DNA of 57,746 nucleotides from an uncultured Clostridia bacterium (lineage in GTDB: Bacteria; Bacillota; Thermosediminibacteria; Thermosediminibacterales; Tepidanaerobacteraceae), in assembly GCA_964520055.1 (NCBI GenBank), contig CAZFME010000003.1, positions 1 to 57,746 of the forward strand, in the 5' to 3' direction. Of this stretch, positions 1 to 57,746 are shown piece after piece. Within the stretch, counting starts at the first letter, position 1; each line of letters starts with the position of its first letter. A program made the position numbers and the translations under genes. The notes under the pieces are model-generated. The model was not told where the DNA came from. It ran no database searches and saw only the letters and a list, made by a program, of their open reading frames with translations.

Positions 1-78
1 TTATAACCCATAGGAAAGTATAAATTTTAAGACGGCTTTCCGCTACTTGTTTTAAAGTCTATATTTTTTCTTTAGGGA

Positions 79-1374
79 GTGAAAGGTTTGCAAAAAACCA
101 AATTCAATAAACTTGCTATGTTATTTTTAGTAATATTGATTTTGGTCATATCAACAATAAATATTTTTTTGGGACATTTACCTAGGGAGATAAGAATTAT
201 TGAAGGAAAAGAGCAAAAAATAGAATTAAAAATTCCAATGACTTTGCAATTATTTTGTAAAAAACCCTTTTTAATTAACGGGTATTATATAAAAGATAAA
301 CTAATAATCAGCTTGAAAGAACCTTTGGTCTTAAAGTCTGTAGTCAAAGGAACTTATGATTTAGAGTTTAGATGGTTGGGATTTATACCGGTAAAAAGGC
401 TTAAAGTTCATGTATTACCTGAAACTAGGGTGATACCTGGAGGACATTCTCTGGGAGTTAAACTTCGCCCGAATGGGGTTATAGTTGTAGGCTTTGCATC
501 TATAACGGATGAAAACGGTCTAAAACATCAACCGGCTCAAGAAGCTGGTATAAAGGTCGGAGATACCATTGTTATGGTAAATAACCAAAAAATATTTCAG
601 GCAGAAGAATTATCTCAAATAATTGATAAACAAAAATCAGTTCTTGTTACTGTGAAAAGAAATGATATAATATTCGATGTAAATCTAAATCCTATCAAAA
701 ATAATTTCGGCCTTTATCAGATAGGTTTGTGGGTGCGAGATGTAGCGGCGGGTGTTGGCACCCTTACATTTTATGATCCAAAAACTGGCTTTTACGGTGC
801 ATTGGGTCATATAATTACCGATGTAGATACCGGAAAAATTATTGAGGTTGGAGAAGGCGAAATAATCAGGGCGAGAGTTTCATCAATATTCCCCGGCAAA
901 AAGAACCAACCAGGTGAAAAAAAAGGTGTATTTATCAATGAAGAACGAATCATAGGAAATATTATTGCAAATACTTCCTTCGGCATTTTCGGAAAAGCTT
1001 ACCAGCCTTTTGAAAATCCTTTTTACACCTCACTCCCAGTAGCTACTGTAAACCAAGTTCATGAGGGTTATGCAAAAATCCTCACAGTGCTTGAGGGTGA
1101 AAGAATTCAAGAATATGATATCGAAATACAAAAAATAATAAAACAGTCACATCCCAATGGAAAAGGTATGATATTAAAAATCATAGATCATGAATTACTG
1201 GCTAAAACCGGAGGTATTATTCAGGGTATGAGCGGAAGCCCTATTATTCAGGACGGTTATATAGTAGGTGCTGTAACCCATGTATTTGTAAACGATCCAA
1301 CAAAGGGGTACGGTATTTTTATAGAATGGATGTTAAATGAGGTAAATAATTTAAACTTCAGTGAACAAATTTAA
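79..1374 (+). CDS. spoIVB: SpoIVB sporulation serine peptidase (S55 family)
   Basis: 431-aa ORF with N-terminal TM segment, PDZ-like stretch (AGIKVGDTIV) and C-terminal GMSGSPI catalytic-Ser motif. Lies directly upstream of spo0A as in Bacillus/Clostridium. SD GGGAG (75-79) favours TTG 88 over GTG 79 as the true start. Confidence 0.9.
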   Translation: MKGLQKTKFNKLAMLFLVILILVISTINIFLGHLPREIRIIEGKEQKIELKIPMTLQLFCKKPFLINGYYIKDKLIISLKEPLVLKSVVKGTYDLEFRWLGFIPVKRLKVHVLPETRVIPGGHSLGVKLRPNGVIVVGFASITDENGLKHQPAQEAGIKVGDTIVMVNNQKIFQAEELSQIIDKQKSVLVTVKRNDIIFDVNLNPIKNNFGLYQIGLWVRDVAAGVGTLTFYDPKTGFYGALGHIITDVDTGKIIEVGEGEIIRARVSSIFPGKKNQPGEKKGVFINEERIIGNIIANTSFGIFGKAYQPFENPFYTSLPVATVNQVHEGYAKILTVLEGERIQEYDIEIQKIIKQSHPNGKGMILKIIDHELLAKTGGIIQGMSGSPIIQDGYIVGAVTHVFVNDPTKGYGIFIEWMLNEVNNLNFSEQI

Positions 1375-1420
1375 AATATATAAACAAAATATGGAATGAC
1401 AGGAGGTATTTTCCATAGTT

Positions 1421-1427
1421 TGTCGAA
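1421..1427 (+). promoter_or_regulatory. Exact Spo0A box (TGTCGAA) upstream of spo0A
   Basis: Perfect 7-mer TGTCGAA 40 nt upstream of the spo0A ATG. Its TCGAAT also resembles a sigma-H -10, but the candidate -35 (AGGA at 1401) is spaced 2-3 nt too far. Confidence 0.45.
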
Positions 1428-1466
1428 TTAATCATTTATTAATACATTTTTGAGGGGGGATTTTTC

Positions 1467-2258
1467 ATGTTAGAAGATCAAAGAATAAAATTGTTAATTG
1501 CTGACGATAACAAAGAGTTTTGTGATTTGATTGTAGAGTTTTTTGAAAATGAAAAAGATATCAAGATAATCGGTGTTGCCCATGATGGAGTGGAAGTTTT
1601 GGAAAAAACAGAGGAGCTTGGGCCTGAAGTTTTGCTCTTAGATTTAATTATGCCTAATCTTGATGGTCTAGGGGTAATTGAAAGATTATCAAATAAACCC
1701 CAAAGACCGAAAATTGTGGTTCTTTCTGCAGTCGGTCAGGACAAAATTACACAAAAAGCAATTAATCTCGGTGCAGACTATTACGTTGTAAAACCGTTTG
1801 ACCTAAATATTCTTGTGGATCGTGTAAAACAAATGGTTGACAGAAATATACCTTTACAACGCCAAATGCAGAGAAAAACATCAGGTTTTACAACTGACAA
1901 AAAAAATAATTTGGAAGTACTGATCACCAATATTATTCATGAAATAGGAGTACCGGCACATATAAAAGGGTATTTCTATATTCGAGAAGCTATATATATG
2001 GTAATCAACAATGTGGAGTTGCTTTCAGCTGTAACCAAAGAACTTTATCCCAATATCGCAAATAAATACAACACCACCCCAAGTCGTGTTGAAAGAGCCA
2101 TAAGACATGCTATAGAAGTTGCATGGAGCAGGGGATGTGTAGAGACTCTTAACAGTCTTTTCGGATATACTACAACAAAGGATCGAGGCAAGCCAACAAA
2201 TTCAGAGTTTATTGCTATGATTTCTGACAAATTAAGGATGGAGCTTAAGGTCGGGTAA
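1467..2258 (+). CDS. spo0A: Sporulation master response regulator Spo0A
   Basis: Receiver domain (LLIADDN...DLIMP) plus the Spo0A-specific C-terminal DNA-binding signature [26 protein letters not shown] precedes the ATG. Confidence 0.97.
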
Positions 2259-2349
2259 CCAAGCGTATCAAAGGTTACAGAGAATACAAAGCCTATAAAT
2301 TCACGGAAAAACCTACTGTGGAAACCTATAAACTGTCGCTCTTCAAGGC

Positions 2350-2402
2350 AACTAACACCTATTTATTGGTAGGTATTTTGCTAATAAATATAGGTGTTAG
2401 TT
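2350..2402 (+). terminator. Long imperfect hairpin terminator after spo0A
   Basis: AACTAACACCTATTTATT (2350-2367) pairs with AATAAATATAGGTGTTAGTT (2383-2402, 2-nt bulge) and is followed by TATGTTTG. Sits between convergent spo0A and the small minus-strand ORF. Confidence 0.65.
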
Positions 2403-2522
2403 TATGTTTGATTCTATTATATAAATGGTCAAAAGATAGTGTGTTCTGTTATGATTAGAAATAGCTGAGTGATATTTATTTATTTTACTGTCTAAGCTCT
2501 TATAGAGTTTTTTTTAGTGTTT

Positions 2523-2675
2523 TCAAAGATTTTCAGGTTCTTTTGATAATTGAGATTCCGAAAGCATTAAATCTTTAATTGTTTCACATGTCTTTATTTT
2601 TTCTTTCAAAAACTCCTTAATTTCCGGAGCTTTACCAATTAAAAAAAACTTATTATTAAAAACAATATATTCCAT
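2523..2675 (-). CDS. Small hypothetical protein (50 aa), absent from the ORF track
   Basis: Minus-strand ATG at 2675 preceded by GAGGAGAGG at 6-nt spacing. Translation: MEYIVFNNKFFLIGKAPEIKEFLKEKIKTCETIKDLMLSESQLSKEPENL, stop TGA at 2523-2525. No family recognised. Confidence 0.4.
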   Translation of the reverse strand: MEYIVFNNKFFLIGKAPEIKEFLKEKIKTCETIKDLMLSESQLSKEPENL

Positions 2676-2752
2676 CTTTACCTCTCCTCAAACTTGTCTT
2701 AAAATATTATATGTATATATAAAAAAAATATGTTTAATCAGGAGATGGAAAA

Positions 2753-3295
2753 ATGAAGTTTTACGAGACTACATTGAGTTCTAAGAGTATTTTTTCCGGT
2801 CGTTTAATAAAACTCCGCCAGGATGAAGTTGTACTGCCAAATGGGAGAAAATCCACTCGCGAAATTGTGGAACATCCGGGGGCGGTTGCCATAGTAGCTG
2901 TAAATAAAGACAATAACATATTGATGGTAAGGCAGTACAGAAAAGCTATTGAAAAAGAACTTCTGGAAATCCCTGCAGGAAAACTGGAAAAGGACGAATC
3001 TAGGGAAAAGTGTGCTAAACGAGAATTAATGGAGGAAATCGGCTATTATCCTAATGATATAAAATATGTCACGGGTTTTTATACTTCGCCAGGTTTTTCC
3101 AATGAAATGATACACTTATTCTTAGCTAGAAATTTGGAGAAAAAGACGAGAGAGGCCGATTTCGATGAATATTTGCAGGTGGAAAGGGTACCGCTTAGCG
3201 AAGCAATAAGTAAAATTCACAGCGGTGAAATCGCTGACGGCAAAACAATTACCGGCCTGCTTTTGACGTATCCTTTAATAGTAGGTGATTTATAA
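2753..3295 (+). CDS. nudF: NUDIX hydrolase, ADP-ribose pyrophosphatase type
   Basis: Nudix box GKLEKDESREKCAKRELMEEIGY (GX5EX7REUXEEXGU), 180 aa, SD AGGAGA. Confidence 0.85.
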   Translation: MKFYETTLSSKSIFSGRLIKLRQDEVVLPNGRKSTREIVEHPGAVAIVAVNKDNNILMVRQYRKAIEKELLEIPAGKLEKDESREKCAKRELMEEIGYYPNDIKYVTGFYTSPGFSNEMIHLFLARNLEKKTREADFDEYLQVERVPLSEAISKIHSGEIADGKTITGLLLTYPLIVGDL

Positions 3296-4473
3296 TGGAA
3301 TGTTTTGCGGATCTACATGTTCATATCGGCCAGGCTAAAAAACATCCTGTAAAGATTACTGCTTCCAAGAGTTTAACCCTTAACAATATTTATGATTACT
3401 GTATTAATAAGAAAGGTATTGATATTGTAGGTATTGTGGACTGTGCTTCACCGTATGTCCTTGAGGAAATTTCAGAACATCTTGAAACTGGAAAGGTAAG
3501 GCCCTTATCCGGCGGAGGGCTCAGGTATAAAGATAAACTTACGATTATTCTGGGAGCGGAGATTGAGACTACAGAAGAGAAAGGGGTAGCTCATAGTATT
3601 GCTTTTTTTCCTTATTATGAACAAATCAAGGAATTTTCAGCGATTATTTCTGAGTATATCACAAATATTACTTTGAGCTCTCAAAAGGCACGCCTACCTG
3701 CAAAAGATTTACTTCAAATGGTGTGCAGTTTGGGAGGTGAACTGATACCGGCACATATTTTCACTCCTTTTAAAAGCTTTTACGGCAGTTGTTATGATAG
3801 GCTTTCATTGGCTTTTGAAAATGAACTGGATGATATCATAGCGGTAGAATTAGGGCTAAGTGCTGATACAGATTTTGCCGATACTATAAGCGAACTTGCT
3901 ACAAAAACATTTTTAAGTAACTCAGATGCCCATTCACTGGGGAAAATTGCACGGGAATACAATAAAATGAAATTAAAATTTCCAGACTTTAAAAATATTT
4001 TTTCAGCGCTGCGAGGCTTGGATAATAATTCGATCATGGCTAATTACGGCCTAAACCCAAAACTCGGCAAGTATCACAGGACTTTTTGCCCTGCCTGTGG
4101 TTACATAGCTGTAGAAGCTCCGTCTGTTGTAAAATGCCGTATTTGCAATAGTGAAGCAGTAACCCTTGGCGTGCTTGACAAAATAGCTCTCATAGCGGAT
4201 CATAAGGTACCTGTTCATCCTCAACATAGGCCATTGTATCAGTATCAGATACCTTTAGAATTTATTCCCGGAATTGGTAAAAAAACTATTGAAAAACTAC
4301 TTTTAAACTTTGATACTGAGATGGATGTTATCCATAATGCTGATATAACACAATTGACTCAGGTTGTGGGAGAACAAAGGGCCGAGAGTATAATACTGGC
4401 AAGAGAAGGAAGATTGGATCTAAAAGTAGGTGGTGGGGGCTTTTACGGTAAGGTTTTAAATGGAAATGTATAA
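3295..4473 (+). CDS. PHP-domain protein of the endonuclease Q (TIGR00375-like) family
   Basis: N-terminal ADLHVHIG PHP metal motif and a CPACGY...CRICNS zinc-finger-like pair. ATG overlaps the nudF stop (TAATG). Family call is from memory of the architecture. Confidence 0.65.
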   Translation: MECFADLHVHIGQAKKHPVKITASKSLTLNNIYDYCINKKGIDIVGIVDCASPYVLEEISEHLETGKVRPLSGGGLRYKDKLTIILGAEIETTEEKGVAHSIAFFPYYEQIKEFSAIISEYITNITLSSQKARLPAKDLLQMVCSLGGELIPAHIFTPFKSFYGSCYDRLSLAFENELDDIIAVELGLSADTDFADTISELATKTFLSNSDAHSLGKIAREYNKMKLKFPDFKNIFSALRGLDNNSIMANYGLNPKLGKYHRTFCPACGYIAVEAPSVVKCRICNSEAVTLGVLDKIALIADHKVPVHPQHRPLYQYQIPLEFIPGIGKKTIEKLLLNFDTEMDVIHNADITQLTQVVGEQRAESIILAREGRLDLKVGGGGFYGKVLNGNV

Positions 4474-4479
4474 TCCCGT

Positions 4480-4524
4480 CCCTTCCGGCATAATATTTTC
4501 TATGGAAATATTATGCCGGAAGGG
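4480..4524 (+). terminator. Perfect 19-bp hairpin between the endoQ-like gene and spoIIM (terminator/attenuator)
   Basis: CCCTTCCGGCATAATATTT (4480-4498) is the exact reverse complement of 4506-4524, with a 7-nt loop. The 3' arm contains most of the spoIIM SD (GGAAGGGGGA, 4518-4527). TATTTT follows 4 nt after the stem. Confidence 0.6.
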
Positions 4525-4535
4525 GGACTATTTTC

Positions 4536-5168
4536 ATGAATTATTTCCCCAAAATGTTGGTGGAGTACTTTAAAAAAAACATAGTTCAATATATTTTTTT
4601 AAGCATTGTTTTAATTGCCGGTATAATTGTGGGTAGTATTACCGTAAATATGATATCAGATATTCAAATGGAAAGCATATTAAGCTTTATCAACGGTTTT
4701 TTAGCCAACATTGACAACATTTCGGTAGATTGTGCTTCTATCTTTTATTTATCACTGTCAAATAATTTAAAAACCGCTGTTGTATTGATATTACTTGGCC
4801 TTTCAGTTATAGGTCTTCCATTCATATTAGCTGTAATTTTTTTTAGAGGATTCGTATTAGGATTTACTGTGGGTTTTCTAATTGAACAATTAGGGCCTAA
4901 AGGCACAGTTTTATCTGTTTTATCTATTCTCCCCCAGAACTTAATCATATTACCGTGTATTGTTTCAATAGGCGTAACCAGCTTAACTTTTGCCCTAGCT
5001 GTCATTAAAAATAGAATTAAACACTATCAGGAAAACTATTCACAGATGGTAACTGGGTATCTATTGTTAAATCTGTTTTTCAGCTTTTTACTCATCATAT
5101 CCGGCTTAATTGAGGGATATATATCTCCAATATTTATTAAACTTTATACTTATTATCTAAGTCTATAA
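4536..5168 (+). CDS. spoIIM: Stage II sporulation protein M
   Basis: 210-aa polytopic membrane protein with SpoIIM-like layout (N-terminal TM, FFRGFVLGF, ILPQNLIILP). Adjacent to xerD as in B. subtilis (spoIIM-fur-ripX). Confidence 0.85.
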   Translation: MNYFPKMLVEYFKKNIVQYIFLSIVLIAGIIVGSITVNMISDIQMESILSFINGFLANIDNISVDCASIFYLSLSNNLKTAVVLILLGLSVIGLPFILAVIFFRGFVLGFTVGFLIEQLGPKGTVLSVLSILPQNLIILPCIVSIGVTSLTFALAVIKNRIKHYQENYSQMVTGYLLLNLFFSFLLIISGLIEGYISPIFIKLYTYYLSL

Positions 5169-5182
5169 ATATGATTACTTCA

Positions 5183-5214
5183 AAACAAAGGCCTATATAT
5201 AGGCCTTTGTTTGC
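5183..5214 (+). terminator. Rho-independent terminator after spoIIM
   Basis: AAACAAAGGCCT / AGGCCTTTGTTT 12-bp stem with a 6-nt loop, followed by a T-rich run. Confidence 0.8.
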
Positions 5215-5494
5215 TTATAAATTAGATTAATTCAAATCCTGAAACTTCTGTACCAAAGTCTTTTATTCGTGCCCTCCACTAGACTGATCTCGGTCATTGA
5301 TACTTTTTTATGTAATGTCCGGTACCTTGCTCTATAACTTGTATTTTGACTCAATAAAAAGTTTGCCTCATATGTAAAGATTAGACGTCTTTCGGGGCTA
5401 AAATAAATCAACCGTTTTACGGGTTATGATTTTAGAAGGAATTATAGACATAATATTGAATATAAAAATAAAGGTAAGATTTAGGAGGAATTGT

Positions 5495-6382
5495 ATGAAA
5501 GACCTTTTGAAAAATTTTCTTGAATATTTATCAGTAGAAAGAGGCCTTGCAAAAAACACTATTGATGCTTATAATCGAGACTTAAAAAGTTACATATTTT
5601 ACCTAAGAACGAAAAACATAACAAACATCGACCATACCAATCGTACAACCATTGTATCTTATTTATTATTAATGCAAAAAAAGGGTAAAGCAAGCAGTAG
5701 CATATCCCGAGCCTGTGCTTCGATAAAATCCTTTTATCATTTTTTGTTTAGAGAGCGAATAATTCATAAAGATCCAACGGCAAATTTAGATACTCCCAAA
5801 CTAGAGCACCGATTGCCCAAAGTGCTAACTGTAACAGAGGTTGAAATGCTATTATGTCAACCTGATATGACAAACCCGTTAGGAATCAGAGACAGAAGTA
5901 TGCTTGAATTACTGTATGCCACAGGTATGAGAGTATCTGAACTTATTTCCATTTCTATGGAAGACATAAATTTGGAAATGGGGTTTTTGCGCTGTATAGG
6001 TAAGGGCTCAAAAGAAAGGATTGTTCCTGTTGGATCTATAGCAATAGAGTATTTAGAACACTATATTTTAAATGCCAGAAAAAAAATATTAGATGATAAG
6101 GAATCCGAAATTCTATTTCTTAATCGACGGGGTGATGCTTTGACACGTCAAGGCTTTTGGAAAATAATTAAAAAATACTCAAAGCAAGCCGGAATTAATA
6201 AAAAAATCACACCACATACGCTTAGGCATTCTTTTGCCACACATCTTTTAGAAAATGGGGCGGATTTAAGATCTGTACAGGAAATGTTAGGCCATGCCGA
6301 TATTTCTACTACTCAAATATATACCCATATAACACGAGATAAAATAAAAGAAGTATATGATAAAACTCATCCCAGAGCTTAA
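5495..6382 (+). CDS. xerD: Tyrosine site-specific recombinase XerD
   Basis: N-terminal SAM-like domain (LSVERGLAKNTIDAYNRDL) and catalytic R..HxxR..Y region (HTLRHSFATHLL, TQIYTH). The ORF track starts at 5426, but AGGAGG at 5484-5489 supports ATG 5495. Confidence 0.9.
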   Translation: MKDLLKNFLEYLSVERGLAKNTIDAYNRDLKSYIFYLRTKNITNIDHTNRTTIVSYLLLMQKKGKASSSISRACASIKSFYHFLFRERIIHKDPTANLDTPKLEHRLPKVLTVTEVEMLLCQPDMTNPLGIRDRSMLELLYATGMRVSELISISMEDINLEMGFLRCIGKGSKERIVPVGSIAIEYLEHYILNARKKILDDKESEILFLNRRGDALTRQGFWKIIKKYSKQAGINKKITPHTLRHSFATHLLENGADLRSVQEMLGHADISTTQIYTHITRDKIKEVYDKTHPRA

Positions 6383-6386
6383 AAAT

Positions 6387-6415
6387 GCATAACATTCCTC
6401 CCGTATGGAAAACTA
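6387..6415 (+). promoter_or_regulatory. Possible forespore (sigma-F/G type) promoter of dacF
   Basis: GCATA (6387-6391), 17-nt spacer, AAAACTA (6409-6415). Loosely matches the GCATA...CATACTA-type consensus. dacF is forespore-expressed in Bacillus. Confidence 0.3.
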
Positions 6416-6440
6416 TATCAAGAAGGGAGGAACGATATAA

Positions 6441-7598
6441 ATGGTTTATTTTAATAAAAAGGCAGCGTGTATTTTGCTTATTACTTTTCTTATTTTCATA
6501 AAACCGGTCACAGCCCAGCCACAGCTTGACATCAAATCCCCTTCAGCAGTTTTGATGGATGCGGGCACGGGAACGGTACTCTTTGAAAAAAACCCACATG
6601 AAAAAATGGAACCAGCCAGTATCACTAAAATAATGACCATGATTATTACTTTTGAGGCTCTTGATTCAGAGAAAGTTAAGCTATCGGATATTATCAGAGT
6701 CAGTGAAAGGGCATGGAAAACCGGAGGCAGTCAGGTGTTTTTGGGTCCCGGAGAAGAACAGACCCTTGAAACACTTTTAAAATGTATTGTAATCGCTTCG
6801 GCCAATGATGCTTCAATGGCGGTAGCTGAATATGTCGGCGGTAGTGTTGAAGGCTTTGTTAAGCTGATGAATGACAAAGCAAGACAATTAGGAATGAGCA
6901 ATACAAATTTTACAAATCCTCATGGGCTATCTTCTCCTGAACATTACACTACTGCTCATGATATTGCATTGATGTCAAAAGAATTGGTCAAGTACCCTAC
7001 GTTTTTTAAATGGTCAACCATATGGATGGATTATCTTGAACATACTGATAAAAAGCGTGACGCTACAATGCTGGCCAACACCAATAAACTACTTGAAAAA
7101 TACGAAGGCATGGATGGTTTAAAAACCGGTTTTCATAATAAAGCGGGGCATTGCTTTGCCGGTACTGCAAAACGCGGGGATTTTCGATTAATATCAGTAG
7201 TTTTAAATGCGGAAAACAGCAGTCAGAGATTCGAAGACTCAACAAAGCTGCTGGATTACGGCTTTGGACATTACAATTCAATTAGAGTGGTCGAAAAAGG
7301 AATGGTACAAAAAACTGTTCAAGTGGAAAAAGGACATATTACAGATGCGAATGTAATTGTATATGAAGATGTAAACCTTTTAGTAGAAAAAGGCAGGGAA
7401 GACAGAATAAGCACAAAAGTTGAGGTGCCTGATAAGTTATTAGCGCCACTAAAAAAGAATCAGATAGTAGGAACTCTCATAGTTGAACAAAACGGTAAAA
7501 TCGTAAAAAAAGTAAATATGGTTATATCTGAAGATGTGACAAAAGCAAGTTTTATCGAAGTGCTTAAAAGGGTATTTAGTAAATGGCTCCATTTATAA
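6441..7598 (+). CDS. dacF: D-alanyl-D-alanine carboxypeptidase (S11, PBP5 type), dacF position
   Basis: Signal peptide, SITKIMT (SxxK), SANDA (SxN) and KTGF (KTG) motifs. Immediately upstream of the spoIIA operon as in Bacillus. Confidence 0.85.
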   Translation: MVYFNKKAACILLITFLIFIKPVTAQPQLDIKSPSAVLMDAGTGTVLFEKNPHEKMEPASITKIMTMIITFEALDSEKVKLSDIIRVSERAWKTGGSQVFLGPGEEQTLETLLKCIVIASANDASMAVAEYVGGSVEGFVKLMNDKARQLGMSNTNFTNPHGLSSPEHYTTAHDIALMSKELVKYPTFFKWSTIWMDYLEHTDKKRDATMLANTNKLLEKYEGMDGLKTGFHNKAGHCFAGTAKRGDFRLISVVLNAENSSQRFEDSTKLLDYGFGHYNSIRVVEKGMVQKTVQVEKGHITDANVIVYEDVNLLVEKGREDRISTKVEVPDKLLAPLKKNQIVGTLIVEQNGKIVKKVNMVISEDVTKASFIEVLKRVFSKWLHL

Positions 7599-7786
7599 AA
7601 ATATTTCTTTATTTTGTATAAAAAGTATACCTGAAATGAAGATTACGGCACCTATACCTAAGCCAAACCTGTTAATGTTGCTTTGGTCCTAATACCACAC
7701 AGGAACTTGTGGCAATTCACCGTACCGCCGGGCGCATGTTAATATATGTTCTGCACACTGCCCTGCAAAGAGCTTATCTACTATTA

Positions 7787-7822
7787 CAAAGGCTTCCTTA
7801 ATAATATTCAAGGAAGCCTTTG
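7787..7822 (+). other. 13-bp perfect hairpin in the dacF-spoIIAA spacer
   Basis: CAAAGGCTTCCTT (7787-7799) / AAGGAAGCCTTTG (7810-7822). No U-tract. CTGCAAAG at 7763-7770 can alternatively pair with CTTTGCAG at 7818-7825. Confidence 0.4.
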
Positions 7823-7860
7823 CAGTTATGGAGAAAAAATGTAAATCATGGAATATTATA

Positions 7861-7887
7861 GCAGGAAATTCCTTATATTCATCGAAT
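7861..7887 (+). promoter_or_regulatory. Sigma-H type promoter of the spoIIA operon
   Basis: GCAGGAAAT (7861-7869), 11 nt, ATCGAAT (7881-7887) fits RNAGGAWWW-N11-12-RNNGAAT. spoIIA is sigma-H dependent in Bacillus. Confidence 0.55.
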
Positions 7888-7919
7888 AATTGTAATAGGA
7901 ACAAAGGGGGGGGTGGAGT

Positions 7920-8255
7920 ATGGATGGGGTTATAAAAGTAAAAGATGATATGTTAAAGGTTAATTTAAAAGGAGAATTAGATCATCACATGGCACTTGTT
8001 ATTAGAGATGAGATAGATCACTATATTGAAAAGTTCAGGATCAAGAGGGTATTATTTAATTTTAGAGATGTATCTTTTATGGACAGCTCCGGTATAGGTA
8101 TGATTATAGGACGTTACAAAAAACTTCAAAAAATAAGGGGGAAAATAGGTGTAGTTTACCTAACCCCCAAAATAAAAAGGATTTTTGAAATGTCAGGTCT
8201 TTTCAATATTATAAAAAATTTCAGTGATGAGAGAGAGGCTATAGATAAATTATGA
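7920..8255 (+). CDS. spoIIAA: Anti-sigma-F factor antagonist SpoIIAA (STAS domain)
   Basis: 111 aa with [15 protein letters not shown] phospho-serine motif. First gene of the spoIIAA-AB-sigF triad. Confidence 0.95.
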
Positions 8256-8710
8256 GGGGTGATTTCGTGACATCTTTAAATGAAATGCAACTGGATTTTT
8301 TAAGCAAATCCCAAAATGAATCCTTTGCGCGGGTCGTTGTTGCTGCTTTTGCATCACAATTAGATCCGACATTGGATAAACTTGCTGATATAAAGACGGC
8401 GGTCTCCGAAGCCGTGACAAATTGTATCATTCATGGCTACGACGATACTATCGGCACTATTAGAATTAACTCAAAACTCTACAAAGATAAAATTGTTATA
8501 TCAATTCAAGACTGGGGAAAAGGTATCGAAGATATAGAAGAAGCGAGACAGCCGCTATGGACTTCCAAACCGGAATTGGAAAGATCCGGTATGGGATTTA
8601 CCATAATGGAAGATTTTATGGATGAGCTGAAAGTTGAGTCTACTCTGGGTGAAGGAACACTTGTCACAATGACAAAAAACATCAATAGCGGTGCGAGGCA
8701 GGCTACATGA
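8252..8710 (+). CDS. spoIIAB: Anti-sigma-F factor / serine kinase SpoIIAB
   Basis: HATPase_c motifs ([28 protein letters not shown]). ATG overlaps the spoIIAA stop. GTG 8267 is an alternative start. Confidence 0.95.
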
Positions 8711-9429
8711 ATTCTGAAATTATTTTGGAACTTTTAAAAAAGGCCAAAAGAGGTGACAGGCAATCCAAAGATGAACTTGTGTCCCTTAACCTGGGTTTGG
8801 TATGGAGTATAGTTAAGCGCTTCAGTAATAGGGGTTATGAATTGGAAGATTTATTTCAAATTGGTAGTATCGGTCTATTGAAAGCAATCGAAAAGTTTGA
8901 CTTTTCTTATGATGTGAAATTTTCCACTTATGCCGTTCCGATGATAATAGGTGAAATTCGAAGATACATACGGGATGATAGACCTATTAAGGTAGCCCGT
9001 TCTCTGAAAGAACTGGCTTTTAAAATCCAAAGAACACAGGAAGAACTTACAAATACCCTGGATAGAGAACCTACAGTCAATGAACTATCTGATGAAATGG
9101 GAGTTTCTGTAGAAGAATTGGTAATAGCAATGGAAGCTTCTCAATCTTTGGTTTCACTAAATAATGTAGCCTACCAAGACGATGGTTCTCCGATTTATTT
9201 GATTGATCAGATTAATGAGGATAAATATCGTCAAAACCTATTGTTTGACAGGATAGCCTTAAAGGAGGCACTTTCCAAACTTGATAAAGAAGAACGTCAA
9301 ATTATTATTCTCAGATATTTCAAAGACATGACTCAAGTGGATGTTGCAAAAGCATTAAACATGACCCAAGTGCAAGTATCACGACTGGAGAGAAAGGTAC
9401 TAGAAAAAGTAAAAGATCTATTGTCTTAA
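8707..9429 (+). CDS. sigF: Sporulation sigma factor F
   Basis: Sigma-70 regions 2-4 ([53 protein letters not shown]). ATGA overlap with spoIIAB. Confidence 0.95.
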
Positions 9430-9502
9430 GCCTAAGGTAGGCTTTTTCTTTTGCATAAAATATTGCCAAATATACATAATAAAGAGGAGGAGGCTCGTCC
9501 AG

Positions 9503-9640
9503 ATGGTTTATATAAATAAAAAACTGGTTGTAATATTAGTTCTATTACTTTTTTTAACAGCAGGACTTTTTGTATTTAAAAGTCTTTATAGTGATAGAAT
9601 ACCCAAAAGTGCCAAACTCGTATTTTTGCTAAAAGAATAA
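9503..9640 (+). CDS. Small single-TM protein (45 aa), absent from the ORF track
   Basis: ATG 9503 preceded by AAAGAGGAGGAGG (9481-9493). Translation: MVYINKKLVVILVLLLFLTAGLFVFKSLYSDRIPKSAKLVFLLKE, stop at 9638-9640. Confidence 0.45.
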   Translation: MVYINKKLVVILVLLLFLTAGLFVFKSLYSDRIPKSAKLVFLLKE

Positions 9641-9691
9641 CTGTTCAGTTATAGGACAAAATATAAAAAATAACAAGCAGGGAGGACACAT

Positions 9692-9904
9692 ATGACAGTT
9701 AAAGTCTTGGAATTGGTAGGTGAATCTCAAAACAGCTGGCAGGAAGCAGTAGAAAATGCCGTCAAGGACGCTAATAAGACAATCCGAAATATCACAGGGG
9801 TAGAAGTTTTAAACAATACTGCCAATGTGCAGGAGGGAAAGATAGTAGAATATAAAGCAAATGTTCAGATAGCCTTTAAAGTAGATGGAACCACGGAAAG
9901 CTGA
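9692..9904 (+). CDS. Dodecin-family small flavin-binding protein
   Basis: 70 aa. VLELVGESQNSWQEAVENAV...GKIVEYKANVQIAFKV matches the dodecin pattern (VIELxGxS..S.edA...A...). SD GGGAGGA. Confidence 0.75.
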   Translation: MTVKVLELVGESQNSWQEAVENAVKDANKTIRNITGVEVLNNTANVQEGKIVEYKANVQIAFKVDGTTES

Positions 9905-9906
9905 GA

Positions 9907-9934
9907 AAAACGGGCACCGAGAGTGCTCGTTTTT
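9907..9934 (+). terminator. Rho-independent terminator after the dodecin gene
   Basis: AAAACGGGCAC / GTGCTCGTTTT stem (one G-U pair), 5-nt loop, T-run. Confidence 0.6.
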
Positions 9935-9968
9935 AAGCGGATTAATTTTAAAAGAATAAGGTGATAGT

Positions 9969-10418
9969 ATGCCTATCCTTACGAAAGAGCAACAAGATTA
10001 TAAAAATTTTGTAAAACAAAAACGACCAAAACCACCCATCCTTAAAAATGTAATCATAGCTTTTTTCGTAGGAGGGATTATATGTGTTATCGGTCAGGTA
10101 ATCTTAAATTTTTTTATTTCGCAAGGGATGTCTCCTAATCAAGCCGGTGCGCCAACTTCTATCATTATGATTTTTTTAGGGGCTTTTTTGACAGGTATCG
10201 GAATATACGATAAAATTGGAAAATTTGCAGGAGCAGGTTCGGTAGTTCCAATAACCGGTTTTGCAAATTCCATTGTTTCCCCTGCTATGGAGTTCAAGAG
10301 AGAGGGTTATGTGTTTGGAGTAGCTGCCAAAATGTTTGTGGTAGCAGGACCGGTACTGGTATATGGCACAACTGCTGCAGTGATTATCGGTCTAATTTAT
10401 TACTTACTGAAACTTTAG
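9969..10418 (+). CDS. spoVAC: Stage V sporulation protein AC
   Basis: 149-aa four-TM protein with the SpoVAC pattern (KNFVKQKRPK..., GAGSVVPITGFANS). Confidence 0.92.
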   Translation: MPILTKEQQDYKNFVKQKRPKPPILKNVIIAFFVGGIICVIGQVILNFFISQGMSPNQAGAPTSIIMIFLGAFLTGIGIYDKIGKFAGAGSVVPITGFANSIVSPAMEFKREGYVFGVAAKMFVVAGPVLVYGTTAAVIIGLIYYLLKL

Positions 10419-10430
10419 GAGGAAGACTTT

Positions 10431-11441
10431 TTGTCTACGAAAAAACTCGGTAGCCAAACTATTAAATTTGAGAATCCCCCTTCTATAATAGGGACCGCGT
10501 CTATTGTGGGTCCAAAAGAAGGTCAGGGTCGGTTCAAAGATTATTACGATTTAATCTTAAAAGATAATATTTACAAAGAGGGCAGTTGGGAAAAAGCAGA
10601 AATAAAAATATTAAAAGAGGCTGTTGAGATGGCTATAAAAAATAGTAATATTCCTACGGGTGAGGTAGAGTATCTTATTGCCGGTGATCTATTGAATCAA
10701 ATTATCTCTGCAGGCTTTGCCGCACGTGAATTGGGAATGCCTTTTTTCGGAATATACGGTGCTTGTTCTACGATGACCGAAGGGGTTGCACTGGGTTCTG
10801 TTTTAATTGACGGAGGTTTTGCTGAAAACGTAGTAGCAGCGGCTTCAAGTCATTTCTGCACCGCTGAACGCCAATTTCGATTCCCTTTAGAATTGGGTAA
10901 TCAAAGATCGCCTACATCACAGTGGACAGTAACGGGAGCTGGAGCAATGGTATTATCTTCAAAACGGCAAAATCCCCGAGTAACTCTTGCTACAATAGGC
11001 AGAGTAATTGATATGGGTGAATCCGACTCTAACGACATGGGAACAGCTATGGCACCGGCTGCCGTAGATACCATTGTAAAACATTTTAAAGATGCGGGAA
11101 GAAACCCAGATGTTTATGATTTAATTATAACTGGTGATTTGGGAAGTATAGGAAAGGAAATCACAGAAGAACTATTAAAACAAAAAGGTTATGATGTATC
11201 AAATAAATTTACTGATTGCGGAGTTATGATATATTACCCAGAACAAGATGTTCATGCGGGAGGAAGTGGATGTGCATGTGCTACAGTTGTTACTTGTGGT
11301 TATATTTTCAAAGAAATGCTAAAAGGAAAATATAACAAGGTGTTGTTGGTAGCCACCGGAGCCTTATTGAGTACTATAAGCAGCCAGCAGGGTGAAACTA
11401 TACCTTGTATTGCACACGCAATATCTCTGGAAAATTTATAA
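10431..11441 (+). CDS. spoVAD: Stage V sporulation protein AD
   Basis: 336-aa thiolase-fold-like protein (GACSTMTEG, HAGGSGCAC) in canonical spoVAC-AD-AE order. TTG start with GGAGGA SD. Confidence 0.92.
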   Translation: MSTKKLGSQTIKFENPPSIIGTASIVGPKEGQGRFKDYYDLILKDNIYKEGSWEKAEIKILKEAVEMAIKNSNIPTGEVEYLIAGDLLNQIISAGFAARELGMPFFGIYGACSTMTEGVALGSVLIDGGFAENVVAAASSHFCTAERQFRFPLELGNQRSPTSQWTVTGAGAMVLSSKRQNPRVTLATIGRVIDMGESDSNDMGTAMAPAAVDTIVKHFKDAGRNPDVYDLIITGDLGSIGKEITEELLKQKGYDVSNKFTDCGVMIYYPEQDVHAGGSGCACATVVTCGYIFKEMLKGKYNKVLLVATGALLSTISSQQGETIPCIAHAISLENL

Positions 11442-11459
11442 AATCAGGGAGAGTAGTAA

Positions 11460-11813
11460 ATGGATTTCATAATGGCGTTTATTGTTGGAGGCTTTATATG
11501 TGCTATAGGTCAAATACTGATGGACGCTACAAAATTAACCCCAGCTCATGTTCTGGTTTTTTTCGTAACTTTGGGGGCAATTCTCAGCGGATTAGGTCTT
11601 TATCAGCCCTTCGTAGATATTGCAAAAGCCGGAGCTACCATACCACTTACAGGTTTTGGCCATAATTTGGTAACAGGAGTTATTCAAGATGTGAACGAGT
11701 ATGGACTGTTGGGAGTATTTACCGGAGGCTTGAGGGCTGGCGCAGGAGGTGTAACCGCTGCCATTGTCTTTGGATACCTGATGGCTGTATTTTTTAATCC
11801 GAAGTCCAAATAG
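11460..11813 (+). CDS. spoVAE: Stage V sporulation protein AE (SpoVAEb type)
   Basis: 117-aa membrane protein paralogous to SpoVAC (GATIPLTGFGHNLV). Confidence 0.9.
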   Translation: MDFIMAFIVGGFICAIGQILMDATKLTPAHVLVFFVTLGAILSGLGLYQPFVDIAKAGATIPLTGFGHNLVTGVIQDVNEYGLLGVFTGGLRAGAGGVTAAIVFGYLMAVFFNPKSK

Positions 11814-11823
11814 GGAGAGAGTT

Positions 11824-12195
11824 ATGCTTATCGATGCTGTAGGAATTTTGCTTACTGTTTTAATTGTAAGCCCAAGATATTGCTTTATTGTTTTATTGCT
11901 GTGTTTTGCAGAATTGACTGTTACTGTTTTACTTTCGATGATTTTAGAGTTAAACGTAACAGAAGTAGTTGCTGGGGGTATTTTTACTACTATTGCGGGG
12001 TCTGGTAGCAATAATCTTTTTATGATACTAAGCCCCCTATTCTTTTTGTTATTTGGATTAGGGCTCTACGGAGGGAAGGTGCCGTGGCTTGATTTAATCA
12101 ATCCAATTGCGGCCTTTAAAAGGCCGCTGCCAGTCTTAATGATAAAAACGGCTTTATTTAGAATGATAATTGTTTTTTGCATGAGCAGCAAATAA
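11824..12195 (+). CDS. Hypothetical polytopic membrane protein (123 aa)
   Basis: ATG preceded by GGGAGAG, 10 nt after the spoVAE stop. About four hydrophobic segments. No family recognised. Confidence 0.5.
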   Translation: MLIDAVGILLTVLIVSPRYCFIVLLLCFAELTVTVLLSMILELNVTEVVAGGIFTTIAGSGSNNLFMILSPLFFLLFGLGLYGGKVPWLDLINPIAAFKRPLPVLMIKTALFRMIIVFCMSSK

Positions 12196-13223
12196 AAATA
12201 TATCTTCGTTTGGGGTGCGGCGCATTGTACATTGGAATACCAAGGGCGTTATTTTATCATCAATACTATATCTTTTGGAAAATTTTTTTTGAATCACTGG
12301 GACATGAAGTAGTTCTATCCTCACCTACAAATAAGGAAATATTAAAAAAAGGTATCGAGCTATGTGTTGATGATGCATGTTTACCTATCAAAATCTTTCA
12401 TGGCCATGTGGCCGACCTTATGGGTAAAGTCGACGTCATTTATGTACCAAGGATTATAAGCATAGAACCAAAAGAGTATATTTGCCCGAAATTCTTGGGC
12501 TTACCCGATATGATCAGAAACAGCATACCAAATTTACCTAATATCATTGATACGGGGTTGAATCTATATAAGGGCAAAATCAAAATTCTGAAACATGTTT
12601 TTCAACTGGGCAAAATTTTAAAAACAAATAAATACCGAACATTTACAGCTTATTATAAAGCAATGGAGACTCAAAAGCAATTTGAATACCAGTTAATAAA
12701 AAATTCAATGATTCCACAAGACCTTATGTGCAGTAATGAAATTTCGGGAAATCAAACACCGATAAAAACCCCGAGCTATTTAAAAGTCCTTTTATTGGGG
12801 CATAACTATAATATATACGATGATTTTATCAGCATGGGTCTTATTAGAAAACTGCGAAAACAGAACATTGATTTTATAACCAGCGAAATGGTGGCAGAAG
12901 AAGATATTCTTGAGGGTGCTAAAAAATTGTCAAAAGGGATGTTCTGGACTTTAGGTAAAAAGACCATTGGTACAGCTTATTATTTTTTAGATAGAAGGAA
13001 AGTAGACGGCATAATTCATGTAGCATCTTTTGGATGTGGTCCGGATTCATTAGTAGGGGAACTTATAGAAAAAAAGACCAAACGTGATTATAACACTCCC
13101 TTTTTATATATAAACTTAGATGAACATGCAGGAGAAACCGGTTTTAATACCAGACTTGAAGCTTTTTTAGATGTTTTAGAAGGAAGGAAGTATTTTGAAG
13201 ATAACTTTTCCACATATGGGTAA
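12177..13223 (+). CDS. Acyl-CoA dehydratase activase-related protein (DUF2229-like), part 1
   Basis: IGIPRALFYHQYYIFWKIFFESLGHEVVLS is the typical N-terminus of this family, so the true start is probably TTG 12225 (GGGGTG SD). FGCGPDS motif. Confidence 0.7.
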   Translation: MHEQQIKIYLRLGCGALYIGIPRALFYHQYYIFWKIFFESLGHEVVLSSPTNKEILKKGIELCVDDACLPIKIFHGHVADLMGKVDVIYVPRIISIEPKEYICPKFLGLPDMIRNSIPNLPNIIDTGLNLYKGKIKILKHVFQLGKILKTNKYRTFTAYYKAMETQKQFEYQLIKNSMIPQDLMCSNEISGNQTPIKTPSYLKVLLLGHNYNIYDDFISMGLIRKLRKQNIDFITSEMVAEEDILEGAKKLSKGMFWTLGKKTIGTAYYFLDRRKVDGIIHVASFGCGPDSLVGELIEKKTKRDYNTPFLYINLDEHAGETGFNTRLEAFLDVLEGRKYFEDNFSTYG

Positions 13224-14310
13224 TATGTATATACCATTGAAAACTTTGTTTGAAAACTTGGGTTTAGAGGTGATAATACCACCTTTATGCACCAAAAGAA
13301 CCCTCGAGTTAGGAGTAGCTTACTCACCGGAATTTGCTTGCCTGCCTCTAAAAATAAATATAGGTAATTTTATTGAAGCATTAGAAAAGGGTGCTGACAC
13401 TATTATAATGGCCGGTGGGGTAGGACCATGCAGATTCGGATATTATGGAGAAGTGCAAAGAGAAATTTTAAAAGACTTGGGTTTTGATTTTGAGATGATT
13501 ATTTTGGAACCCCCGCAGGGTCACTTTTTTGAATTGCTTAATAAGATCAGATCGATCACCAATAAAAAAAATAATTCTCTTAAGGATATTGCAAGAGCAA
13601 CGCGCCTCGCATGGAAAAAAGCACTACTTTTAGACAAAGCAGATATGGAATCCTGCAAAACAAGGCCTATAGAAAGAACAAGGGGCCAAACCGATAAAAC
13701 ATATAATTGTATCTTGCAGCAAATAAATGATATCAGGAATGAAGATGAAATAAATGATTTTAAAGTTAAAATCCCGCAGGTTTTTTCCGATATACAAGTA
13801 AGCAGTGATAAATCTCCTATTAAAGTCGGTATAGTAGGAGAAATATATACCGTACTTGAGCCTTTTGTAAACCTAAATATTGAAAAACAGCTAGGTGAAC
13901 TTGGAGTTGAAGTATATAGGAATATTTATATCACTGATTGGGTCTGTGAAAACCTTTTACCTTCATGTCTTAAACCTAAAGATTATAAAAAGATGCTGAA
14001 ATTAGCTCAACCTTTTATAAACTGTTTTATAGGGGGCCATGGTCAAGAGTCGGTGGCACAAATTGTTAACTTTTCCAACATGGATTTTGATGGAGTTATC
14101 CATCTGCTTCCTTTTACATGTATGCCAGAAATAGTGGCAAAGAGTGCCATACCGAGAGTAAGCCAACAGCATTGTATTCCAGTAATGACAATCATATTGG
14201 ATGAGCACTCGGCAAAGATAGGTCTTAGAACCCGTCTGGAAGCTTTTGTAGATATGATATACCATAATAGGGAGGTTAAAGATTTTGCAAAAGTATGCCT
14301 TGGGAATTGA
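13195..14310 (+). CDS. 2-hydroxyacyl-CoA dehydratase-like / DUF2229 protein, part 2
   Basis: KITFPHMGNMYIPLKTLFENLGLEVIIPP N-terminus, GVGPCRFGYY and LLPFTCMPE motifs. TTG start after AGGAAGGAAG, overlaps the preceding gene. Confidence 0.7.
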   Translation: MKITFPHMGNMYIPLKTLFENLGLEVIIPPLCTKRTLELGVAYSPEFACLPLKINIGNFIEALEKGADTIIMAGGVGPCRFGYYGEVQREILKDLGFDFEMIILEPPQGHFFELLNKIRSITNKKNNSLKDIARATRLAWKKALLLDKADMESCKTRPIERTRGQTDKTYNCILQQINDIRNEDEINDFKVKIPQVFSDIQVSSDKSPIKVGIVGEIYTVLEPFVNLNIEKQLGELGVEVYRNIYITDWVCENLLPSCLKPKDYKKMLKLAQPFINCFIGGHGQESVAQIVNFSNMDFDGVIHLLPFTCMPEIVAKSAIPRVSQQHCIPVMTIILDEHSAKIGLRTRLEAFVDMIYHNREVKDFAKVCLGN

Positions 14311-15250
14311 TGTAGGGTCAGTAAGTACCAATCTGGTTTTGCTTGATGAAAAGTATCATCTTGTTAAAAAGCTTTATTTGAATACAGAAGGCAATCCCAT
14401 AGAAACTATTAAAAAAGGCCTTGCGATTTTGCAAGCGGAATTAAAAGGTGTAGATATCTATGCCGTCGGGACCACAGGCAGCGGAAGGCAATTAGCAGCT
14501 ATATTGGTCGGAGCCGATATTGTAAAAAATGAAATCACTGCTCATGCAGCTGCGGCTCTTAGTTATTATCCAGATACACAAACAGTTTTGGAAATAGGGG
14601 GTCAGGATTCTAAAATAATAGTTATTAGAAACAAAACCGTTGTAGATTTTGCAATGAATACGGTATGCGCCGCAGGTACCGGCTCTTTTTTGGATAGGCA
14701 GGCTCAGCGATTGGGGATTCCTATAAGTCAATTTGGAGAAATAGCCCTTAAATCACATAATCCAACCAGAATTGCCGGTCGCTGCGCTGTTTTTGCCGAA
14801 TCGGACATGATACATAAACAGCAAATGGGGCACACCATTGAGGATATATTAAAAGGACTATGCGAGGCCTTGGTCAGGAATTTTCTTTCAAATGTAGCAA
14901 AAGGGAAAGAAATAAGGCCCTTAGTGATATTTCAAGGCGGTGTAGCGGCCAATACAGGTATAAAAAGAGCTTTTGAAGAACAATTCGAATGCAGTATTAC
15001 AATACCTGAAAATTATGATGTAATGGGTGCAATAGGCGCGGCAATCCTAGCTGCAAACCATATTGCTTCACGGCAAGAAATAACTCGCTTTTTTGGAATG
15101 AGTATAGCTACTCAAAATTATAAAGTGAAAAGCTTAGAGTGTAAGGGATGCCCAAATAATTGTGAAATAATACAACTGTTTTGTGATAGAAAATTAATGG
15201 CAAGGTGGGGAGACAGATGTGGCAAATGGTCTTCAACCGTTGCCGTTTAA
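14285..15250 (+). CDS. HgdC/BcrAD-BadFG type CoA-substrate-specific enzyme activase (ATPase)
   Basis: GIDVGSVSTN phosphate-1 motif, plus VCAAGTGSF and RCAVFAESD (cluster-bridging Cys positions of HgdC-type activators). C-terminal CKGCPNNC...RCGKW tail. TTG start after GGGAGG. Confidence 0.85.
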   Translation: MQKYALGIDVGSVSTNLVLLDEKYHLVKKLYLNTEGNPIETIKKGLAILQAELKGVDIYAVGTTGSGRQLAAILVGADIVKNEITAHAAAALSYYPDTQTVLEIGGQDSKIIVIRNKTVVDFAMNTVCAAGTGSFLDRQAQRLGIPISQFGEIALKSHNPTRIAGRCAVFAESDMIHKQQMGHTIEDILKGLCEALVRNFLSNVAKGKEIRPLVIFQGGVAANTGIKRAFEEQFECSITIPENYDVMGAIGAAILAANHIASRQEITRFFGMSIATQNYKVKSLECKGCPNNCEIIQLFCDRKLMARWGDRCGKWSSTVAV

Positions 15251-15420
15251 TAGAAGAAACTGATTCCAAAGTAGAAACTATATTTTAATAAGTTTAATGG
15301 TCAACATGTCAATATATATGTCTGACTTGACTTTTATAGTATATTTAAGCCTTATATGGCTAAAATATCAACATAATTGCATGAATTTTGGGATATATTA
15401 ATGCAACTTAGAAAAATTAC

Positions 15421-15450
15421 TTGACAATATAAGATTGAGTATGATATAGT
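15421..15450 (+). promoter_or_regulatory. Sigma-A promoter of the lysA leader
   Basis: TTGACA (15421-15426), 18 nt, TGATATAGT extended -10 (15442-15450). Confidence 0.7.
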
Positions 15451-15470
15451 AACATAAATTAAATAACTTA

Positions 15471-15668
15471 CCTCATCTCGATAAGAGTTGAGGTAGAGGA
15501 GCGATAGATCAAGAGTAGATTTGTGGAGGCATGGGAGCCGATTAAGCAAATTAAAAGGGGTCATCGCCGAAGCATAGTTTCCCCCAAGAAGCTATGCTGG
15601 GCTTATATCAAATAGATATAAGACTGTCACCGTAAGTCATATTCGGTGAAGCGCTACTTCATAAGAGA
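15471..15668 (+). promoter_or_regulatory. Lysine riboswitch (L-box)
   Basis: Conserved L-box blocks in order: GGTAGAGGAGCGA, AAGAGTA, GGAG, GGGGTCATCGCCGAAGC, TGCTGG, ACTGTCAC, GGTGAAGCGCTAC. Located upstream of lysA. Confidence 0.9.
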
Positions 15669-15688
15669 GAGGTATTTGCCTCTGAATT

Positions 15689-15722
15689 AAACAACCGGCA
15701 AATATCCCCGGTTGTTTTTGCT
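15689..15722 (+). terminator. Riboswitch expression-platform terminator
   Basis: AAACAACCGG (15689-15698) / CCGGTTGTTT (15708-15717) followed by TTGCTTT. TATTTGCC (15673-15680) can pair with GGCAAATA (15697-15704) as an antiterminator. Confidence 0.85.
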
Positions 15723-15747
15723 TTACATAAATGAAAGGAGAAACGGT

Positions 15748-17082
15748 ATGTTTTATGGAACCAGTAGAATTAATAAATATAACCATTTGGAAATAGGTGG
15801 ATGTGACACGGTAGAACTTGTAAAAGAATTCGGCACTCCTCTATATGTAATGGATGAGAATCATATCCGTGAAAATTGCCGTTCATATACAAACAGTCTG
15901 CGAAATATGCATGAAAACAGCGAAGTGATTTATGCTGCAAAGGCTTTCTTGACTATGGAAATGTGCAAATTAATACAGGAAGAAGGTCTATGTCTTGACG
16001 TGGTATCGGGAGGCGAGCTTTATCTGGCCATAAAATCCGGTTTTCCTGCGAAAAGGATATATTTTCATGGCAATAACAAGTCTTATACTGAATTGGAAAT
16101 GGCTGTTGAATATGGTGTTGGACGCATTGTAGTAGATAATTTTTTCGAACTTGAATTGTTAAGAGATTTAACTAAAAAATATCAAGGTAAAAAAATAAAG
16201 ATATTATTGCGTTTGACACCAGGTATTGAGGCTCATACGCACGATTATATAAAAACCGGCCAACTTGATTCCAAATTTGGATTTGTAATGGAAAACGGGC
16301 ATGCGTTTATGGCTGTAGAAAATGCCTTAAGCATAAAAAGCTTAAAGCTCATGGGCTTTCATTGCCACATCGGTTCTCAAATATTTGAAGAGCAGCCTTT
16401 TAAAGACACAGCAGAAGTTATGATTCAATTCGCCAAAAATATAAAAGAAAAATATGGTTTTAAAACCAAAGAAGTAAACTTTGGAGGTGGATTTGGTATC
16501 AAATATACAGAAAAAGATAAACCATTGACCGTGAAACATTACGTTACAGTTTTAGTCGAATCTGTCAAGGAATCTTGCAAAAAACACGGCCTACCCATTC
16601 CAAAGATATTGATAGAACCAGGCAGAGCCATTATAGGCGAAGCCGGTACAACCCTGTATACAATTGGTGCAATAAAAAACATCCCCGGTGTTAGAAAATA
16701 TGTCAGCGTAGATGGCGGAATGAGCGATAATATAAGACCGGCATTATATGGAGCAAAGTATTCAGCCGTTGTTGCAAATAAAGTTAATGGCTCAAAGAAA
16801 GAAACGGTGTCGATTGCAGGAAAGTGCTGTGAATCCGGGGATATGTTAATCTGGGATATTGACCTACCCAAAATCGCACCAGGTGATATTTTAGCTGTTT
16901 TTAGCACAGGAGCTTATCACTATTCTATGGCCAGTAACTATAATATGATACCAAAACCTGCGGTGGTCTTTGTAAAAAGCAAAACCGCCCGGCTTGTTGT
17001 TCGTCGACAAACCTACGAAGATTTGTTGGGCAATGAAGTATTTTTACCACATTCCAAGCATATTTCTTTGGCAAACTTCTAG
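15748..17082 (+). CDS. lysA: Diaminopimelate decarboxylase
   Basis: Orn/DAP/Arg decarboxylase fold motifs (YAAKAF PLP-Lys, HCHIGSQ, GGGFGI, CESGD). The track start 15712 lies inside the terminator. ATG 15748 follows GGAGAAA. Confidence 0.95.
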   Translation: MFYGTSRINKYNHLEIGGCDTVELVKEFGTPLYVMDENHIRENCRSYTNSLRNMHENSEVIYAAKAFLTMEMCKLIQEEGLCLDVVSGGELYLAIKSGFPAKRIYFHGNNKSYTELEMAVEYGVGRIVVDNFFELELLRDLTKKYQGKKIKILLRLTPGIEAHTHDYIKTGQLDSKFGFVMENGHAFMAVENALSIKSLKLMGFHCHIGSQIFEEQPFKDTAEVMIQFAKNIKEKYGFKTKEVNFGGGFGIKYTEKDKPLTVKHYVTVLVESVKESCKKHGLPIPKILIEPGRAIIGEAGTTLYTIGAIKNIPGVRKYVSVDGGMSDNIRPALYGAKYSAVVANKVNGSKKETVSIAGKCCESGDMLIWDIDLPKIAPGDILAVFSTGAYHYSMASNYNMIPKPAVVFVKSKTARLVVRRQTYEDLLGNEVFLPHSKHISLANF

Positions 17083-17133
17083 GTTTACAGTTTTATCAAT
17101 TAAATTTTTGTTTCATTTTTTGGTTTTATCAAG

Positions 17134-17158
17134 AAAGTGTGCTGAAGCACACTTTTTT
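17134..17158 (+). terminator. Rho-independent terminator after lysA
   Basis: AAAGTGTGC-TGAA-GCACACTTT followed by TTTTC. Confidence 0.8.
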
Positions 17159-17231
17159 CATGTTGATATAAATGGTATAATGCAATAAGTAAGAACAAAA
17201 AATATACATATGGGAAAGGACGGCAGCTTAT

Positions 17232-17855
17232 ATGGCAAATTTTTTAGGTCCTGAAATGTTACTAAGAATACCTGCTTTATTGTTTGCAATTACATTTCAT
17301 GAATATGCTCACGCCAGGGTTTCATATTCTCTGGGAGACCCAACACCTAAATGGAGAGGAAGGTTGTCACTTAATCCATTGGTTCATTTAGATCCCATAG
17401 GCTTATTAATGTTATGGCTTTTTAGATTTGGATGGGCTAAACCCGTTGAGATAAATCCCAGTTACTATAAAGAACCCAAAAAAGGTATGATACTGGTTTC
17501 TTTGGCAGGTCCTCTTGCTAATTTAATATTGGCTTTTTTGACAATGATTATTTTGAAGCTTGATATCCTTCATAGTGGTATTCTGGATAACTTTGTTTAT
17601 ATTCTATTTCTTTATAATCTAACCCTGGCTGTTTTTAATATGATCCCAATTCCACCTCTGGACGGTTCTAAGATTCTCACGGGATTATTACCTGCAAAAC
17701 AAGCTTACGAGCTTTCAAGATTGGAGGCTTACGGCCCCTTTATATTAATATTGCTCGTATATTTTGGGGTGTTAAGTATTATTTTAAACCCACTAATCGT
17801 CTTTGTTCATAAAGGATTGGATGTTTTATCAAATTTAGTATTATTGAGATTCTAG
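17232..17855 (+). CDS. Site-2 protease family (M50) membrane metalloprotease
   Basis: HEYAHA (HExxH) in the first TM region and NMIPIPPLDGSK (NxxPxxxLDG) motif. 207 aa. Confidence 0.85.
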   Translation: MANFLGPEMLLRIPALLFAITFHEYAHARVSYSLGDPTPKWRGRLSLNPLVHLDPIGLLMLWLFRFGWAKPVEINPSYYKEPKKGMILVSLAGPLANLILAFLTMIILKLDILHSGILDNFVYILFLYNLTLAVFNMIPIPPLDGSKILTGLLPAKQAYELSRLEAYGPFILILLVYFGVLSIILNPLIVFVHKGLDVLSNLVLLRF

Positions 17856-17882
17856 CATCTTATAAATTTAGGAGGAATTTTT

Positions 17883-18866
17883 GTGAAGAGTCATGTAGTT
17901 ATGAGTGGTATGAGACCAACCGGTCGCCTGCACATGGGAAATATGATGGGAGCGCTGACAAACTGGGTAAAATTACAAAATGAGTATGATTGTTTTTTTG
18001 TTGTCGTAGACTGGCATGCACTCACCACTGGATATGAAAACACTCAGGACATAAAGGAGAACATCCGACAAATGGTTATCGATTGGATAAGCGTCGGCCT
18101 TGATCCGGAAAAATGTAATATTTTTGTACAATCCCATGTGAAACAACATGCTGAATTACATCTTTTGCTTTCAATGATAACACCGTTATCATGGCTGGAA
18201 AGATGCCCCACTTACAAAGAGCAATTAAAGCAACTGGAAAGTAAGGAGATTAATACCTATGGCTTTCTCGGATACCCTGTTCTTATGGCAACTGACATAC
18301 TGATTTATAAGGCAGATAAAGTACCTGTAGGCAAAGATCAAGAGGCACATATTGAGCTATCCCGGGAAATTGCTCGAAGATTTAACTATATTTATAAGCC
18401 GGTATTTCCTGAACCCAAGGCTCTTTATACTGAATTTTTGGTTTTACCCGGTATTGACGGAAGAAAAATGAGCAAAAGTTACGATAATTATATTGAAATA
18501 TCAGCAGGCCCTGAAATAATAAAGCAAAAAGTTCGAATGATGATTACCGATCCTGCAAGAATCAGAAAGAATGATCCCGGTCATCCCAATATTTGTAATG
18601 TATATGCCTTTTATAAAGTATTTGATGAACAAGACAATATCCAGGAACTAAAAGAAGTTTGCCAAAAAGGTCAAATAGGATGTGTAGGATGTAAAAAAAA
18701 GCTGGCTTCTTTAATAATTGATAAAATGCGGCCAATACACTTGAAAAGAAAAGAATTGGAACAGAATCCTACAATCATAGATGATATTTTAGATAATGGT
18801 GCAAAACGAGCACGTTTAGTTGCCGAAAAAACTTTAGAAGAGGTCAGGGAAGCAATGAAAATTTAG
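17883..18866 (+). CDS. trpS: Tryptophan--tRNA ligase
   Basis: Class I signatures (GMRPTGRLHMGN HIGH-like, KMSKS) and TrpRS length (327 aa). GTG start after GGAGGA. Confidence 0.95.
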   Translation: MKSHVVMSGMRPTGRLHMGNMMGALTNWVKLQNEYDCFFVVVDWHALTTGYENTQDIKENIRQMVIDWISVGLDPEKCNIFVQSHVKQHAELHLLLSMITPLSWLERCPTYKEQLKQLESKEINTYGFLGYPVLMATDILIYKADKVPVGKDQEAHIELSREIARRFNYIYKPVFPEPKALYTEFLVLPGIDGRKMSKSYDNYIEISAGPEIIKQKVRMMITDPARIRKNDPGHPNICNVYAFYKVFDEQDNIQELKEVCQKGQIGCVGCKKKLASLIIDKMRPIHLKRKELEQNPTIIDDILDNGAKRARLVAEKTLEEVREAMKI

Positions 18867-18883
18867 GTAAAGGTGAAGAAACC

Positions 18884-19621
18884 GTGACATTAAATGTTAG
18901 TCTAGACGCTTTTGAAGGTCCTTTTGACCTTCTGTTTCACCTAATTGAAAAAAACCAAATAGATATTTATGATATACCTATAGCAGAGCTGACAGAGCAG
19001 TACTTAAACTATATTGAAGAAATCAGTGAAAATGAATTGGATTTAGCCAGTGAATTTCTAGTTATGGCTGCTACCCTATTAAGTATCAAATCAAAAATGT
19101 TGTTGCCTTCCAATCAGAACCAAGAAATGCAATTAGAACTAGTAGCAACAGACGATGATGACCCTAGAAGTGACTTGATGGTCAAACTACTGGAATATAA
19201 AAAATATAAAGAGATTTCTTATGTGTTAAAAACTAAAGAACAGGAGCAGGAGTTGATTTTTAAAAAGCCTCCCGAGGATTTATCCCATATGTGGGTAGAG
19301 GATTTTCCCTTATCTGAAATAACTTTTATAGACTTGAAGATTTCTTTTAAATCAGTAATGAACACAAATAAACCGGAAGAAAAGATTTCCAAAATCGCAA
19401 AAGAGCTTATGCCATTATCTCGCAAAATAACAGAAGTCTATAGAAAACTAAAGCAATTAAAATCAAGAATATTATTTAGTAAGTTATATGACCATGAAAC
19501 GCCAAAGCTCGAAATAATAACAACTTTTTTAGCTGTTTTAGAACTTATAAAAATGAATCGAGTTTTTGCAGATCAAGAAAAGCCATTCGGGGATATTGTT
19601 TTAGTATGTAGGGAGGTTTAG
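18884..19621 (+). CDS. scpA: Segregation and condensation protein A
   Basis: LDAFEGPFDLLFHLIEKNQIDIYDIPIAELTEQYL kleisin N-terminus. Followed by scpB. Confidence 0.93.
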   Translation: MTLNVSLDAFEGPFDLLFHLIEKNQIDIYDIPIAELTEQYLNYIEEISENELDLASEFLVMAATLLSIKSKMLLPSNQNQEMQLELVATDDDDPRSDLMVKLLEYKKYKEISYVLKTKEQEQELIFKKPPEDLSHMWVEDFPLSEITFIDLKISFKSVMNTNKPEEKISKIAKELMPLSRKITEVYRKLKQLKSRILFSKLYDHETPKLEIITTFLAVLELIKMNRVFADQEKPFGDIVLVCREV

Positions 19622-19627
19622 TTTCAA

Positions 19628-20140
19628 ATGGATTTGCAAAAGGTTATGGGCATCATTGAGGGGATATTGTTTATTTCAGGCAATCCGATAAACATTGATG
19701 AAATATCGAATACACTGGATATAACAAATGAACAGGTTTTAAAATGTATCGAACAATTACAACATGATTACGATAAACCGTGTCATGGTTTAATGATTTC
19801 AAAAGTTGGTCAGAGAATACGGATGACAACAAAACCGGAAATATTTCCTTATATCGAAACAATATTTAAACCTAAGATAAAAGCACAGCTTTCCAAAGCC
19901 GCCTTAGAAACTTTGGCAATTATCATGTTTAAACAACCCGTAACACGAGCCGAAATTGAAGAGATAAGAGGTGTAAATTCAGAGAGAGCACTTAGCACTC
20001 TTCAAGCAAAAAACCTTGTTTATGAAACAGGTCGCCTGAATGTACCGGGCCGACCTATACTTTATTCTATAACTGAACAATGCATGGATTATTTTGGATT
20101 GGAGAGTATAGAAGATATCCCTATTGAAAATAAAAAATGA
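19628..20140 (+). CDS. scpB: Segregation and condensation protein B
   Basis: IEGILFISGNP...LETLAIIMFKQPVTRAEIEEIRGV winged-helix pair typical of ScpB. Confidence 0.93.
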   Translation: MDLQKVMGIIEGILFISGNPINIDEISNTLDITNEQVLKCIEQLQHDYDKPCHGLMISKVGQRIRMTTKPEIFPYIETIFKPKIKAQLSKAALETLAIIMFKQPVTRAEIEEIRGVNSERALSTLQAKNLVYETGRLNVPGRPILYSITEQCMDYFGLESIEDIPIENKK

Positions 20141-20194
20141 ATTAATAGCAATTTTTTATCGCAAACTAAAGAGAAAAGGTTTAAGGAGATTAAA

Positions 20195-20887
20195 GTGAAA
20201 TATCTACTTGTTATCCTGGCTTTTTCTCTTTTTATTTTATTACCTGTTAGGGTTAGTATAACTTTATTCAAAAAAAGGGATAATGAATACATACGAATTG
20301 AGATAGATTGTTTTAAGGCATTAAAGATACTTTTTGAAATACCTGAGATGAAATTTATTATTAAGAATTTCATTCCCACATTGAGCTTTAAGTACCAAAT
20401 TAGTAACAAGAATAACAAAGTTTCAAAATCAGAAAAAATAGTCATTTCACCTCTTAGAGACAGATATAAAATAATTATAAATATAATTAAAGCTCTATAT
20501 AAACATATTAATAATCTAAAAAAAATAAGCAGATTTTTATCTAAACACATCAATGTTCTTGACATGAATATTAATATTGCTTTTGGCAGTGAAAATGCGG
20601 CTTTGACGGGGTTTTTAGCCGGCCAGGCATGGAGCATTGTTTATTTTGGTTTAAGCATGCTTTCGTTTTATTTTAACTTCGACAACTCTAATATTAAGGT
20701 AAATGTGACACCGGTTTTTATAAATTATGAACCTATACAAATTGATATTAATTGTATATTTCAACTTAGGATTGGCCATATTATTATTACAAGTTCTATA
20801 GTAGTCTGGTACTGGCTAGTATCTAAACAGAGTTTATTCATAAAAGGAGCGACGAAGCTGTGGATGAACACCCAATCCAGAGTTTAA
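20195..20887 (+). CDS. ytfI: DUF2953 / YtfI-like sporulation membrane protein
   Basis: N-terminal TM segment and FGSENAALTGFLAGQAWSI motif. Overlaps and precedes ytfJ as in other spore formers. Confidence 0.6.
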   Translation: MKYLLVILAFSLFILLPVRVSITLFKKRDNEYIRIEIDCFKALKILFEIPEMKFIIKNFIPTLSFKYQISNKNNKVSKSEKIVISPLRDRYKIIINIIKALYKHINNLKKISRFLSKHINVLDMNINIAFGSENAALTGFLAGQAWSIVYFGLSMLSFYFNFDNSNIKVNVTPVFINYEPIQIDINCIFQLRIGHIIITSSIVVWYWLVSKQSLFIKGATKLWMNTQSRV

Positions 20888-21273
20888 TAAAAACTTCAAT
20901 GGAAAGCATTAAAGAAATGGTTGATGTAAACACTATAGTCGGAGATGCCGTTGAAACTCAAGATGGAAGCATAATAATTCCGGTTTCTCGGGTTTGTTTT
21001 GGTTTTGCTGCCGGAGGAAGCGAATTTGATGCAAAAACTTCAAAAGAAAATGATAAAAGTGAAAAGATAAAGCTACCTTTCGGTGGTGGCAGTGGTGCAG
21101 GGGTCTCAGTTCAACCAGTGGCCTTTATGGTTGTTGGTCAGGGTCAGATAAGGCTTTTATCAATTAATCAAAATACAACCATAGAAAGAGTAATAGATAT
21201 TGCACCACAAATTATTGATCAAATAAACCGTATATTAAAAAATAACAATGGTTCTTTTTACGGTCCTAAATAA
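20860..21273 (+). CDS. ytfJ: GerW/YtfJ family sporulation protein
   Basis: IVGDAVETQDGSIIIPVSRVCFGFAAGGSEF...GGGSGAGVSVQPVAFMVV is the characteristic YtfJ pattern. GTG start. Confidence 0.85.
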   Translation: MDEHPIQSLIKTSMESIKEMVDVNTIVGDAVETQDGSIIIPVSRVCFGFAAGGSEFDAKTSKENDKSEKIKLPFGGGSGAGVSVQPVAFMVVGQGQIRLLSINQNTTIERVIDIAPQIIDQINRILKNNNGSFYGPK

Positions 21274-21402
21274 GTGGGCCGTATTCTTTTTAACCGGATT
21301 TTGTTATAGTGGTCACAAGTTTAAGAAAATCAACTCTTTATGGAAAATCCTCCAATCATTATCAGAATTAAAATCTAACTATTATAAAAAAAAGGTGTTT
21401 TT

Positions 21403-23061
21403 ATGCGAAAAAAAGCAATAATTGCTTTCTTATCTTTATATATAGGTATCACAATATTAGGTTTTGAAGCGAGAGCTGAAAACATACAATTAACAGTCAG
21501 TGCAAAATCTTTTGTTTTAATTGACTTAATAAGCGGTAGGATTCTTTTGGAAAAAAATTCGGAGGAAAAAAGAGCTATGGCAAGTACCACCAAAATAATG
21601 ACTGCAATCATAGCCTTGGAAAAAGGGTATATTAAGTCCCGGGTAAAGGTAAGTCCGAGGGCAGCTTCAGTTGGTGGTTCCTCTTTTCATCTTAGCACAG
21701 GGGAAGTTTTATCTTTGGAAAATATGTTATATGGGCTTTTACTGCCATCAGGTAATGATGCCTCGATAGCTATTGCAGAACACATCGGAGGCACTGAAGA
21801 AAACTTTGTGCATATGATGAATGAAAAAGCTTTAGAGTTGGGAGCATTGAGTACTCATTTTACAAACCCTCACGGCCTTGATAACCCAAAGCACTATACC
21901 ACTGCAAAAGACCTTGCTTTGATAGCAAGATATGCATTAAGTAGTAATAAATTCTGCAATATAGTACAAACTAAAACAAAAGAGATAAAAGATGGAAATT
22001 ACCCTAGGCAAATATTGAACACTAACAGACTATTATGGGAATTTGAAGGCACCAACGGTATTAAAACTGGTTATACTGGAAATGCAGGAAAATGCCTTGT
22101 GGCTTCTGCTGGTAGAAATAATTTGCAATTGCTATCTATAGTTTTGGGTACAGATAATCATTTTTCCGACTCTTTCACACTATTAAATTACGGTTTTGTC
22201 AATTATAAATTAACACCTATAATAAGCAAAAATAAATATTGTACAACTGTATCAGTTCAAAATGGGTGTTATGACAAAGTAGGTTTGATGACAAAGGATG
22301 ATATCAATATTGCATTAAAGGAAAATGAAATTGTCACATTTAATTTGATTATTCCTAAAAAGATTAAGGCCCCTGTTTACAAAGGAGAAAATATAGGAGA
22401 ATTGCAGGTTTATATCAAAAATGATCTAATTTTTTCAAACCCCCTTATTGCAATGAGCGATGTACGAGTTAAAAAATATAATGACATTTTATATAAGATC
22501 TTGAGATTATGGATGAAAGGTAATAGTAGAATAAAGAATGAAAACCTATCAAAAAAGTTAAATTGTGAGAAGGATTTTCGTTTTTTATGGCGAAGTAATA
22601 TAATAAAAGAGCTCATCAATGATGAGGAGGTATATTTAATGACCGATCCATATAAGAAAGGAATGTTTAAAGTTAATCCCTACGCTAAAAAGAAACCCTT
22701 GAAAGGTAATTTAGTTGTGGTGCTAGACGGCAAATACGATAAGAGAGGCTTACAGCTTATTCCACAAGCCTCAAGATGTCTAACTGCCGACGAGGTACAC
22801 GAAATGATTTTAACCGATGAAGATAAAAAACCTGGAGATACGATAAACAAAATAGCGTATATAGGGTTTTTTGCAGTAAAGGAGAGCGCCGTAATTATAG
22901 TAGGGGACAAGGTTATGATCAATGGGCAAGGGATTGGAAAAATTGCAGGATTTGACGAAACCCACATACCAAATCATTACAATATTGTTATATATGGAAA
23001 AGACCGCATTTCCGGAAGTGAAAGAAATCTTGACCTGAATGCTGAGGTTATAATTGGATAA
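21403..23061 (+). CDS. dacB: D-alanyl-D-alanine carboxypeptidase (dacB position) reading through into an unrelated 140-aa module
   Basis: aa 1-385 form a complete PBP5-type enzyme (STTKIMT, SGNDA, KTGY, C-terminal beta domain). The ORF continues in frame for 167 further codons. See the separate entry for 22639-23061. Confidence 0.8.
   Translation: MRKKAIIAFLSLYIGITILGFEARAENIQLTVSAKSFVLIDLISGRILLEKNSEEKRAMASTTKIMTAIIALEKGYIKSRVKVSPRAASVGGSSFHLSTGEVLSLENMLYGLLLPSGNDASIAIAEHIGGTEENFVHMMNEKALELGALSTHFTNPHGLDNPKHYTTAKDLALIARYALSSNKFCNIVQTKTKEIKDGNYPRQILNTNRLLWEFEGTNGIKTGYTGNAGKCLVASAGRNNLQLLSIVLGTDNHFSDSFTLLNYGFVNYKLTPIISKNKYCTTVSVQNGCYDKVGLMTKDDINIALKENEIVTFNLIIPKKIKAPVYKGENIGELQVYIKNDLIFSNPLIAMSDVRVKKYNDILYKILRLWMKGNSRIKNENLSKKLNCEKDFRFLWRSNIIKELINDEEVYLMTDPYKKGMFKVNPYAKKKPLKGNLVVVLDGKYDKRGLQLIPQASRCLTADEVHEMILTDEDKKPGDTINKIAYIGFFAVKESAVIIVGDKVMINGQGIGKIAGFDETHIPNHYNIVIYGKDRISGSERNLDLNAEVIIG
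22639..23061 (+). other. 140-aa module of unknown function with its own SD and ATG, in frame with dacB
   Basis: GAGGAGG (22624-22630), 8 nt, ATG 22639. Sequence MTDPYKKGMFKVNPYAKKKPL...GKIAGFDETHIPNHYNIVIYG. Not part of any PBP5 I know. No stop separates it from dacB. Confidence 0.4.
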
Positions 23062-23095
23062 AATTATTGACAATTTTTGAAAGGAGGTGTAATAA

Positions 23096-23554
23096 ATGTC
23101 TTTTGAAAGGAAAATACAGGAAATGGGTATTACTTTACCCGAACCACCAAAACCGGTAGCAGCATATGTTCCTGGCGTCAAAGTAGAAAAGTACATTTAC
23201 ACTGCCGGACAAATTCCATTTGTCAATGGAGAATTAAAATATAAAGGCAAAGTTGGCAAAGAAGTATCTGTGAATGATGCTTATGAAGCAGCGAAAATAT
23301 GTGTGTTAAACTGCCTTAGTATAGTAAAATCTTTGGCCGGAAGCCTTGATAATGTTGAAAAAATCGTTAAGGTAGTTGGATTTGTTAATAGTGCCGACGG
23401 TTTCAACCAGCAGCCAAAAGTTATAAATGGAGCTTCAGAACTTTTGGGTCAGATTTTCGGGGATACAGGGGCTCATGCTCGTTCAGCCGTCGGTGTCAAT
23501 CAACTTCCAATGGACGCTACTTGTGAAGTGGAGCTTATAGTAAAATTAAAATAA
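23096..23554 (+). CDS. RidA/YjgF/UK114 family reactive-intermediate (enamine/imine) deaminase-like protein
   Basis: 152 aa with LPEPPKPVAAYVP...AGQIP...HARSAVGVNQLPMDA..VEL, the family hallmark layout. SD AAAGGAGG. Confidence 0.88.
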   Translation: MSFERKIQEMGITLPEPPKPVAAYVPGVKVEKYIYTAGQIPFVNGELKYKGKVGKEVSVNDAYEAAKICVLNCLSIVKSLAGSLDNVEKIVKVVGFVNSADGFNQQPKVINGASELLGQIFGDTGAHARSAVGVNQLPMDATCEVELIVKLK

Positions 23555-23569
23555 TAAGGAGGAATTAAA

Positions 23570-25036
23570 ATGACTAAATTCGCTAAGAAATTTGAGATGT
23601 ATAAATCTCTTCAAGTCAATACTGCCAATATTTATGCCGATGCACGGAAAGCCGCTGATGAAATAGGTATTCCTACGGAATTACGAGGTAAATTTGGCCT
23701 TACAGGAGCTATTTCAGGTTGTCCCTCTCCTTTAAATAAAAAAATAAGGGGAGCTATGGAAAAAGGTGCCACTGAAGTTATTCCTTTAGCAAAACTCATA
23801 GACGAAATCCGGTGTTTAGTTAAAGATGTTTACGGTGATGAATACGATGCAGCACCGATAAACACATGTGAAGCCGGAATATGGGTCGCTTTTGATGTGC
23901 TGTTCTCACCTCCTATGCAGGGTCGTGGTGACAACTACCAGGCTCGTTATATCATACCTTACGAAAAACACTTACACCACCACGGTGGTTATGGAAGACC
24001 ATTCCCTGGCAGATTTAAGGACATTGTGGCCGACAGAGGTTCTACTGCCGGTGAATTAGGTTTCTATGGCAAAAGACTCAATAACTTAAGTGTCTATATA
24101 GCACCTTTAATCGGAGCCGACTATTCAGTACATGGAATCAAGTATCATCCTGCAATTCAATTGACAAAGGTTGACCCCGAAGCATCAGCCAAGAAGATAA
24201 AGACTATAGCCGAACGCCACGCTTGTACGCTTACAGGTATTACCTCCCTTGCTTATGATACCCCCGGATACGGATATGGAGTAAAAGATAATGATGGAGT
24301 ACCTGTGTTGCAAAAACGCTTGGCAGAGATTGCTAAGAACTTTGATGTACCTTATATAATGGATAACGCATGGGGTGTTCCCTTTATAGGCCATGATATT
24401 TCTAAAAGCGGAGCGGATGTGATCATATACAGCATGGATAAAGCCAGCGAATCTCCAACATCGGGTTTGATAATCGGTAAAGAGGAATATATGGTACCTA
24501 TTCGTAGAGCTCTCGGAATGCATGGTGATAGGTATGGAACAACGGCATCTTACGGAAAAGCAGCTTATGTTACAAATGATCCCGGTAAAGAAGCACTCCT
24601 CGGTATGATTGCAGCATTGAAAGAATTAAAAGATAATCCCGATGACTTTAAAAAACCTGTTGACGATATGTATAATATCGTTAAAGAAGAGTTTGACCAA
24701 ATAGATCCTAAGATAAAGAAAGGCTTAATCATATCCAAATCCTATAACTCTAGAGCAGTTGAAGTTAACTATGAAAACACTTGGAGTGGTAATGAGCTTG
24801 GAGTTCCCATTTTTTCAATTGAAGACATGTATGCTGGAAGCCAGTTAATGCAAACTGGTCTTTCTCAGATGGGTGTGATTCCAACAGTGGCTTATGACGG
24901 TAATATTCTGATTTCACCCGGTCTTGGCACCACTGACGATGATGGTCAGATCATAGAAAGTAACTTTAGATATGCCGTAAAAGCTCAGGTTAAACTTATG
25001 GAGATTATCGCCAAATACAGTGGATATATAGAGTGA
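23570..25036 (+). CDS. SelA-like fold-type I PLP-dependent enzyme (function unknown)
   Basis: IIYSMDKASESPTSGLIIGKEE resembles the SelA/DgaE PLP-lysine block (SGDKLLGGPQAGIIxGKKE). 488 aa. SD AAGGAGGA. Confidence 0.55.
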   Translation: MTKFAKKFEMYKSLQVNTANIYADARKAADEIGIPTELRGKFGLTGAISGCPSPLNKKIRGAMEKGATEVIPLAKLIDEIRCLVKDVYGDEYDAAPINTCEAGIWVAFDVLFSPPMQGRGDNYQARYIIPYEKHLHHHGGYGRPFPGRFKDIVADRGSTAGELGFYGKRLNNLSVYIAPLIGADYSVHGIKYHPAIQLTKVDPEASAKKIKTIAERHACTLTGITSLAYDTPGYGYGVKDNDGVPVLQKRLAEIAKNFDVPYIMDNAWGVPFIGHDISKSGADVIIYSMDKASESPTSGLIIGKEEYMVPIRRALGMHGDRYGTTASYGKAAYVTNDPGKEALLGMIAALKELKDNPDDFKKPVDDMYNIVKEEFDQIDPKIKKGLIISKSYNSRAVEVNYENTWSGNELGVPIFSIEDMYAGSQLMQTGLSQMGVIPTVAYDGNILISPGLGTTDDDGQIIESNFRYAVKAQVKLMEIIAKYSGYIE

Positions 25037-25051
25037 TTCAAGAATAATAAG

Positions 25052-25085
25052 AAGTGACGCCAAAGGACAATCCCAGGCGTCACTT
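25052..25085 (+). other. Intercistronic 10-bp hairpin between the PLP-enzyme and flavoprotein genes
   Basis: AAGTGACGCC (25052-25061) / GGCGTCACTT (25076-25085), 14-nt loop, weak T-run. Possible partial terminator or processing site. Confidence 0.5.
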
Positions 25086-25114
25086 TAATGAAAAATCATT
25101 AAGGAGGTATTTGC

Positions 25115-26398
25115 ATGGCCAAAGTAGTTGTGATAGGCGGAGGATGGGCTGGCTCAGGGGCTGCTTTATCGGCAAAAAAAGCCGGTGCAGATGTAGTATT
25201 ATTAGAAAGAACGGATATGTTATTGGGGACAGGTCTGGTCGGCGGCATTATGAGAAATAATGGCAGGTATGCTGCTACAGAGGAAATGATAGCTATGGGC
25301 GGAGGTGAACTGTTTCAGGTCACGGACTGTGTAGCAAGACATCGTAATATCGACTTTCCCGGTCACAAACATGCTTCTCTATATGATGTAGCATTAATAG
25401 AGCCAGCTGTAAAAAAAGTTCTAATTGATGCAGGAGTTGAAGTTTATACCGAGAGTCGTGTAAAAGATGTAATAGCTGAAGAGAATAAGATACTAGCCGT
25501 TGTCACTGATAATGGTATAAAATACGAAGCTGATGTTTTTGTGGAATGCACTGGAACCGCTGGACCTCAAGGAAACTGCACCAAGTATGGCAATGGTTGT
25601 GCTATGTGTGTTTATAGATGTCCCAGTTATGGCCCAAGGGTGAGTATTGCAGCCAAAATGGGAGTCAAGGAAATGATAGCCAAAAAAGCCGACGGCACTT
25701 ATGGGGCCATGAGCGGCTCCTGTAAACTTTTCAAGGAGTCTCTTTCAAAGGAAATAATTGATCAATTAAATTCTACCGGTGTAGCGGTTATAGCTGTACC
25801 GGAGCATGCCAAAGAAGGAGCGGAAATCCTTACTAAAAAAGCCTGCCAACAGTACGCCTTGAAAGAATACATAGAAAATGTAATACTACTGGATACTGGA
25901 CATGCAAAATTAATGACACCATTCTTTCCATTAAATAATTTGAGACAAATTCCTGGATTTGAAAATGCACGATATGAAGACCCTTATGCTGGGAACTTAG
26001 GCAACTCCATGAGATATCTGGCCATTTCGCCTAGGGACAACTATTTAAAAACTGAAGGATTGGAAAATCTCTTTTGCGCAGGCGAAAAAGCCGGGCCATT
26101 GGTAGGTCACACAGAAGCTATTTGCACCGGAACATTGGCCGGAGCAAATGCAGTTCGCTGGGTTGCCGATAAGAAACTCATTGAAATTCCCAGAGAACTT
26201 TCCGTCGGAGATGCCATCGCCTATGTCAAGGAACAAATGAAAACCGAAGAGGGTATATCGAAAAAGTATACTTTTTCCGGGTCCGTTTATTTTGAAAGAA
26301 TGAAAAAACAGGGACTATATACAACTGATATAGATGAAATAAAAGATCGTGTCGAAAAGGCTGGGATGACAAACGTGTTTAATCAGAAAGTTGTATAA
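25115..26398 (+). CDS. FAD-dependent oxidoreductase with a Cys-rich insert
   Basis: N-terminal dinucleotide fold VVVIGGGWAGSGAALSAKKAGADVVLLE. Insert CTGTAGPQGNCTKYGNGCAMCVYRCPSYG (6 Cys in 29 aa). 427 aa. Confidence 0.7.
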   Translation: MAKVVVIGGGWAGSGAALSAKKAGADVVLLERTDMLLGTGLVGGIMRNNGRYAATEEMIAMGGGELFQVTDCVARHRNIDFPGHKHASLYDVALIEPAVKKVLIDAGVEVYTESRVKDVIAEENKILAVVTDNGIKYEADVFVECTGTAGPQGNCTKYGNGCAMCVYRCPSYGPRVSIAAKMGVKEMIAKKADGTYGAMSGSCKLFKESLSKEIIDQLNSTGVAVIAVPEHAKEGAEILTKKACQQYALKEYIENVILLDTGHAKLMTPFFPLNNLRQIPGFENARYEDPYAGNLGNSMRYLAISPRDNYLKTEGLENLFCAGEKAGPLVGHTEAICTGTLAGANAVRWVADKKLIEIPRELSVGDAIAYVKEQMKTEEGISKKYTFSGSVYFERMKKQGLYTTDIDEIKDRVEKAGMTNVFNQKVV

Positions 26399-26423
26399 AA
26401 ACCGTATGCTGGAAACATTATAT

Positions 26424-26456
26424 AAAAGGGGTCATTTATATGACTCCTTTTATATT
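26424..26456 (+). terminator. Rho-independent terminator after the flavoprotein gene
   Basis: AAAAGGGGTCA / TGACTCCTTTT (one G-U pair), 6-nt loop, T-rich tail. Confidence 0.7.
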
Positions 26457-26882
26457 CAATAATGCTGAGGGAAGATAATTGCACAACTTTTGGCCATACA
26501 TTTGATATATTTTGGTATGGTCAAAATTTCATTCTTGTTATTACAGGTTTGGTGTTAATCACTATAGTAGCTGTTTTTCTATTATAATTTAACTTCAAAG
26601 TGAAAAACTACATTCTTATTAGATACAACTATAAAGTATACTTCTCCTGCACTTTTATAGACATTACCAAAAGCAATTTGGATGATTTTTTCTAATTATC
26701 TATCTGGAAAAATATTTATAATAATGATATGCTTAGCTTGTATATTATTATATTCTCATTTAGAAAACGATTATATATAGCAAGGATTTTTGATTAGAAC
26801 ACTTTAATAAAAATTTTTGTTCATAATTTTATTTAGCAATTGTTATTAAATTATCATTTTTAATATTAAACGGGGGTTTGAA

Positions 26883-27647
26883 ATGTTACATGAAAAACAG
26901 CGAATATTATTTTTTATTTTAAAGGCTATCGATAGCTCACAAGTGCCTGTCGGTTCTGGTTATTTGCGTAACAGCTTACAAAGGCAGGGGTTTGATATCA
27001 GTGAAGCAACTGTCGGTAGAATGTTAAGACAGCTAGACATCAAAGAATATACTGAAAAAATCGGTTTTAAAGGCAGAATACTAACTCCAATTGGCAAAAT
27101 AAAATTAGAAGAACTCGAGCGTGAAAATACAATTAACCATTATGGAAAGGAATTATTAAATGTAATAAGAGTAACAGGTAAACAAGAACTTCTTGATGCA
27201 TTGATTGCAAGAAAGGCCATTGAAAGTCAGCTTGCCAAATTAGCCGCTATATATATAACCGATGAGGAAATTCATAAAATGAAACAGGTCATCAAAAGAC
27301 AACAGATGCACGTCAATAAAGGTATTTCTATAGCCGAAGATGATGTGGAATTCCATAAAATCATAGCTAAGGCAGCAAGAAACAGAATTCTGGATGCTGC
27401 TATGGATTTAATAAGACAGCATGGACAGCTTTCACCAATGCTTGAGTATATAAGAAAAGAAGTGAAGAGTAGAGTTCTTTTGGACCATAAGAATATCTAT
27501 AAAGCTATTGCCTCTAGGAAGCCGGAACTGGCCGAAGAAGCAATGGTACGCCATATAGAAAAACTTGAAAGGGACGTAAAAAAGTATTGGGAAATTGTTT
27601 ATGAAAAAGACAGCAGCCTTGATGTTGTAAGAGAATTAAGGATGTAA
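26883..27647 (+). CDS. Transcriptional regulator, winged-helix N-domain plus FCD (FadR C-terminal type) ligand domain
   Basis: N-terminus SEATVGRMLRQLD...KGRILTPIG (wHTH). C-terminus LIARKAIESQLAKLAA...DDVEFHKIIAKAARNRIL (FCD-like helices). Preceded by a 430-nt AT-rich spacer. Confidence 0.7.
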   Translation: MLHEKQRILFFILKAIDSSQVPVGSGYLRNSLQRQGFDISEATVGRMLRQLDIKEYTEKIGFKGRILTPIGKIKLEELERENTINHYGKELLNVIRVTGKQELLDALIARKAIESQLAKLAAIYITDEEIHKMKQVIKRQQMHVNKGISIAEDDVEFHKIIAKAARNRILDAAMDLIRQHGQLSPMLEYIRKEVKSRVLLDHKNIYKAIASRKPELAEEAMVRHIEKLERDVKKYWEIVYEKDSSLDVVRELRM

Positions 27648-27666
27648 TTTTTTGTAATAATTGAAG

Positions 27667-27687
27667 TTACTCATCTATGATGAGTAA
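27667..27687. promoter_or_regulatory. Perfect 21-bp palindrome (candidate operator) in front of the B12 module
   Basis: TTACTCATC-TAT-GATGAGTAA, arms exact reverse complements. Lies between the regulator stop (27647) and the SD (27688-27699) of the 77-aa gene. Confidence 0.5.
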
Positions 27688-27704
27688 AGAGGGGAGAAGA
27701 TGTA

Positions 27705-27938
27705 ATGTTGGATATTATGGAAAAAGTTTTGGACGCTGTAGATTTGGAAATGTATTTAGTTTGCAAAGATGAAATTGAGGCAGAAAAATTTACAATAGAA
27801 TTAATGAACAAATTGGGGTTTCAAGATATATCCGTAGTTTTTATCGAGCATCAGGGACCGGGTGCAAGGGTTAGAGCCAGGGGATATATATATAAACCAG
27901 GTGACCGTTATGGTTGGCTTTTTAACCAAGGTTATTAA
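27705..27938 (+). CDS. Small protein (77 aa) of unknown function, first gene of the B12 module
   Basis: SD AGAGGGGAG. ORF ends 17 nt before the 605-aa gene. No motif recognised. Confidence 0.5.
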   Translation: MLDIMEKVLDAVDLEMYLVCKDEIEAEKFTIELMNKLGFQDISVVFIEHQGPGARVRARGYIYKPGDRYGWLFNQGY

Positions 27939-27955
27939 GGAAGGGGAATGTTTCG

Positions 27956-29773
27956 ATGGAAAAGAAGAAAATCTTGTTAGCACCTCTTGACCCTGTTCAT
28001 GATATCGGCCTTAAAATGATTAAGAGGGGATTGGAACAGAAAGGCCATGAAGCTTTACTTATGCCTCCGGATTATTCACAAGAAGAAATAATCAAATCCA
28101 TTATAGATAATAATGCAGATATTGTTTTAGTGAGCCGTACTCTTGGATACGGCGTGGCAGAAATTTTGGGGAGATTTATTGATTTGGCTGAAGCGGCTGA
28201 CATAAGAGATAAGGTGAAAATCGGTATAGGTGGAATGGCGATACGACCTGAACTCGCCGCAGAATTAGGTTTTGATGCCGGATTCGGACCTGGTACTACC
28301 GTAGCAGAAGCAGTAGCCTTTGTGGAAGGAAGAGATTACATTCCAGAAGAAACTAGAGGTAAAAAAAGCAAGAAAGACATTACCGAAGGATATAATTATA
28401 TTTTTCACAATAAAAATATTGAAAAACTGTTGGATTCAATAGTCGACGAAATTCTGGATTACGTAAACAATAAAACGACTACTGCCATTCAGAGGGCAGA
28501 GATACGCAGACAAATACTGGAGAGTAATAATGAATTGGAAAGACAAAAACTCCGTGCGGACTATTCAAAGCTATGTGATGATGTAATTAAAGCTTTTTAT
28601 GAATCAGGCAAATACCGCGAAAAAACCCGTCCACTGACTGATGACGAAGTAAATGCTCTTAATCGATATGTAGATGAAGTGAACTTGCGAATGAATCCTT
28701 TACAGTTGCAGCATACTGACAAAAATCCTGTAGTCTTTATTCAATATGGAACAGGATGTCCATTCATGGATATTGCTCATATTAAATCATGTGAAGCTTG
28801 GGGCGCAGATGGAGCAGTGCACTTTGATCCATCTTGGGGTGCACGAACAGAAGGTTTTTTAGAGGGGTATATAACTCATGAGGAAGACGGTTCTGTTATA
28901 ACTTATGAGAACCTGAAAAGTATCCGGACATCCTTGATACCCAATACCCTTTGGCAAGTTAGAGCTCACCGGGGACTGAACACTCCGGAAACGGTCTTAT
29001 TGGCCGGAAAAATTGGGGCAGATTTAACCAAAATAAATATTGCCTATGGTTCATTAGGGGGAGGTACCGATCCTGAACGTCTTACTGTAGATGCAGTAGA
29101 GGCTATCAAGTATGCAGCTGAATTTCATATGCCCTTTGATGTAGTGACCAATGAGGAACTTTGCGGCGTCCCCGCTTATAAAGCTTTTGCAGGAATGCTG
29201 ATAGTATCAAAACTTGGTTTGCGGCTTGGAGGCAAACCTATTCTCCAGCCCTTATTTTGTTACTCACCGGAGGTCATGATTAGCGGCCAAATGGAAAATA
29301 ACTATGTAGATTTTAATGCGGCAAAAATATATTGCCTTAGAAATATTGTCAACGCTCCTATATGGTGTGGTGCTCCCATCGGATTCTTAACCCAAACCGA
29401 AGATCGTGTGCAATCATCACTGATGACGGCACTTCATGCATCTCTTGCTTCTTCACTGGGTGTTGATGGTATTTCCATAGCTTCCTCCGATGAAGCTTTT
29501 TCCAAAGGACCTATAACCGCTCCCGCCAGAATTGATACTTTAAGAGCAACCCAGGCATCTTTTAGATTTTTTGGGCAATCCAATATTGTTCCCACCGATA
29601 ATGCTCAAAAATGGGCTGAAGAAATAGAAGATGGGATAGAAAAGGTACTGGAGTCAGTAGTAAAAAACGGGAATTTTATCGATGCACTATATCAAGGCAT
29701 ACTTGGAAGCAGGGAAGACGGTGCATATCCTGGAAGAGCAGGCAGAAATTCGGTAATAAAACAACTCCATTAA
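27956..29773 (+). CDS. Cobalamin-binding domain fused N-terminally to an aminomutase-like large domain (605 aa)
   Basis: aa 1-130: LDPVHDIG (MetH-like VHDIG), VSRTL (SxL), IGIGGMA (GG), ELGFDAGFGPGT. C-terminal tail GILGSREDGAYPGRAGRNSV resembles the tails of KamD/OraE-type barrels (from memory). Confidence 0.7.
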   Translation: MEKKKILLAPLDPVHDIGLKMIKRGLEQKGHEALLMPPDYSQEEIIKSIIDNNADIVLVSRTLGYGVAEILGRFIDLAEAADIRDKVKIGIGGMAIRPELAAELGFDAGFGPGTTVAEAVAFVEGRDYIPEETRGKKSKKDITEGYNYIFHNKNIEKLLDSIVDEILDYVNNKTTTAIQRAEIRRQILESNNELERQKLRADYSKLCDDVIKAFYESGKYREKTRPLTDDEVNALNRYVDEVNLRMNPLQLQHTDKNPVVFIQYGTGCPFMDIAHIKSCEAWGADGAVHFDPSWGARTEGFLEGYITHEEDGSVITYENLKSIRTSLIPNTLWQVRAHRGLNTPETVLLAGKIGADLTKINIAYGSLGGGTDPERLTVDAVEAIKYAAEFHMPFDVVTNEELCGVPAYKAFAGMLIVSKLGLRLGGKPILQPLFCYSPEVMISGQMENNYVDFNAAKIYCLRNIVNAPIWCGAPIGFLTQTEDRVQSSLMTALHASLASSLGVDGISIASSDEAFSKGPITAPARIDTLRATQASFRFFGQSNIVPTDNAQKWAEEIEDGIEKVLESVVKNGNFIDALYQGILGSREDGAYPGRAGRNSVIKQLH

Positions 29774-29817
29774 ATAGATTCTTATAATATATTTATAAGC
29801 TTTAGTGTAGGGGGTTA

Positions 29818-30900
29818 ATGATGAGCATAATAATCGGTATAGCTGGAACTGCCAAAAACACCGGTAAAACTACCACCACATTTGCCATACTTGATGAGTT
29901 GTACAAGAACAAAACATCGGTAGCATTGACCAGTATTGGTTATGACGGGGAAGAAATAGACAATATTACAAGATTACCAAAACCTCGTATATTTGTCAAA
30001 CAAGACACTATTTTGGCCACTGCTCAAAAATGCCTCAATGCAGGAAGTGCTGACTACGATATACTGGAAACAACTGATATCATGACACCACTTGGTAGAA
30101 TATATATCGTAAGAGTTGTTAAAGAAGGCCTGGCAGTAGTTGCAGGACCTAATAAAGGCAGCCAATTAAAATATGTCGCAAACAAAATGATTAATGATTT
30201 TAGGTGCAATGTAGTCCTTGTTGATGGTGCTTTAAACCGAATTGCGCCAATGATAGAAACCAATGGTATTATTCTTGCAACCGGTGCATCACGAAATGTT
30301 AATATTGATATTTTAGCTGAAGAAACCAAAGCTTTGCATGAGTTGCTTAATTTACCCGAGGTGTCAAAAGATGAATTGCAATATTTTATAGATATCAAAA
30401 AAATAGCCCTTTCCCCCAGAAATATAAATGAAAAAACATATTTTCTTAATTACGGTTCGCTGATAGATAATAAAACAATATGTGAAATAATTGATAAAAT
30501 CAACGACATAGGAACAGTTTTTATACCTGCACTAATATCGGAATATGCACTCAAAAAACTTAACGATGGTTTAGACAAACTGTGGGCAAATAAAACATTA
30601 GTTATTAAAGACCCTATAAAATTAATTACCGGAGGAAACCCTGAAATTCTATTAAAAGAAATAAATAAGATAAAGTTTAACGGCGGGAATGTAAGAACCT
30701 TGAAAAATCTCCCCTTACTAGCCATTACCGTAAATCCCTTTTATCCAAAGTATCGATTTGATAAAAACAGTTACGAGCCAGGTTACATTGACAGGGAAAA
30801 ATTATTGGAAAAAATGAGAACTTCTGTTAACATTCCTGTAATAGATATAAAACATGAGGGGCCTTTAAAATTGTTGGAAACCATATTAAGTCGTGTATAA
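29818..30900 (+). CDS. P-loop NTPase of unknown family (360 aa)
   Basis: N-terminal GIAGTAKNTGKTTTT Walker-A variant (Mur-ligase/MobB/cDPG-synthetase-like GTxxxxGKT), later VLVDGALNR. SD GGGGG. Confidence 0.5.
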   Translation: MMSIIIGIAGTAKNTGKTTTTFAILDELYKNKTSVALTSIGYDGEEIDNITRLPKPRIFVKQDTILATAQKCLNAGSADYDILETTDIMTPLGRIYIVRVVKEGLAVVAGPNKGSQLKYVANKMINDFRCNVVLVDGALNRIAPMIETNGIILATGASRNVNIDILAEETKALHELLNLPEVSKDELQYFIDIKKIALSPRNINEKTYFLNYGSLIDNKTICEIIDKINDIGTVFIPALISEYALKKLNDGLDKLWANKTLVIKDPIKLITGGNPEILLKEINKIKFNGGNVRTLKNLPLLAITVNPFYPKYRFDKNSYEPGYIDREKLLEKMRTSVNIPVIDIKHEGPLKLLETILSRV

Positions 30901-30925
30901 CTATAATAAAACGGAGGTTTAAATC

Positions 30926-31621
30926 ATGGAAACTGTGGCTATTATAGGTACAGGCCGCATGGGCAGCCTTATAGCCCGTAAAATATACTCCCATTATAAT
31001 ATGATTTTAATAGATAAAGACTTGAGACAATGCGGCCTATTGGCAAAAGAGACAGCTGGGTTAGCTACTTCTGAGTATTCTGCCCTATCACTTTCCGACT
31101 ACATTATTATAGCTCTACCGGCTACTGTGATTCCAGAAGTTATACAAAAAATAAAATCTTTTGTTGTAAAAGAACACATACTCATAAATATTTCGACAGA
31201 TACGGAAAAACCGGTGTTTGAATCTCTAAAAGGCTTATGTAAGCTAACCGCCGCAAAGATTATAGGGCATGCTCAACACATGGCTACCACCGATGAATTA
31301 CCGCTTATTATTATAGACGGAGAGGACCCGGATACATCTAATAAAACAGCAAATATTTTTGCAAAACTGGGCACCGTGTGTTTTGGTGATGAAAAAACGG
31401 TAAAAAACATCAACAATATAGCCAGTGAAGAGGGTATTAAAGCTGCTTTAAGTATTAAAAAAAGACTTGAAGAAACTGATGTTCCATCAGAATATATAAG
31501 TTTTGCAATTAGAAATGTAGCCTGTGGTACCATGAATGCATACGCATTAGGCGATGGGGGGCCTTTTGCACAAAAAATAATAAAAAAACTGAAAAAGAGC
31601 GGGAAAACTGATTCACTTTAG
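30926..31621 (+). CDS. ProC-like NAD(P)-binding Rossmann oxidoreductase (231 aa)
   Basis: VAIIGTGRMGSLIARKI dinucleotide motif and IIALPATVIPEV, as in pyrroline-5-carboxylate reductase / F420-type NADP oxidoreductase N-domains. SD GGAGG. Confidence 0.6.
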   Translation: METVAIIGTGRMGSLIARKIYSHYNMILIDKDLRQCGLLAKETAGLATSEYSALSLSDYIIIALPATVIPEVIQKIKSFVVKEHILINISTDTEKPVFESLKGLCKLTAAKIIGHAQHMATTDELPLIIIDGEDPDTSNKTANIFAKLGTVCFGDEKTVKNINNIASEEGIKAALSIKKRLEETDVPSEYISFAIRNVACGTMNAYALGDGGPFAQKIIKKLKKSGKTDSL

Positions 31622-31634
31622 AATCAGTTTTTTT
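31604..31634 (+). terminator. Rho-independent terminator closing the B12 module
   Basis: AAAACTGATTC-ACTTTA-GAATCAGTTTT then TTT. The stop codon lies in the loop/3' arm. Confidence 0.85.
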
Positions 31635-31831
31635 ACCTTTCACATTTATAAAAGATTACTTTTGCAGGCTTGAACGAACGAAAACAAAAGGGCTTTTACG
31701 AGACATCATCAGCTTCAATACAAATAAAGTTAGCGCTTTAGGGTTAAGTAGAATTTTTAATAAAACCTTGATCAAAAAGCAGGAAAAAATGCAGGATGTG
31801 TATAATATAAGAATTTAAAAAGGAGAGTCCA

Positions 31832-32548
31832 TTGTTGCAAATGCGGTTGCAAAAATATTTATCCAGGGCCGGTGTTGCCTCACGACGAAAAAGTGAAGAT
31901 TTAATTCTTCAAGGTAGGGTTAAGGTTAATGGGAAAGTTGTCAATAAACTAGGAGCAAAAGTTGATCCTGATGAGGACCGGATAGAGGTTGACGGCAAAA
32001 TCCGCCAAATAAAAAAGCATTATATATATATAATCATGAACAAGCCTAAAGGAATCCTCACAACAGTAAAAGACCAATTTGGAAGGCCAACTGTAATTGA
32101 TCTGCTAAAAGGCGTGAATGAAAGGGTTTTTCCGGTCGGGCGCTTGGATAAAGATACAGAAGGACTTTTATTGTTAACAAATGATGGAGAGGTGACTTAT
32201 AAACTTACTCATCCAAAATACGAAATAGCAAAAGCTTATGTAGCCCAAATAAGGGGAGTTGTGAGTAATGAAGATATAAAAACTTTAGAACAGGGGGTGA
32301 TTCTTGAAGATGGGATCACTTCCCCGGCTAAGGTTAAAATACTAAAAAACTTGCATGACTCAACAATAATTGAAATAAAAATCCATGAAGGAAGAAATAG
32401 ACAGATTAGACGAATGTGTTATGCTATATGTCATCCTGTTATATATTTACAAAGAACAAGAATAGGAAAACTTTCATTAAAGGATTTAAAAATCGGTAAG
32501 TGGAGATATTTAAATCCAAAGGAAATAAAGTATATAAGAAGTCTTTAA
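31832..32548 (+). CDS. rluB: 23S rRNA pseudouridine synthase, RluB/RsuA family
   Basis: S4 domain (RLQKYLSRAGVASRRKSEDLI) plus the catalytic GRLDKDTEGLLLLTNDG motif. True start may be TTG 31835 or ATG 31841. Confidence 0.9.
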   Translation: MLQMRLQKYLSRAGVASRRKSEDLILQGRVKVNGKVVNKLGAKVDPDEDRIEVDGKIRQIKKHYIYIIMNKPKGILTTVKDQFGRPTVIDLLKGVNERVFPVGRLDKDTEGLLLLTNDGEVTYKLTHPKYEIAKAYVAQIRGVVSNEDIKTLEQGVILEDGITSPAKVKILKNLHDSTIIEIKIHEGRNRQIRRMCYAICHPVIYLQRTRIGKLSLKDLKIGKWRYLNPKEIKYIRSL

Positions 32549-32560
32549 GCTAAAGGAGTT

Positions 32561-33031
32561 ATGGAATTGATTATTATTCGAAAAGCTATACCCAGTGATG
32601 AACATATACTAAAAGAGATATTACAAAAGGCCAGCCTTTTTTCATCTAAATCAAATGATTATCAAAAAAATATGATGGTTATCGAAACCGAGGACTCCTT
32701 GGCAGGATGTGGAGGTGTAGATATAATTGAAGATATTGCTATATTAAAATACCTATACATCCTGCCGGAATACAGGGGACAAGGTTTTGGAGACGGTCTG
32801 ACAAGGGCATTGATAAATTATGTTGATCGTAGAAACATTAAAAAGGTATACTTATTGTTAGGAAAATCGATGGATTATTTTAAACGCTTTGGATTCAAAA
32901 CTATTAGTAAAGAAGACGTTAAGGAAAAATTTGCAGCAATGGAAAATCATCAAATAGATCCAACTAAATTTCCATATATTATGGAATTGGATGTTGAGGA
33001 GTTCTTTAATAATAGACAGTGTCATTGTTAA
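32561..33031 (+). CDS. GNAT family N-acetyltransferase
   Basis: 156 aa with acetyl-CoA motif A YRGQGFGDGLTRALINYV. Confidence 0.8.
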   Translation: MELIIIRKAIPSDEHILKEILQKASLFSSKSNDYQKNMMVIETEDSLAGCGGVDIIEDIAILKYLYILPEYRGQGFGDGLTRALINYVDRRNIKKVYLLLGKSMDYFKRFGFKTISKEDVKEKFAAMENHQIDPTKFPYIMELDVEEFFNNRQCHC

Positions 33032-33124
33032 GTATTTAAGTGAGATTTGCATTAAGAAAACCCTCGTTCTTTGCATTTGGCGGCAGGCTATTTTGTCTAA
33101 TCATTTTTAGGGTAAAAGTTAAAC

Positions 33125-33162
33125 AAATGCATATTTGAGTGTTTAATGCATATTTGATATAA
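33125..33162 (+). promoter_or_regulatory. speE promoter overlapped by two 13-nt direct repeats
   Basis: AATGCATATTTGA occurs at 33125-33137 and 33144-33156. TTGAGT (33134-33139), 17 nt, TGATATAAT (33154-33162). Confidence 0.5.
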
Positions 33163-33196
33163 TTTTTCCGAAATATATAATGAAATTATTAGGGGA

Positions 33197-34030
33197 GTGA
33201 AGAATTTGGAACTCTGGTTTTCAGAATACCAAACAAAAAACGTTAAATTATCATTTAGAGTAAAGGATGTTCTTTACACAAAGCAAAGTGAGTATCAATA
33301 TATATCTGTTTTTGAAACAGAAGATTTCGGAAGGATTTTAGCATTAGATGACGTAGTAATGCTCACTACAAAAGATGAATTTGTCTATCATGAAATGATT
33401 TCCCATGTCCCCTTATTGACACACGGCAATGTATCAAGGGCTCTGGTTATAGGCGGTGGCGACGGAGGAACCGTTAGAGAGCTTTTAAAACACCCCATAA
33501 AGGAAGTAAATTTAGTAGAAATTGACCAGGAAGTCATAGAAGCATCAAAGAAATACTTCCCTTCTGTAAGCTCCGGTTTATCCGATCCCCGAGTAAAAAT
33601 ATTTTTTGAAGACGGAATTGAATTCATTAAAAAGAATAAAGGTTATGATGTAATAATAATAGACTCTCCAGATCCCATAGGTCCCGCCGTAGGATTGTTT
33701 TCCGGTGAGTTTTATAAAAATGTTTTCGAGGCATTGAATGAAAATGGAATTATGGTTGCCCAGACAGAAACGCCTATCTTATTTGGCGATTTGATAAAAA
33801 GGCTTTATAAGGATATGTCATCGGTTTTTCCTTATACAAATTTATATTCAGCGGTTATACCTACGTATCCCGGTGCTTTTTGGACTTTTACCATGGGATC
33901 AAAAACCATAAATCCTATTTCACGGGAAATCAGTGCTACACCGGTTCTTAAAACCAAATATTATATCAGAGAACTGCATAGAAGTTATTTTATACTACCT
34001 CCTTTTGTAAAAGACCTAATTTCTGAATAG
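33197..34030 (+). CDS. speE: Spermidine synthase (polyamine aminopropyltransferase)
   Basis: LWFSE..., GGGDGGTVRE and DSPDPIGPA motifs. SD AGGGGAG (33191-33197) favours TTG 33206 as the start. Confidence 0.95.
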   Translation: MKNLELWFSEYQTKNVKLSFRVKDVLYTKQSEYQYISVFETEDFGRILALDDVVMLTTKDEFVYHEMISHVPLLTHGNVSRALVIGGGDGGTVRELLKHPIKEVNLVEIDQEVIEASKKYFPSVSSGLSDPRVKIFFEDGIEFIKKNKGYDVIIIDSPDPIGPAVGLFSGEFYKNVFEALNENGIMVAQTETPILFGDLIKRLYKDMSSVFPYTNLYSAVIPTYPGAFWTFTMGSKTINPISREISATPVLKTKYYIRELHRSYFILPPFVKDLISE

Positions 34031-34042
34031 AGGAGAGTAAAT

Positions 34043-34906
34043 TTGAACATTTTTGATCATTTGTATAACCAAGATAGATTTCTCGAAGCGAAACATGCTT
34101 ACAGCAATACTAAAATTGTTATCATAGGTGTGCCCATGGATTTCACGGTGAGTTTCCGGCCTGGCGCACGATTTGGTCCTAAAAAAATACGTGAAGCTTC
34201 CTATGGGTTGGAGAATTATAGTGTTTATGCTGATGATTCGCTTGAAAACAAAAGATTTTTCGATGCCGGAGATGTGGACATCCCCTTCGGTAACGTTGAA
34301 AAAAGTCTTGATATTATAGGTGATGTTGCAAAAAAATTTTTGGATGACGGCAAAATCCCTCTATTTTTAGGGGGAGAACACCTTATAAGTTATCCTATAA
34401 TAAAAGAAGTCGTAGAAAATTATCCAGATCTTGTTATAGTTCATTTTGATGCCCATGCAGATTTAAGAGATAGTTATTTAGGAGAGAAACTATCTCATGC
34501 TACTGTCTTGCGAAGGATTTCGGAACATATTAAAGATAAGCATATTTATCAATTTGGTATAAGGTCTGGCATAGAAGAAGAGTTTTTATATGCAAAACAA
34601 CATACTCATATGTATCCTTTAGAAGTTAAAACTCCTTTTTTAAAAGCCCTTCAAGCTTTAAAGAATCGACCCATATATATAACATTAGATATTGATGTGG
34701 TAGATCCGGCTTTTGCTCCAGGTACCGGTACCCCTGAGCCGGGAGGATGTAGTGCTCAGGAAATATTAGAAGTTGTATCTAATTTTAAAGAGTTAAATAT
34801 TGTAGGATTTGATTTGGTAGAAGTTTCACCCGCCAATGACTTATCTGAAAGAACTTCACTTTTAGCAGCTAAAATATTACGAGAATTATTAATTGTGTTA
34901 GGATAA
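34043..34906 (+). CDS. speB: Agmatinase
   Basis: Ureohydrolase Mn-binding motifs HFDAHADLR, DIDVVDPAFAPGTGTPEPGG and GFDLVEVSP. Confidence 0.93.
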   Translation: MNIFDHLYNQDRFLEAKHAYSNTKIVIIGVPMDFTVSFRPGARFGPKKIREASYGLENYSVYADDSLENKRFFDAGDVDIPFGNVEKSLDIIGDVAKKFLDDGKIPLFLGGEHLISYPIIKEVVENYPDLVIVHFDAHADLRDSYLGEKLSHATVLRRISEHIKDKHIYQFGIRSGIEEEFLYAKQHTHMYPLEVKTPFLKALQALKNRPIYITLDIDVVDPAFAPGTGTPEPGGCSAQEILEVVSNFKELNIVGFDLVEVSPANDLSERTSLLAAKILRELLIVLG

Positions 34907-34920
34907 ATAAGGGTGATAAA

Positions 34921-36168
34921 ATGTCTAAAGAAATACTAAGGGTCGAAAAGCTTTGTTTTAAATATAATAGTGCAGATATTCTTAAAGACATCAGTTTCAC
35001 TTTGGAGATAGGAGATTTTGTAGGAATTTTGGGTCCTAACGGCTCTGGTAAAACCACCCTACTCAAAAACATCAATCGTTGGCTTAAGCCACATGAGGGA
35101 AATGTTTATATTGACGGATCGAATATTTTAAAAATTCGTGTTAAAGATTTAGCAAAATGGGTGGCTACAGTTCCCCAAGGTGTGTATTTAGATATAGGAT
35201 TTACAGCAGAGCAGATAGTATCAATGGGGAGAAATCCCCATCTTAAAAGCTTTGAGCCAGAACGGTCAAAGGATTTTGCTATAATTGAAGATTCTATGAA
35301 AGCTATGGATGTGCTGCATCTAAAAAATAAGCCTACTTATCAATTAAGCGGTGGAGAAAAACAAAGAGTATTAATAGCCAGAGCTCTGGCACAGCAGCCT
35401 ATTTTACTTCTCTTAGATGAACCTACCTCTCATCTTGACATTAATTACCAATGGGAACTGCTCGAACTTTTGAAAAAATTATGTGTTGAAAAATCTTTAA
35501 CTATTTTAGTAGTGCTTCACGATATAAACCTAGCATCGATGTTTTGCAATAAAATAATTCTTCTAAAAGAACATAAAATATTTAAGATGGGCACCTTAAC
35601 AGAAGTGTTGAATGAGCAGAATATAAAAGAAGTTTTTAATATGGATGCCCGTGTTGGCTTTCCAAAAGGCAGAGAACAACCGGTTATTATTTTTTTAAAT
35701 CCAGCAGATGAAGATACTCTCCCCAAACCCTTTCAAAGTCTTCACGTGATATGTGGTGGTGGAGAAGGGGAGAAATTGTTATACTACTTAAGCCAAAGAG
35801 GCTACAAGGTTTCTACAGGAGTTTTAAACAAAGGTGATACCGATTGGAAAATTGCTCGACTTTTAGGGTTTACCATTGTTGAAGAGATCCCCTTTTCACC
35901 TATTACTGACGAAAAAATATTAGAAAACACTTCTCATATCAATAAGTCCGATGCAGTAATTTTAGCTAATATCCCCTTTGGTTTCGGCAACTTAAAGAAC
36001 CTTACGTGTTTGAGACAACTGGTTGCTCAAAAAAGAACATTTATTTTGGAGGAAAAAGGTATTGATAAGAGAGACTATACCAATGGCCAAGCTGCCAAAA
36101 TATATAATGAAATTAAAGAAAGAGCAACAGTTTTATATTCAATGGAAGAGCTGAGAAAGATAATATGA
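34921..36168 (+). CDS. ABC transporter ATP-binding protein (FepC/BtuD-like) with an extra ~150-aa C-terminal domain
   Basis: GPNGSGKTT (Walker A), LSGGEKQR, LLLLDEPTSHLD, VLHDIN. aa 265-415 (HVICGGGEGEKLLYYL...) form an additional Rossmann-like domain. No permease or binding-protein gene nearby. Confidence 0.8.
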   Translation: MSKEILRVEKLCFKYNSADILKDISFTLEIGDFVGILGPNGSGKTTLLKNINRWLKPHEGNVYIDGSNILKIRVKDLAKWVATVPQGVYLDIGFTAEQIVSMGRNPHLKSFEPERSKDFAIIEDSMKAMDVLHLKNKPTYQLSGGEKQRVLIARALAQQPILLLLDEPTSHLDINYQWELLELLKKLCVEKSLTILVVLHDINLASMFCNKIILLKEHKIFKMGTLTEVLNEQNIKEVFNMDARVGFPKGREQPVIIFLNPADEDTLPKPFQSLHVICGGGEGEKLLYYLSQRGYKVSTGVLNKGDTDWKIARLLGFTIVEEIPFSPITDEKILENTSHINKSDAVILANIPFGFGNLKNLTCLRQLVAQKRTFILEEKGIDKRDYTNGQAAKIYNEIKERATVLYSMEELRKII

Positions 36169-36185
36169 TATTGGAGGGCCAATCC

Positions 36186-36647
36186 ATGGTCAAAGTAAAA
36201 CTTGGTGATGATATACTTCAAAGTAAAATAAGATTTAAAGTTAGGTTTGATTTCAAGGGGGAATATAAACCAGGGAGGTTTTTATTTGGCGGAAAGTCCA
36301 TAGAACAGGTAGCTCAGGAATCCCGAGAGGAACAAATAGCCTTGCTAAAAAATATACCAGTTCAAGGGGTTTCCTTTATAGACTATGATATTTCATTGGA
36401 ACCTTATGTGGTTTATGATGAATCCGTGGGTGAAAAAGTGGCTTATGCTCCAGCAGAGATTACTCTGAATGCAGACTCAGTAGAAGATATTGTTCGTTTC
36501 GTAATGAGGGAAGAGTTTCGAAAGCTGGAAATCTTGGAACCGTCCCAAATGCTTGTTACAAACAATGATTTGGAAAGAATACTATTTAGAATGAATGAAG
36601 AACTAAGAAGTCAACTTTTGCTTTTATCAAGAAAAATAAAGCGATAA
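36186..36647 (+). CDS. Hypothetical protein (153 aa)
   Basis: GGAGGG (36173-36178) supports ATG 36186 (track start 36165 overlaps the ABC stop). No motif recognised. Confidence 0.5.
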   Translation: MVKVKLGDDILQSKIRFKVRFDFKGEYKPGRFLFGGKSIEQVAQESREEQIALLKNIPVQGVSFIDYDISLEPYVVYDESVGEKVAYAPAEITLNADSVEDIVRFVMREEFRKLEILEPSQMLVTNNDLERILFRMNEELRSQLLLLSRKIKR

Positions 36648-36666
36648 TGGATAACGGGATGATAAA

Positions 36667-37902
36667 ATGATAAAAAATATTGCTGTCGTAGGCGGTGGTG
36701 CTGCAGGTATGATGGCAGCTTACCAAGCCGCTGCCCATGGAGCAAGGGTTTATCTTTTTGAGAGGAACCCTAATCTAGGAAGAAAAATACTGATTTCCGG
36801 AAAAGGTCGATGCAATTTAACAAATATTAAGGAGTTAAATGAATTTATTGCCCATATTCCAGGTAATGGAAAATTTCTATACAGTTCACTTGTAACATTT
36901 TCCAATAGAGATCTAATAGTCTTTTTTGAAAAACTAGGAGTTAAAACAAAGGTTGAGCGGGGCGGCAGAGTATTCCCTGAATCTGATAGTTCCCTGGATG
37001 TCGTAAAAGCTCTTCAGAAAGCGATAATTGATTCGGGCGTCAATATTGTATATAAAAGCCGTATAAAGGGTTTTATCGTTGAAGAAAAGCGAATCAGAGG
37101 CGTTATTTTTGGTGACACCTTTGAAAAAATTTATTGTGACAGTGTTATTGTAGCCACTGGAGGACTTTCGTATCCCGCTACCGGCTCCACCGGAGACGGA
37201 TATGAACTTGCCCGTCAGATGGGTCATACAATTACAGAGCTTAAACCCTCTTTGGTTCCCTTGATATCTACGGAGCATTGGGTTAGAGAACTTCAAGGCC
37301 TTACTTTAAAAAATGTTGAAGCATCGGTATATGTCAAACACAAAAAGCTGGCCTCTGAATTTGGTGAAATGTTGTTTACCCATTATGGTATTTCCGGTCC
37401 CATTATTTTGACCTTAAGCAGATATATAATAGATAATCTTAACCACGATCCACGGGTTTCCGTAAATTTAAAACCAGCTTTAACGGAGCAGGAGATTGAT
37501 CAAAGATTACTTAAAGATTTTAGCCTATATAAAAATAAAATTTTTAAAAATTCTTTAAATGATTTGCTACCTAAAAAACTGATTCCGGTTTTTATCGATT
37601 ATACAGGAATTGATCCCCAAAAGCCTGTTAATCAAATATCCCGTAATGAAAGAAAAAGGATACTGGATTGTATGAGAACTTTTCAAACAACAATATCCGG
37701 ATGCAAAGAAAAGGAAGCAATAGTTACACGGGGGGGAGTATCTGTTAAAGAAATTAATCCTAAAACAATGGAATCAAAGAAAATTGCGGGATTATTTTTT
37801 GCCGGTGAAGTTATAGATATAGACGGATTAACCGGAGGGTACAATCTACAAGCGGCCTTTTCCACCGGCTTTGTTGCGGGGTATAATTCCGCTTCCAAAT
37901 AA
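36667..37902 (+). CDS. NAD(P)/FAD-dependent oxidoreductase, BaiN/HI0933 (YhiN) family
   Basis: IAVVGGGAAGMMAAYQAA, SGKGRCNLTN and C-terminal FFAGEVIDIDGLTGGYNLQ are hallmarks of this family. Confidence 0.8.
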   Translation: MIKNIAVVGGGAAGMMAAYQAAAHGARVYLFERNPNLGRKILISGKGRCNLTNIKELNEFIAHIPGNGKFLYSSLVTFSNRDLIVFFEKLGVKTKVERGGRVFPESDSSLDVVKALQKAIIDSGVNIVYKSRIKGFIVEEKRIRGVIFGDTFEKIYCDSVIVATGGLSYPATGSTGDGYELARQMGHTITELKPSLVPLISTEHWVRELQGLTLKNVEASVYVKHKKLASEFGEMLFTHYGISGPIILTLSRYIIDNLNHDPRVSVNLKPALTEQEIDQRLLKDFSLYKNKIFKNSLNDLLPKKLIPVFIDYTGIDPQKPVNQISRNERKRILDCMRTFQTTISGCKEKEAIVTRGGVSVKEINPKTMESKKIAGLFFAGEVIDIDGLTGGYNLQAAFSTGFVAGYNSASK

Positions 37903-37920
37903 AATAAGGAGGGGATCTAT

Positions 37921-38580
37921 TTGAATTTCAACGTTGCCATTGATGGCCCCGCAGGGGCAGGAAAGAGTACCGTTGCCAAAATAGTGGCCGATAAAATGAA
38001 TATGACTTATATTGATACAGGGGCTATGTATCGGGCTATTGCCTTGCTATCAATTAAATATGAAAAAAACAATATTGATGATATAATTAACTTAGCAAAA
38101 AAAGTCAAAATAGAAATACACGGGACGCGTATTTGTATCAACAGTAAAGATGTGACCAATGCCATCAGAGGCCTTGAAGTAACCAATAAGGTCTCTGAAA
38201 TAGCTAAGATACCTGAAATAAGGATTTTAATGACACGACTCCAACGACAAATGGCAAAAAGCAAAGGCATTGTAATGGATGGCCGGGATATCGGAACTAC
38301 TGTCTTGCCTGATGCAAAATACAAGTTTTATTTAACTGCCAATGTAAAAGAAAGAGCGGCTCGGAGGTATAAAGAATTGATCGAAGATGGACAAAAGGTT
38401 ACTTTGAAACAAATTGAAAAAGACATAATGCAAAGAGATCGCCAAGACAAGCAGCGGGCTTTTTCACCTTTGGCAGTGGCCAAAGATGCTATTATTATTG
38501 ATAACACACAAAAAACCATAATGCAAGTTGTAGAAGAGATATTAGATTGGATAAAAAGGGGGGAAAATATTGTTTTATAG
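37921..38580 (+). CDS. cmk: Cytidylate kinase
   Basis: IAIDGPAGAGKSTVAK P-loop, GAMYRA and DGRDIGT motifs. TTG start after AGGAGGGGA. Confidence 0.93.
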   Translation: MNFNVAIDGPAGAGKSTVAKIVADKMNMTYIDTGAMYRAIALLSIKYEKNNIDDIINLAKKVKIEIHGTRICINSKDVTNAIRGLEVTNKVSEIAKIPEIRILMTRLQRQMAKSKGIVMDGRDIGTTVLPDAKYKFYLTANVKERAARRYKELIEDGQKVTLKQIEKDIMQRDRQDKQRAFSPLAVAKDAIIIDNTQKTIMQVVEEILDWIKRGENIVL

Positions 38581-39160
38581 CATTATAAGGTTTTTCTGCA
38601 ACGCAGTTATTCATGTATTATTTAAAATCCGGCTGGAGGGTATCGATGATTTTCCAATGGATGGAGCCGTCATTGTATATTCCAACCATAAAAGCATGTG
38701 GGATCCGGTAATTATAGGCTGCCTTTCGAAAAGACCGATTTTTTTTATGGCAAAAGAAGAATTGTTTAGAAATTCTCTTATAGGATTTATTTTAAGAAAG
38801 TTATATGCATTCCCCGTAAAACGAGGAGTGCCTGATAGAAAAGCTATTAAAAGAGCTCTTGAAATTTTAAACGATAAACAAGTTTTGGGTATCTTCCCAG
38901 AAGGCACTCGAAGTAAAAATGGCAAGCTGCAGGAACCCGAATCCGGAGTTGCACTACTTGCTGCAAAAAGCAATGATGTAACAATGGCGCCTGTGGCAAT
39001 AAATGGTAATTATAAATGGTTCTCACGTATTGATGTGATATTTGGTAAACCGATAAAATTCGATGTATATCATCCAAAAGATGAGAGGCTTAATTCACAA
39101 GAATTAAAGGAAATTAGCATCGCTCTTTTTAATGAAGTATCAAAACTGATGCCATCATAA
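38570..39160 (+). CDS. plsC: 1-acyl-sn-glycerol-3-phosphate acyltransferase
   Basis: NHKSMWDP (HX4D) and FPEGTRS motifs. 196 aa. Confidence 0.85.
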   Translation: MFYSIIRFFCNAVIHVLFKIRLEGIDDFPMDGAVIVYSNHKSMWDPVIIGCLSKRPIFFMAKEELFRNSLIGFILRKLYAFPVKRGVPDRKAIKRALEILNDKQVLGIFPEGTRSKNGKLQEPESGVALLAAKSNDVTMAPVAINGNYKWFSRIDVIFGKPIKFDVYHPKDERLNSQELKEISIALFNEVSKLMPS

Positions 39161-39271
39161 TTTTTATATTAAAAGCAGGAATTATGAGTATCTTTATCGA
39201 ATTGAATTAAAGCTGGTCATTTAAACCCGAGAATCAATTCTTTTTATATGTTAATAATAATTTAATGGGAA

Positions 39272-41281
39272 GTGAAATATTTGGAGGTAATTATTGCCGA
39301 TCACTCGGGATTTTGTTTTGGTGTCAAAAAAGCCATGGAAACAGTAGAGAGGTTAATCGAAAAGAAACAAAGTGCCTCTACACTGGGTCCTATAATTCAT
39401 AATCCTCAAGTAGTTAAAAAATTGAAACGCTCCAGAATAGTTGCCACAGAATTACATGATATAAAAGAAGGCAATGTAATAATCAGGACACATGGTGTGG
39501 GGCCTGATATGATAAAGCAATTGGAATTACGGTCATTAAATATTATTGACTGTACATGCCCACTAGTAAAAAGAGTCCATAAATTAGCCCGTGAAATCTC
39601 AACAAAAGGCTACCTTACTATTATTATAGGTGATCATAATCATCCGGAAGTTGAGGGCATAAAAAGCTGGTGTAATGGTGATGTGAAAGTAATAGAAAGT
39701 GTAGAAGAAGCAAAAAATTTTTATACGAGTAAAAAAGTCGGTATAGTTGTACAGACTACACAAACTGAAGAAAATGTAAAAAAAATAATGGATATATTAC
39801 AGTCAAAACTGAATATTGATACTTTCCATAATACGAGGTGTAAAGCTACTTTGGAGCGGCAAAAATCAGCCGCTGCCGTGGCTGCCAACGTAGATACAAT
39901 GTTGGTAATTGGAGGCAAAAACAGCTCCAATACTAAAAAATTAGCTCAAGTTTGTCAGAATGTAGGGGTAAAAGTATACCATATTGAAACAGCAAAAGAA
40001 CTTAAAAAAGAATGGTTCAAACATATCGATAAAATTGGTATTACCGCAGGAGCTTCTACACCTGACTGGATTATAAAGGAGGTTATTTCTAAGATGGATG
40101 AACTTAATAAAGACATTGACAACCAAGAAATAGCAACAAACGAGGAAGAAGGTGAACTAAACTACGAAAACACTTTTGCTGATGTGAAAGAAGGTGCTAT
40201 TGTAGAAGGGATTGTAGCTAAGGTTGACAGTAATGAAATTTTAGTAGATATAGGATATAAGTCCGATGGTATTATCCCGATAAATGAACTTTCAAATGTA
40301 GCTTTCGAATCCCCAGGGGAAATTGTAGATGTTGGAGATAAAATACATGTTTATATTATAAAATTAGAGGATAAAAATGGCAATGTTATTCTTTCAAAGA
40401 AAAAAGCCGATGCAATGAATACATGGAATTTTATAGAGGAAACATACAATAATCAAAGTGATTTGGAAGGAGAAGTAATAGAGGTTGTAAAAGGTGGTGT
40501 GTTAGCAAACATCAACAGTATTAAGGGATTTATTCCTGCTTCACACTTAGATCTAAAATATGTCCCAGATTTGAGTGTATTTATAGGTCAAAAATTAAAA
40601 TTGCGTGTTCTTGAAATTGATAGTAAAAAGAATCGTGTAGTATTATCCCATAGACTTATACTTGAACGAGAAAGAGAAGAGTTAAAAGAAAAAACCTGGG
40701 CAACTATTGAAGAAGGTCAAACTATTAAAGGTGTGGTAAAAAGGTTAACTGATTTCGGGGCATTTGTGGATATCGGTGGTGTTGATGGTCTGATACACAT
40801 TTCAGATCTGGCATGGCATAAAATTAAACACCCTTCTGAAATAGTAAATGAGGAACAGGAAGTGGATGTGCTGGTTTTAAAAGTAGATAAGGAGCGAGGG
40901 CGCATTTCCCTTGGCTTAAAACAGACTATGCCTAATCCATGGGATGATTTGGACAAAAAATATAAAATTGGATCCATAATTGAGGGCAAAATCGTCAAAT
41001 TAGTAAGCTTTGGTGCTTTTATAGAAGTTGAACCAGGTGTTGAAGGCCTTGTTCACATTTCCCAAATATCTCAAGAACATATATCCAATCCAGGTGATGT
41101 TTTGACCACAGGAGATATTGTAAAAGTAAAGATTATGGACATAAATACAAAAGAAAAGAGAATGAGCCTCAGTATAAAAGAAGCTCAGGATGAGAATGAA
41201 AGTAATCAAGTATATGAAAAGTCCAAAGAAAACGGTGTAACTATCGGTGAAATGGTTGGGGATCTTTTTGATAAAAATTAA
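39272..41281 (+). CDS. ispH: Bifunctional IspH (HMBPP reductase) / ribosomal protein S1-repeat fusion
   Basis: aa 1-280 IspH (GFCFGVKKA, three conserved Cys, GGKNSSNT). aa 300-669 hold four S1 OB repeats (GxV..L..FGAFVDIGG.DGLIHISD). This fusion is known in Clostridia. The start could be TTG 39281. Confidence 0.9.
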   Translation: MKYLEVIIADHSGFCFGVKKAMETVERLIEKKQSASTLGPIIHNPQVVKKLKRSRIVATELHDIKEGNVIIRTHGVGPDMIKQLELRSLNIIDCTCPLVKRVHKLAREISTKGYLTIIIGDHNHPEVEGIKSWCNGDVKVIESVEEAKNFYTSKKVGIVVQTTQTEENVKKIMDILQSKLNIDTFHNTRCKATLERQKSAAAVAANVDTMLVIGGKNSSNTKKLAQVCQNVGVKVYHIETAKELKKEWFKHIDKIGITAGASTPDWIIKEVISKMDELNKDIDNQEIATNEEEGELNYENTFADVKEGAIVEGIVAKVDSNEILVDIGYKSDGIIPINELSNVAFESPGEIVDVGDKIHVYIIKLEDKNGNVILSKKKADAMNTWNFIEETYNNQSDLEGEVIEVVKGGVLANINSIKGFIPASHLDLKYVPDLSVFIGQKLKLRVLEIDSKKNRVVLSHRLILEREREELKEKTWATIEEGQTIKGVVKRLTDFGAFVDIGGVDGLIHISDLAWHKIKHPSEIVNEEQEVDVLVLKVDKERGRISLGLKQTMPNPWDDLDKKYKIGSIIEGKIVKLVSFGAFIEVEPGVEGLVHISQISQEHISNPGDVLTTGDIVKVKIMDINTKEKRMSLSIKEAQDENESNQVYEKSKENGVTIGEMVGDLFDKN

Positions 41282-41295
41282 AATATTTTAATGAC

Positions 41296-41320
41296 ATGGG
41301 GCGAATTCGCCCCATATTTT
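41296..41320 (+). terminator. Rho-independent terminator after ispH::S1
   Basis: ATGGGGCG-AATT-CGCCCCAT then ATTTT. Lies inside the track's extended idi ORF. Confidence 0.8.
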
Positions 41321-41344
41321 ATGTACAAAAGGAGTTTTATCCTT

Positions 41345-42388
41345 ATGAATGAAAAAAGAAAAGCTAGGAAGAAGGAACATATAAAATACAGTATGTTATT
41401 GAGAAAAAAGTTAAAAAGAAATCTCTTCGATGATATTACAATCCTGCATAACTGTCTGTCTGAAGTAAATTTAAATGATATCGATCTTTCAACTAATTTG
41501 CAAAGCATCAAACTTACAAGCCCGATAATTATAAATGCCATGACTGGTGGTATGAAAGAAGGTGAAAATATAAATCGTGAACTTGCTAAAATCGCAAAAC
41601 AATTAGGTCTTGCCATGGCTGTGGGTTCTCAAACAATAGCACTCGAAAATCCTAACAGTATTCGCAGTTTTAAAATTGCTAGAGAAATAAATCCAGACGG
41701 CATTATCTTTGCAAATTTGGGTGCCGATGCTACAGTGGAAGAAGCCGTTAAAGCCGTTGACATGATTGATGCAGATGCCCTGCAAATACATCTCAATACC
41801 CCACAAGAACTAATGATGAAAGAAGGGCGCAGAAACTTTGCGGGTATCCTTAATAATATTATAGAAATTATACGAAATATCGATGTTCCCATTATAGTAA
41901 AAGAGGTGGGATTTGGAATTGCCAGAGAAGAGGCTCTTACTCTTGCTAAAAATGGTGTGAAAATTATTGATGTTGGCGGGACCGGAGGTACCAATTTTAT
42001 TGCCATAGAAAACTTGAGAAGAAGATCACATGGGTTTGATTATTTCGGAAATTGGGGCATCCCGACTCCAATAAGTTTGATCGAAGTTGTAAATAATGTA
42101 GGGAATGGAATTGATGTTATTTCATCCGGTGGGCTTAATAATGGTCTCGATGCTGCAAAGTCACTGGCTCTTGGAGCAAAAGCAACGGCTTTTGCAGGAT
42201 GCTTTTTATATGTATTGCTTAAAGAAGGACCTTTATTTCTTGAAAAATATATATTACAAATAGAAAAAGAGATCAAATATGTTATGGCTATGGCCGGAGC
42301 TACAAATTTTCAGGAACTGAAACAACGACCCGTAATTATCCAAGGAAAAACATATCATTGGTTGAAATACCGAGGAATAAGCATATAA
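41345..42388 (+). CDS. fni: Type 2 isopentenyl-diphosphate delta-isomerase (FMN-dependent)
   Basis: TIM-barrel FMN motifs (INAMTGG, MAVGSQ, KEVGFG, DVGGTGGTNF, SGGL.NGLD). AAGGAG supports ATG 41345 rather than 41291. Confidence 0.88.
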   Translation: MNEKRKARKKEHIKYSMLLRKKLKRNLFDDITILHNCLSEVNLNDIDLSTNLQSIKLTSPIIINAMTGGMKEGENINRELAKIAKQLGLAMAVGSQTIALENPNSIRSFKIAREINPDGIIFANLGADATVEEAVKAVDMIDADALQIHLNTPQELMMKEGRRNFAGILNNIIEIIRNIDVPIIVKEVGFGIAREEALTLAKNGVKIIDVGGTGGTNFIAIENLRRRSHGFDYFGNWGIPTPISLIEVVNNVGNGIDVISSGGLNNGLDAAKSLALGAKATAFAGCFLYVLLKEGPLFLEKYILQIEKEIKYVMAMAGATNFQELKQRPVIIQGKTYHWLKYRGISI

Positions 42389-42414
42389 ACTGTGATTAAT
42401 CCATATCATATACG

Positions 42415-42469
42415 TTTGTCAAAGAATAATTCAGTATTCTATTGACAAACTATGATAATCTGCTACAAT
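42415..42469 (+). promoter_or_regulatory. speH promoter with overlapping inverted repeat
   Basis: TTGACA (42442-42447), 16 nt, TGCTACAAT (42461-42469). TTTGTCAAAGAATA (42415-42428) is mirrored by TATTCTATTGACAAA (42435-42449), which covers the -35. Confidence 0.45.
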
Positions 42470-42517
42470 TTAATTTGATTGAAATTAAATTAAAAGTGAG
42501 GGGGTATTGATGGACAA

Positions 42518-42892
42518 ATGAAAAACTTAGGCCGCCATATATTGGCGGAAATCTACGATTGCGATCCGGATATTCTAAACGACAGAGAATTAATCGAAGC
42601 AATTTTGGTCAAAGCAGCTTTAGAAGCAGGAGCTGAAGTAAGAGAGGTTGCGTTTCACAAATTTAGTCCTCAAGGAGTAAGCGGTGTAGTGGTTATTTCT
42701 GAATCGCACCTCGCCATCCATACCTGGCCTGAACTGGGATATGCCGCTGTTGACGTTTTCACCTGCGGTGACAGGGTAGATCCCTGGGATGCCTGTAACT
42801 ACATTTGCAACAGGCTCTGTTCAAGGCACATGGACGCAACGGAGGTTAAAAGGGGTTTGTTTGATATGCCCATCAAGGTGATAAATTCTTAA
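42518..42892 (+). CDS. speH: S-adenosylmethionine decarboxylase proenzyme (small, SpeH type)
   Basis: [11 protein letters not shown]... and the self-cleavage site [13 protein letters not shown]. 124 aa. Confidence 0.92.
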
Positions 42893-42943
42893 AGGTAGGA
42901 GATATTTTGAGTATTCAAAAATCCTTTGACTTTGATTATGTCT

Positions 42944-42990
42944 AGCAGAAAAAATGCGTGAGCATAAGTCGCGCATTTTTCTGCTTTCTT
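42944..42990 (+). terminator. Rho-independent terminator after speH
   Basis: AGCAGAAAAAATGCG / CGCATTTTTCTGCT (1-nt bulge) followed by TTCTTT. Confidence 0.75.
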
Positions 42991-43051
42991 TGTATAAAAA
43001 AAATATATATGGTTATATTATAATATCGAAGACCCCCTTTACATTTAGCCC

Positions 43052-43089
43052 CCATGATACATTTAAATTAATGTATCATGGATTTTTTT
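43052..43089 (+). terminator. Second, independent terminator-like hairpin 60 nt downstream
   Basis: CCATGATACATT (43052-43063) / AATGTATCATGG (43070-43081) followed by ATTTTTTT. Confidence 0.7.
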
Positions 43090-43128
43090 GTCCAATTTAG
43101 TTATAATTAGTCAAGGGGAGGTTGTGAT

Positions 43129-43935
43129 TTGAATTATAATGATTTTACGGTAGAAATAAAAAAGATGTGCAACATAGATTTATCAAATTACAAAGAAAAA
43201 CAAATGAAAAGGCGGATCGATTCTTTAATTAAAAGAAACGGTCATAAAAGCTATGATTCATATATAAAGCAATTAAAACAAAATGAACAGCATTTAAAGG
43301 AGTTTTTGGGGTATATTACTATTAACGTTTCGGAATTCTTTCGAAATCCTTCCCAATGGCAGATTTTAGAGCGGGAGATCATACCGGAATTGATATCAGA
43401 TAAAAAAAAGCTAAAGATATGGAGTTCTGCGTCTTCGACGGGGGAAGAGCCATATTCTATAGCTATGTTATTAAATAAAATGAGTATTATAAATAAAACA
43501 GAAATTATTGCCAGCGATATAGATAAAGATGCTCTAAAAAAAGCAAAACAGGGGATTTACTCAACGAAGGGAATTGCTAATGTCCCGGAGGAAATGATAA
43601 AAATTAATTTTCAAAAGGTAAACGATAAGTATATTATAAAAGATGAAATAAAGTCCATGGTAGATTTTAAAATAATAAATTTACTGGAAGATACCTTTCC
43701 CCGTGCATGTGATTTAATATTATGTAGAAATGTAATGATATATTTTACGGAAGAAACAAAGGATAAATTGTATAAGAAATTCTACAATGCTCTATCAGAT
43801 AGGGGTATATTTTTCGTAGGAAGCACGGAACAAATAATAATGCCACAGAAATACGGTTTTTTTAATCGCAAGAATTTTTTCTATCAAAAAACCATTAACA
43901 TAAATACCCAATTCAACAACACATATACTTCCTAG
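43129..43935 (+). CDS. cheR: Chemotaxis protein-glutamate O-methyltransferase CheR
   Basis: TINVSEFFRNP and IWSSASSTGEEPYSIAMLL (SAM site) motifs. No other che genes in the window. TTG start after AGGGGAGG. Confidence 0.88.
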   Translation: MNYNDFTVEIKKMCNIDLSNYKEKQMKRRIDSLIKRNGHKSYDSYIKQLKQNEQHLKEFLGYITINVSEFFRNPSQWQILEREIIPELISDKKKLKIWSSASSTGEEPYSIAMLLNKMSIINKTEIIASDIDKDALKKAKQGIYSTKGIANVPEEMIKINFQKVNDKYIIKDEIKSMVDFKIINLLEDTFPRACDLILCRNVMIYFTEETKDKLYKKFYNALSDRGIFFVGSTEQIIMPQKYGFFNRKNFFYQKTININTQFNNTYTS

Positions 43936-44198
43936 GAAAATTATACTTATGATTGAAATTTCCCGGGACATAGCAAAATTCGATAAACCTATAACATTTT
44001 TATGTATTATTATGCTCTGGTTTACATTTTGCGGTAACAGTATTGAGTTTATTCGATAATGTTTACATAATAATTTTGAGAAAGAGTTGATTTTAATTTA
44101 AAGCAAGCAGATCCATGATGTGAGTGAGACGCTCTTAAAGAATCGGGATATTGGCCTTCCGAATACGTAAAGATCTCAAAAAAATAGGGTTTATGGGC

Positions 44199-44227
44199 TT
44201 GACGAGAAAAAAAAAGTATTGTATACT
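44199..44227 (+). promoter_or_regulatory. Sigma-A promoter of the tRNA cluster
   Basis: TTGACG (44199-44204), 17 nt, TATACT (44222-44227). The first tRNA begins 14 nt downstream. Confidence 0.6.
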
Positions 44228-44240
44228 AATAATTGCGTTT

Positions 44241-44317
44241 GGGCCCATAGCTCAGTTGGTTAGAGCAACCGGCTCATAACCGGTTGGTCCTAGGTTCGAG
44301 TCCTAGTGGGCCCACCA
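44241..44317 (+). tRNA. tRNA with CAT anticodon (Met, or Ile2 if lysidine-modified)
   Basis: Cloverleaf: acceptor GGGCCCA/TGGGCCC, anticodon arm CCGGC-TCATAAC-CGG context, GGTTCGAGTCC T-loop, encoded CCA. Confidence 0.9.
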
Positions 44318-44323
44318 TTTTTT

Positions 44324-44399
44324 GCCGACGTAGCTCAGTTGGTAGAGCAGCTGATTTGTAATCAGCAGGTCGCGGGTTCGAGTCCCATCGTCGGCTCCA
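44324..44399 (+). tRNA. tRNA-Thr (TGT)
   Basis: Acceptor GCCGACG/CGTCGGC, anticodon stem GCTGA/TCAGC with loop TTTGTAA, GGTTCGAGTCC T-loop, CCA. Confidence 0.92.
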
Positions 44400-44409
44400 A
44401 AATAGTTTT

Positions 44410-44495
44410 GGAGAGGTTCCCGAGTTGGCCAAAGGGGGCAGACTGTAAATCTGCTGGCAGCGCCTTCGGTGGTTCGAATCCACCCCTCTCCACCA
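44410..44495 (+). tRNA. tRNA-Tyr (GTA), long variable arm
   Basis: Acceptor GGAGAGG/CCTCTCC, anticodon stem GCAGA/TCTGC with loop CTGTAAA, long extra arm, GGTTCGAATCC, CCA. Confidence 0.92.
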
Positions 44496-44510
44496 TTTTA
44501 ATTTCATCTT

Positions 44511-44586
44511 GGGCCATTAGCTCAGTTGGTAGAGCACCTGACTCTTAATCAGGGCGTCCCGGGTTCGAATCCCTGATGGCCCACCA
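44511..44586 (+). tRNA. tRNA-Lys (CTT)
   Basis: Acceptor GGGCCAT/ATGGCCC, anticodon stem CCTGA/TCAGG with loop CTCTTAA, GGTTCGAATCC, CCA. Confidence 0.92.
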
Positions 44587-44602
44587 TATAATGAAATAAG
44601 TT

Positions 44603-44642
44603 AACGGCATCTATGAAACAAGCCTAAAGATGTCGTTTTTTC
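44603..44642 (+). terminator. Terminator after the tRNA cluster
   Basis: AACGGCATCT / AGATGTCGTT (one G-U pair) with a 15-nt loop, followed by TTTTTCTGTTTT. Confidence 0.6.
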
Positions 44643-44909
44643 TGTTTTAAACCGAATTAGGATATACTATTATAGTAAAAAAGATATCGAACCTGGTAAT
44701 AATTGCTTATCGAGCTGATTAAAAGAAGACAATAATTGTAATTCTTGTAAATAGATTGGTAGCAGAAATTTAGGGATTTAATGCACGTTATTTATACGCC
44801 TCTCATAGTTTATGAACAAAGGCTTTTATCGAATAATTTGATTTAAATCCATGTAAGAAAGTTAAATCAACAATATTGTGTCGATAGCTAAAAGGGAGGC
44901 ATTATTGAA

Positions 44910-45236
44910 GTGAAAAAAAACTGCCGGTATTTGATAAAACACAACGACTATAAATCTCTGGATTCTTCCGGAAGTATTTATAAATGTGTTCTCTCAAATG
45001 CCCTACTCACTTCAACAGATTTAAAACAAAAATGGGCTTGTAGTGGATGTATTGTTCCGCAGGTTATGGAAACTAAACCTTGCAAATATATTATGCCTCA
45101 CAAATATTTTTCGATACGAGGCTCAAGTCATACCTGGTTCAGCTGTACATTATTAAATATAATCATGGATTCACCAGCAGAATTTTGTTATTCTAATTGT
45201 GTTATATATGAACAATTTTACATTGCAAAAAAATAA
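44910..45236 (+). CDS. Cys-rich hypothetical protein (108 aa)
   Basis: GTG start 11 nt after AAGGGAGG. 8 Cys including a CSGC pair. No family recognised. Confidence 0.4.
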   Translation: MKKNCRYLIKHNDYKSLDSSGSIYKCVLSNALLTSTDLKQKWACSGCIVPQVMETKPCKYIMPHKYFSIRGSSHTWFSCTLLNIIMDSPAEFCYSNCVIYEQFYIAKK

Positions 45237-45643
45237 AGACAAATTGTAAAAAAGAATAATTTTAATTAATAAAACTGGATAATAGATAGATTACATAGTA
45301 TTCTGTATGTGTTTTATCTATTTTTTTTACATAAGTCAAGTCAAAATTAGTGTGTAATTTCTTCGGGTTATCAGCAGACCCAAATTTAGGATCTACAAAG
45401 TAGAAAGATGCTAATAAAAACAGTCTTCCTGTAAGCGTTTATGCCACAAAAGGTTGCTTACAGTGAGTGCTCTTTTTTAGAATTCAGCTAACCAACGCCT
45501 TTTTTTATAATGCAATAGAGAAGTATAATTTTCCCTGATTGATAAAATCTAATAAATATAAGTTTTTTTATAATATGAGGAGGAAAAAACGGGAAAAAAT
45601 AGAATAATATGTTAGATATAAAGAATAGGGGGGGGATTCATTT

Positions 45644-46831
45644 ATGACTAAAAAAGAAGCTTACGATGTTTTAATAAATCTTGAAAATGCTGAAAATAAA
45701 AAATATAATAAACTAAATGTACACTTTATTTGGACAAGTTGCTTATTTTGGATTGGCAAATACAATAAAGCCTTATGTTATATCCATAAGATATCGGAAA
45801 AAAACAACACCGTAGAAGTGGATTGTTGGAAAGGAGTATTGTATTATTTTATAAGGGATTATAACAATGCTGTTTATTTTTTGGAAAAAGCCGAAAACAT
45901 CGATCCAAAAAACATGGGAACAAAATATTTTTTAGCTGAAGTGTTTTTTGCAATGTCGAATATAGAAAAAGCTGAGGCAAGATATAGAGCACTAACCGGT
46001 AATTCGGGTTTTAAATCTATTGGTTTATACGGAATAGGTTGCTGTTTGCTAAAAACAAATCGTCTTGATGAAGCTCTGGGGTTTTTCAACAAGGCATTAT
46101 TGCTTGCAAAACAAGCCGATTTAGTTAAAATTTTAAATAAGAAGGGTTTATGTTTAATGGAACTTAAAATACCGGAAGAAGCCCGGTTATGTTTTGAGGA
46201 ATGCCTGAAATATTCACCAAGTAATGTTATGGTTCAATTGAATTTGGCATTAGCATTAGGCAAATTGAGAAAATATAAAGAAGCTGCTAGGATTTATAAA
46301 AATATATTGATTAAAACACCCCATAACATCATTGCTATAAATAACTATGCATCATGCATGGCAGCATGCAATGCATATGATGAAGCTTTAAAGTACTGCA
46401 ATACGGGGTTAAACATAGATCCGAGCAATCCGGATTTGCTGATAAATAAAGCTTATTGCCTGTACAAGCATGGACATTATAATAGTGCATTAGAGTGTTT
46501 AAATGAAGCTGAAAAAATCGTAAAAGATGATATAATATTATGTAACAATAAAGCCTTGTGCTTAATTGCTCTTGAAAAATATGATGATGCTTTAAAACTT
46601 TTAAGTAAGCTACTAGATAAGGGCAGTTCTGACGACTTACTATTCAACAAGGCCTATTGTTTAGTAAAAAAAGACATGTACAGTGAGGCTCTTGCCTGCC
46701 TTACTAGCATAAAAGATAAAAACAAAAAGAATTTTGATTTTTATACATTAAAAGGGATATGTTTTGAAAAACTTGGCAATCATGAGGCAGCAATAGAAAG
46801 CTTTAACAAATCCTTGATTATTGCCGGATAG
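45644..46831 (+). CDS. Tetratricopeptide-repeat protein
   Basis: Repeated 34-aa pattern (..A...Y..AL...P.N....N.A.C......Y.EAL..) through most of the 395 aa. SD AGGGGGGGA. Confidence 0.8.
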   Translation: MTKKEAYDVLINLENAENKKYNKLNVHFIWTSCLFWIGKYNKALCYIHKISEKNNTVEVDCWKGVLYYFIRDYNNAVYFLEKAENIDPKNMGTKYFLAEVFFAMSNIEKAEARYRALTGNSGFKSIGLYGIGCCLLKTNRLDEALGFFNKALLLAKQADLVKILNKKGLCLMELKIPEEARLCFEECLKYSPSNVMVQLNLALALGKLRKYKEAARIYKNILIKTPHNIIAINNYASCMAACNAYDEALKYCNTGLNIDPSNPDLLINKAYCLYKHGHYNSALECLNEAEKIVKDDIILCNNKALCLIALEKYDDALKLLSKLLDKGSSDDLLFNKAYCLVKKDMYSEALACLTSIKDKNKKNFDFYTLKGICFEKLGNHEAAIESFNKSLIIAG

Positions 46832-46842
46832 GAGTGTAATAT

Positions 46843-47604
46843 TTGAACATACTCATTACAAATGATGACGGAATAAATTCCGCAGGTTTAATTATATTAG
46901 CCCAAGAAATATCAAAAATTGCCGACGTTACTGTTGTTGCTCCGGATAGAGAACGTAGCGCTACGGCTCATGCAATAACCATGCATAAACCACTAAGAGC
47001 AGAAAAAGTGGATATTCCGAATTGTAAAGCTTTGGGCTGGACTATAAACGGAACTCCTTCAGATTGTGTTAAATTGGCACTAGAAGCGCTGCTTGAATTG
47101 ACTCCCGATTTAATCTTATCCGGAATCAACCATGGGCCTAATCTGGGAACCGATGTTATCTATTCCGGAACCGTATCAGCGGCAATCGAAGGTGCCATTT
47201 CAGGAGTTCCATCAATTGCTTTGTCAATAGCCGGACATAAAAATATCCATTTTAATTATGCAGCTAAACTTACAAAAAAATTGTGTCTACAAATACTTGA
47301 CCATGAGTTTCCTGTAGATTCTTTGTTAAATGTTAACATACCATTCGTCGAACCGAACGCAATTGCAGGTGTTGCTATAACTCATCTGGGCAACATAAGA
47401 TATAAAAACAGTTTTGACCGTCGCATGGACCCCAGAGGTAGGGTTTATTATTGGTTAGCCGGTGAAGCAATTGATAATACTGATGATGAAGGTTCTGACG
47501 TATGGGCTGTGAAAAATAATTATATTTCTATTACACCGATACTCTTTGATTTAACAAAGTATGATATGATTGAAACTATCAAAAAATGGAATTTACAAAT
47601 ATAA
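46843..47604 (+). CDS. surE: 5'/3'-nucleotidase SurE
   Basis: ILITNDDGINSAG N-terminal motif, SGINHGPNLG and YSGTVSAA. Confidence 0.93.
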   Translation: MNILITNDDGINSAGLIILAQEISKIADVTVVAPDRERSATAHAITMHKPLRAEKVDIPNCKALGWTINGTPSDCVKLALEALLELTPDLILSGINHGPNLGTDVIYSGTVSAAIEGAISGVPSIALSIAGHKNIHFNYAAKLTKKLCLQILDHEFPVDSLLNVNIPFVEPNAIAGVAITHLGNIRYKNSFDRRMDPRGRVYYWLAGEAIDNTDDEGSDVWAVKNNYISITPILFDLTKYDMIETIKKWNLQI

Positions 47605-47623
47605 TTAAAGAAAGGTAATGAAA

Positions 47624-47788
47624 ATGGATACGGGTAAGCTGGAAATCATTGCAAAAAAAGAAATAGCTTATAATGATGAGTTATATAAACTTGTGGATTT
47701 CTTAAATAAAAATTTAAAAAATAAGCACATTATGGTAGGTATTTCAAAGAATAATGATAAAGCTGTCATTTCAATTTATGAGACTTAA
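47624..47788 (+). CDS. ypmA: YpmA-like small protein (DUF4264-like, 54 aa), absent from the ORF track
   Basis: MDTGKLEIIAKKEIAYNDELYKLVDFLNKNLKNKHIMVGISKNNDKAVISIYET. Pattern (DDLYKIVD.LN..LK...LMFG......ftIYrT) recalled for B. subtilis YpmA. Same position relative to aspB. Confidence 0.55.
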   Translation: MDTGKLEIIAKKEIAYNDELYKLVDFLNKNLKNKHIMVGISKNNDKAVISIYET

Positions 47789-47856
47789 ACTTGCACCAAT
47801 GTAGTTCCCTCTACGTATATTATAATGATATTTTAATTTATTGGAGGGAACGCATT

Positions 47857-48963
47857 ATGGGAGAAGGAAACATAACAAGATATTTTCCCGGTAATAATAC
47901 TCCTGATGGATACTATTCTTTTTTTGATTATATTCTGCCATGGAAAAATGCACGGAGAATAATAATAATCAAAGGCGGGCCAGGAGTGGGCAAGTCAACA
48001 ATGATAAGGAAAATAACCAAAGAGTTGACTCAGAAGGGTTTAGATATTGAATTACTTCATTGTACCGCTGACAGCGATTCCTTAGACGGTTTGATAGTTA
48101 AAAAATATAACGTAGCTGTAGTTGACGGGACTGCTCCACATGTGATAGACCCAAAATTCCCCGGTTGTGTTGATGAAATAGTTAATTTCGGTGAATATTG
48201 GGATGAATCCGGTCTGCTAAAGCAAAAAGACCGTATCTTTGTTTTGCAAGAAAAGGTAAGATATCTTTACAAAAGAGTATATAAATATTTAAAAACATCT
48301 AAAATGATTTTAGATGACCTTGAAGACATATATAGAAATGCAGTTATTAACCAGCTAATTGAAGCAAAAACTGAAGAAATTATAAACAATGTATTCAAAG
48401 ATATAAAAAGAAACAGTAAAACTCCTTTTCAAAGACATATGTTTGCCAGCGGAATTACTCCAGAAGGCTCCATACACTTTTTAGACGATTTATTTGATAA
48501 TGTCCATCAACGTTTTATAATTTCGGGAAATCCAGGTACAGGAAAGTCTACTTTATTAAAAAACATTTTTAACCATGCCGTCAGCAAAAGATTTGACGTG
48601 GACGTATTTCATTGTCCTATGAATCCGGAAAAAATTGAACATTTAATAATACAGGAATTAGGTATTGGATTTATAACTTCAATTCAACCTCATATATTAT
48701 CGAATATAAGGGGAGATGATGTAGTTATAGATATGAATTTTGTTTTAGATTGTTCTAGGCTAAAAGATTTTAAGGGAGATATCGAATACAATAACTCACT
48801 TTCATGGGAGTTGTTTGAAAAGGCTATAAAAACACTGGGAAACGTAAAAAAAACACGCAATGAACTTGAGGCGATTTATGCATCCAATATGAACTTCGGA
48901 GTCATTGACAAAGTACGAGAACAAATACTTGCAAAAATATTAAGATATATATATAATCAATAA
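47857..48963 (+). CDS. ATPase with two Walker-A motifs (PRK06851-like, function unknown)
   Basis: GGPGVGKST and GNPGTGKST about 190 aa apart. GGAGGG supports ATG 47857 (track start 47791). Confidence 0.6.
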   Translation: MGEGNITRYFPGNNTPDGYYSFFDYILPWKNARRIIIIKGGPGVGKSTMIRKITKELTQKGLDIELLHCTADSDSLDGLIVKKYNVAVVDGTAPHVIDPKFPGCVDEIVNFGEYWDESGLLKQKDRIFVLQEKVRYLYKRVYKYLKTSKMILDDLEDIYRNAVINQLIEAKTEEIINNVFKDIKRNSKTPFQRHMFASGITPEGSIHFLDDLFDNVHQRFIISGNPGTGKSTLLKNIFNHAVSKRFDVDVFHCPMNPEKIEHLIIQELGIGFITSIQPHILSNIRGDDVVIDMNFVLDCSRLKDFKGDIEYNNSLSWELFEKAIKTLGNVKKTRNELEAIYASNMNFGVIDKVREQILAKILRYIYNQ

Positions 48964-49116
48964 TAAAAATAAAAATAAATAATGCTAAAAATTTTGGGGA
49001 TCCCCCATTTTCTTTTTTTATTTACTGTGTAAGGAAAATAAAAGGAAAATACAATTTTATGAAGAATATAAGAAAAAATGTCACTAGTTGTTTAAATTGC
49101 AGAGGAGGTTATAACA

Positions 49117-50313
49117 TTGTTCATTTCACAAAAAGCTCAAGGCATTAGCCCATCACCAACTCTAGAAGTGGATGCTAAAGCAAAGCAAATGAAAAAAGAA
49201 GGCCATGATTTAATAGGTTTTGCAGCTGGTGAACCGGACTTTGATACACCGGAATATATTAAATCAGCAGCCAAATCCGCCATTAATCAAGGTATCACAA
49301 AATACACTCCGGTGGGGGGGACAAAAGAACTCAAAATTGCTATAGCAAATTACCTTGAAGTAGAAAACGGTGTCTCATACACCCCAAACCAAATTACGGT
49401 ATCTAATGGTGCAAAACAATGCCTGTATAATGCATTATATTGTCTCATAGATCCCGGTGACAAGGTTTTAATTCCCAGCCCATATTGGGTAAGCTATCCA
49501 GAAATGGTTAAGCTATGTGGTGGAATTCCGGTTTTTGTGCCAACAACTGAGAATAACAACTTTATTTTAAAAGCCGACACCTTAAAAAAGTATATCGACA
49601 AGAAGACCAAAATACTTATCATCAATAGCCCTAATAATCCCTGTGGCAGTGTATATTCTAAACAGGATTTGGAGCAAATAGCAAAATTAGCTATAGAAAA
49701 CAATATTTTTGTTATATCGGATGAAATATACGAAAAATTGATTTATGACTGCTTGGAGCATGTAAGCATAGTCTCGTATAAAAATATGCTTGAAAGAACT
49801 TTATTGATAAACGGGATGTCAAAATCCTTCGCTATGACAGGGTGGAGAATAGGCTTCGCAGCAGGACCAACACAGCTAATAGAAGTTATGGAAAATTTCC
49901 AGAGCCACTCTACATCAAATCCTAACTCCATAGCACAAAGAGCTAGTGTGGAAGCTTTTTCTAATTTGACCAAAGATGAAAACATAGGAAAAATGGTTAA
50001 TGAATTCTCAGAGCGTCGAAAGTATATGGTAGAAAGAATAAATAGAATAAAATATCTTTCCTGCCGTTTACCTATGGGGGCTTTTTATATATTTATGAAT
50101 ATATCCGGAACCTTTAATAAGCAATGTGATGGAAGAACAATTAATGATTCAACTGATTTTACTGAAATTCTTCTTGAAAAATATAAAGTTGCCGTAGTAC
50201 CTGGTGTAGCATTTGGTGCCAATGATTATGTAAGATTATCCTATGCAACTTCAATGGAAAATATAAAAAAGGGTCTGGACCGAATTGAAAAATTTATTGA
50301 AATATTGGAGTGA
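49117..50313 (+). CDS. aspB: Aspartate aminotransferase (class I PLP aminotransferase)
   Basis: GEPDFDTP, NSPNNPCG and NGMSKSFAMTGWRIG (PLP-Lys) motifs. TTG start after GAGGAGG. Confidence 0.9.
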   Translation: MFISQKAQGISPSPTLEVDAKAKQMKKEGHDLIGFAAGEPDFDTPEYIKSAAKSAINQGITKYTPVGGTKELKIAIANYLEVENGVSYTPNQITVSNGAKQCLYNALYCLIDPGDKVLIPSPYWVSYPEMVKLCGGIPVFVPTTENNNFILKADTLKKYIDKKTKILIINSPNNPCGSVYSKQDLEQIAKLAIENNIFVISDEIYEKLIYDCLEHVSIVSYKNMLERTLLINGMSKSFAMTGWRIGFAAGPTQLIEVMENFQSHSTSNPNSIAQRASVEAFSNLTKDENIGKMVNEFSERRKYMVERINRIKYLSCRLPMGAFYIFMNISGTFNKQCDGRTINDSTDFTEILLEKYKVAVVPGVAFGANDYVRLSYATSMENIKKGLDRIEKFIEILE

Positions 50314-50360
50314 AAAAGGGATAATATTGCCTTGCCCAAATCTAAAGTTTAACCAATTTT

Positions 50361-50400
50361 AAAAATAAACAGCACCTGTAAAAAGGTGCTGTTTATTTTT
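50361..50400. terminator. Bidirectional terminator between convergent aspB and the SNF transporter
   Basis: AAAAATAAACAGCACCT / AGGTGCTGTTTATTTTT perfect 17-bp stem with A/T runs on both sides. Overlaps the transporter stop codon. Confidence 0.85.
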
Positions 50401-51757
50401 AAAATATACCTAATCCAGTGAGAAATACAATGAAAACCAAGGCTGGAGCAACATATTTTAACATAACATTAGCCCAAAAATTACCCAATTCAAATTTTAG
50501 TAAACCATTGTTAGTTGCTTCCCTTAAAGCATTTTGGGTACCCCATAACCATGAAATAAATAGAGCCGTTAACATTCCCCCAAGAGGTAAAAGAAGGTTA
50601 TTAGAGACCCAGTCCAGTTGGTCGAAAAATACCAAATCTGCAATTTTAAATCCACTTAAGGGCCCCATGGATAATGAAGCAAATGTACCGACGATAAAGA
50701 TTACCCCACCAATGGTAATTGATGCCCGTTTCCGATTCCAGCCATGTTCTTCTATCATATAGGCTATAATCGGTTCTAGAAGCGAGATGGCAGAAGTTAA
50801 AGCAGCGAGAAATAGCAAGAAGAAAAATGCACCGCCAAAAAGCTGTCCTAAGGGCATCTCACTAAATACTGCCGGTAAAGTAACAAAAGTTAAACCTGGT
50901 CCGGAAGAAGGTTCAAAACCATAGGAAAAGACAGCAGGGAAGATGATAAGACCTGCAAAAAAGGCAATAACAGTATCCATTAGGGGCACTATTAACGATA
51001 CCTGAGGAATGTTTTCCTCTTTCCCTAAGTAACTGCCATAGGTTAGAATGGAGCCCATTCCTAAACTTAGAGAGAAAAACACTTGACCCAGAGCAGCTAA
51101 TGCTGTTTTCGTAGTAAGTTTTGATAAATCCGGTACAAGATAAAATTTGATTCCTTCAGCTGCCCCAGGCAACATTAAAGAACGAATAGCTAAAATGACT
51201 ACAATTAAAAATAGTGCAGGCATCATGATATTGGAATACTTTTCAATACCGTCTTTGACACCGTTATAACAGATCCAGATAGTTAAAGCCATAAAAAGAG
51301 CATGAAACAATATCGGTAAAACAGGATTTGATATAAAACCGCTGAAAAGCTGATCGGTTAGTGCGGGATCAGTCATTCCAAATCCAATAATTGAACGAAA
51401 GAAGTAATAAATGACCCAACCGCCTACGACACTATAAAATGATAGAATCATAAAACCTGCAATAAGGCCTATACCTCCAATCCATGCAAATGACTTATTT
51501 ATTTTTTTAAAGGCACCTACATTGGATCTTTGGGCATAACGGCCAAGGGTAACTTCACCCATAAACATTGTAATACCTACAAGTACGACAATAGCCAAAT
51601 ATATAACTAAGAAAACAGCGCCCCCATAGGCTCCTACCAACCAGGGAAAGCGCCATATATTACCAAGACCTATGGCGGAACCGGCTGCAGCGAATATAAA
51701 ACCAATTTTACTTGCAAAACCTTCACGTGTCTTTTGAGCATCATGTTGTTGACTCAA
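50399..51757 (-). CDS. Sodium-dependent transporter, neurotransmitter:sodium symporter (SNF) family
   Basis: GSAIGLGNIWRFPW signature and about 11-12 TM segments. TTG start 9 nt after AAGGAGGA. Confidence 0.92.
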   Translation of the reverse strand: MSQQHDAQKTREGFASKIGFIFAAAGSAIGLGNIWRFPWLVGAYGGAVFLVIYLAIVVLVGITMFMGEVTLGRYAQRSNVGAFKKINKSFAWIGGIGLIAGFMILSFYSVVGGWVIYYFFRSIIGFGMTDPALTDQLFSGFISNPVLPILFHALFMALTIWICYNGVKDGIEKYSNIMMPALFLIVVILAIRSLMLPGAAEGIKFYLVPDLSKLTTKTALAALGQVFFSLSLGMGSILTYGSYLGKEENIPQVSLIVPLMDTVIAFFAGLIIFPAVFSYGFEPSSGPGLTFVTLPAVFSEMPLGQLFGGAFFFLLFLAALTSAISLLEPIIAYMIEEHGWNRKRASITIGGVIFIVGTFASLSMGPLSGFKIADLVFFDQLDWVSNNLLLPLGGMLTALFISWLWGTQNALREATNNGLLKFELGNFWANVMLKYVAPALVFIVFLTGLGIF

Positions 51758-51903
51758 GATGAATTATCCTCCTTTTATAATTGTTTTATCCTTGTGTTGT
51801 CCTTTTCTTTTAATTTCCTCCTTTCAACTTAATAAGATACCATAATTTTTTATTAAAAACAAGGGCTTTTGGGAATGTTGTAAATTTTTATGAATTTTGA
51901 ATT

Positions 51904-51929
51904 TGCGCTAGGTTTATGCGCTAGGTTTA
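51904..51929. repeat. Perfect tandem duplication of a 13-nt unit
   Basis: TGCGCTAGGTTTA (51904-51916) is immediately repeated at 51917-51929. Lies about 150 nt upstream of the SNF transporter start. Confidence 0.9.
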
Positions 51930-52011
51930 GATGTATATTGCTATACCATATTATGCTAAATTCATTAGAGCATTTCTCAATATGTTAACTAAAAATTTTT
52001 CACACTAATCT

Positions 52012-52040
52012 TTGACATGGCAAATAAATTATTGTATAAT
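52012..52040 (+). promoter_or_regulatory. Consensus sigma-A promoter of tRNA-Trp
   Basis: TTGACA (52012-52017), 17 nt, TATAAT (52035-52040) preceded by TG. The tRNA starts 12 nt downstream. Confidence 0.75.
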
Positions 52041-52051
52041 ATAAAAAGCAT

Positions 52052-52127
52052 AGGGGAGTAGCTCAATTGGTAGAGTAGCGGTCTCCAAAACCGTTGGTTG
52101 CGGGTTCAAGTCCTGTCTCCCCTGCCA
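52052..52127 (+). tRNA. tRNA-Trp (CCA)
   Basis: Acceptor AGGGGAG/CTCCCCT, anticodon stem GCGGT/ACCGT with loop CTCCAAA, GGTTCAAGTCC T-loop, discriminator G, CCA. Confidence 0.92.
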
Positions 52128-52155
52128 TTTTTATATTAAAATAAAAATTGAAAAT

Positions 52156-52180
52156 AAGTCCCGTAGCCGGGACTTTTTTC
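52156..52180 (+). terminator. Terminator after tRNA-Trp
   Basis: AAGTCCCG-TAGC-CGGGACTT followed by TTTTC. Confidence 0.8.
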
Positions 52181-52589
52181 TTTTAAAAGAAAAAATATCG
52201 AAGAAACAGGTAGTATTGCAAAAAAAATTGAGAATCAAAAAACCCAACATATTTTTAGTACAATCGCCTTCATAAATTGCTTTTAAGGTGATTTAAAACA
52301 GAATTGGTATAATGTAATATATCCATGTATAAAACGTCTTAAAACCGTATTTAGGCCCATAAATGTTTAAATAAAAAACTCATATAAGCATATTGTAGGT
52401 ATTATAATGCCAATAGTTCTTAATAATATTTATTAGTTTACATAATATATATTATCGGACGTTGTGCTGATAATATATTATTAAACTTTTGGGGTTAATT
52501 TATATGTGCCATGCACACATGGCCATGCGGATTATATTCTAACCCTTTTTTAAAGTCATATAAGTTATTATAAAATAGCCACACCCAAT

Positions 52590-52628
52590 CAAACATGTGT
52601 TTGAAATATTGTTCTATTATGATATAAT
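52590..52628 (+). promoter_or_regulatory. lexA promoter with two overlapping degenerate SOS (Cheo-type) boxes
   Basis: CAAACATGTGTTTG (52590-52603; AAAC-N4-GTTT) and GAAATATTGTTC (52603-52614; one mismatch to GAAC-N4-GTTC). TTGAAA (52601-52606), 16 nt, TATAAT (52623-52628). Confidence 0.5.
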
Positions 52629-52656
52629 TAAATAAAAAATTCCGGGGTGATACATT

Positions 52657-53262
52657 ATGTATGAAGACTTGACTCATAGGCAAAGGCAAATACTGGATTA
52701 TTTACATTACTACTTTAAAATTAAAGGTTATCCCCCGTCGGTCAGAGAAATCTGTGCAGCTACCAATTTAAAGTCTACCGCTACAGTTCATGGTTATTTA
52801 GTTCAGTTAGAGAAAAAAGGATACATTAAACGTGACCCACAAAAACCACGGGCTATCGAGATCATGAATATGAGCGTTTTTAACAAAAATTTGGTCGAAG
52901 TACCCCTTGTCGGAAAAGTAACCGCCGGACAACCTATTTTAGCCCAGGAAAATATAGAAAATATATTCCCCTTGCCTAAAGAAATGGTGCCTGACGCTAC
53001 TGTTTTTATGTTATCTGTAAAAGGCGACAGTATGATCAACGCCGGTATTTTGAGCGGTGATTATGTCTTGGTACAATCTATGAACACTGCAGAAAACGGC
53101 GATATAGTTGTAGCCCTCCTTGAAGATGAGGCAACCATAAAAAGATTTTATAAAAAATCCGATCACTTCCGGCTTCAACCGGAAAACTCTTTTATGGAAC
53201 CCATTATAGTAAAGGATTTGAAAATACTTGGAAAAGTAGTAGGACTTTACAGAAAACTGTAA
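52657..53262 (+). CDS. lexA: LexA SOS repressor
   Basis: N-terminal wHTH ([12 protein letters not shown]...PSVREI), cleavage site VTAGQP, and Ser/Lys dyad motifs VKGDSM and ATIKRF. Confidence 0.95.
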
Positions 53263-53354
53263 TCCCAAAAAGGTGACAGTGAAATTGTCCCCTGCCACCC
53301 CTAATAAAGCAACAGTAGAACCGTTCCCTGTCCCTTTATTTTCTGTATGTTAGC

Positions 53355-54653
53355 TTATTTTATTTTGAGATTACCGCTGTCTATCAATGCTTGAAGACCG
53401 CTTAATATACCGAGTTTTACATGGAAAAAGTTTAAGCCACCTTGTATGTATACTACATAAGGTTCCCTGAGTGGGGCGTCAGCACTAAGTTCTATAGAAG
53501 AACCTTGTATGAAACTACCACCAGCCATGATTATCTTATTATCATATCCTGGCATAGCCCATGGTTCAGGCATAACATGTGAATCTACAGGGCCTACTTT
53601 TTGTATTCCCCTGCAAAAACTGATCAAAGCATCTTTATCCCTCAATATAACAGCTGTTACTATATCGCTTCGTTTTTCGTCATATCTTGGATAAACTTCA
53701 AACCCCATTTGCTCCATTATCCCGGAAGTAAAGATTGCACCTTTTAAGGCTTCACCCACTATCATTGGAGCATAAAAAAGCCCTTGAACAATCAGACGAT
53801 TTGAGAAAAGTGATGGACCGTAATTCTTATCAAGACCCGGTGCAGTAAGTCTGTAAGAACATTGTTTTACTAATTCGCTTTTTCCTGCTACATATCCCCC
53901 GGTGGGTGCTATCCCTCCTCCGGGATTTTTTATCAGAGATCCGGCACATAAATCCGCACCAATTTCGATTGGTTCATTAGTTTCTACAAATTCACCATAA
54001 CAGTTGTCAACAAAACAGATTGCATCATGTTTTATGCTTTTTATGTATTCAATAAGCCGCTTTATTTCTGAAATGCCTAAGGAGGGCCTTATACTATATC
54101 CTCTTGAACGTTGAATGAGAACCATCTTGGTATTCTCGTTCATATTATCCTTAATCGCCTTATAATCTGGTTTACCATTGGTCAAACCTGCTTCTCGATA
54201 ACTTATGTTATAATTTTTTAATGACCCGCAGTTATCCCCATGAATCACATCTTTTAATGTATCATAAGGAGTGCCAGTTGCACTTAAAAGTTCATCGCCG
54301 GGTCTTAACACTCCTAAAAGGCACAGAGTTATGGCGTGGGTTCCTGATACGATTTGAGGTCTTATAAGGGCATCCTCAGCTCTAAATATGTTTTTATATA
54401 TTTCGTCTATTGTTTCTCTTCCGACATCACCATATCCGTATCCGGTAGAGCCGGTGAGATGGTAATCACTTAAAAATGATTTTTTCATTGATGCTAGTAC
54501 TTTTAATTGATTGAACTCAACAATGTTTTCAATATCCCTTATAATATGTCGAATATTTTCAGTAACTTTTTTAGATGTTTTTATAATATCTCGGCTAATA
54601 CCATAACCTTCCACGGCAATTTTATCAATATTATCTAACAAACCTTCTTCCAT
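53355..54653 (-). CDS. ynbB: YnbB / aluminium-resistance family PLP-dependent C-S lyase-like protein
   Basis: GSTGYGYGDVGRE, IRPQIVSGTHAI, GSLIKNPGGGIAPTGGY and SIELSADAPLREPY closely follow the B. subtilis YnbB sequence as I recall it. Confidence 0.85.
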   Translation of the reverse strand: MEEGLLDNIDKIAVEGYGISRDIIKTSKKVTENIRHIIRDIENIVEFNQLKVLASMKKSFLSDYHLTGSTGYGYGDVGRETIDEIYKNIFRAEDALIRPQIVSGTHAITLCLLGVLRPGDELLSATGTPYDTLKDVIHGDNCGSLKNYNISYREAGLTNGKPDYKAIKDNMNENTKMVLIQRSRGYSIRPSLGISEIKRLIEYIKSIKHDAICFVDNCYGEFVETNEPIEIGADLCAGSLIKNPGGGIAPTGGYVAGKSELVKQCSYRLTAPGLDKNYGPSLFSNRLIVQGLFYAPMIVGEALKGAIFTSGIMEQMGFEVYPRYDEKRSDIVTAVILRDKDALISFCRGIQKVGPVDSHVMPEPWAMPGYDNKIIMAGGSFIQGSSIELSADAPLREPYVVYIQGGLNFFHVKLGILSGLQALIDSGNLKIK

Positions 54654-54671
54654 TTATTATCCTCTTTTCAT

Positions 54672-54899
54672 CTATAATTCTCGATTATGTATATTATCAT
54701 AATTTATATGCATGTTCAACTCTTTGGTGCATAACGGACATATAGATGTTTCAAACAGCTGCTTTCTCCACTCAAGAGGTACAAGACTCATTCCTTCAGT
54801 CATACCCTCCTTCTTTCCTGTTCTTCTACCTAAAGCATATCCCAATAAAAAAACCGCTATTTCTAAAATTATTAACAAAAGTATTTTATTATAAAACAT
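54672..54899 (-). CDS. Small membrane-anchored protein (75 aa) with a CPLC motif
   Basis: N-terminal TM segment (ILLLIILEIAVFLLGYAL), C-terminal SICPLCTKEL. SD GAAGGGA. Lies 15 nt after the upstream gene and 18 nt before ynbB. Confidence 0.5.
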   Translation of the reverse strand: MFYNKILLLIILEIAVFLLGYALGRRTGKKEGMTEGMSLVPLEWRKQLFETSICPLCTKELNMHINYDNIHNREL

Positions 54900-54914
54900 C
54901 CTGGACCGTCCCTT

Positions 54915-55523
54915 CTAAATAGTTTGATTCATAGCTTTATTTTGCTTTGTTAACAATATCTTTATTATGTATATAATTACATGCATTGAAATTATTGATG
55001 AAACTGCCTTTACGTAATCTATATAAAATGATGAAAGAAAAAAAATAATTGCGAGTAATAAACATTCTACTTTTCCCAGTAGAAAAGCCCAATTTTTTTT
55101 GTTTATCTTATCTTTGTCATAATCTATGAAGTCATCCCATAATTGAATAGTGACAATAATAAGTATCGAAGATGCCATATTTATTTTTAAAAATATAAAT
55201 CCTAGTATAACTACTATAATACTTTCTTGATAACTGTATAATCCAGAAGGCATTCTTGCAGTTAATTCCCCTGCCATTCCTACGGCAAAGCTAGCTAAAA
55301 ACAAGCTTAATGATACAACAGGATCCAGCATAAATGCCAATGATAATAATAACAGTGCGTAAGGCAATCCACCGTATTCAATAGCGGTAAATATATTTTG
55401 TTGTTTCTCAAGAATGTCAATATCTTGGTCCATATAGTCATCCATTATTTTTATTACCAAACCTGTGAAAAACACACTAAAAAACTTTTTTAACAAATAC
55501 ATCTCAGATATTGTGAGCAACAA
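54915..55523 (-). CDS. Polytopic membrane protein with a duplicated Asp-rich motif (DDxxDxDxD)
   Basis: IMDDYMDQDID (aa 26-36) and LWDDFIDYDKD (aa 128-138), each after a TM helix, 102 aa apart. TTG 55523 follows GAGGTGA by 6 nt and overlaps the GTPase 3' end. ATG 55502 is the alternative start. Confidence 0.6.
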   Translation of the reverse strand: MLLTISEMYLLKKFFSVFFTGLVIKIMDDYMDQDIDILEKQQNIFTAIEYGGLPYALLLLSLAFMLDPVVSLSLFLASFAVGMAGELTARMPSGLYSYQESIIVVILGFIFLKINMASSILIIVTIQLWDDFIDYDKDKINKKNWAFLLGKVECLLLAIIFFLSSFYIDYVKAVSSIISMHVIIYIIKILLTKQNKAMNQTI

Positions 55524-56112
55524 ACGTTTTCACCTCTTTAAAGCCTCTTTTGTAGAGTGCCGAAACAGGGAATATCACATTCCCTGTAAATTCTTGTTTT
55601 ATTTTTGCTAACCCTTGTTCTGCTCCCGGAAGGTCTATTTTATTTGCCAAGATTGCGTAACCCCTTTTTAATTGAGCAAATTGAGCAATCTGGTAATCCA
55701 CTTCACCCATGGAACTCGGCAAGTCTTTATGTTTAGCAGCACTGGCATCAATAATATGAAGAATAATATCAGAATCTCGTATTATTGTAAGAGTTTGCGA
55801 AATAGCTTTTCGAATTTCCGCGTCAGGATGGATGCCATCTATAAACCCAGCAGTATCTATAATTCTAATCCTTTTTTTGCCTTTACCTATTGGAATATTC
55901 ACTGTAACTGCCTGAATGCAAAGAGTTTTGTGAGGATTTTCATCTACAAGGCGAGAAATGGCAGTTTTGGGGTAAATCTTCTCGGAGGTTTTAAAACCTT
56001 CATTATTAATAAATTCCATATCTAGGGACTTTACTCCAAAATATTCTGCAAAATTTATTAAAAATAATGTTTTTCCCACATTGGTTTTTCCTATTATGGT
56101 ACATCGCCTCAC
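55504..56112 (-). CDS. Stand-alone small GTPase (G domain only, 202 aa)
   Basis: G1 GKTNVGKT, G3 DTAG, G4 NKID, G5 SAL. GTG start overlaps the spoVK stop (GTGA), SD GGAGG. Occupies the position of hflX (ynbA) in B. subtilis but lacks the HflX N-domain. Confidence 0.8.
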
Positions 56113-57110
56113 TTAACCTCCACCTCCGAAATATCCTCGGGCTTTATTTGAAGCAGATCTTCACGAGAAATCCTTCTTTGATTTACCAGACGGAGTGCCT
56201 GACGACGTAAGGCTTTTTCAATCATATTGCGAACCAATCGTGCATTCCCTAATTTATCATAAAACATATCATTTTTACTATTTTGCAAAAGACTTTCAAA
56301 CTTAAATAATGCTTCAGAGCTAAACCTATATTGTCTTTTTTCGACCATCATTTTAGCAATCTGCATCAATTCGTCAACACTATAGTCGTTAAATTCAATT
56401 TGTATGGGAAACCTAGAGCGAAGACCTGGGTTTATCTGTAAGAACCAATCCATCTCATCTTTATACCCCGCTAAAATTACAATAAGGTTATATTTTTGGT
56501 CCTCCATTGCTTTTACAAGACTATCTATGCACTCCTTACCAAAATCTTTTTCTCCTCCTCTTCCTAAAGAATATGCCTCATCAACGAACAATATCCCTCC
56601 AAGAGCTCGTCTGATTTGTTCTCGAGTTTTTTGGGCTGTGTGCCCTATGTATTCTCCCACAAGATCTGCCCTCTCTACTTCAACTAGATGTCCTTTTGGA
56701 AGAACCTCAAGTTCTTTAAATATGTCTCCTAGTATTCTCGCAACAGTAGTTTTCCCTGTACCGGGATTTCCCTTAAAAATCATGTGCATTACTAATGGTT
56801 CATTAATTAATCCTTCCTGTTTTCTACGTCTTTGAATTTCAATAAATGCTTGAATCTCTTTAACTAAGATTTTAACCTTTTTTAATCCTACTAGAGAATC
56901 AAGTTCTTCCATTATTTCTTCAATATCCTTTGATTGAGGTTTCTCATATGGGTGAACGGGTATACTGTTTTTTTTATTCTCAAATTGCATTAATATGTTA
57001 ATAGCTTCTGATGGAGTTATCTCACCTTCATTAATTAGATTATATATATCGTTCGGCTCATTAAAATTGATATTTATATCCGAAATCATCCTCATAAGTC
57101 TCCACTCCAT
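56109..57110 (-). CDS. spoVK: Stage V sporulation protein K (AAA+ ATPase)
   Basis: [14 protein letters not shown] Walker [11 protein letters not shown] Walker B, and a SpoVK/CbbX-type C-terminal helical region. spoVK-GTPase-ynbB order as in Bacillus. Confidence 0.88.
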
Positions 57111-57155
57111 ATTAAGTAAAGTATATTATTATATTCAATATATATCCAAAGTGTT

Positions 57156-57198
57156 AAAAAAATTTAATCCCAGAAGAAAAATCTCCTGGGATTAAATT
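57156..57198 (-). terminator. Minus-strand Rho-independent terminator upstream of spoVK
   Basis: AATTTAATCCCAG (57161-57173) / CTGGGATTAAATT (57186-57198), a perfect 13-bp stem. On the minus strand it is followed by TTTTT (57156-57160). Confidence 0.7.
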
Positions 57199-57225
57199 TG
57201 TAAACTCATTTTACACTATTATACC

Positions 57226-57251
57226 GAACACCGCATAAAATTGCGGTGTTC
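57226..57251. repeat. Perfect 10-bp inverted repeat next to the truncated transposase
   Basis: GAACACCGCA (57226-57235) / TGCGGTGTTC (57242-57251), 6-nt loop. Lies 23 nt beyond the end of the transposase fragment. Confidence 0.5.
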
Positions 57252-57273
57252 ACGATAAAATGGACACATAAAG

Positions 57274-57450
57274 TTAGATTGAGTTATCTCCTTGGTTACT
57301 ATGCTTGTGATGATCCAAATGTTCGTCCATTTCTGCTTCAAAGATTTCTTGTAGGGTGTCCTTAAATAGGTTCTTTAACATGTCACGGACATCCTCTATA
57401 GAGTGGCATTCTCTTGCCAGTTCGTCTTTCATTTCTTTAATGTTTTGCAT
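57274..57450 (-). pseudogene. N-terminal fragment (58 codons) of an IS256-family (mutator-type) transposase
   Basis: MQNIKEMKDELARECHSIEDVRDMLKNLFKDTLQEIFEAEMDEHL..HKHSN matches the conserved IS256-family N-terminus (..QD...LK.L....Q.MLEAE.DEHLGYEK.S). SD AAGGAGAG. The frame ends at 57274 and no continuation exists in any frame. Confidence 0.65.
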
Positions 57451-57746
57451 AAATGGTCTCTCCTTTTCATTGGTAATTATAACCATTTACACAAAACTTT
57501 AGTCGTTTTCTCCGGTGCCCGACAATTAGGCCGGAAGACTTACGTAAGAATTAAGCGACAATCTAAGTCGGAGCTAGCACTAAAATGATACTTATTATCT
57601 AAATTGTTTCTAACTTGCATAACACCCTTTACTTTTATATGTTTTTTCTATTATATGTGTAAATATTAGATCTGATTTTATATTAAAAATAGCTTTATCA
57701 TAGCAATATGGAAGATAGACTTAGTCATAGTAAGAGTTCCCCTCTA

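Follow-up and report, generated by a model that had tools for sequence, protein, structure and literature searches.

The window analysed in this study is a stretch of 57,746 nt from an uncultured Clostridia bacterium (GCA_964520055.1 CAZFME010000003.1:1-57746). All five same-strand open reading frames that an earlier, sequence-only reading had placed at 26883-31621 were found there, and the gaps between them (57, 17, 44 and 25 nt) match its range of 17-57 nt. The first gene encodes a winged-helix and FCD transcription regulator of 254 aa (26883..27647, + strand). It is followed on the + strand by genes for a 77-aa candidate small subunit (27705..27938), a 605-aa fused mutase (27956..29773), a 360-aa KamB-like P-loop NTPase (29818..30900) and a 231-aa NAD(P)-binding oxidoreductase (30926..31621). 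The domains claimed for these proteins were recovered, except that the ProC label of the last one is weak. The final stop codon is overlapped by an intrinsic-terminator-like hairpin (CTGATTC-ACTTTA-GAATCAG plus T7; ~31604-31634, + strand), in line with the strong terminator proposed at 31604-31634, with a folding energy of -17 kcal/mol (z = -4.25). A consensus terminator scan did not report this hairpin.

A further operon lies upstream at 22639-26398, also on the + strand. It encodes a 140-aa DUF6917 protein (22639..23061), a 152-aa Rid/YjgF-family imine deaminase-like protein (23096..23554), a 488-aa fold-type I PLP enzyme (23570..25036) and a 427-aa GidA/TrmFO-like FAD oxidoreductase (25115..26398). 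Together the two operons probably make up one nine-gene regulon, which is conserved in anaerobic Firmicutes and spans 22612-31634 in the window; the five downstream genes are one half of it.

The 605-aa protein consists of a B12-binding Rossmann domain (residues 1-125), a helical linker and a KamD-like (beta/alpha)8 barrel. Pfam recognises only the N-terminal domain, where PF02310 matches residues 13-120 with 58.7 bits against a cutoff of 32.1, which confirms the B12-binding domain claimed for this protein. The motifs H15-D-I-G18, S60-R-T-L63 and G92-G93 supply the DxHxxG ligand, SxL and GG elements; they are invariant in the family, with H15, S60 and G92-G93 present in 71/71 sequences. The Asp of the His motif stands three residues before the His (D12-P-V-H15), not two. 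The Rossmann domain is nearest to those of KamE and OraE (40% identity over 102 residues), with ELG(F/Y)DAGFGPG in common.

The barrel was recognised by structure and by remote profile comparison. An AF2 model of the protein (pLDDT 87) gave KamD as the best PDB fold in Foldseek (1xrs_A, E=5e-17, TM 0.62), followed by OraE (E=4e-11), GlmE (E=5.5e-11), IcmF and MCM. In hhalign, the barrel profile matched genuine KamD with E=5e-6 and a probability of 84-86%, anchored by GAD, GA(R/T)TEGF, GLxxPE and YGxL. Hence, both a B12-binding and a mutase-barrel match were obtained, and the mutase-like nature proposed for the protein stands. The barrel found no match among Pfam, NCBIfam or PDB sequence profiles, including the Lys-AminoMut_A and OAM models, and a search among 1.84 billion representative proteins returned only its own family. 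Identity within this family stays at 60% or more over several Bacillota orders, and its members are all either labelled hypothetical or mislabelled. Neither the literature nor the annotation that we found assigns it a function, and a search for characterised or close homologues with an experimentally assigned pathway yielded no such protein or paper. The 605-aa protein probably descends from the lysine/ornithine aminomutase lineage, with its B12 domain moved to the N-terminus.

The resemblance to lysine aminomutase (LAM; KamD/KamE, PDB 1XRS and 8T0V) includes the base-off/His-on Rossmann domain, the KamD-homologous TIM barrel and a KamB-family P-loop partner directly downstream of the mutase. 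Unlike in LAM, a single chain of 605 aa holds both the barrel and, at its N-terminus, the B12 domain, whereas what is presumably the dimerisation part is encoded separately as the 77-aa protein. The partner enzymes are entirely different, with KamC, KamA, Kdd, Kce and Kal missing from the window. Ornithine aminomutase (OAM; OraS/OraE, PDB 3KOW and 3KP1) likewise combines barrel and Rossmann domain in one polypeptide with a small subunit. Its domain order, however, is the reverse, and none of its partners orr, ord and ortAB, whose absence the sequence-only reading had pointed out, was found among the 37 window proteins scanned with NCBIfam. The 77-aa gene adjoins the mutase gene in 76/76 loci where it was found, with a median gap of -1 nt and an overlap in 41/76. 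Its assignment as the small subunit of the mutase is tentative: OAM_dimer matched weakly in 5/18 members (E=1.3e-3, below the cutoff), hhalign against the KamE N-terminus gave a probability of only 5.8%, and the profile had no match among PDB sequences.

The residues that hold PLP in the aminomutases provide a further comparison. The aminomutase PLP lysine (Lys144 of the beta subunit, or Lys629) lies in the Rossmann domain, 11 residues past the His ligand. The KamE loop NMK144GYAGHY is deleted in the 605-aa family; the distance from His to GLE is 10 residues versus 18, so that the loop for the internal-aldimine lysine is 8 residues shorter than in KamE. At the position aligned to OraE Lys629, the 71 sequences have K (52), R (13), A (3) or N (3). 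In the barrel, LAM binds PLP with R184, G187-Q188-S189, S238, Y263, R268 and N299 (PMC3958899). In the hhalign alignment, the invariant D291 stands opposite R184, R339 opposite S238 and G369 opposite R268, and G187-Q188-S189 are lost in a deletion of 9 residues; of the aligned residues, Y263 alone is retained, as Y364. The loss of these barrel residues is not final, because the alignment to KamD is remote (~85% probability) and spans barrel residues 252-382 only, with N299 and the rest of the site outside. Nevertheless, the protein appears to have lost the LAM/OAM PLP site. Since the PLP-lysine loop and the two phosphate-binding arginines appear to be gone, the enzyme most likely works without enzyme-bound PLP. 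The amino-acid aminomutase chemistry implied by the sequence-only reading is weakened accordingly, because the PLP-binding determinants of LAM and OAM are not conserved.

These residues also bear on the possibility that the protein is a third aminomutase using both adenosylcobalamin and PLP. Such an enzyme would carry PLP on a different lysine and move the terminal amino group in a substrate such as D-lysine, D-ornithine, 2,4-diaminobutyrate or another diamino acid, after which the flavoprotein, Rid and PLP enzymes would deaminate the product. Four lysines (K20, K359, K409 and K457) are invariant in the 71 sequences and could hold PLP in a new manner, and Y364 corresponds to the tyrosine that stacks on PLP in LAM. 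The closeness of the Rossmann domain and barrel to KamE, KamD and OraE, the KamB-type partner, and an Atribacteria variant of the cluster that adjoins genes for diaminopimelate dehydrogenase and an Opp-type transporter are likewise consistent with this idea. Against it stand the deleted or variable Lys144/Lys629 loop, the loss of both phosphate-binding arginines and of the GQS loop, the replacement of S238 by Arg, and the lack of a Lys-AminoMut_A or OAM match in the barrel. On balance, we consider a third PLP-dependent aminomutase unlikely.

Glutamate mutase (GlmS/GlmE/GlmL) is a PLP-independent adenosylcobalamin mutase with an arginine-rich barrel. It resembles the window enzyme in fold and, as a PLP-independent mutase acting on an amino acid, is a functional analogue of what that enzyme may be. 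A sequence or profile relation to GlmE is lacking (hhalign probability 0.5%), and tblastn found no GlmL, GlmE or methylaspartase in the window; identity with glutamate mutase was rejected.

We surveyed the gene neighbourhoods of 79 related loci. The mutase gene is accompanied by the 77-aa gene in 76 of them, the PLP enzyme in 75, DUF6917 in 62, the flavoprotein in 61, the KamB-like gene in 58, the regulator in 57, Rid in 51 and the reductase in 13. The 488-aa PLP enzyme is thus the tightest partner of the mutase after the 77-aa subunit. At one locus (L085), the seven non-regulatory genes form a single operon with a different gene order. Transporter genes occur in many loci, 27 of them of an ion-transporter type, and several loci have Opp-type ABC systems. 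Some genomes carry two or more paralogous clusters.

The survey redraws the limits of the unit. According to the sequence-only reading, the five genes form a self-contained rearrange-then-reduce unit, in which the mutase is followed by a ProC-like reductase acting on an imine or ketone. Co-orientation, short gaps and the terminal hairpin suit this description, and the reductase gene lies directly 3' of the KamB-like gene in 11 loci (gaps of 0-56 nt). However, the reductase is absent from 66/79 loci and confined to a Tepidanaerobacter-like clade, the reading omitted upstream partners that are conserved in 51-75 of the 79 loci, and both operons have an operator-like palindrome in common. As for the reductase itself, the NAD(P)-binding N-terminal domain was recognised, and nothing else (F420_oxidored, 38 bits), whereas the ProC label is weak because TIGR00112 scored 21.1 bits against a cutoff of 196.75; identity with ProC was rejected. 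A self-contained five-gene unit is therefore improbable, and the 231-aa protein would rather be a lineage-specific add-on. An analogy with PylB/PylC/PylD, offered earlier as speculation only, gained no support.

The palindrome CTCATC-N3-GATGAG occurs twice in the window with at most one mismatch, versus 0.04 matches expected. One copy, CTCATCAATGATGAG (22612..22626), lies 13 nt before the DUF6917 start codon; the other, CTCATCTATGATGAG (27670..27684), stands 20 nt before the 77-aa gene and overlaps a -10-like TATGAT. A promoter-like site was detected at 27652-27681. Across 1.47 Mb of loci there were 97 matches, of which 74 adjoin cluster genes; among related loci, 34 precede DUF6917 and 26 the small-subunit gene. 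Imperfect copies are altered in one arm only. The palindrome was present in 51 of the 57 loci with the regulator and in 3 of the 22 without it (Fisher p=2e-10). Because it is conserved in the family and co-occurs with the regulator, we assign both operons to one regulon.

The co-occurrence also suggests that the regulator binds the palindrome, although the motif lies unusually near the ribosome-binding site. Its claimed domains were both detected (FCD, 78.4 bits; HTH_12 winged helix, 39.9 bits; Pfam). As in GntR/FCD repressors such as LldR, NanR and PdhR, an FCD effector domain would be paired with a palindromic operator, putative here, at the regulated promoters. Unlike in these repressors, the N-terminal domain is an RNase R-type winged helix (HTH_12) and not a GntR HTH.

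The DUF6917 protein is 48% identical (tblastn) to a homologue at another locus, L065, which matches PF21891 with E=3e-48; in the window its gene is in frame with the preceding dac ORF. The Rid-like protein scored 48 bits with TIGR00004, below the cutoff, and conserves the motif HaRsAVGV. The 488-aa PLP enzyme has no Pfam family, shows weak DgaE/SelA-like matches, and its homologues are all named 'hypothetical'. Its AF2 model (pLDDT 86) resembles Cap15, SepCysS, SelA and class-V aminotransferases in Foldseek (~E=1e-13), and it has an SMDK motif, with K291 and D265 invariant. The flavoprotein matches PF01134 with 127 bits and has a four-cysteine motif, C155-x6-C162-x2-C165-x3-C169-P, that is invariant in 69 sequences. 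At 26391..26584 (+ strand), tblastn detected the remnant of a ~490-aa cluster transporter gene with an internal deletion; the two matches, to residues 1-44 and 470-490 encoded by the intact L001 gene, lie in different frames. The transporter gene is thus deleted in this window, unlike the intact copies in 27 loci.

The NTPase partner that had been claimed for the mutase was corroborated. The 360-aa protein has no Pfam match, yet passes the NCBIfam KamB equivalog model NF052386 with 237.9 bits (cutoff 210), contains the invariant P-loop GTAKNTGKTT and is encoded at a median gap of 2 nt from the mutase. We take its GTxxxxGKT P-loop to resemble DTBS/CobQ-type ATPases rather than G3E GTPases. The MeaB/MMAA and IcmF chaperones are likewise NTPases beside, or fused with, B12 mutases for cofactor loading or repair, and we propose such a role for the KamB-like protein as a candidate; the function of KamB itself is an annotation only, and the window lacks KamC, the ATPase with which KamB is paired.

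Passing the KamB model is also what a divergent lysine 5,6-aminomutase with KamB in ordinary lysine fermentation would do, and some databases name homologues lysine aminomutase beta subunit. As a reference we used the lysine cluster of F. vincentii (locus L086; Kce-Kdd-KamA-KamB-KamC-KamD-KamE). The 360-aa protein is only 30% identical over its full length to the KamB of this cluster, which scores 387.8 bits on NF052386. Genuine Kce, Kdd, KamA, KamC and KamD queries had no tblastn match in the window, and the 79 loci contain no homologue of Kce, Kdd, KamA or KamD and one doubtful KamC-like match. The absence of the lysine and glutamate partner genes, which the sequence-only reading had noted for the window, is thereby confirmed. 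Together with the non-conserved PLP site, these results make ordinary lysine fermentation very improbable. Equally improbable is a corrinoid-dependent methyltransferase with a methyl-carrying B12 domain, a methyltransferase barrel and the NTPase as activase: the B12 domain does show weaker matches to MtgC, MtbC, MtaC and the corrinoid proteins 1y80 and 4jgi, but the protein begins at the Rossmann fold without the helical cap (B12-binding_2, Pfam), the top folds of its KamD-homologous barrel are all adenosylcobalamin mutases, and the methyltransferase complex 7xcn matches the B12 domain only.

The explanation that we prefer, with a probability of roughly 60% as a whole, is that the two-operon regulon serves the breakdown of an anionic amino compound by an uncharacterised pathway, opened by an adenosylcobalamin-dependent mutase. 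The context of transporters and regulator, together with the paralogous clusters of some genomes, points to a catabolic rather than a biosynthetic role, although the transporter gene is deleted in this window. The winged-helix/FCD regulator would bind CTCATC-N3-GATGAG just ahead of each operon's first gene, and both operons would probably be repressed until a carboxylate effector binds the regulator. The 77-aa and 605-aa proteins would together form a radical isomerase that uses adenosylcobalamin, in which His15 takes the place of the cofactor's lower ligand (base-off/His-on) and Co-C homolysis within the KamD-like barrel initiates a 1,2-rearrangement of the substrate. At the PLP-site positions, new invariant Arg and His residues may bind this substrate directly, and the KamB-like protein may load the cofactor or exchange it after inactivation. 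The PLP enzyme, the Fe-S flavoprotein and Rid would either process the product of the rearrangement or make the substrate ready for it, possibly by way of a 2-imino acid to a 2-oxo acid and ammonia. Several schemes would accommodate a separate PLP enzyme so tightly paired with the mutase.

To a more specific version we give less than even odds. The 77-aa/605-aa enzyme may catalyse an unassigned B12 rearrangement, as a PLP-independent offshoot of the aminomutases. Its substrate would be an acidic amino compound, perhaps a D-amino or diamino acid released in the turnover of cell wall or peptides. In anaerobic Firmicutes the enzyme would thus be the entry to a catabolic route that is wholly uncharacterised and that relies at its other steps on DUF6917, an Fe-S flavoprotein of MnmG/TrmFO fold and a PLP enzyme as yet unclassified.

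To our knowledge, the known adenosylcobalamin-dependent isomerases number no more than about a dozen, and just two of them, LAM and OAM, are of this lineage. If the reaction is new, the B12 repertoire would gain a radical rearrangement, and functions would follow for four other families that lack annotation, namely those of DUF6917, the 77-aa subunit, the 427-aa Fe-S flavoprotein and the 488-aa PLP enzyme. Through the effector of the FCD regulator, whose putative operator is conserved, the substrate could be approached directly. Furthermore, the NCBIfam 'KamB' equivalog model also covers proteins that have no part in lysine aminomutase.

The five same-strand open reading frames (ORFs) of the sequence-only reading were recovered at 26883-27647, 27705-27938, 27956-29773, 29818-30900 and 30926-31621, separated by short gaps of 57, 17, 44 and 25 nt. 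The first ORF indeed encodes a regulator of 254 aa with an FCD domain and an HTH_12 winged helix (Pfam), and the third encodes a 605-aa protein with the expected N-terminal B12 domain (Pfam B12-binding, residues 13-120, 58.7 bits vs a cutoff of 32.1). No Pfam family matched the 360-aa protein encoded by the fourth. Two descriptions needed adjustment. Pfam found NAD(P)-binding N-terminal domains and nothing else in the 231-aa protein, and the name 'ProC-like' was somewhat generous (ProC model, 21 bits vs a cutoff of 197). The 'strong terminator' exists as a hairpin followed by seven T across the last stop codon (folding energy -17 kcal/mol, z = -4.25), but the adjective was likewise a little generous; the hairpin was not listed by a consensus terminator scan.

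A survey of gene neighbourhoods showed that these five genes are not the real unit. Scanning one genome per species, we found 190 stretches coding for a relative, and 79 loci were analysed with their 10-kb flanks. Nearly all carriers belonged to the anaerobic Bacillota, among them Tepidanaerobacter, Thermosediminibacter, Peptococcaceae, Desulfosporosinus, Sporomusa, Pelosinus and Heliorestis. We compared the proteins of the window with all ORFs of the 79 loci using BLAST. The 77-aa protein (27705-27938) was found in 76 loci, the KamB-like NTPase (the 360-aa protein, 29818-30900) in 58 and the FCD regulator in 57. Genes of the operon upstream in the window (22639-26398) were conserved as well: the 488-aa PLP enzyme in 75 loci, the 427-aa flavoprotein in 61 and the Rid protein in 51. 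De novo clustering of neighbouring ORFs added a further conserved partner, a DUF6917 protein (22639-23061 in the window; 62 loci). The 231-aa reductase occurred in only 13 of the 79 loci, all in the Tepidanaerobacter-like clade. In one metagenomic locus (L085), the seven genes other than the regulator lie together in one operon, in a different order. Furthermore, a transporter of 460-490 aa with a weak CitMHS signal was added in 27 loci, and an Opp-type ABC system in several.

An AlphaFold2 model of the 605-aa protein, built from 71 homologues (mean pLDDT 87), consists of a Rossmann domain (residues 1-125), a helical linker and a (beta/alpha)8 barrel. This agrees with the mutase-like character proposed earlier, and the fold is KamD-like. 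The top PDB fold match was KamD, the alpha subunit of lysine 5,6-aminomutase (1xrs_A, E=5e-17; 8t0v_A; 9q1a_C), followed by OraE of ornithine 4,5-aminomutase (E=4e-11), GlmE of glutamate mutase (E=5.5e-11), and IcmF and methylmalonyl-CoA mutase. The Rossmann domain was most similar to those of KamE and OraE. Pfam and NCBIfam detected the B12 domain alone and did not recognise the barrel. Neither phmmer nor a family profile retrieved a mutase from the PDB sequences. When 1.84 billion representative proteins were searched with residues 126-605 (phmmer), there were 62 matches, all to the protein's own family or its fragments. At this level of comparison, the barrel is isolated.

Two reference clusters were used for profile comparison: the lysine fermentation cluster of F. 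vincentii, in which NCBIfam confirmed Kce-Kdd-KamA-KamB-KamC-KamD-KamE, and the glutamate mutase genes of Peptoclostridium acidaminophilum. With hhalign, the barrel profile aligned to genuine KamD over ~120 columns (E=5e-6, probability 84-86%), anchored by the common motifs GAD, GA(R/T)TEGF, GLxxPE and YGxL, whereas GlmE was not detected. Because the barrel aligns to KamD and not to GlmE, we infer that the 605-aa enzyme descends from the aminomutase lineage and that its B12 domain has moved so as to precede the barrel in the chain.

The cobalamin motifs H15-D-I-G18, S60-x-x-L63 and G92-G93 did not vary across the 71 sequences. The residues that define the PLP site of aminomutases were taken from PMC3958899. 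KamE has its His ligand at H133 and its PLP lysine, K144, within the loop NMKGYAGHY; in the 605-aa protein, eight residues are absent exactly where KamE has this loop. At the position that phmmer aligns with Lys629 of OraE, the 71 family members have K (52), R (13), A (3) or N (3). In the barrel alignment, R184 of lysine 5,6-aminomutase (LAM) stands opposite the invariant Asp D291, S238 opposite the invariant R339 and R268 opposite G369. The LAM phosphate loop G187-Q188-S189 falls inside a nine-residue deletion with firm anchors on both sides. The only LAM PLP-site residue retained in the aligned part is the stacking Tyr263, as Y364. Judged from this remote alignment, which covers part of the barrel, the 605-aa protein probably does not bind PLP in the manner of LAM or ornithine 4,5-aminomutase (OAM). 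Another PLP site could involve one of the invariant lysines K20, K359, K409 or K457.

KamDE and OraSE are remote homologues of the 605-aa enzyme, which we class as a putative mutase of the adenosylcobalamin type. Two features that define the PLP-dependent aminomutases, the lysine of the Rossmann domain and the site for the PLP phosphate, are not conserved in it, and it is accompanied by none of their pathway partners. The label of lysine or ornithine aminomutase was dropped on these grounds. We found no paper or database name that assigns a function to the family or the cluster, and literature searches on KamB and reactivases, DUF6917, new aminomutases and Tepidanaerobacter turned up nothing about it. 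It is a good target for the discovery of a new pathway.

The 77-aa gene always adjoins the mutase gene, with a median gap of -1 nt and overlap in 41 of 76 loci. Such adjacency or overlap of the two genes is consistent with their products being subunits of a single enzyme. The 77-aa family profile gave unconvincing results against PDB sequences and against the N-terminus of KamE; homology to the aminomutase dimerisation domain is weak.

The KamB-like gene comes next after the mutase gene, with a median gap of 2 nt. Its product passed NCBIfam NF052386 (lysine 5,6-aminomutase reactivase subunit KamB; 237.9 vs a curated cutoff of 210), retained the P-loop GTAKNTGKTT and was 30% identical over its full length to true KamB of F. 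vincentii. In contrast, its best 120 matches in the large database were at least 41% identical to it, and the three that were looked up (P0230, P0267 and P0294) all lay inside this cluster type. Hence, NF052386 carries the name 'lysine 5,6-aminomutase reactivase' over to proteins without KamDE as partners. KamC, the MutS-like ATPase that belongs to the true lysine system, is absent.

The 488-aa PLP enzyme belongs to fold-type I (model pLDDT 86); its residues K291, within SMDK, and D265 are invariant. It is covered by no Pfam family, and its homologues are all named 'hypothetical'. Foldseek matched the model to Cap15, SepCysS, SelA and class-V aminotransferases (~E=1e-13); these generic class-V/SelA-like matches gave no clue to the substrate. 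The 427-aa protein has an MnmG/TrmFO-type FAD fold and an invariant C-x6-C-x2-C-x3-C-P motif, which suggests a putative iron-sulfur cluster site. A PyrK-like FAD/NAD-binding Fe-S electron-transfer subunit (PRK05802-like) adjoins the cluster in 16 loci, including L007, L013, L019 and L080, and may be the redox partner of this flavoprotein; it is absent from the window. The Rid protein retains the HaRsAVGV motif. No close structure emerged when PDB sequences were searched with the flavoprotein, the KamB-like protein and the reductase.

As the fold resembles KamD, the cobalamin motifs are invariant and the genes overlap, we propose that the 77-aa and 605-aa proteins would form a two-subunit adenosylcobalamin isomerase. 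In PMC12429584, aminomutases of this lineage are reported to inactivate themselves during turnover; by analogy, the KamB-like NTPase might reload the cofactor. Because a Rid protein is present, the route could have a 2-imino acid as intermediate and yield a 2-oxo acid and ammonia. A variant on an Atribacteria metagenome contig (L084, 650-9089) combines an Opp-type ABC transporter, a diaminopimelate dehydrogenase (TIGR01921, 292 bits), the small subunit, a 615-aa mutase and the KamB-like protein. PLP, flavoprotein and Rid genes were not found in the 8 kb upstream; less than 1 kb is covered downstream of KamB. This variant is a possible hint at a D-amino or diamino acid substrate, its dehydrogenase being one observation pointing to oxidative deamination at a D-alpha-amino centre. 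A link between the cluster and peptidoglycan is a further lead: dac, PBP/FtsW, BacA, M23/LysM and diaminopimelate (DAP) dehydrogenase genes occur near clusters, but such neighbours vary by clade and may be there by chance.

Several genomes contain two paralogous clusters (L055 and L057 on one contig of Desulfosporosinus sp. OT; L022 and L077; L036 and L046; L076 and L078), some in the minimal form transporter-regulator-small subunit-mutase-PLP enzyme. This points to several related substrates, whose specificity would be set by the mutase together with the PLP enzyme.

The palindrome CTCATC-N3-GATGAG (CTCATCAATGATGAG) is a candidate target of the regulator. The window (57.7 kb) contains exactly two copies, vs 0.04 expected by chance. 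One copy lies 13 nt ahead of the start codon of DUF6917; the other lies 20 nt ahead of that of the 77-aa gene and overlaps a -10-like TATGAT. When up to one mismatch was allowed, 97 matches were counted in the 1.47 Mb of the 79 loci, where we estimate that ~3 would be expected by chance; 34 of the 97 lie upstream of DUF6917, 26 upstream of the small subunit, six upstream of the regulator and five upstream of Rid. A palindrome stood beside a cluster gene in 51 of 57 loci with the regulator, vs three of 22 without it (Fisher p=2e-10). An RNA hairpin is less likely, because the arms are invariant and imperfect copies are changed in one arm only, which favours a putative protein-binding DNA operator. 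From the co-occurrence we infer that the regulator binds this operator. As the palindrome stands at both operon starts, the regulator would repress both operons through it, and the two would make up a single regulon. Rfam found no riboswitch within the cluster.

The window's only riboswitch (Rfam) is a lysine riboswitch (RF00168, 124.7 bits) at 15486-15664, directly upstream of lysA (15712-17082) and unconnected to the B12 cluster. A transporter remnant at 26391-26584 retains residues 1-44 and 470-490 of a ~490-aa gene, the two pieces lying in different frames. The closest relative has this gene intact (L001, 4694-6166); against it, the window shows an internal deletion of ~1.3 kb, which accounts for the gap of 485 nt ahead of the regulator. 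At 21403-23061, a 552-aa ORF for a D-Ala-D-Ala carboxypeptidase has lost its stop by a 1-nt difference (L001 AAAGGGTAA vs window AAAGGTAAT); either a genuine frameshift or an error in sequencing may lie behind this. The ORF runs in frame across the operator and the ribosome-binding site into DUF6917, which still has a start codon of its own at 22639. At 12177-15250, two ORFs (348 and 371 aa) without NCBIfam matches, followed by an acyl-CoA dehydratase activase (TIGR00241), may form a 2-hydroxyacyl-CoA dehydratase-like system. Between ~50000 and 57746, the GC skew changes sign and gene orientation turns from + to - near 50 kb, which suggests a replication-related switch point. Finally, an IspH-ribosomal protein S1 fusion gene is located at 39272-41281 (NF000907, 783 bits).

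Follow-up and report, generated by a model that had tools for sequence, protein, structure and literature searches.

To our knowledge, the AdoCbl-dependent isomerases and eliminases described so far account for only about a dozen reactions, just two of which are those of B12/PLP aminomutases. In KamDE and OraSE, the lysine that binds PLP is located on the Rossmann domain (Lys144beta of KamE and Lys629 of OraE, position His+11), while the ligands of PLP on the KamD barrel are Arg184, Ser189, Ser238, Tyr263, Arg268, and Asn299 (PMC3958899, a general review of aminomutases).

The window analyzed here is a stretch of DNA of 57,746 nucleotides from an uncultured Clostridia bacterium, and it contains an ORF that was described in the first-pass annotation as a B12-binding domain fused to the N-terminus of an aminomutase-like barrel. 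The ORF is intact, and the features reported for it are located where that annotation placed them (Table 1). Full-length relatives of about 600 aa with 59–92% identity were found in the genomes of at least 151 species, so the fused architecture is not a chance event. The species carrying this family were mostly anaerobic Firmicutes of several classes, and the family formed one cluster at 50% identity. Consequently, N-terminal fusions of this kind are common; however, no curated family covering them was found in Pfam or NCBIfam, and no paper on the family was found in the literature on reactivases, DUF6917, KamD/OraE homologues, and the host genera. In some sources, members are named D-lysine 5,6-aminomutase beta subunit or methylmalonyl-CoA mutase B12 chain, and the neighboring product is named reactivase subunit KamB.

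Table 1. Position of the genes and domains of the conserved operon in the window, with the number of loci carrying each gene among the 85 loci surveyed.
Feature	Coordinates	Strand	Basis or remark	Loci (of 85)
DUF6917 protein, ~140 aa	22639..23061	+	PF21891, E 2.2e-47	64
RidA/YjgF-family imine/enamine deaminase	23096..23554	+	PF14588, E 1.4e-23; PF01042, E 2.9e-16	53
Fold-type-I PLP enzyme (PLP488), 488 aa	23570..25036	+	most tightly linked partner	80
GidA-like FAD oxidoreductase, four-Cys motif	25115..26398	+	Pfam GIDA, E 9e-37	64
GntR-family regulator, FCD effector domain	26883..27647	+	Pfam FCD, E 8e-22, and winged helix	56
Small-subunit candidate, 77 aa, KamE N-terminal/OraE dimerisation-domain-like	27705..27938	+	Pfam, hhalign, AF2/Foldseek	81
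B12/barrel large-subunit ORF, 605 aa	27956-29773	+	intact	
Cobalamin-binding Rossmann domain, aa 1-125	27956..28330	+	PF02310; invariant DPVHDIG; His15 = presumed lower ligand	
Helical region, aa 136-250, KamD N-terminal helical counterpart	28361..28705	+	AF2, Foldseek, hhalign	
(beta/alpha)8 barrel, aa 253-545, presumed substrate and radical chamber	28712..29590	+	AF2, Foldseek, hhalign	
C-terminal helices and KamD-like Gly-rich tail, aa 548-605	29597..29773	+	hhalign; invariant residues	
KamB-like P-loop protein, 360 aa, presumed cofactor-exchange/reactivation partner	29818..30900	+	NCBIfam NF052386	64
NAD(P)-binding oxidoreductase, ProC/F420_oxidored-like, lineage-specific addition	30926..31621	+	PF03807, E 2.2e-9	only 14 (after the KamB-like gene; mainly Tepidanaerobacteraceae)

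The N-terminal part of the protein matched PF02310 (B12-binding) at aa 13–120 (Pfam; score 58.7 bits, cut-off 32.1), and the Rossmann fold began at residue 5 in the AF2 model. The best NCBIfam and PDB match of this domain was KamE (phmmer E = 1.6e-13, profile E = 1.6e-18), followed by OraE, the alignment of which covered aa 13–122 (E = 6.7e-10); the cobalamin-binding domain proposed in the first-pass annotation was thus recovered, together with its hallmarks LDPVHDIG, VSRTL, and IGIGGMA. Residue conservation was scored over 84 non-identical relatives, and H15, G18, S60, and G92-G93 were kept in 83–84 of them, S60 being located in VSRTL, the KamE counterpart of which is VSQTV. When LDPVHDIG was aligned with TDAHTVG of KamE and EDEHSVG of OraE, Pro13 occupied the canonical Asp position, and Asp12 was located one residue before it, i.e., at −3 from His15. 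The displacement of this Asp, to which the same annotation had drawn attention, was common to all the relatives scored: D12-P13-V14-H15-D16 was invariant (84/84), and D-P-V-H-D-I-G was found in all 84 relatives. The end of the domain, ELGFDAGFGPGT, aligned with ELGYDAGFGPG(T/K/R) of KamE and KQGVDAGFGRGS of OraE, in agreement with the likeness that had been noted for it. The B12-binding_2 helical cap domain (PF02607), which precedes the Rossmann domain in the corrinoid proteins of methyltransferase systems, had no match in the large subunit (Pfam). On the curated equivalogs, the 605-aa protein scored 54.7 for KamE (NF052385, cut-off 280) and 36.9 for OraE (NF040743, cut-off 800) and had no match to the KamD model NF052384 (NCBIfam); for reference, authentic KamD and KamE scored 917 and 400 on their equivalogs, respectively.

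For residues 136–605 (the C-terminal 470 aa), no Pfam, NCBIfam, or PDB sequence match was obtained with either single sequences or profiles, and when 1.84 billion representatives were searched exhaustively with HMMER, only the protein's own family was returned (one full-length cluster and fragments), with no sequence-intermediate bridge to KamD. Since the barrel is undetectable by HMMER, its homology to KamD rests on the fold and on one hhalign match (KamD 151–283, probability 85%, E = 5.8e-6), in which the motifs GADxxV, GAxTEGF, and TxEN were common to both proteins. The AF2 model had helices at aa 153–245 and a barrel of eight beta-alpha units, and Foldseek ranked KamD first for this part of the protein (1xrs_A, E = 5e-15; 8t0v_A, E = 3e-14; TM 0.61–0.64 normalized by target; 527 alignment columns for a target of 516 residues), followed by OraE (E = 4.6e-10), GlmE (fifth-ranked, E = 7e-10), and then MCM/IcmF. 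The global hhalign alignment was collinear and placed residues 136–605 against KamD 1–503, including the N-terminal helices and the tail, where GILGSREDGAYPGRAGRNSV was aligned with the KamD tail GIFGGVKRPKDGGKGLNGVV. Judging from the alignments and the model, residues 136–605 are a full-length, very remote KamD-like module. The aminomutase-like character of this part and the likeness of its tail to those of aminomutase large subunits, both suggested in the first-pass annotation, therefore stand, and none of the profiles assigned the barrel to a family other than mutases; the stretch of about 110 aa (aa 136–250), which had been regarded as a linker, corresponds instead to the helices at the N-terminus of KamD. 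The invariant polar residues of the barrel included H289, D291, R297, R336, H338, R339, K359, N361, Y364, R375, D395, N399, E401, E439, R484, D512, and E513; in the tail, G581, G584, G589, Y591-P592-G593-R594, and G596 were invariant.

The 8-residue KamE loop MNMKGYAG, which carries Lys144, was absent from the large subunit in the alignment to KamE and OraE. A PLP lysine had earlier been sought within GLKMIKRG, and neither residue proved suitable: K23, the only candidate near the site of the missing Lys144 loop, was variable (K in 38, R in 20, A in 11, and N in 11 of the 84 relatives), and K20 was rejected on alignment and conservation. In the hhalign alignment, which is moderately reliable, the stacking Tyr263 of KamD corresponded to invariant Tyr364; Arg184, Ser238, and Arg268 were replaced by Asp291, Arg339, and Gly369, respectively, and the 187–189 loop was deleted. 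Asn299 was not reliably aligned, Asn399 being a possible counterpart. Since the lysine loop is absent and most of the PLP ligands of KamD are not conserved in the alignment, PLP-assisted amino migration is only putative, and on the alignments PLP, if used, cannot be held as in KamDE and OraSE. Should the barrel itself supply a PLP lysine, the best candidate is Lys359, which is invariant and terminates barrel strand 4.

The dimerisation domain (OAM_dimer, the N-terminus of KamE) was not present in the 605-aa protein. The 77-aa gene, which was immediately upstream of the B12 gene or overlapped its start, gave a Pfam OAM_dimer match below the cut-off (E = 0.0013) and an hhalign match to KamE 36–77 with a probability of 22%. 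The AF2 model of its product, built with homologues from the protein search, had a pLDDT of 83 and a beta-alpha-beta-beta layout, and its top PDB folds were OraE 3kow_B (rmsd 1.9 Å over 54 aa) and KamE 8t0v/9q1a, all with E = 0.06–0.2. Individually, the matches to OAM_dimer, KamE, and OraE were non-significant (E = 0.0013, 0.001, and 0.06, respectively); together, they are three independent weak pointers to one and the same KamE/OraE domain. OraS was unrelated to this ORF (hhalign probability 0.2%). From the profile comparisons and the model, the N-terminal dimerisation domain of KamE thus appears to exist here as a protein of its own, the 77-aa product of the gene immediately before that of the large subunit. 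It should be noted that the first-pass annotation had overlooked this gene, as well as the gene of the KamB-like protein and the conserved operon.

The 360-aa product of the gene downstream of the large subunit scored 237.9 bits on NF052386 (reactivase_KamB; cut-off 210), was 30% identical to authentic KamB of Fusobacterium vincentii over 346 aa (E = 1e-37), and contained the Walker A motif GTAKNTGKTT. A MutS2-like KamC ATPase was found neither in the cluster of the window nor among the 85 loci surveyed. PLP488 was tested as a possible KamC on account of its equal length and was rejected, KamC being MutS2-like.

The minimal operon consisted of the GntR, small, B12, and PLP488 genes, and PLP488 was the only enzyme partner kept there. 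In PLP488, the motif YSMDK with Lys291 (the SxxK lysine) was invariant, and weak matches to SelA/DgaE-type and other fold-type-I enzymes were located around the PLP site. The Arg of the RidA motif ARSAVGV..LP, which we take to be the catalytic Arg of RidA, was conserved, as was the motif CxKYGNGCxMCxxRCP of the FAD oxidoreductase; at about 16 loci, a paralogue of the latter adjoined a PyrK-like FAD/NAD-binding protein. In the window, DUF6917 was part of a 552-aa read-through ORF beginning in a dacB-like gene, whereas in relatives it was encoded by its own 140-aa gene; the internal ATG at 22639 was preceded by GAGGAGG. The GntR/FCD gene was usually immediately upstream of the small gene, a transporter gene also belonged to the conserved operon, and at one locus a 2-oxoacid:ferredoxin oxidoreductase was located 3' of the cluster. 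The upstream D-Ala-D-Ala carboxypeptidase gene is a member of the scpAB-ytfJ-dacB backbone and was adjacent in only 15 of the 85 loci, and its link to the operon was dropped. The genes kamA, kamC, kdd, kce, ord, and ortAB were absent from the cluster. DUF6917, PLP488, and the FAD oxidoreductase were compared with OrtA/OrtB/Ord, Kce, and Kdd and showed no similarity in hhalign, so any analogy is functional only. Methyltransferase and reductive-activase genes were likewise absent from the conserved cluster, no cobalamin riboswitch was found near the operon (Rfam), and a promoter and terminator scan gave no informative signal.

With a probability of roughly 0.7, the ORF encodes the large subunit of an AdoCbl-dependent radical isomerase that is a permuted sister of KamDE and OraSE. 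We read this subunit as acting in an amino-acid catabolic pathway and as representing a new branch, with permuted domains, within the lineage of AdoCbl aminomutases. Because the parts of an aminomutase are present in a new order and without the usual vitamin-B6 anchor, the enzyme probably catalyzes a B12 reaction not yet described, and since each of the four modules has its closest relative among the aminomutases, the chemistry is most likely the migration of an amino group. A more specific reading, to which we give an even chance, is that of a third AdoCbl aminomutase-type enzyme with a novel reaction and without the Rossmann lysine-PLP latch, which would either carry PLP on Lys359 or work PLP-free beside its obligatory partner PLP488 and which, with RidA, the FAD oxidoreductase, and DUF6917, would form a new anaerobic amino-acid degradation pathway of spore-forming Firmicutes, with a diamino acid, a D-amino acid, or an acid derived from peptides as a possible substrate. 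On the main reading, cobalamin would be bound base-off/His-on via His15, the Co-C bond of AdoCbl would be homolysed above the barrel, and the adenosyl radical would bring about a 1,2-rearrangement of an amino-acid-type substrate. Judging from the gene content, PLP488, the FAD oxidoreductase, or both might then deaminate the product or its derivative via a 2-imino acid, which RidA would hydrolyse to a 2-oxo acid and ammonia, and the KamB-like protein may aid the loading of the cofactor or the exchange of damaged cofactor.

An enzyme of the same lineage that is PLP-free, namely, a carbon-skeleton mutase of the glutamate mutase kind or an eliminase comparable to ethanolamine ammonia-lyase, with an amino or dicarboxylic acid as the substrate and with all PLP chemistry left to the 488-aa enzyme, is a minority reading that we consider rather unlikely. 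It would explain the loss of the PLP-lysine loop of KamE/OraE, the replacement or deletion of four of the five mapped PLP ligands of the barrel, and the presence of a dedicated PLP enzyme as the tightest partner; in addition, GlmE nearly equals OraE by fold (7e-10 and 4.6e-10, respectively). Glutamate mutase holds its substrate with an arginine claw, and many invariant Arg residues (R297, R336, R339, R375, and R484) are found at the mouth of the barrel studied here. However, every module is nearest to PLP-dependent aminomutases rather than to GlmS/GlmE or MCM, the PLP-stacking Tyr is kept, an invariant lysine (Lys359) occupies a catalytic position of the barrel, and the alignment by which the PLP ligands were mapped is only moderately reliable.

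A corrinoid methyltransferase or another non-radical cobalamin protein in the style of MetH or MtaBC/MttBC, where a B12 domain is combined with a TIM barrel, would agree with the VHDIG core, which has the form found in MetH and corrinoid proteins, with the presence of the corrinoid proteins 1y80, MtgC, and MtbC among the weaker matches, and with the DHPS-type barrels far down the Foldseek list. Yet the cap domain is absent, both domains match radical aminomutases best, a reactivase-type partner is conserved, and the cluster lacks the methyltransferase and reductive-activase genes, which makes this interpretation very improbable. Slightly less credible still is a fused lysine 5,6-aminomutase or ornithine 4,5-aminomutase, as implied by the database names of the members and of their neighbor and by the KamB-like protein scoring above the NCBIfam cut-off. 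Against it are the equivalog scores of KamE (54.7 vs 280) and OraE (36.9 vs 800), the failure of the KamD model to match, the non-conservation of the PLP lysine and the phosphate ligands, and the gene content, since the cluster carries none of the kam, kdd, kce, ord, and ort genes listed above, its accessory genes are unrelated to them, and authentic operons differ.

If the ORF encodes a permuted radical isomerase's large subunit, as we prefer to think, it represents a strongly conserved third branch (at least 151 species with at least 59% identity across several Firmicutes classes) with its own small subunit, chaperone-like partner, and fixed set of pathway enzymes. Nature would thereby have supplied, in this family, a means of testing whether control of the radical requires the lysine-PLP "lock" that joins the Rossmann domain to the barrel, and the operon points to a further route of amino-acid fermentation in acetogens, syntrophs, and heliobacteria. 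A systematic misannotation is also flagged, in which such proteins and their neighbors are called lysine 5,6-aminomutase beta subunit, methylmalonyl-CoA mutase B12 chain, or KamB.

Among the known systems, IcmF (4xc6) has in common with the studied protein only that its B12 domain stands at the N-terminus of a fused mutase (match at chain residues 50–146), so that the inverted and fused order claimed earlier as unusual is present here but has a precedent in its N-terminal B12 domain. The match is weak (E = 0.005 for the B12 domain and 5e-8 for the fold), and IcmF differs in its inserted G-protein chaperone domain and acyl-CoA-binding barrel; no IcmF-type G3E GTPase domain was found in the 605-aa protein (NF045497, E = 0.099). 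GlmS/GlmE (1cb7, 1ccw), an AdoCbl isomerase, also combines a Rossmann domain with a TIM barrel, GlmE being the fifth fold match, and it works without PLP, in keeping with the possible meaning of the missing PLP anchor here. At the same time, GlmS is more distant than KamE (E = 5e-5 vs 4e-14), its subunits are separate and have no KamB-type partner, and methylaspartase or related genes are absent from the studied locus.

OraS/OraE (3kow-3kp1) resembles the studied system in having the barrel and the B12 domain fused in one polypeptide together with a small partner subunit, here a putative one, in the dimerisation domain of OraE being the best fold match of the 77-aa ORF, and in the alignment of the Rossmann domain at aa 13–122. 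The order in OraE is barrel, dimerisation domain, and Rossmann domain, whereas here the Rossmann domain precedes the barrel and the dimerisation-like domain is separate; moreover, the 77-aa ORF is unrelated to OraS, and Lys629 has no conserved equivalent. In comparison with KamD/KamE (1xrs, 8t0v, 9q1a), the order is permuted, with the Rossmann domain fused before the KamD-like module and the 77-aa protein resembling the N-domain encoded separately; the canonical Asp of DxHxxG gives way to Pro, the Lys144beta loop is absent, the KamD residues Arg184, Ser189, Ser238, and Arg268 have no conserved counterparts in the moderately reliable alignment, the barrel lacks HMMER-level similarity, and the cluster has no KamC and is wholly unlike authentic kam operons. 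Nevertheless, the Rossmann domain is closest to that of KamE, including ELG(F/Y)DAGFGPG, KamD is the top fold match with a collinear profile alignment from the N-terminal helices to the C-terminal tail and with Tyr263 kept, a KamB homologue is encoded nearby, and a putative counterpart of the KamE N-terminus is present.

The 605-aa protein (the B12 protein) is encoded by an intact ORF and contains a single Pfam domain, B12-binding PF02310 (aa 13–120, 58.7 bits, cut-off 32.1). The top NCBIfam match of this part was KamE, the beta subunit of lysine 5,6-aminomutase (5,6-LAM; NF052385, E = 1.1e-14), and the top PDB match was also KamE (8t0v_C, E = 1.6e-13, or 1.6e-18 with the family profile), followed by OraE of D-ornithine 4,5-aminomutase (OAM) and then by corrinoid proteins, GlmS and MCM. 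When the family was aligned with authentic KamE and OraE of Fusobacterium vincentii and Acetoanaerobium noterae, His15-Asp-Ile-Gly18 fell on their H-x-x-G (KamE, DAHTVG; OraE, DEHSVG), with Pro13 at the canonical Asp position of DxHxxG and Asp12 one residue upstream. The residues D12-P13-V14-H15-D16 were invariant in all 84 non-identical family members, as were K20, R61 and G92-G93 (S60, 83/84), and the domain end ELGFDAGFGPGT corresponded to KamE ELGYDAGFGPG. Thus, the first-pass annotation had described the B12 domain and its shifted His motif accurately.

Residues 136–605 had no sequence match in Pfam, NCBIfam or the PDB, either as a single sequence or as a 30-sequence profile. An AlphaFold2 model of the whole protein from a 30-sequence alignment (pLDDT 84.8, pTM 0.80) comprised a Rossmann domain (1–125), helices (153–245), an eight-stranded beta/alpha barrel (approximately 259–540), and C-terminal helices with a tail. 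The first-ranked Foldseek match in the PDB was KamD, the alpha subunit of 5,6-LAM (1xrs_A, E = 5e-15; 8t0v_A, 3e-14), with a TM score of 0.61–0.64 (normalised by target) and more than 500 aligned columns; OraE (4.6e-10), glutamate mutase GlmE (7e-10), and then IcmF and MCM followed. Profile–profile comparison with KamD gave a probability of 85% (E = 5.8e-6, covering KamD 151–283) and the common motifs GADxxV, GA(R/T)TEGF and T(Y/Q)EN(L/F). The global profile alignment remained collinear from residue 136 through to the end of the protein, pairing the family tail GILGSREDGAYPGRAGRNSV with KamD GIFGGVKRPKDGGKGLNGVV; therefore, the segment taken for a helical linker belongs to a complete KamD-like module as its N-terminal helical region.

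The small ORF 5′ of the B12 gene had invariant D10, D13, E15, G53, R55, R57, R59, Y61 and W71. Its match to Pfam OAM_dimer fell short of the cut-off (E = 0.0013), it was mapped by hhalign onto KamE 36–77 and OraE 516–581, and its AlphaFold2 model (pLDDT 83) had OraE (rmsd 1.9 Å over 54 aa) and KamE as best PDB folds (E = 0.06–0.2). Since these three signals, each weak, are concordant in indicating the same domain, we take the small ORF to correspond to the N-terminal domain of KamE in detached form. The KamB-like protein contained a Walker A motif and shared 30% identity over 346 aa (E = 1e-37) with KamB of an authentic kce-kdd-kamA-kamB-kamC-kamD-kamE operon; no KamC (MutS2-like ATPase) was found within 10 kb of the B12 gene.

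In 5,6-LAM, PLP is bound as an imine by Lys144 of the Rossmann domain; Ser238 contacts its pyridine N and Asn299 its phenolic O, Tyr263 is stacked on the ring, and the phosphate is held by Arg184, Arg268, Ser189 and backbone 187–189. In OAM the role of Lys144 is played by Lys629 (PMC3958899). This numbering agrees with KamD and KamE of A. noterae. The aligned family lacks the eight-residue insert MNMKGYAG that bears Lys144 in KamE. K23, in the GLKMIKRG segment named earlier as holding candidates for a PLP lysine, was aligned to the OraE lysine by HMMER, yet this position is K, R, A or N among members, and the candidate was rejected. In the hhalign mapping, Arg184 corresponded to Asp291, Ser238 to Arg339 and Arg268 to Gly369, the 187–189 loop was deleted, and of the ligands mapped only Tyr263 was retained, as invariant Tyr364. 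Judged from these alignments, the PLP site of known aminomutases does not appear to be conserved as such, because the insert is missing, K23 is variable and only Tyr263 is retained. Barrel strand 4 has an invariant lysine, Lys359, at its C-terminal end; speculatively, this residue could carry PLP from inside the barrel.

Features of the window and occurrence of the operon genes in 85 loci carrying the B12 gene (window neighbours against all ORFs, BLASTP; genomes viewed within 10 kb of the B12 gene)
Feature	Position	Strand	Remark	Loci
Lysine riboswitch RF00168	15486–15664	+	124.7 bits	
Orn/DAP/Arg decarboxylase-family gene, probably lysA	15712–17082	+	3′ of riboswitch	
trpS, scpA, scpB, DUF2953, ytfJ	17883–21273		5′ of B12 operon	
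dacB-like ORF	21403–23061	+	552 aa	
PLP488 (488-aa PLP enzyme)	23570–25036	+		80/85
Small ORF	27705–27938	+	77 aa; ends 17 nt 5′ of B12 gene	81/85
B12 ORF	27956–29773	+	605 aa	85/85
KamB-like ORF	29818–30900	+	360 aa; NCBIfam KamB reactivase subunit, 237.9 (cut-off 210)	64/85
rluB-type pseudouridine synthase	31832–32548		3′ of B12 operon	
speE, arginase/agmatinase-family gene	33197–34906	+	3′ of operon	
Four-tRNA cluster	44241–44583	+		
Fifth tRNA gene	52052–52124	+		
GidA-like FAD oxidoreductase				64/85
DUF6917				64/85
GntR/FCD regulator				56/85
RidA				53/85
466-aa transporter				31/85

The B12 protein has a conserved partnership with the PLP enzyme, RidA, the FAD enzyme and the GntR/FCD regulator, the common gene order being DUF6917, RidA, PLP488, FAD, (transporter), (GntR), small, B12, KamB-like. 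PLP488 retained an invariant YSMDK lysine and matched fold-type-I enzymes (SelA/DgaE type and others) around the PLP site only; the RidA homologue kept the Arg of the ARSxVxV..LP motif, and the FAD enzyme a conserved four-Cys motif. In approximately 16 loci an FAD-enzyme paralogue stood beside a PyrK-like FAD/NAD protein, which points to an NAD(P)-linked oxidoreductase of two subunits; in L012 (13.6–15.9 kb), this second paralogue (~60% identity) adjoins the PyrK-like protein (PRK05802-like, E = 1.7e-28) 3′ of the cluster, and the pair also occurs in L013, L016, L018, L019, L024, L025 and L072. Twelve loci (L026–L031, L045, L047, L049, L057, L058, L075) carried GntR, small, B12 and PLP488 alone as a minimal operon, without KamB-like, RidA, FAD and DUF6917; for at least one, L027, the full cluster was present on another contig of the same genome (L077). 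Two B12-gene copies occur in several genomes (e.g., L027 + L077, L041 + L050, L036 + L085, L076 + L078). A Dpp/Opp-type ABC system replaced the secondary transporter in three loci (L043, L044, L070), which may indicate a substrate that is peptide-like or derived from an amino acid; in L043 (13096–18776), a family-5 binding protein, two permeases and two ATPases lie directly 3′ of the KamB-like gene. In one locus, L005 (Dethiobacter MAG, 12958–16049), a four-subunit 2-oxoacid:ferredoxin oxidoreductase followed the cluster, which fits a 2-oxo acid as end product.

Word-indexed protein search returned more than 1000 proteins, and among the best 120 nearly all were ~600 aa and annotated with the B12 domain only. 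Public names were generic or wrong ("cobalamin B12-binding domain-containing protein", "methylmalonyl-CoA mutase cobalamin-binding chain", "D-lysine 5,6-aminomutase beta subunit"), and the misleading ones seem to have been transferred through partial domain similarity; names of members and neighbours (P0030, P0037, P0205, P0240) include "L-beta-lysine ..." and "reactivase subunit KamB". Among genomes scanned at one per GTDB species, at least 151 encoded the protein; the 80 best matches had 59–92% identity over the full length. Hosts included Tepidanaerobacter and relatives, Thermovorax, Fervidicola, Thermovenabulum, Peptococcaceae, Desulfofundulus, Desulfovirgula, three Sporomusa species, Pelosinus, Heliobacterium, Heliorestis, Halothermothrix, and one MAG each labelled Sumerlaeota and Candidatus Adiutrix. 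When 1.84 billion representatives (50% clusters) were searched exhaustively by HMMER with the C-terminal profile, only 71 matches were obtained, one full-length representative plus fragments; therefore, the family is a single tight cluster without HMMER-detectable relatives. No publication on it was found in the literature searched.

The B12 operon lies within a housekeeping/sporulation backbone (trpS to dacB-like, and rluB) and therefore has the appearance of a catabolic island inserted there. The ORF of the dacB-like D-Ala-D-Ala carboxypeptidase (signal peptide, S11 and PBP5_C domains) has no stop before the DUF6917 gene and continues through it as a single ORF of 552 aa, whereas relatives have two genes (382 and 140 aa); GAGGAGG precedes an internal ATG at 22639, and the read-through probably reflects a lost stop codon or chance rather than a functional fusion. 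The riboswitch and lysA-like gene, 12 kb away, appear unrelated to the operon, and no link to it was found for the polyamine pair of speE (spermidine synthase, 364.7 bits) and the arginase/agmatinase-family gene.

The modules of the B12 protein are related to those of KamDE and OraSE, and we consider the enzyme, with a probability of roughly 70%, to be an AdoCbl radical isomerase of this lineage, PLP-dependent and PLP-independent chemistry being about equally likely. AdoCbl would be bound base-off/His-on via His15, and its homolysis above the barrel would initiate the 1,2-rearrangement of a substrate resembling an amino acid. Since aminomutases are the nearest relatives of every module, amino-group migration is the favoured chemistry. 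The product may then be deaminated via a 2-imino acid, through PLP-dependent elimination, FAD-dependent oxidation or both, with RidA hydrolysing the imino acid to a 2-oxo acid, and the KamB-like protein presumably aids cofactor exchange. A corrinoid methyltransferase is very improbable, as the protein has no cap domain and is accompanied by a reactivase-type partner, and an ordinary lysine or ornithine aminomutase in fused form, which the equivalog scores, the lack of the PLP anchor and the gene content of the operon contradict, is slightly less credible still.

The family enzyme resembles KamDE/OraSE at the module level but departs from several of their defining features, namely, canonical DxH spacing, a Rossmann-domain PLP lysine, curated family scores and, within 10 kb of the gene, the KamC partner. 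The N-terminal position of the B12 domain, regarded as unusual in the first-pass annotation, was confirmed; however, IcmF likewise has an N-terminal B12 domain, and therefore this position by itself is not unique. There is an even chance that the enzyme performs a reaction so far undescribed for B12 enzymes. The novelty lies in a combination of features: KamE and KamD modules in permuted order, a small domain that is detached, a lost PLP latch, and an operon of its own that is wholly uncharacterised.
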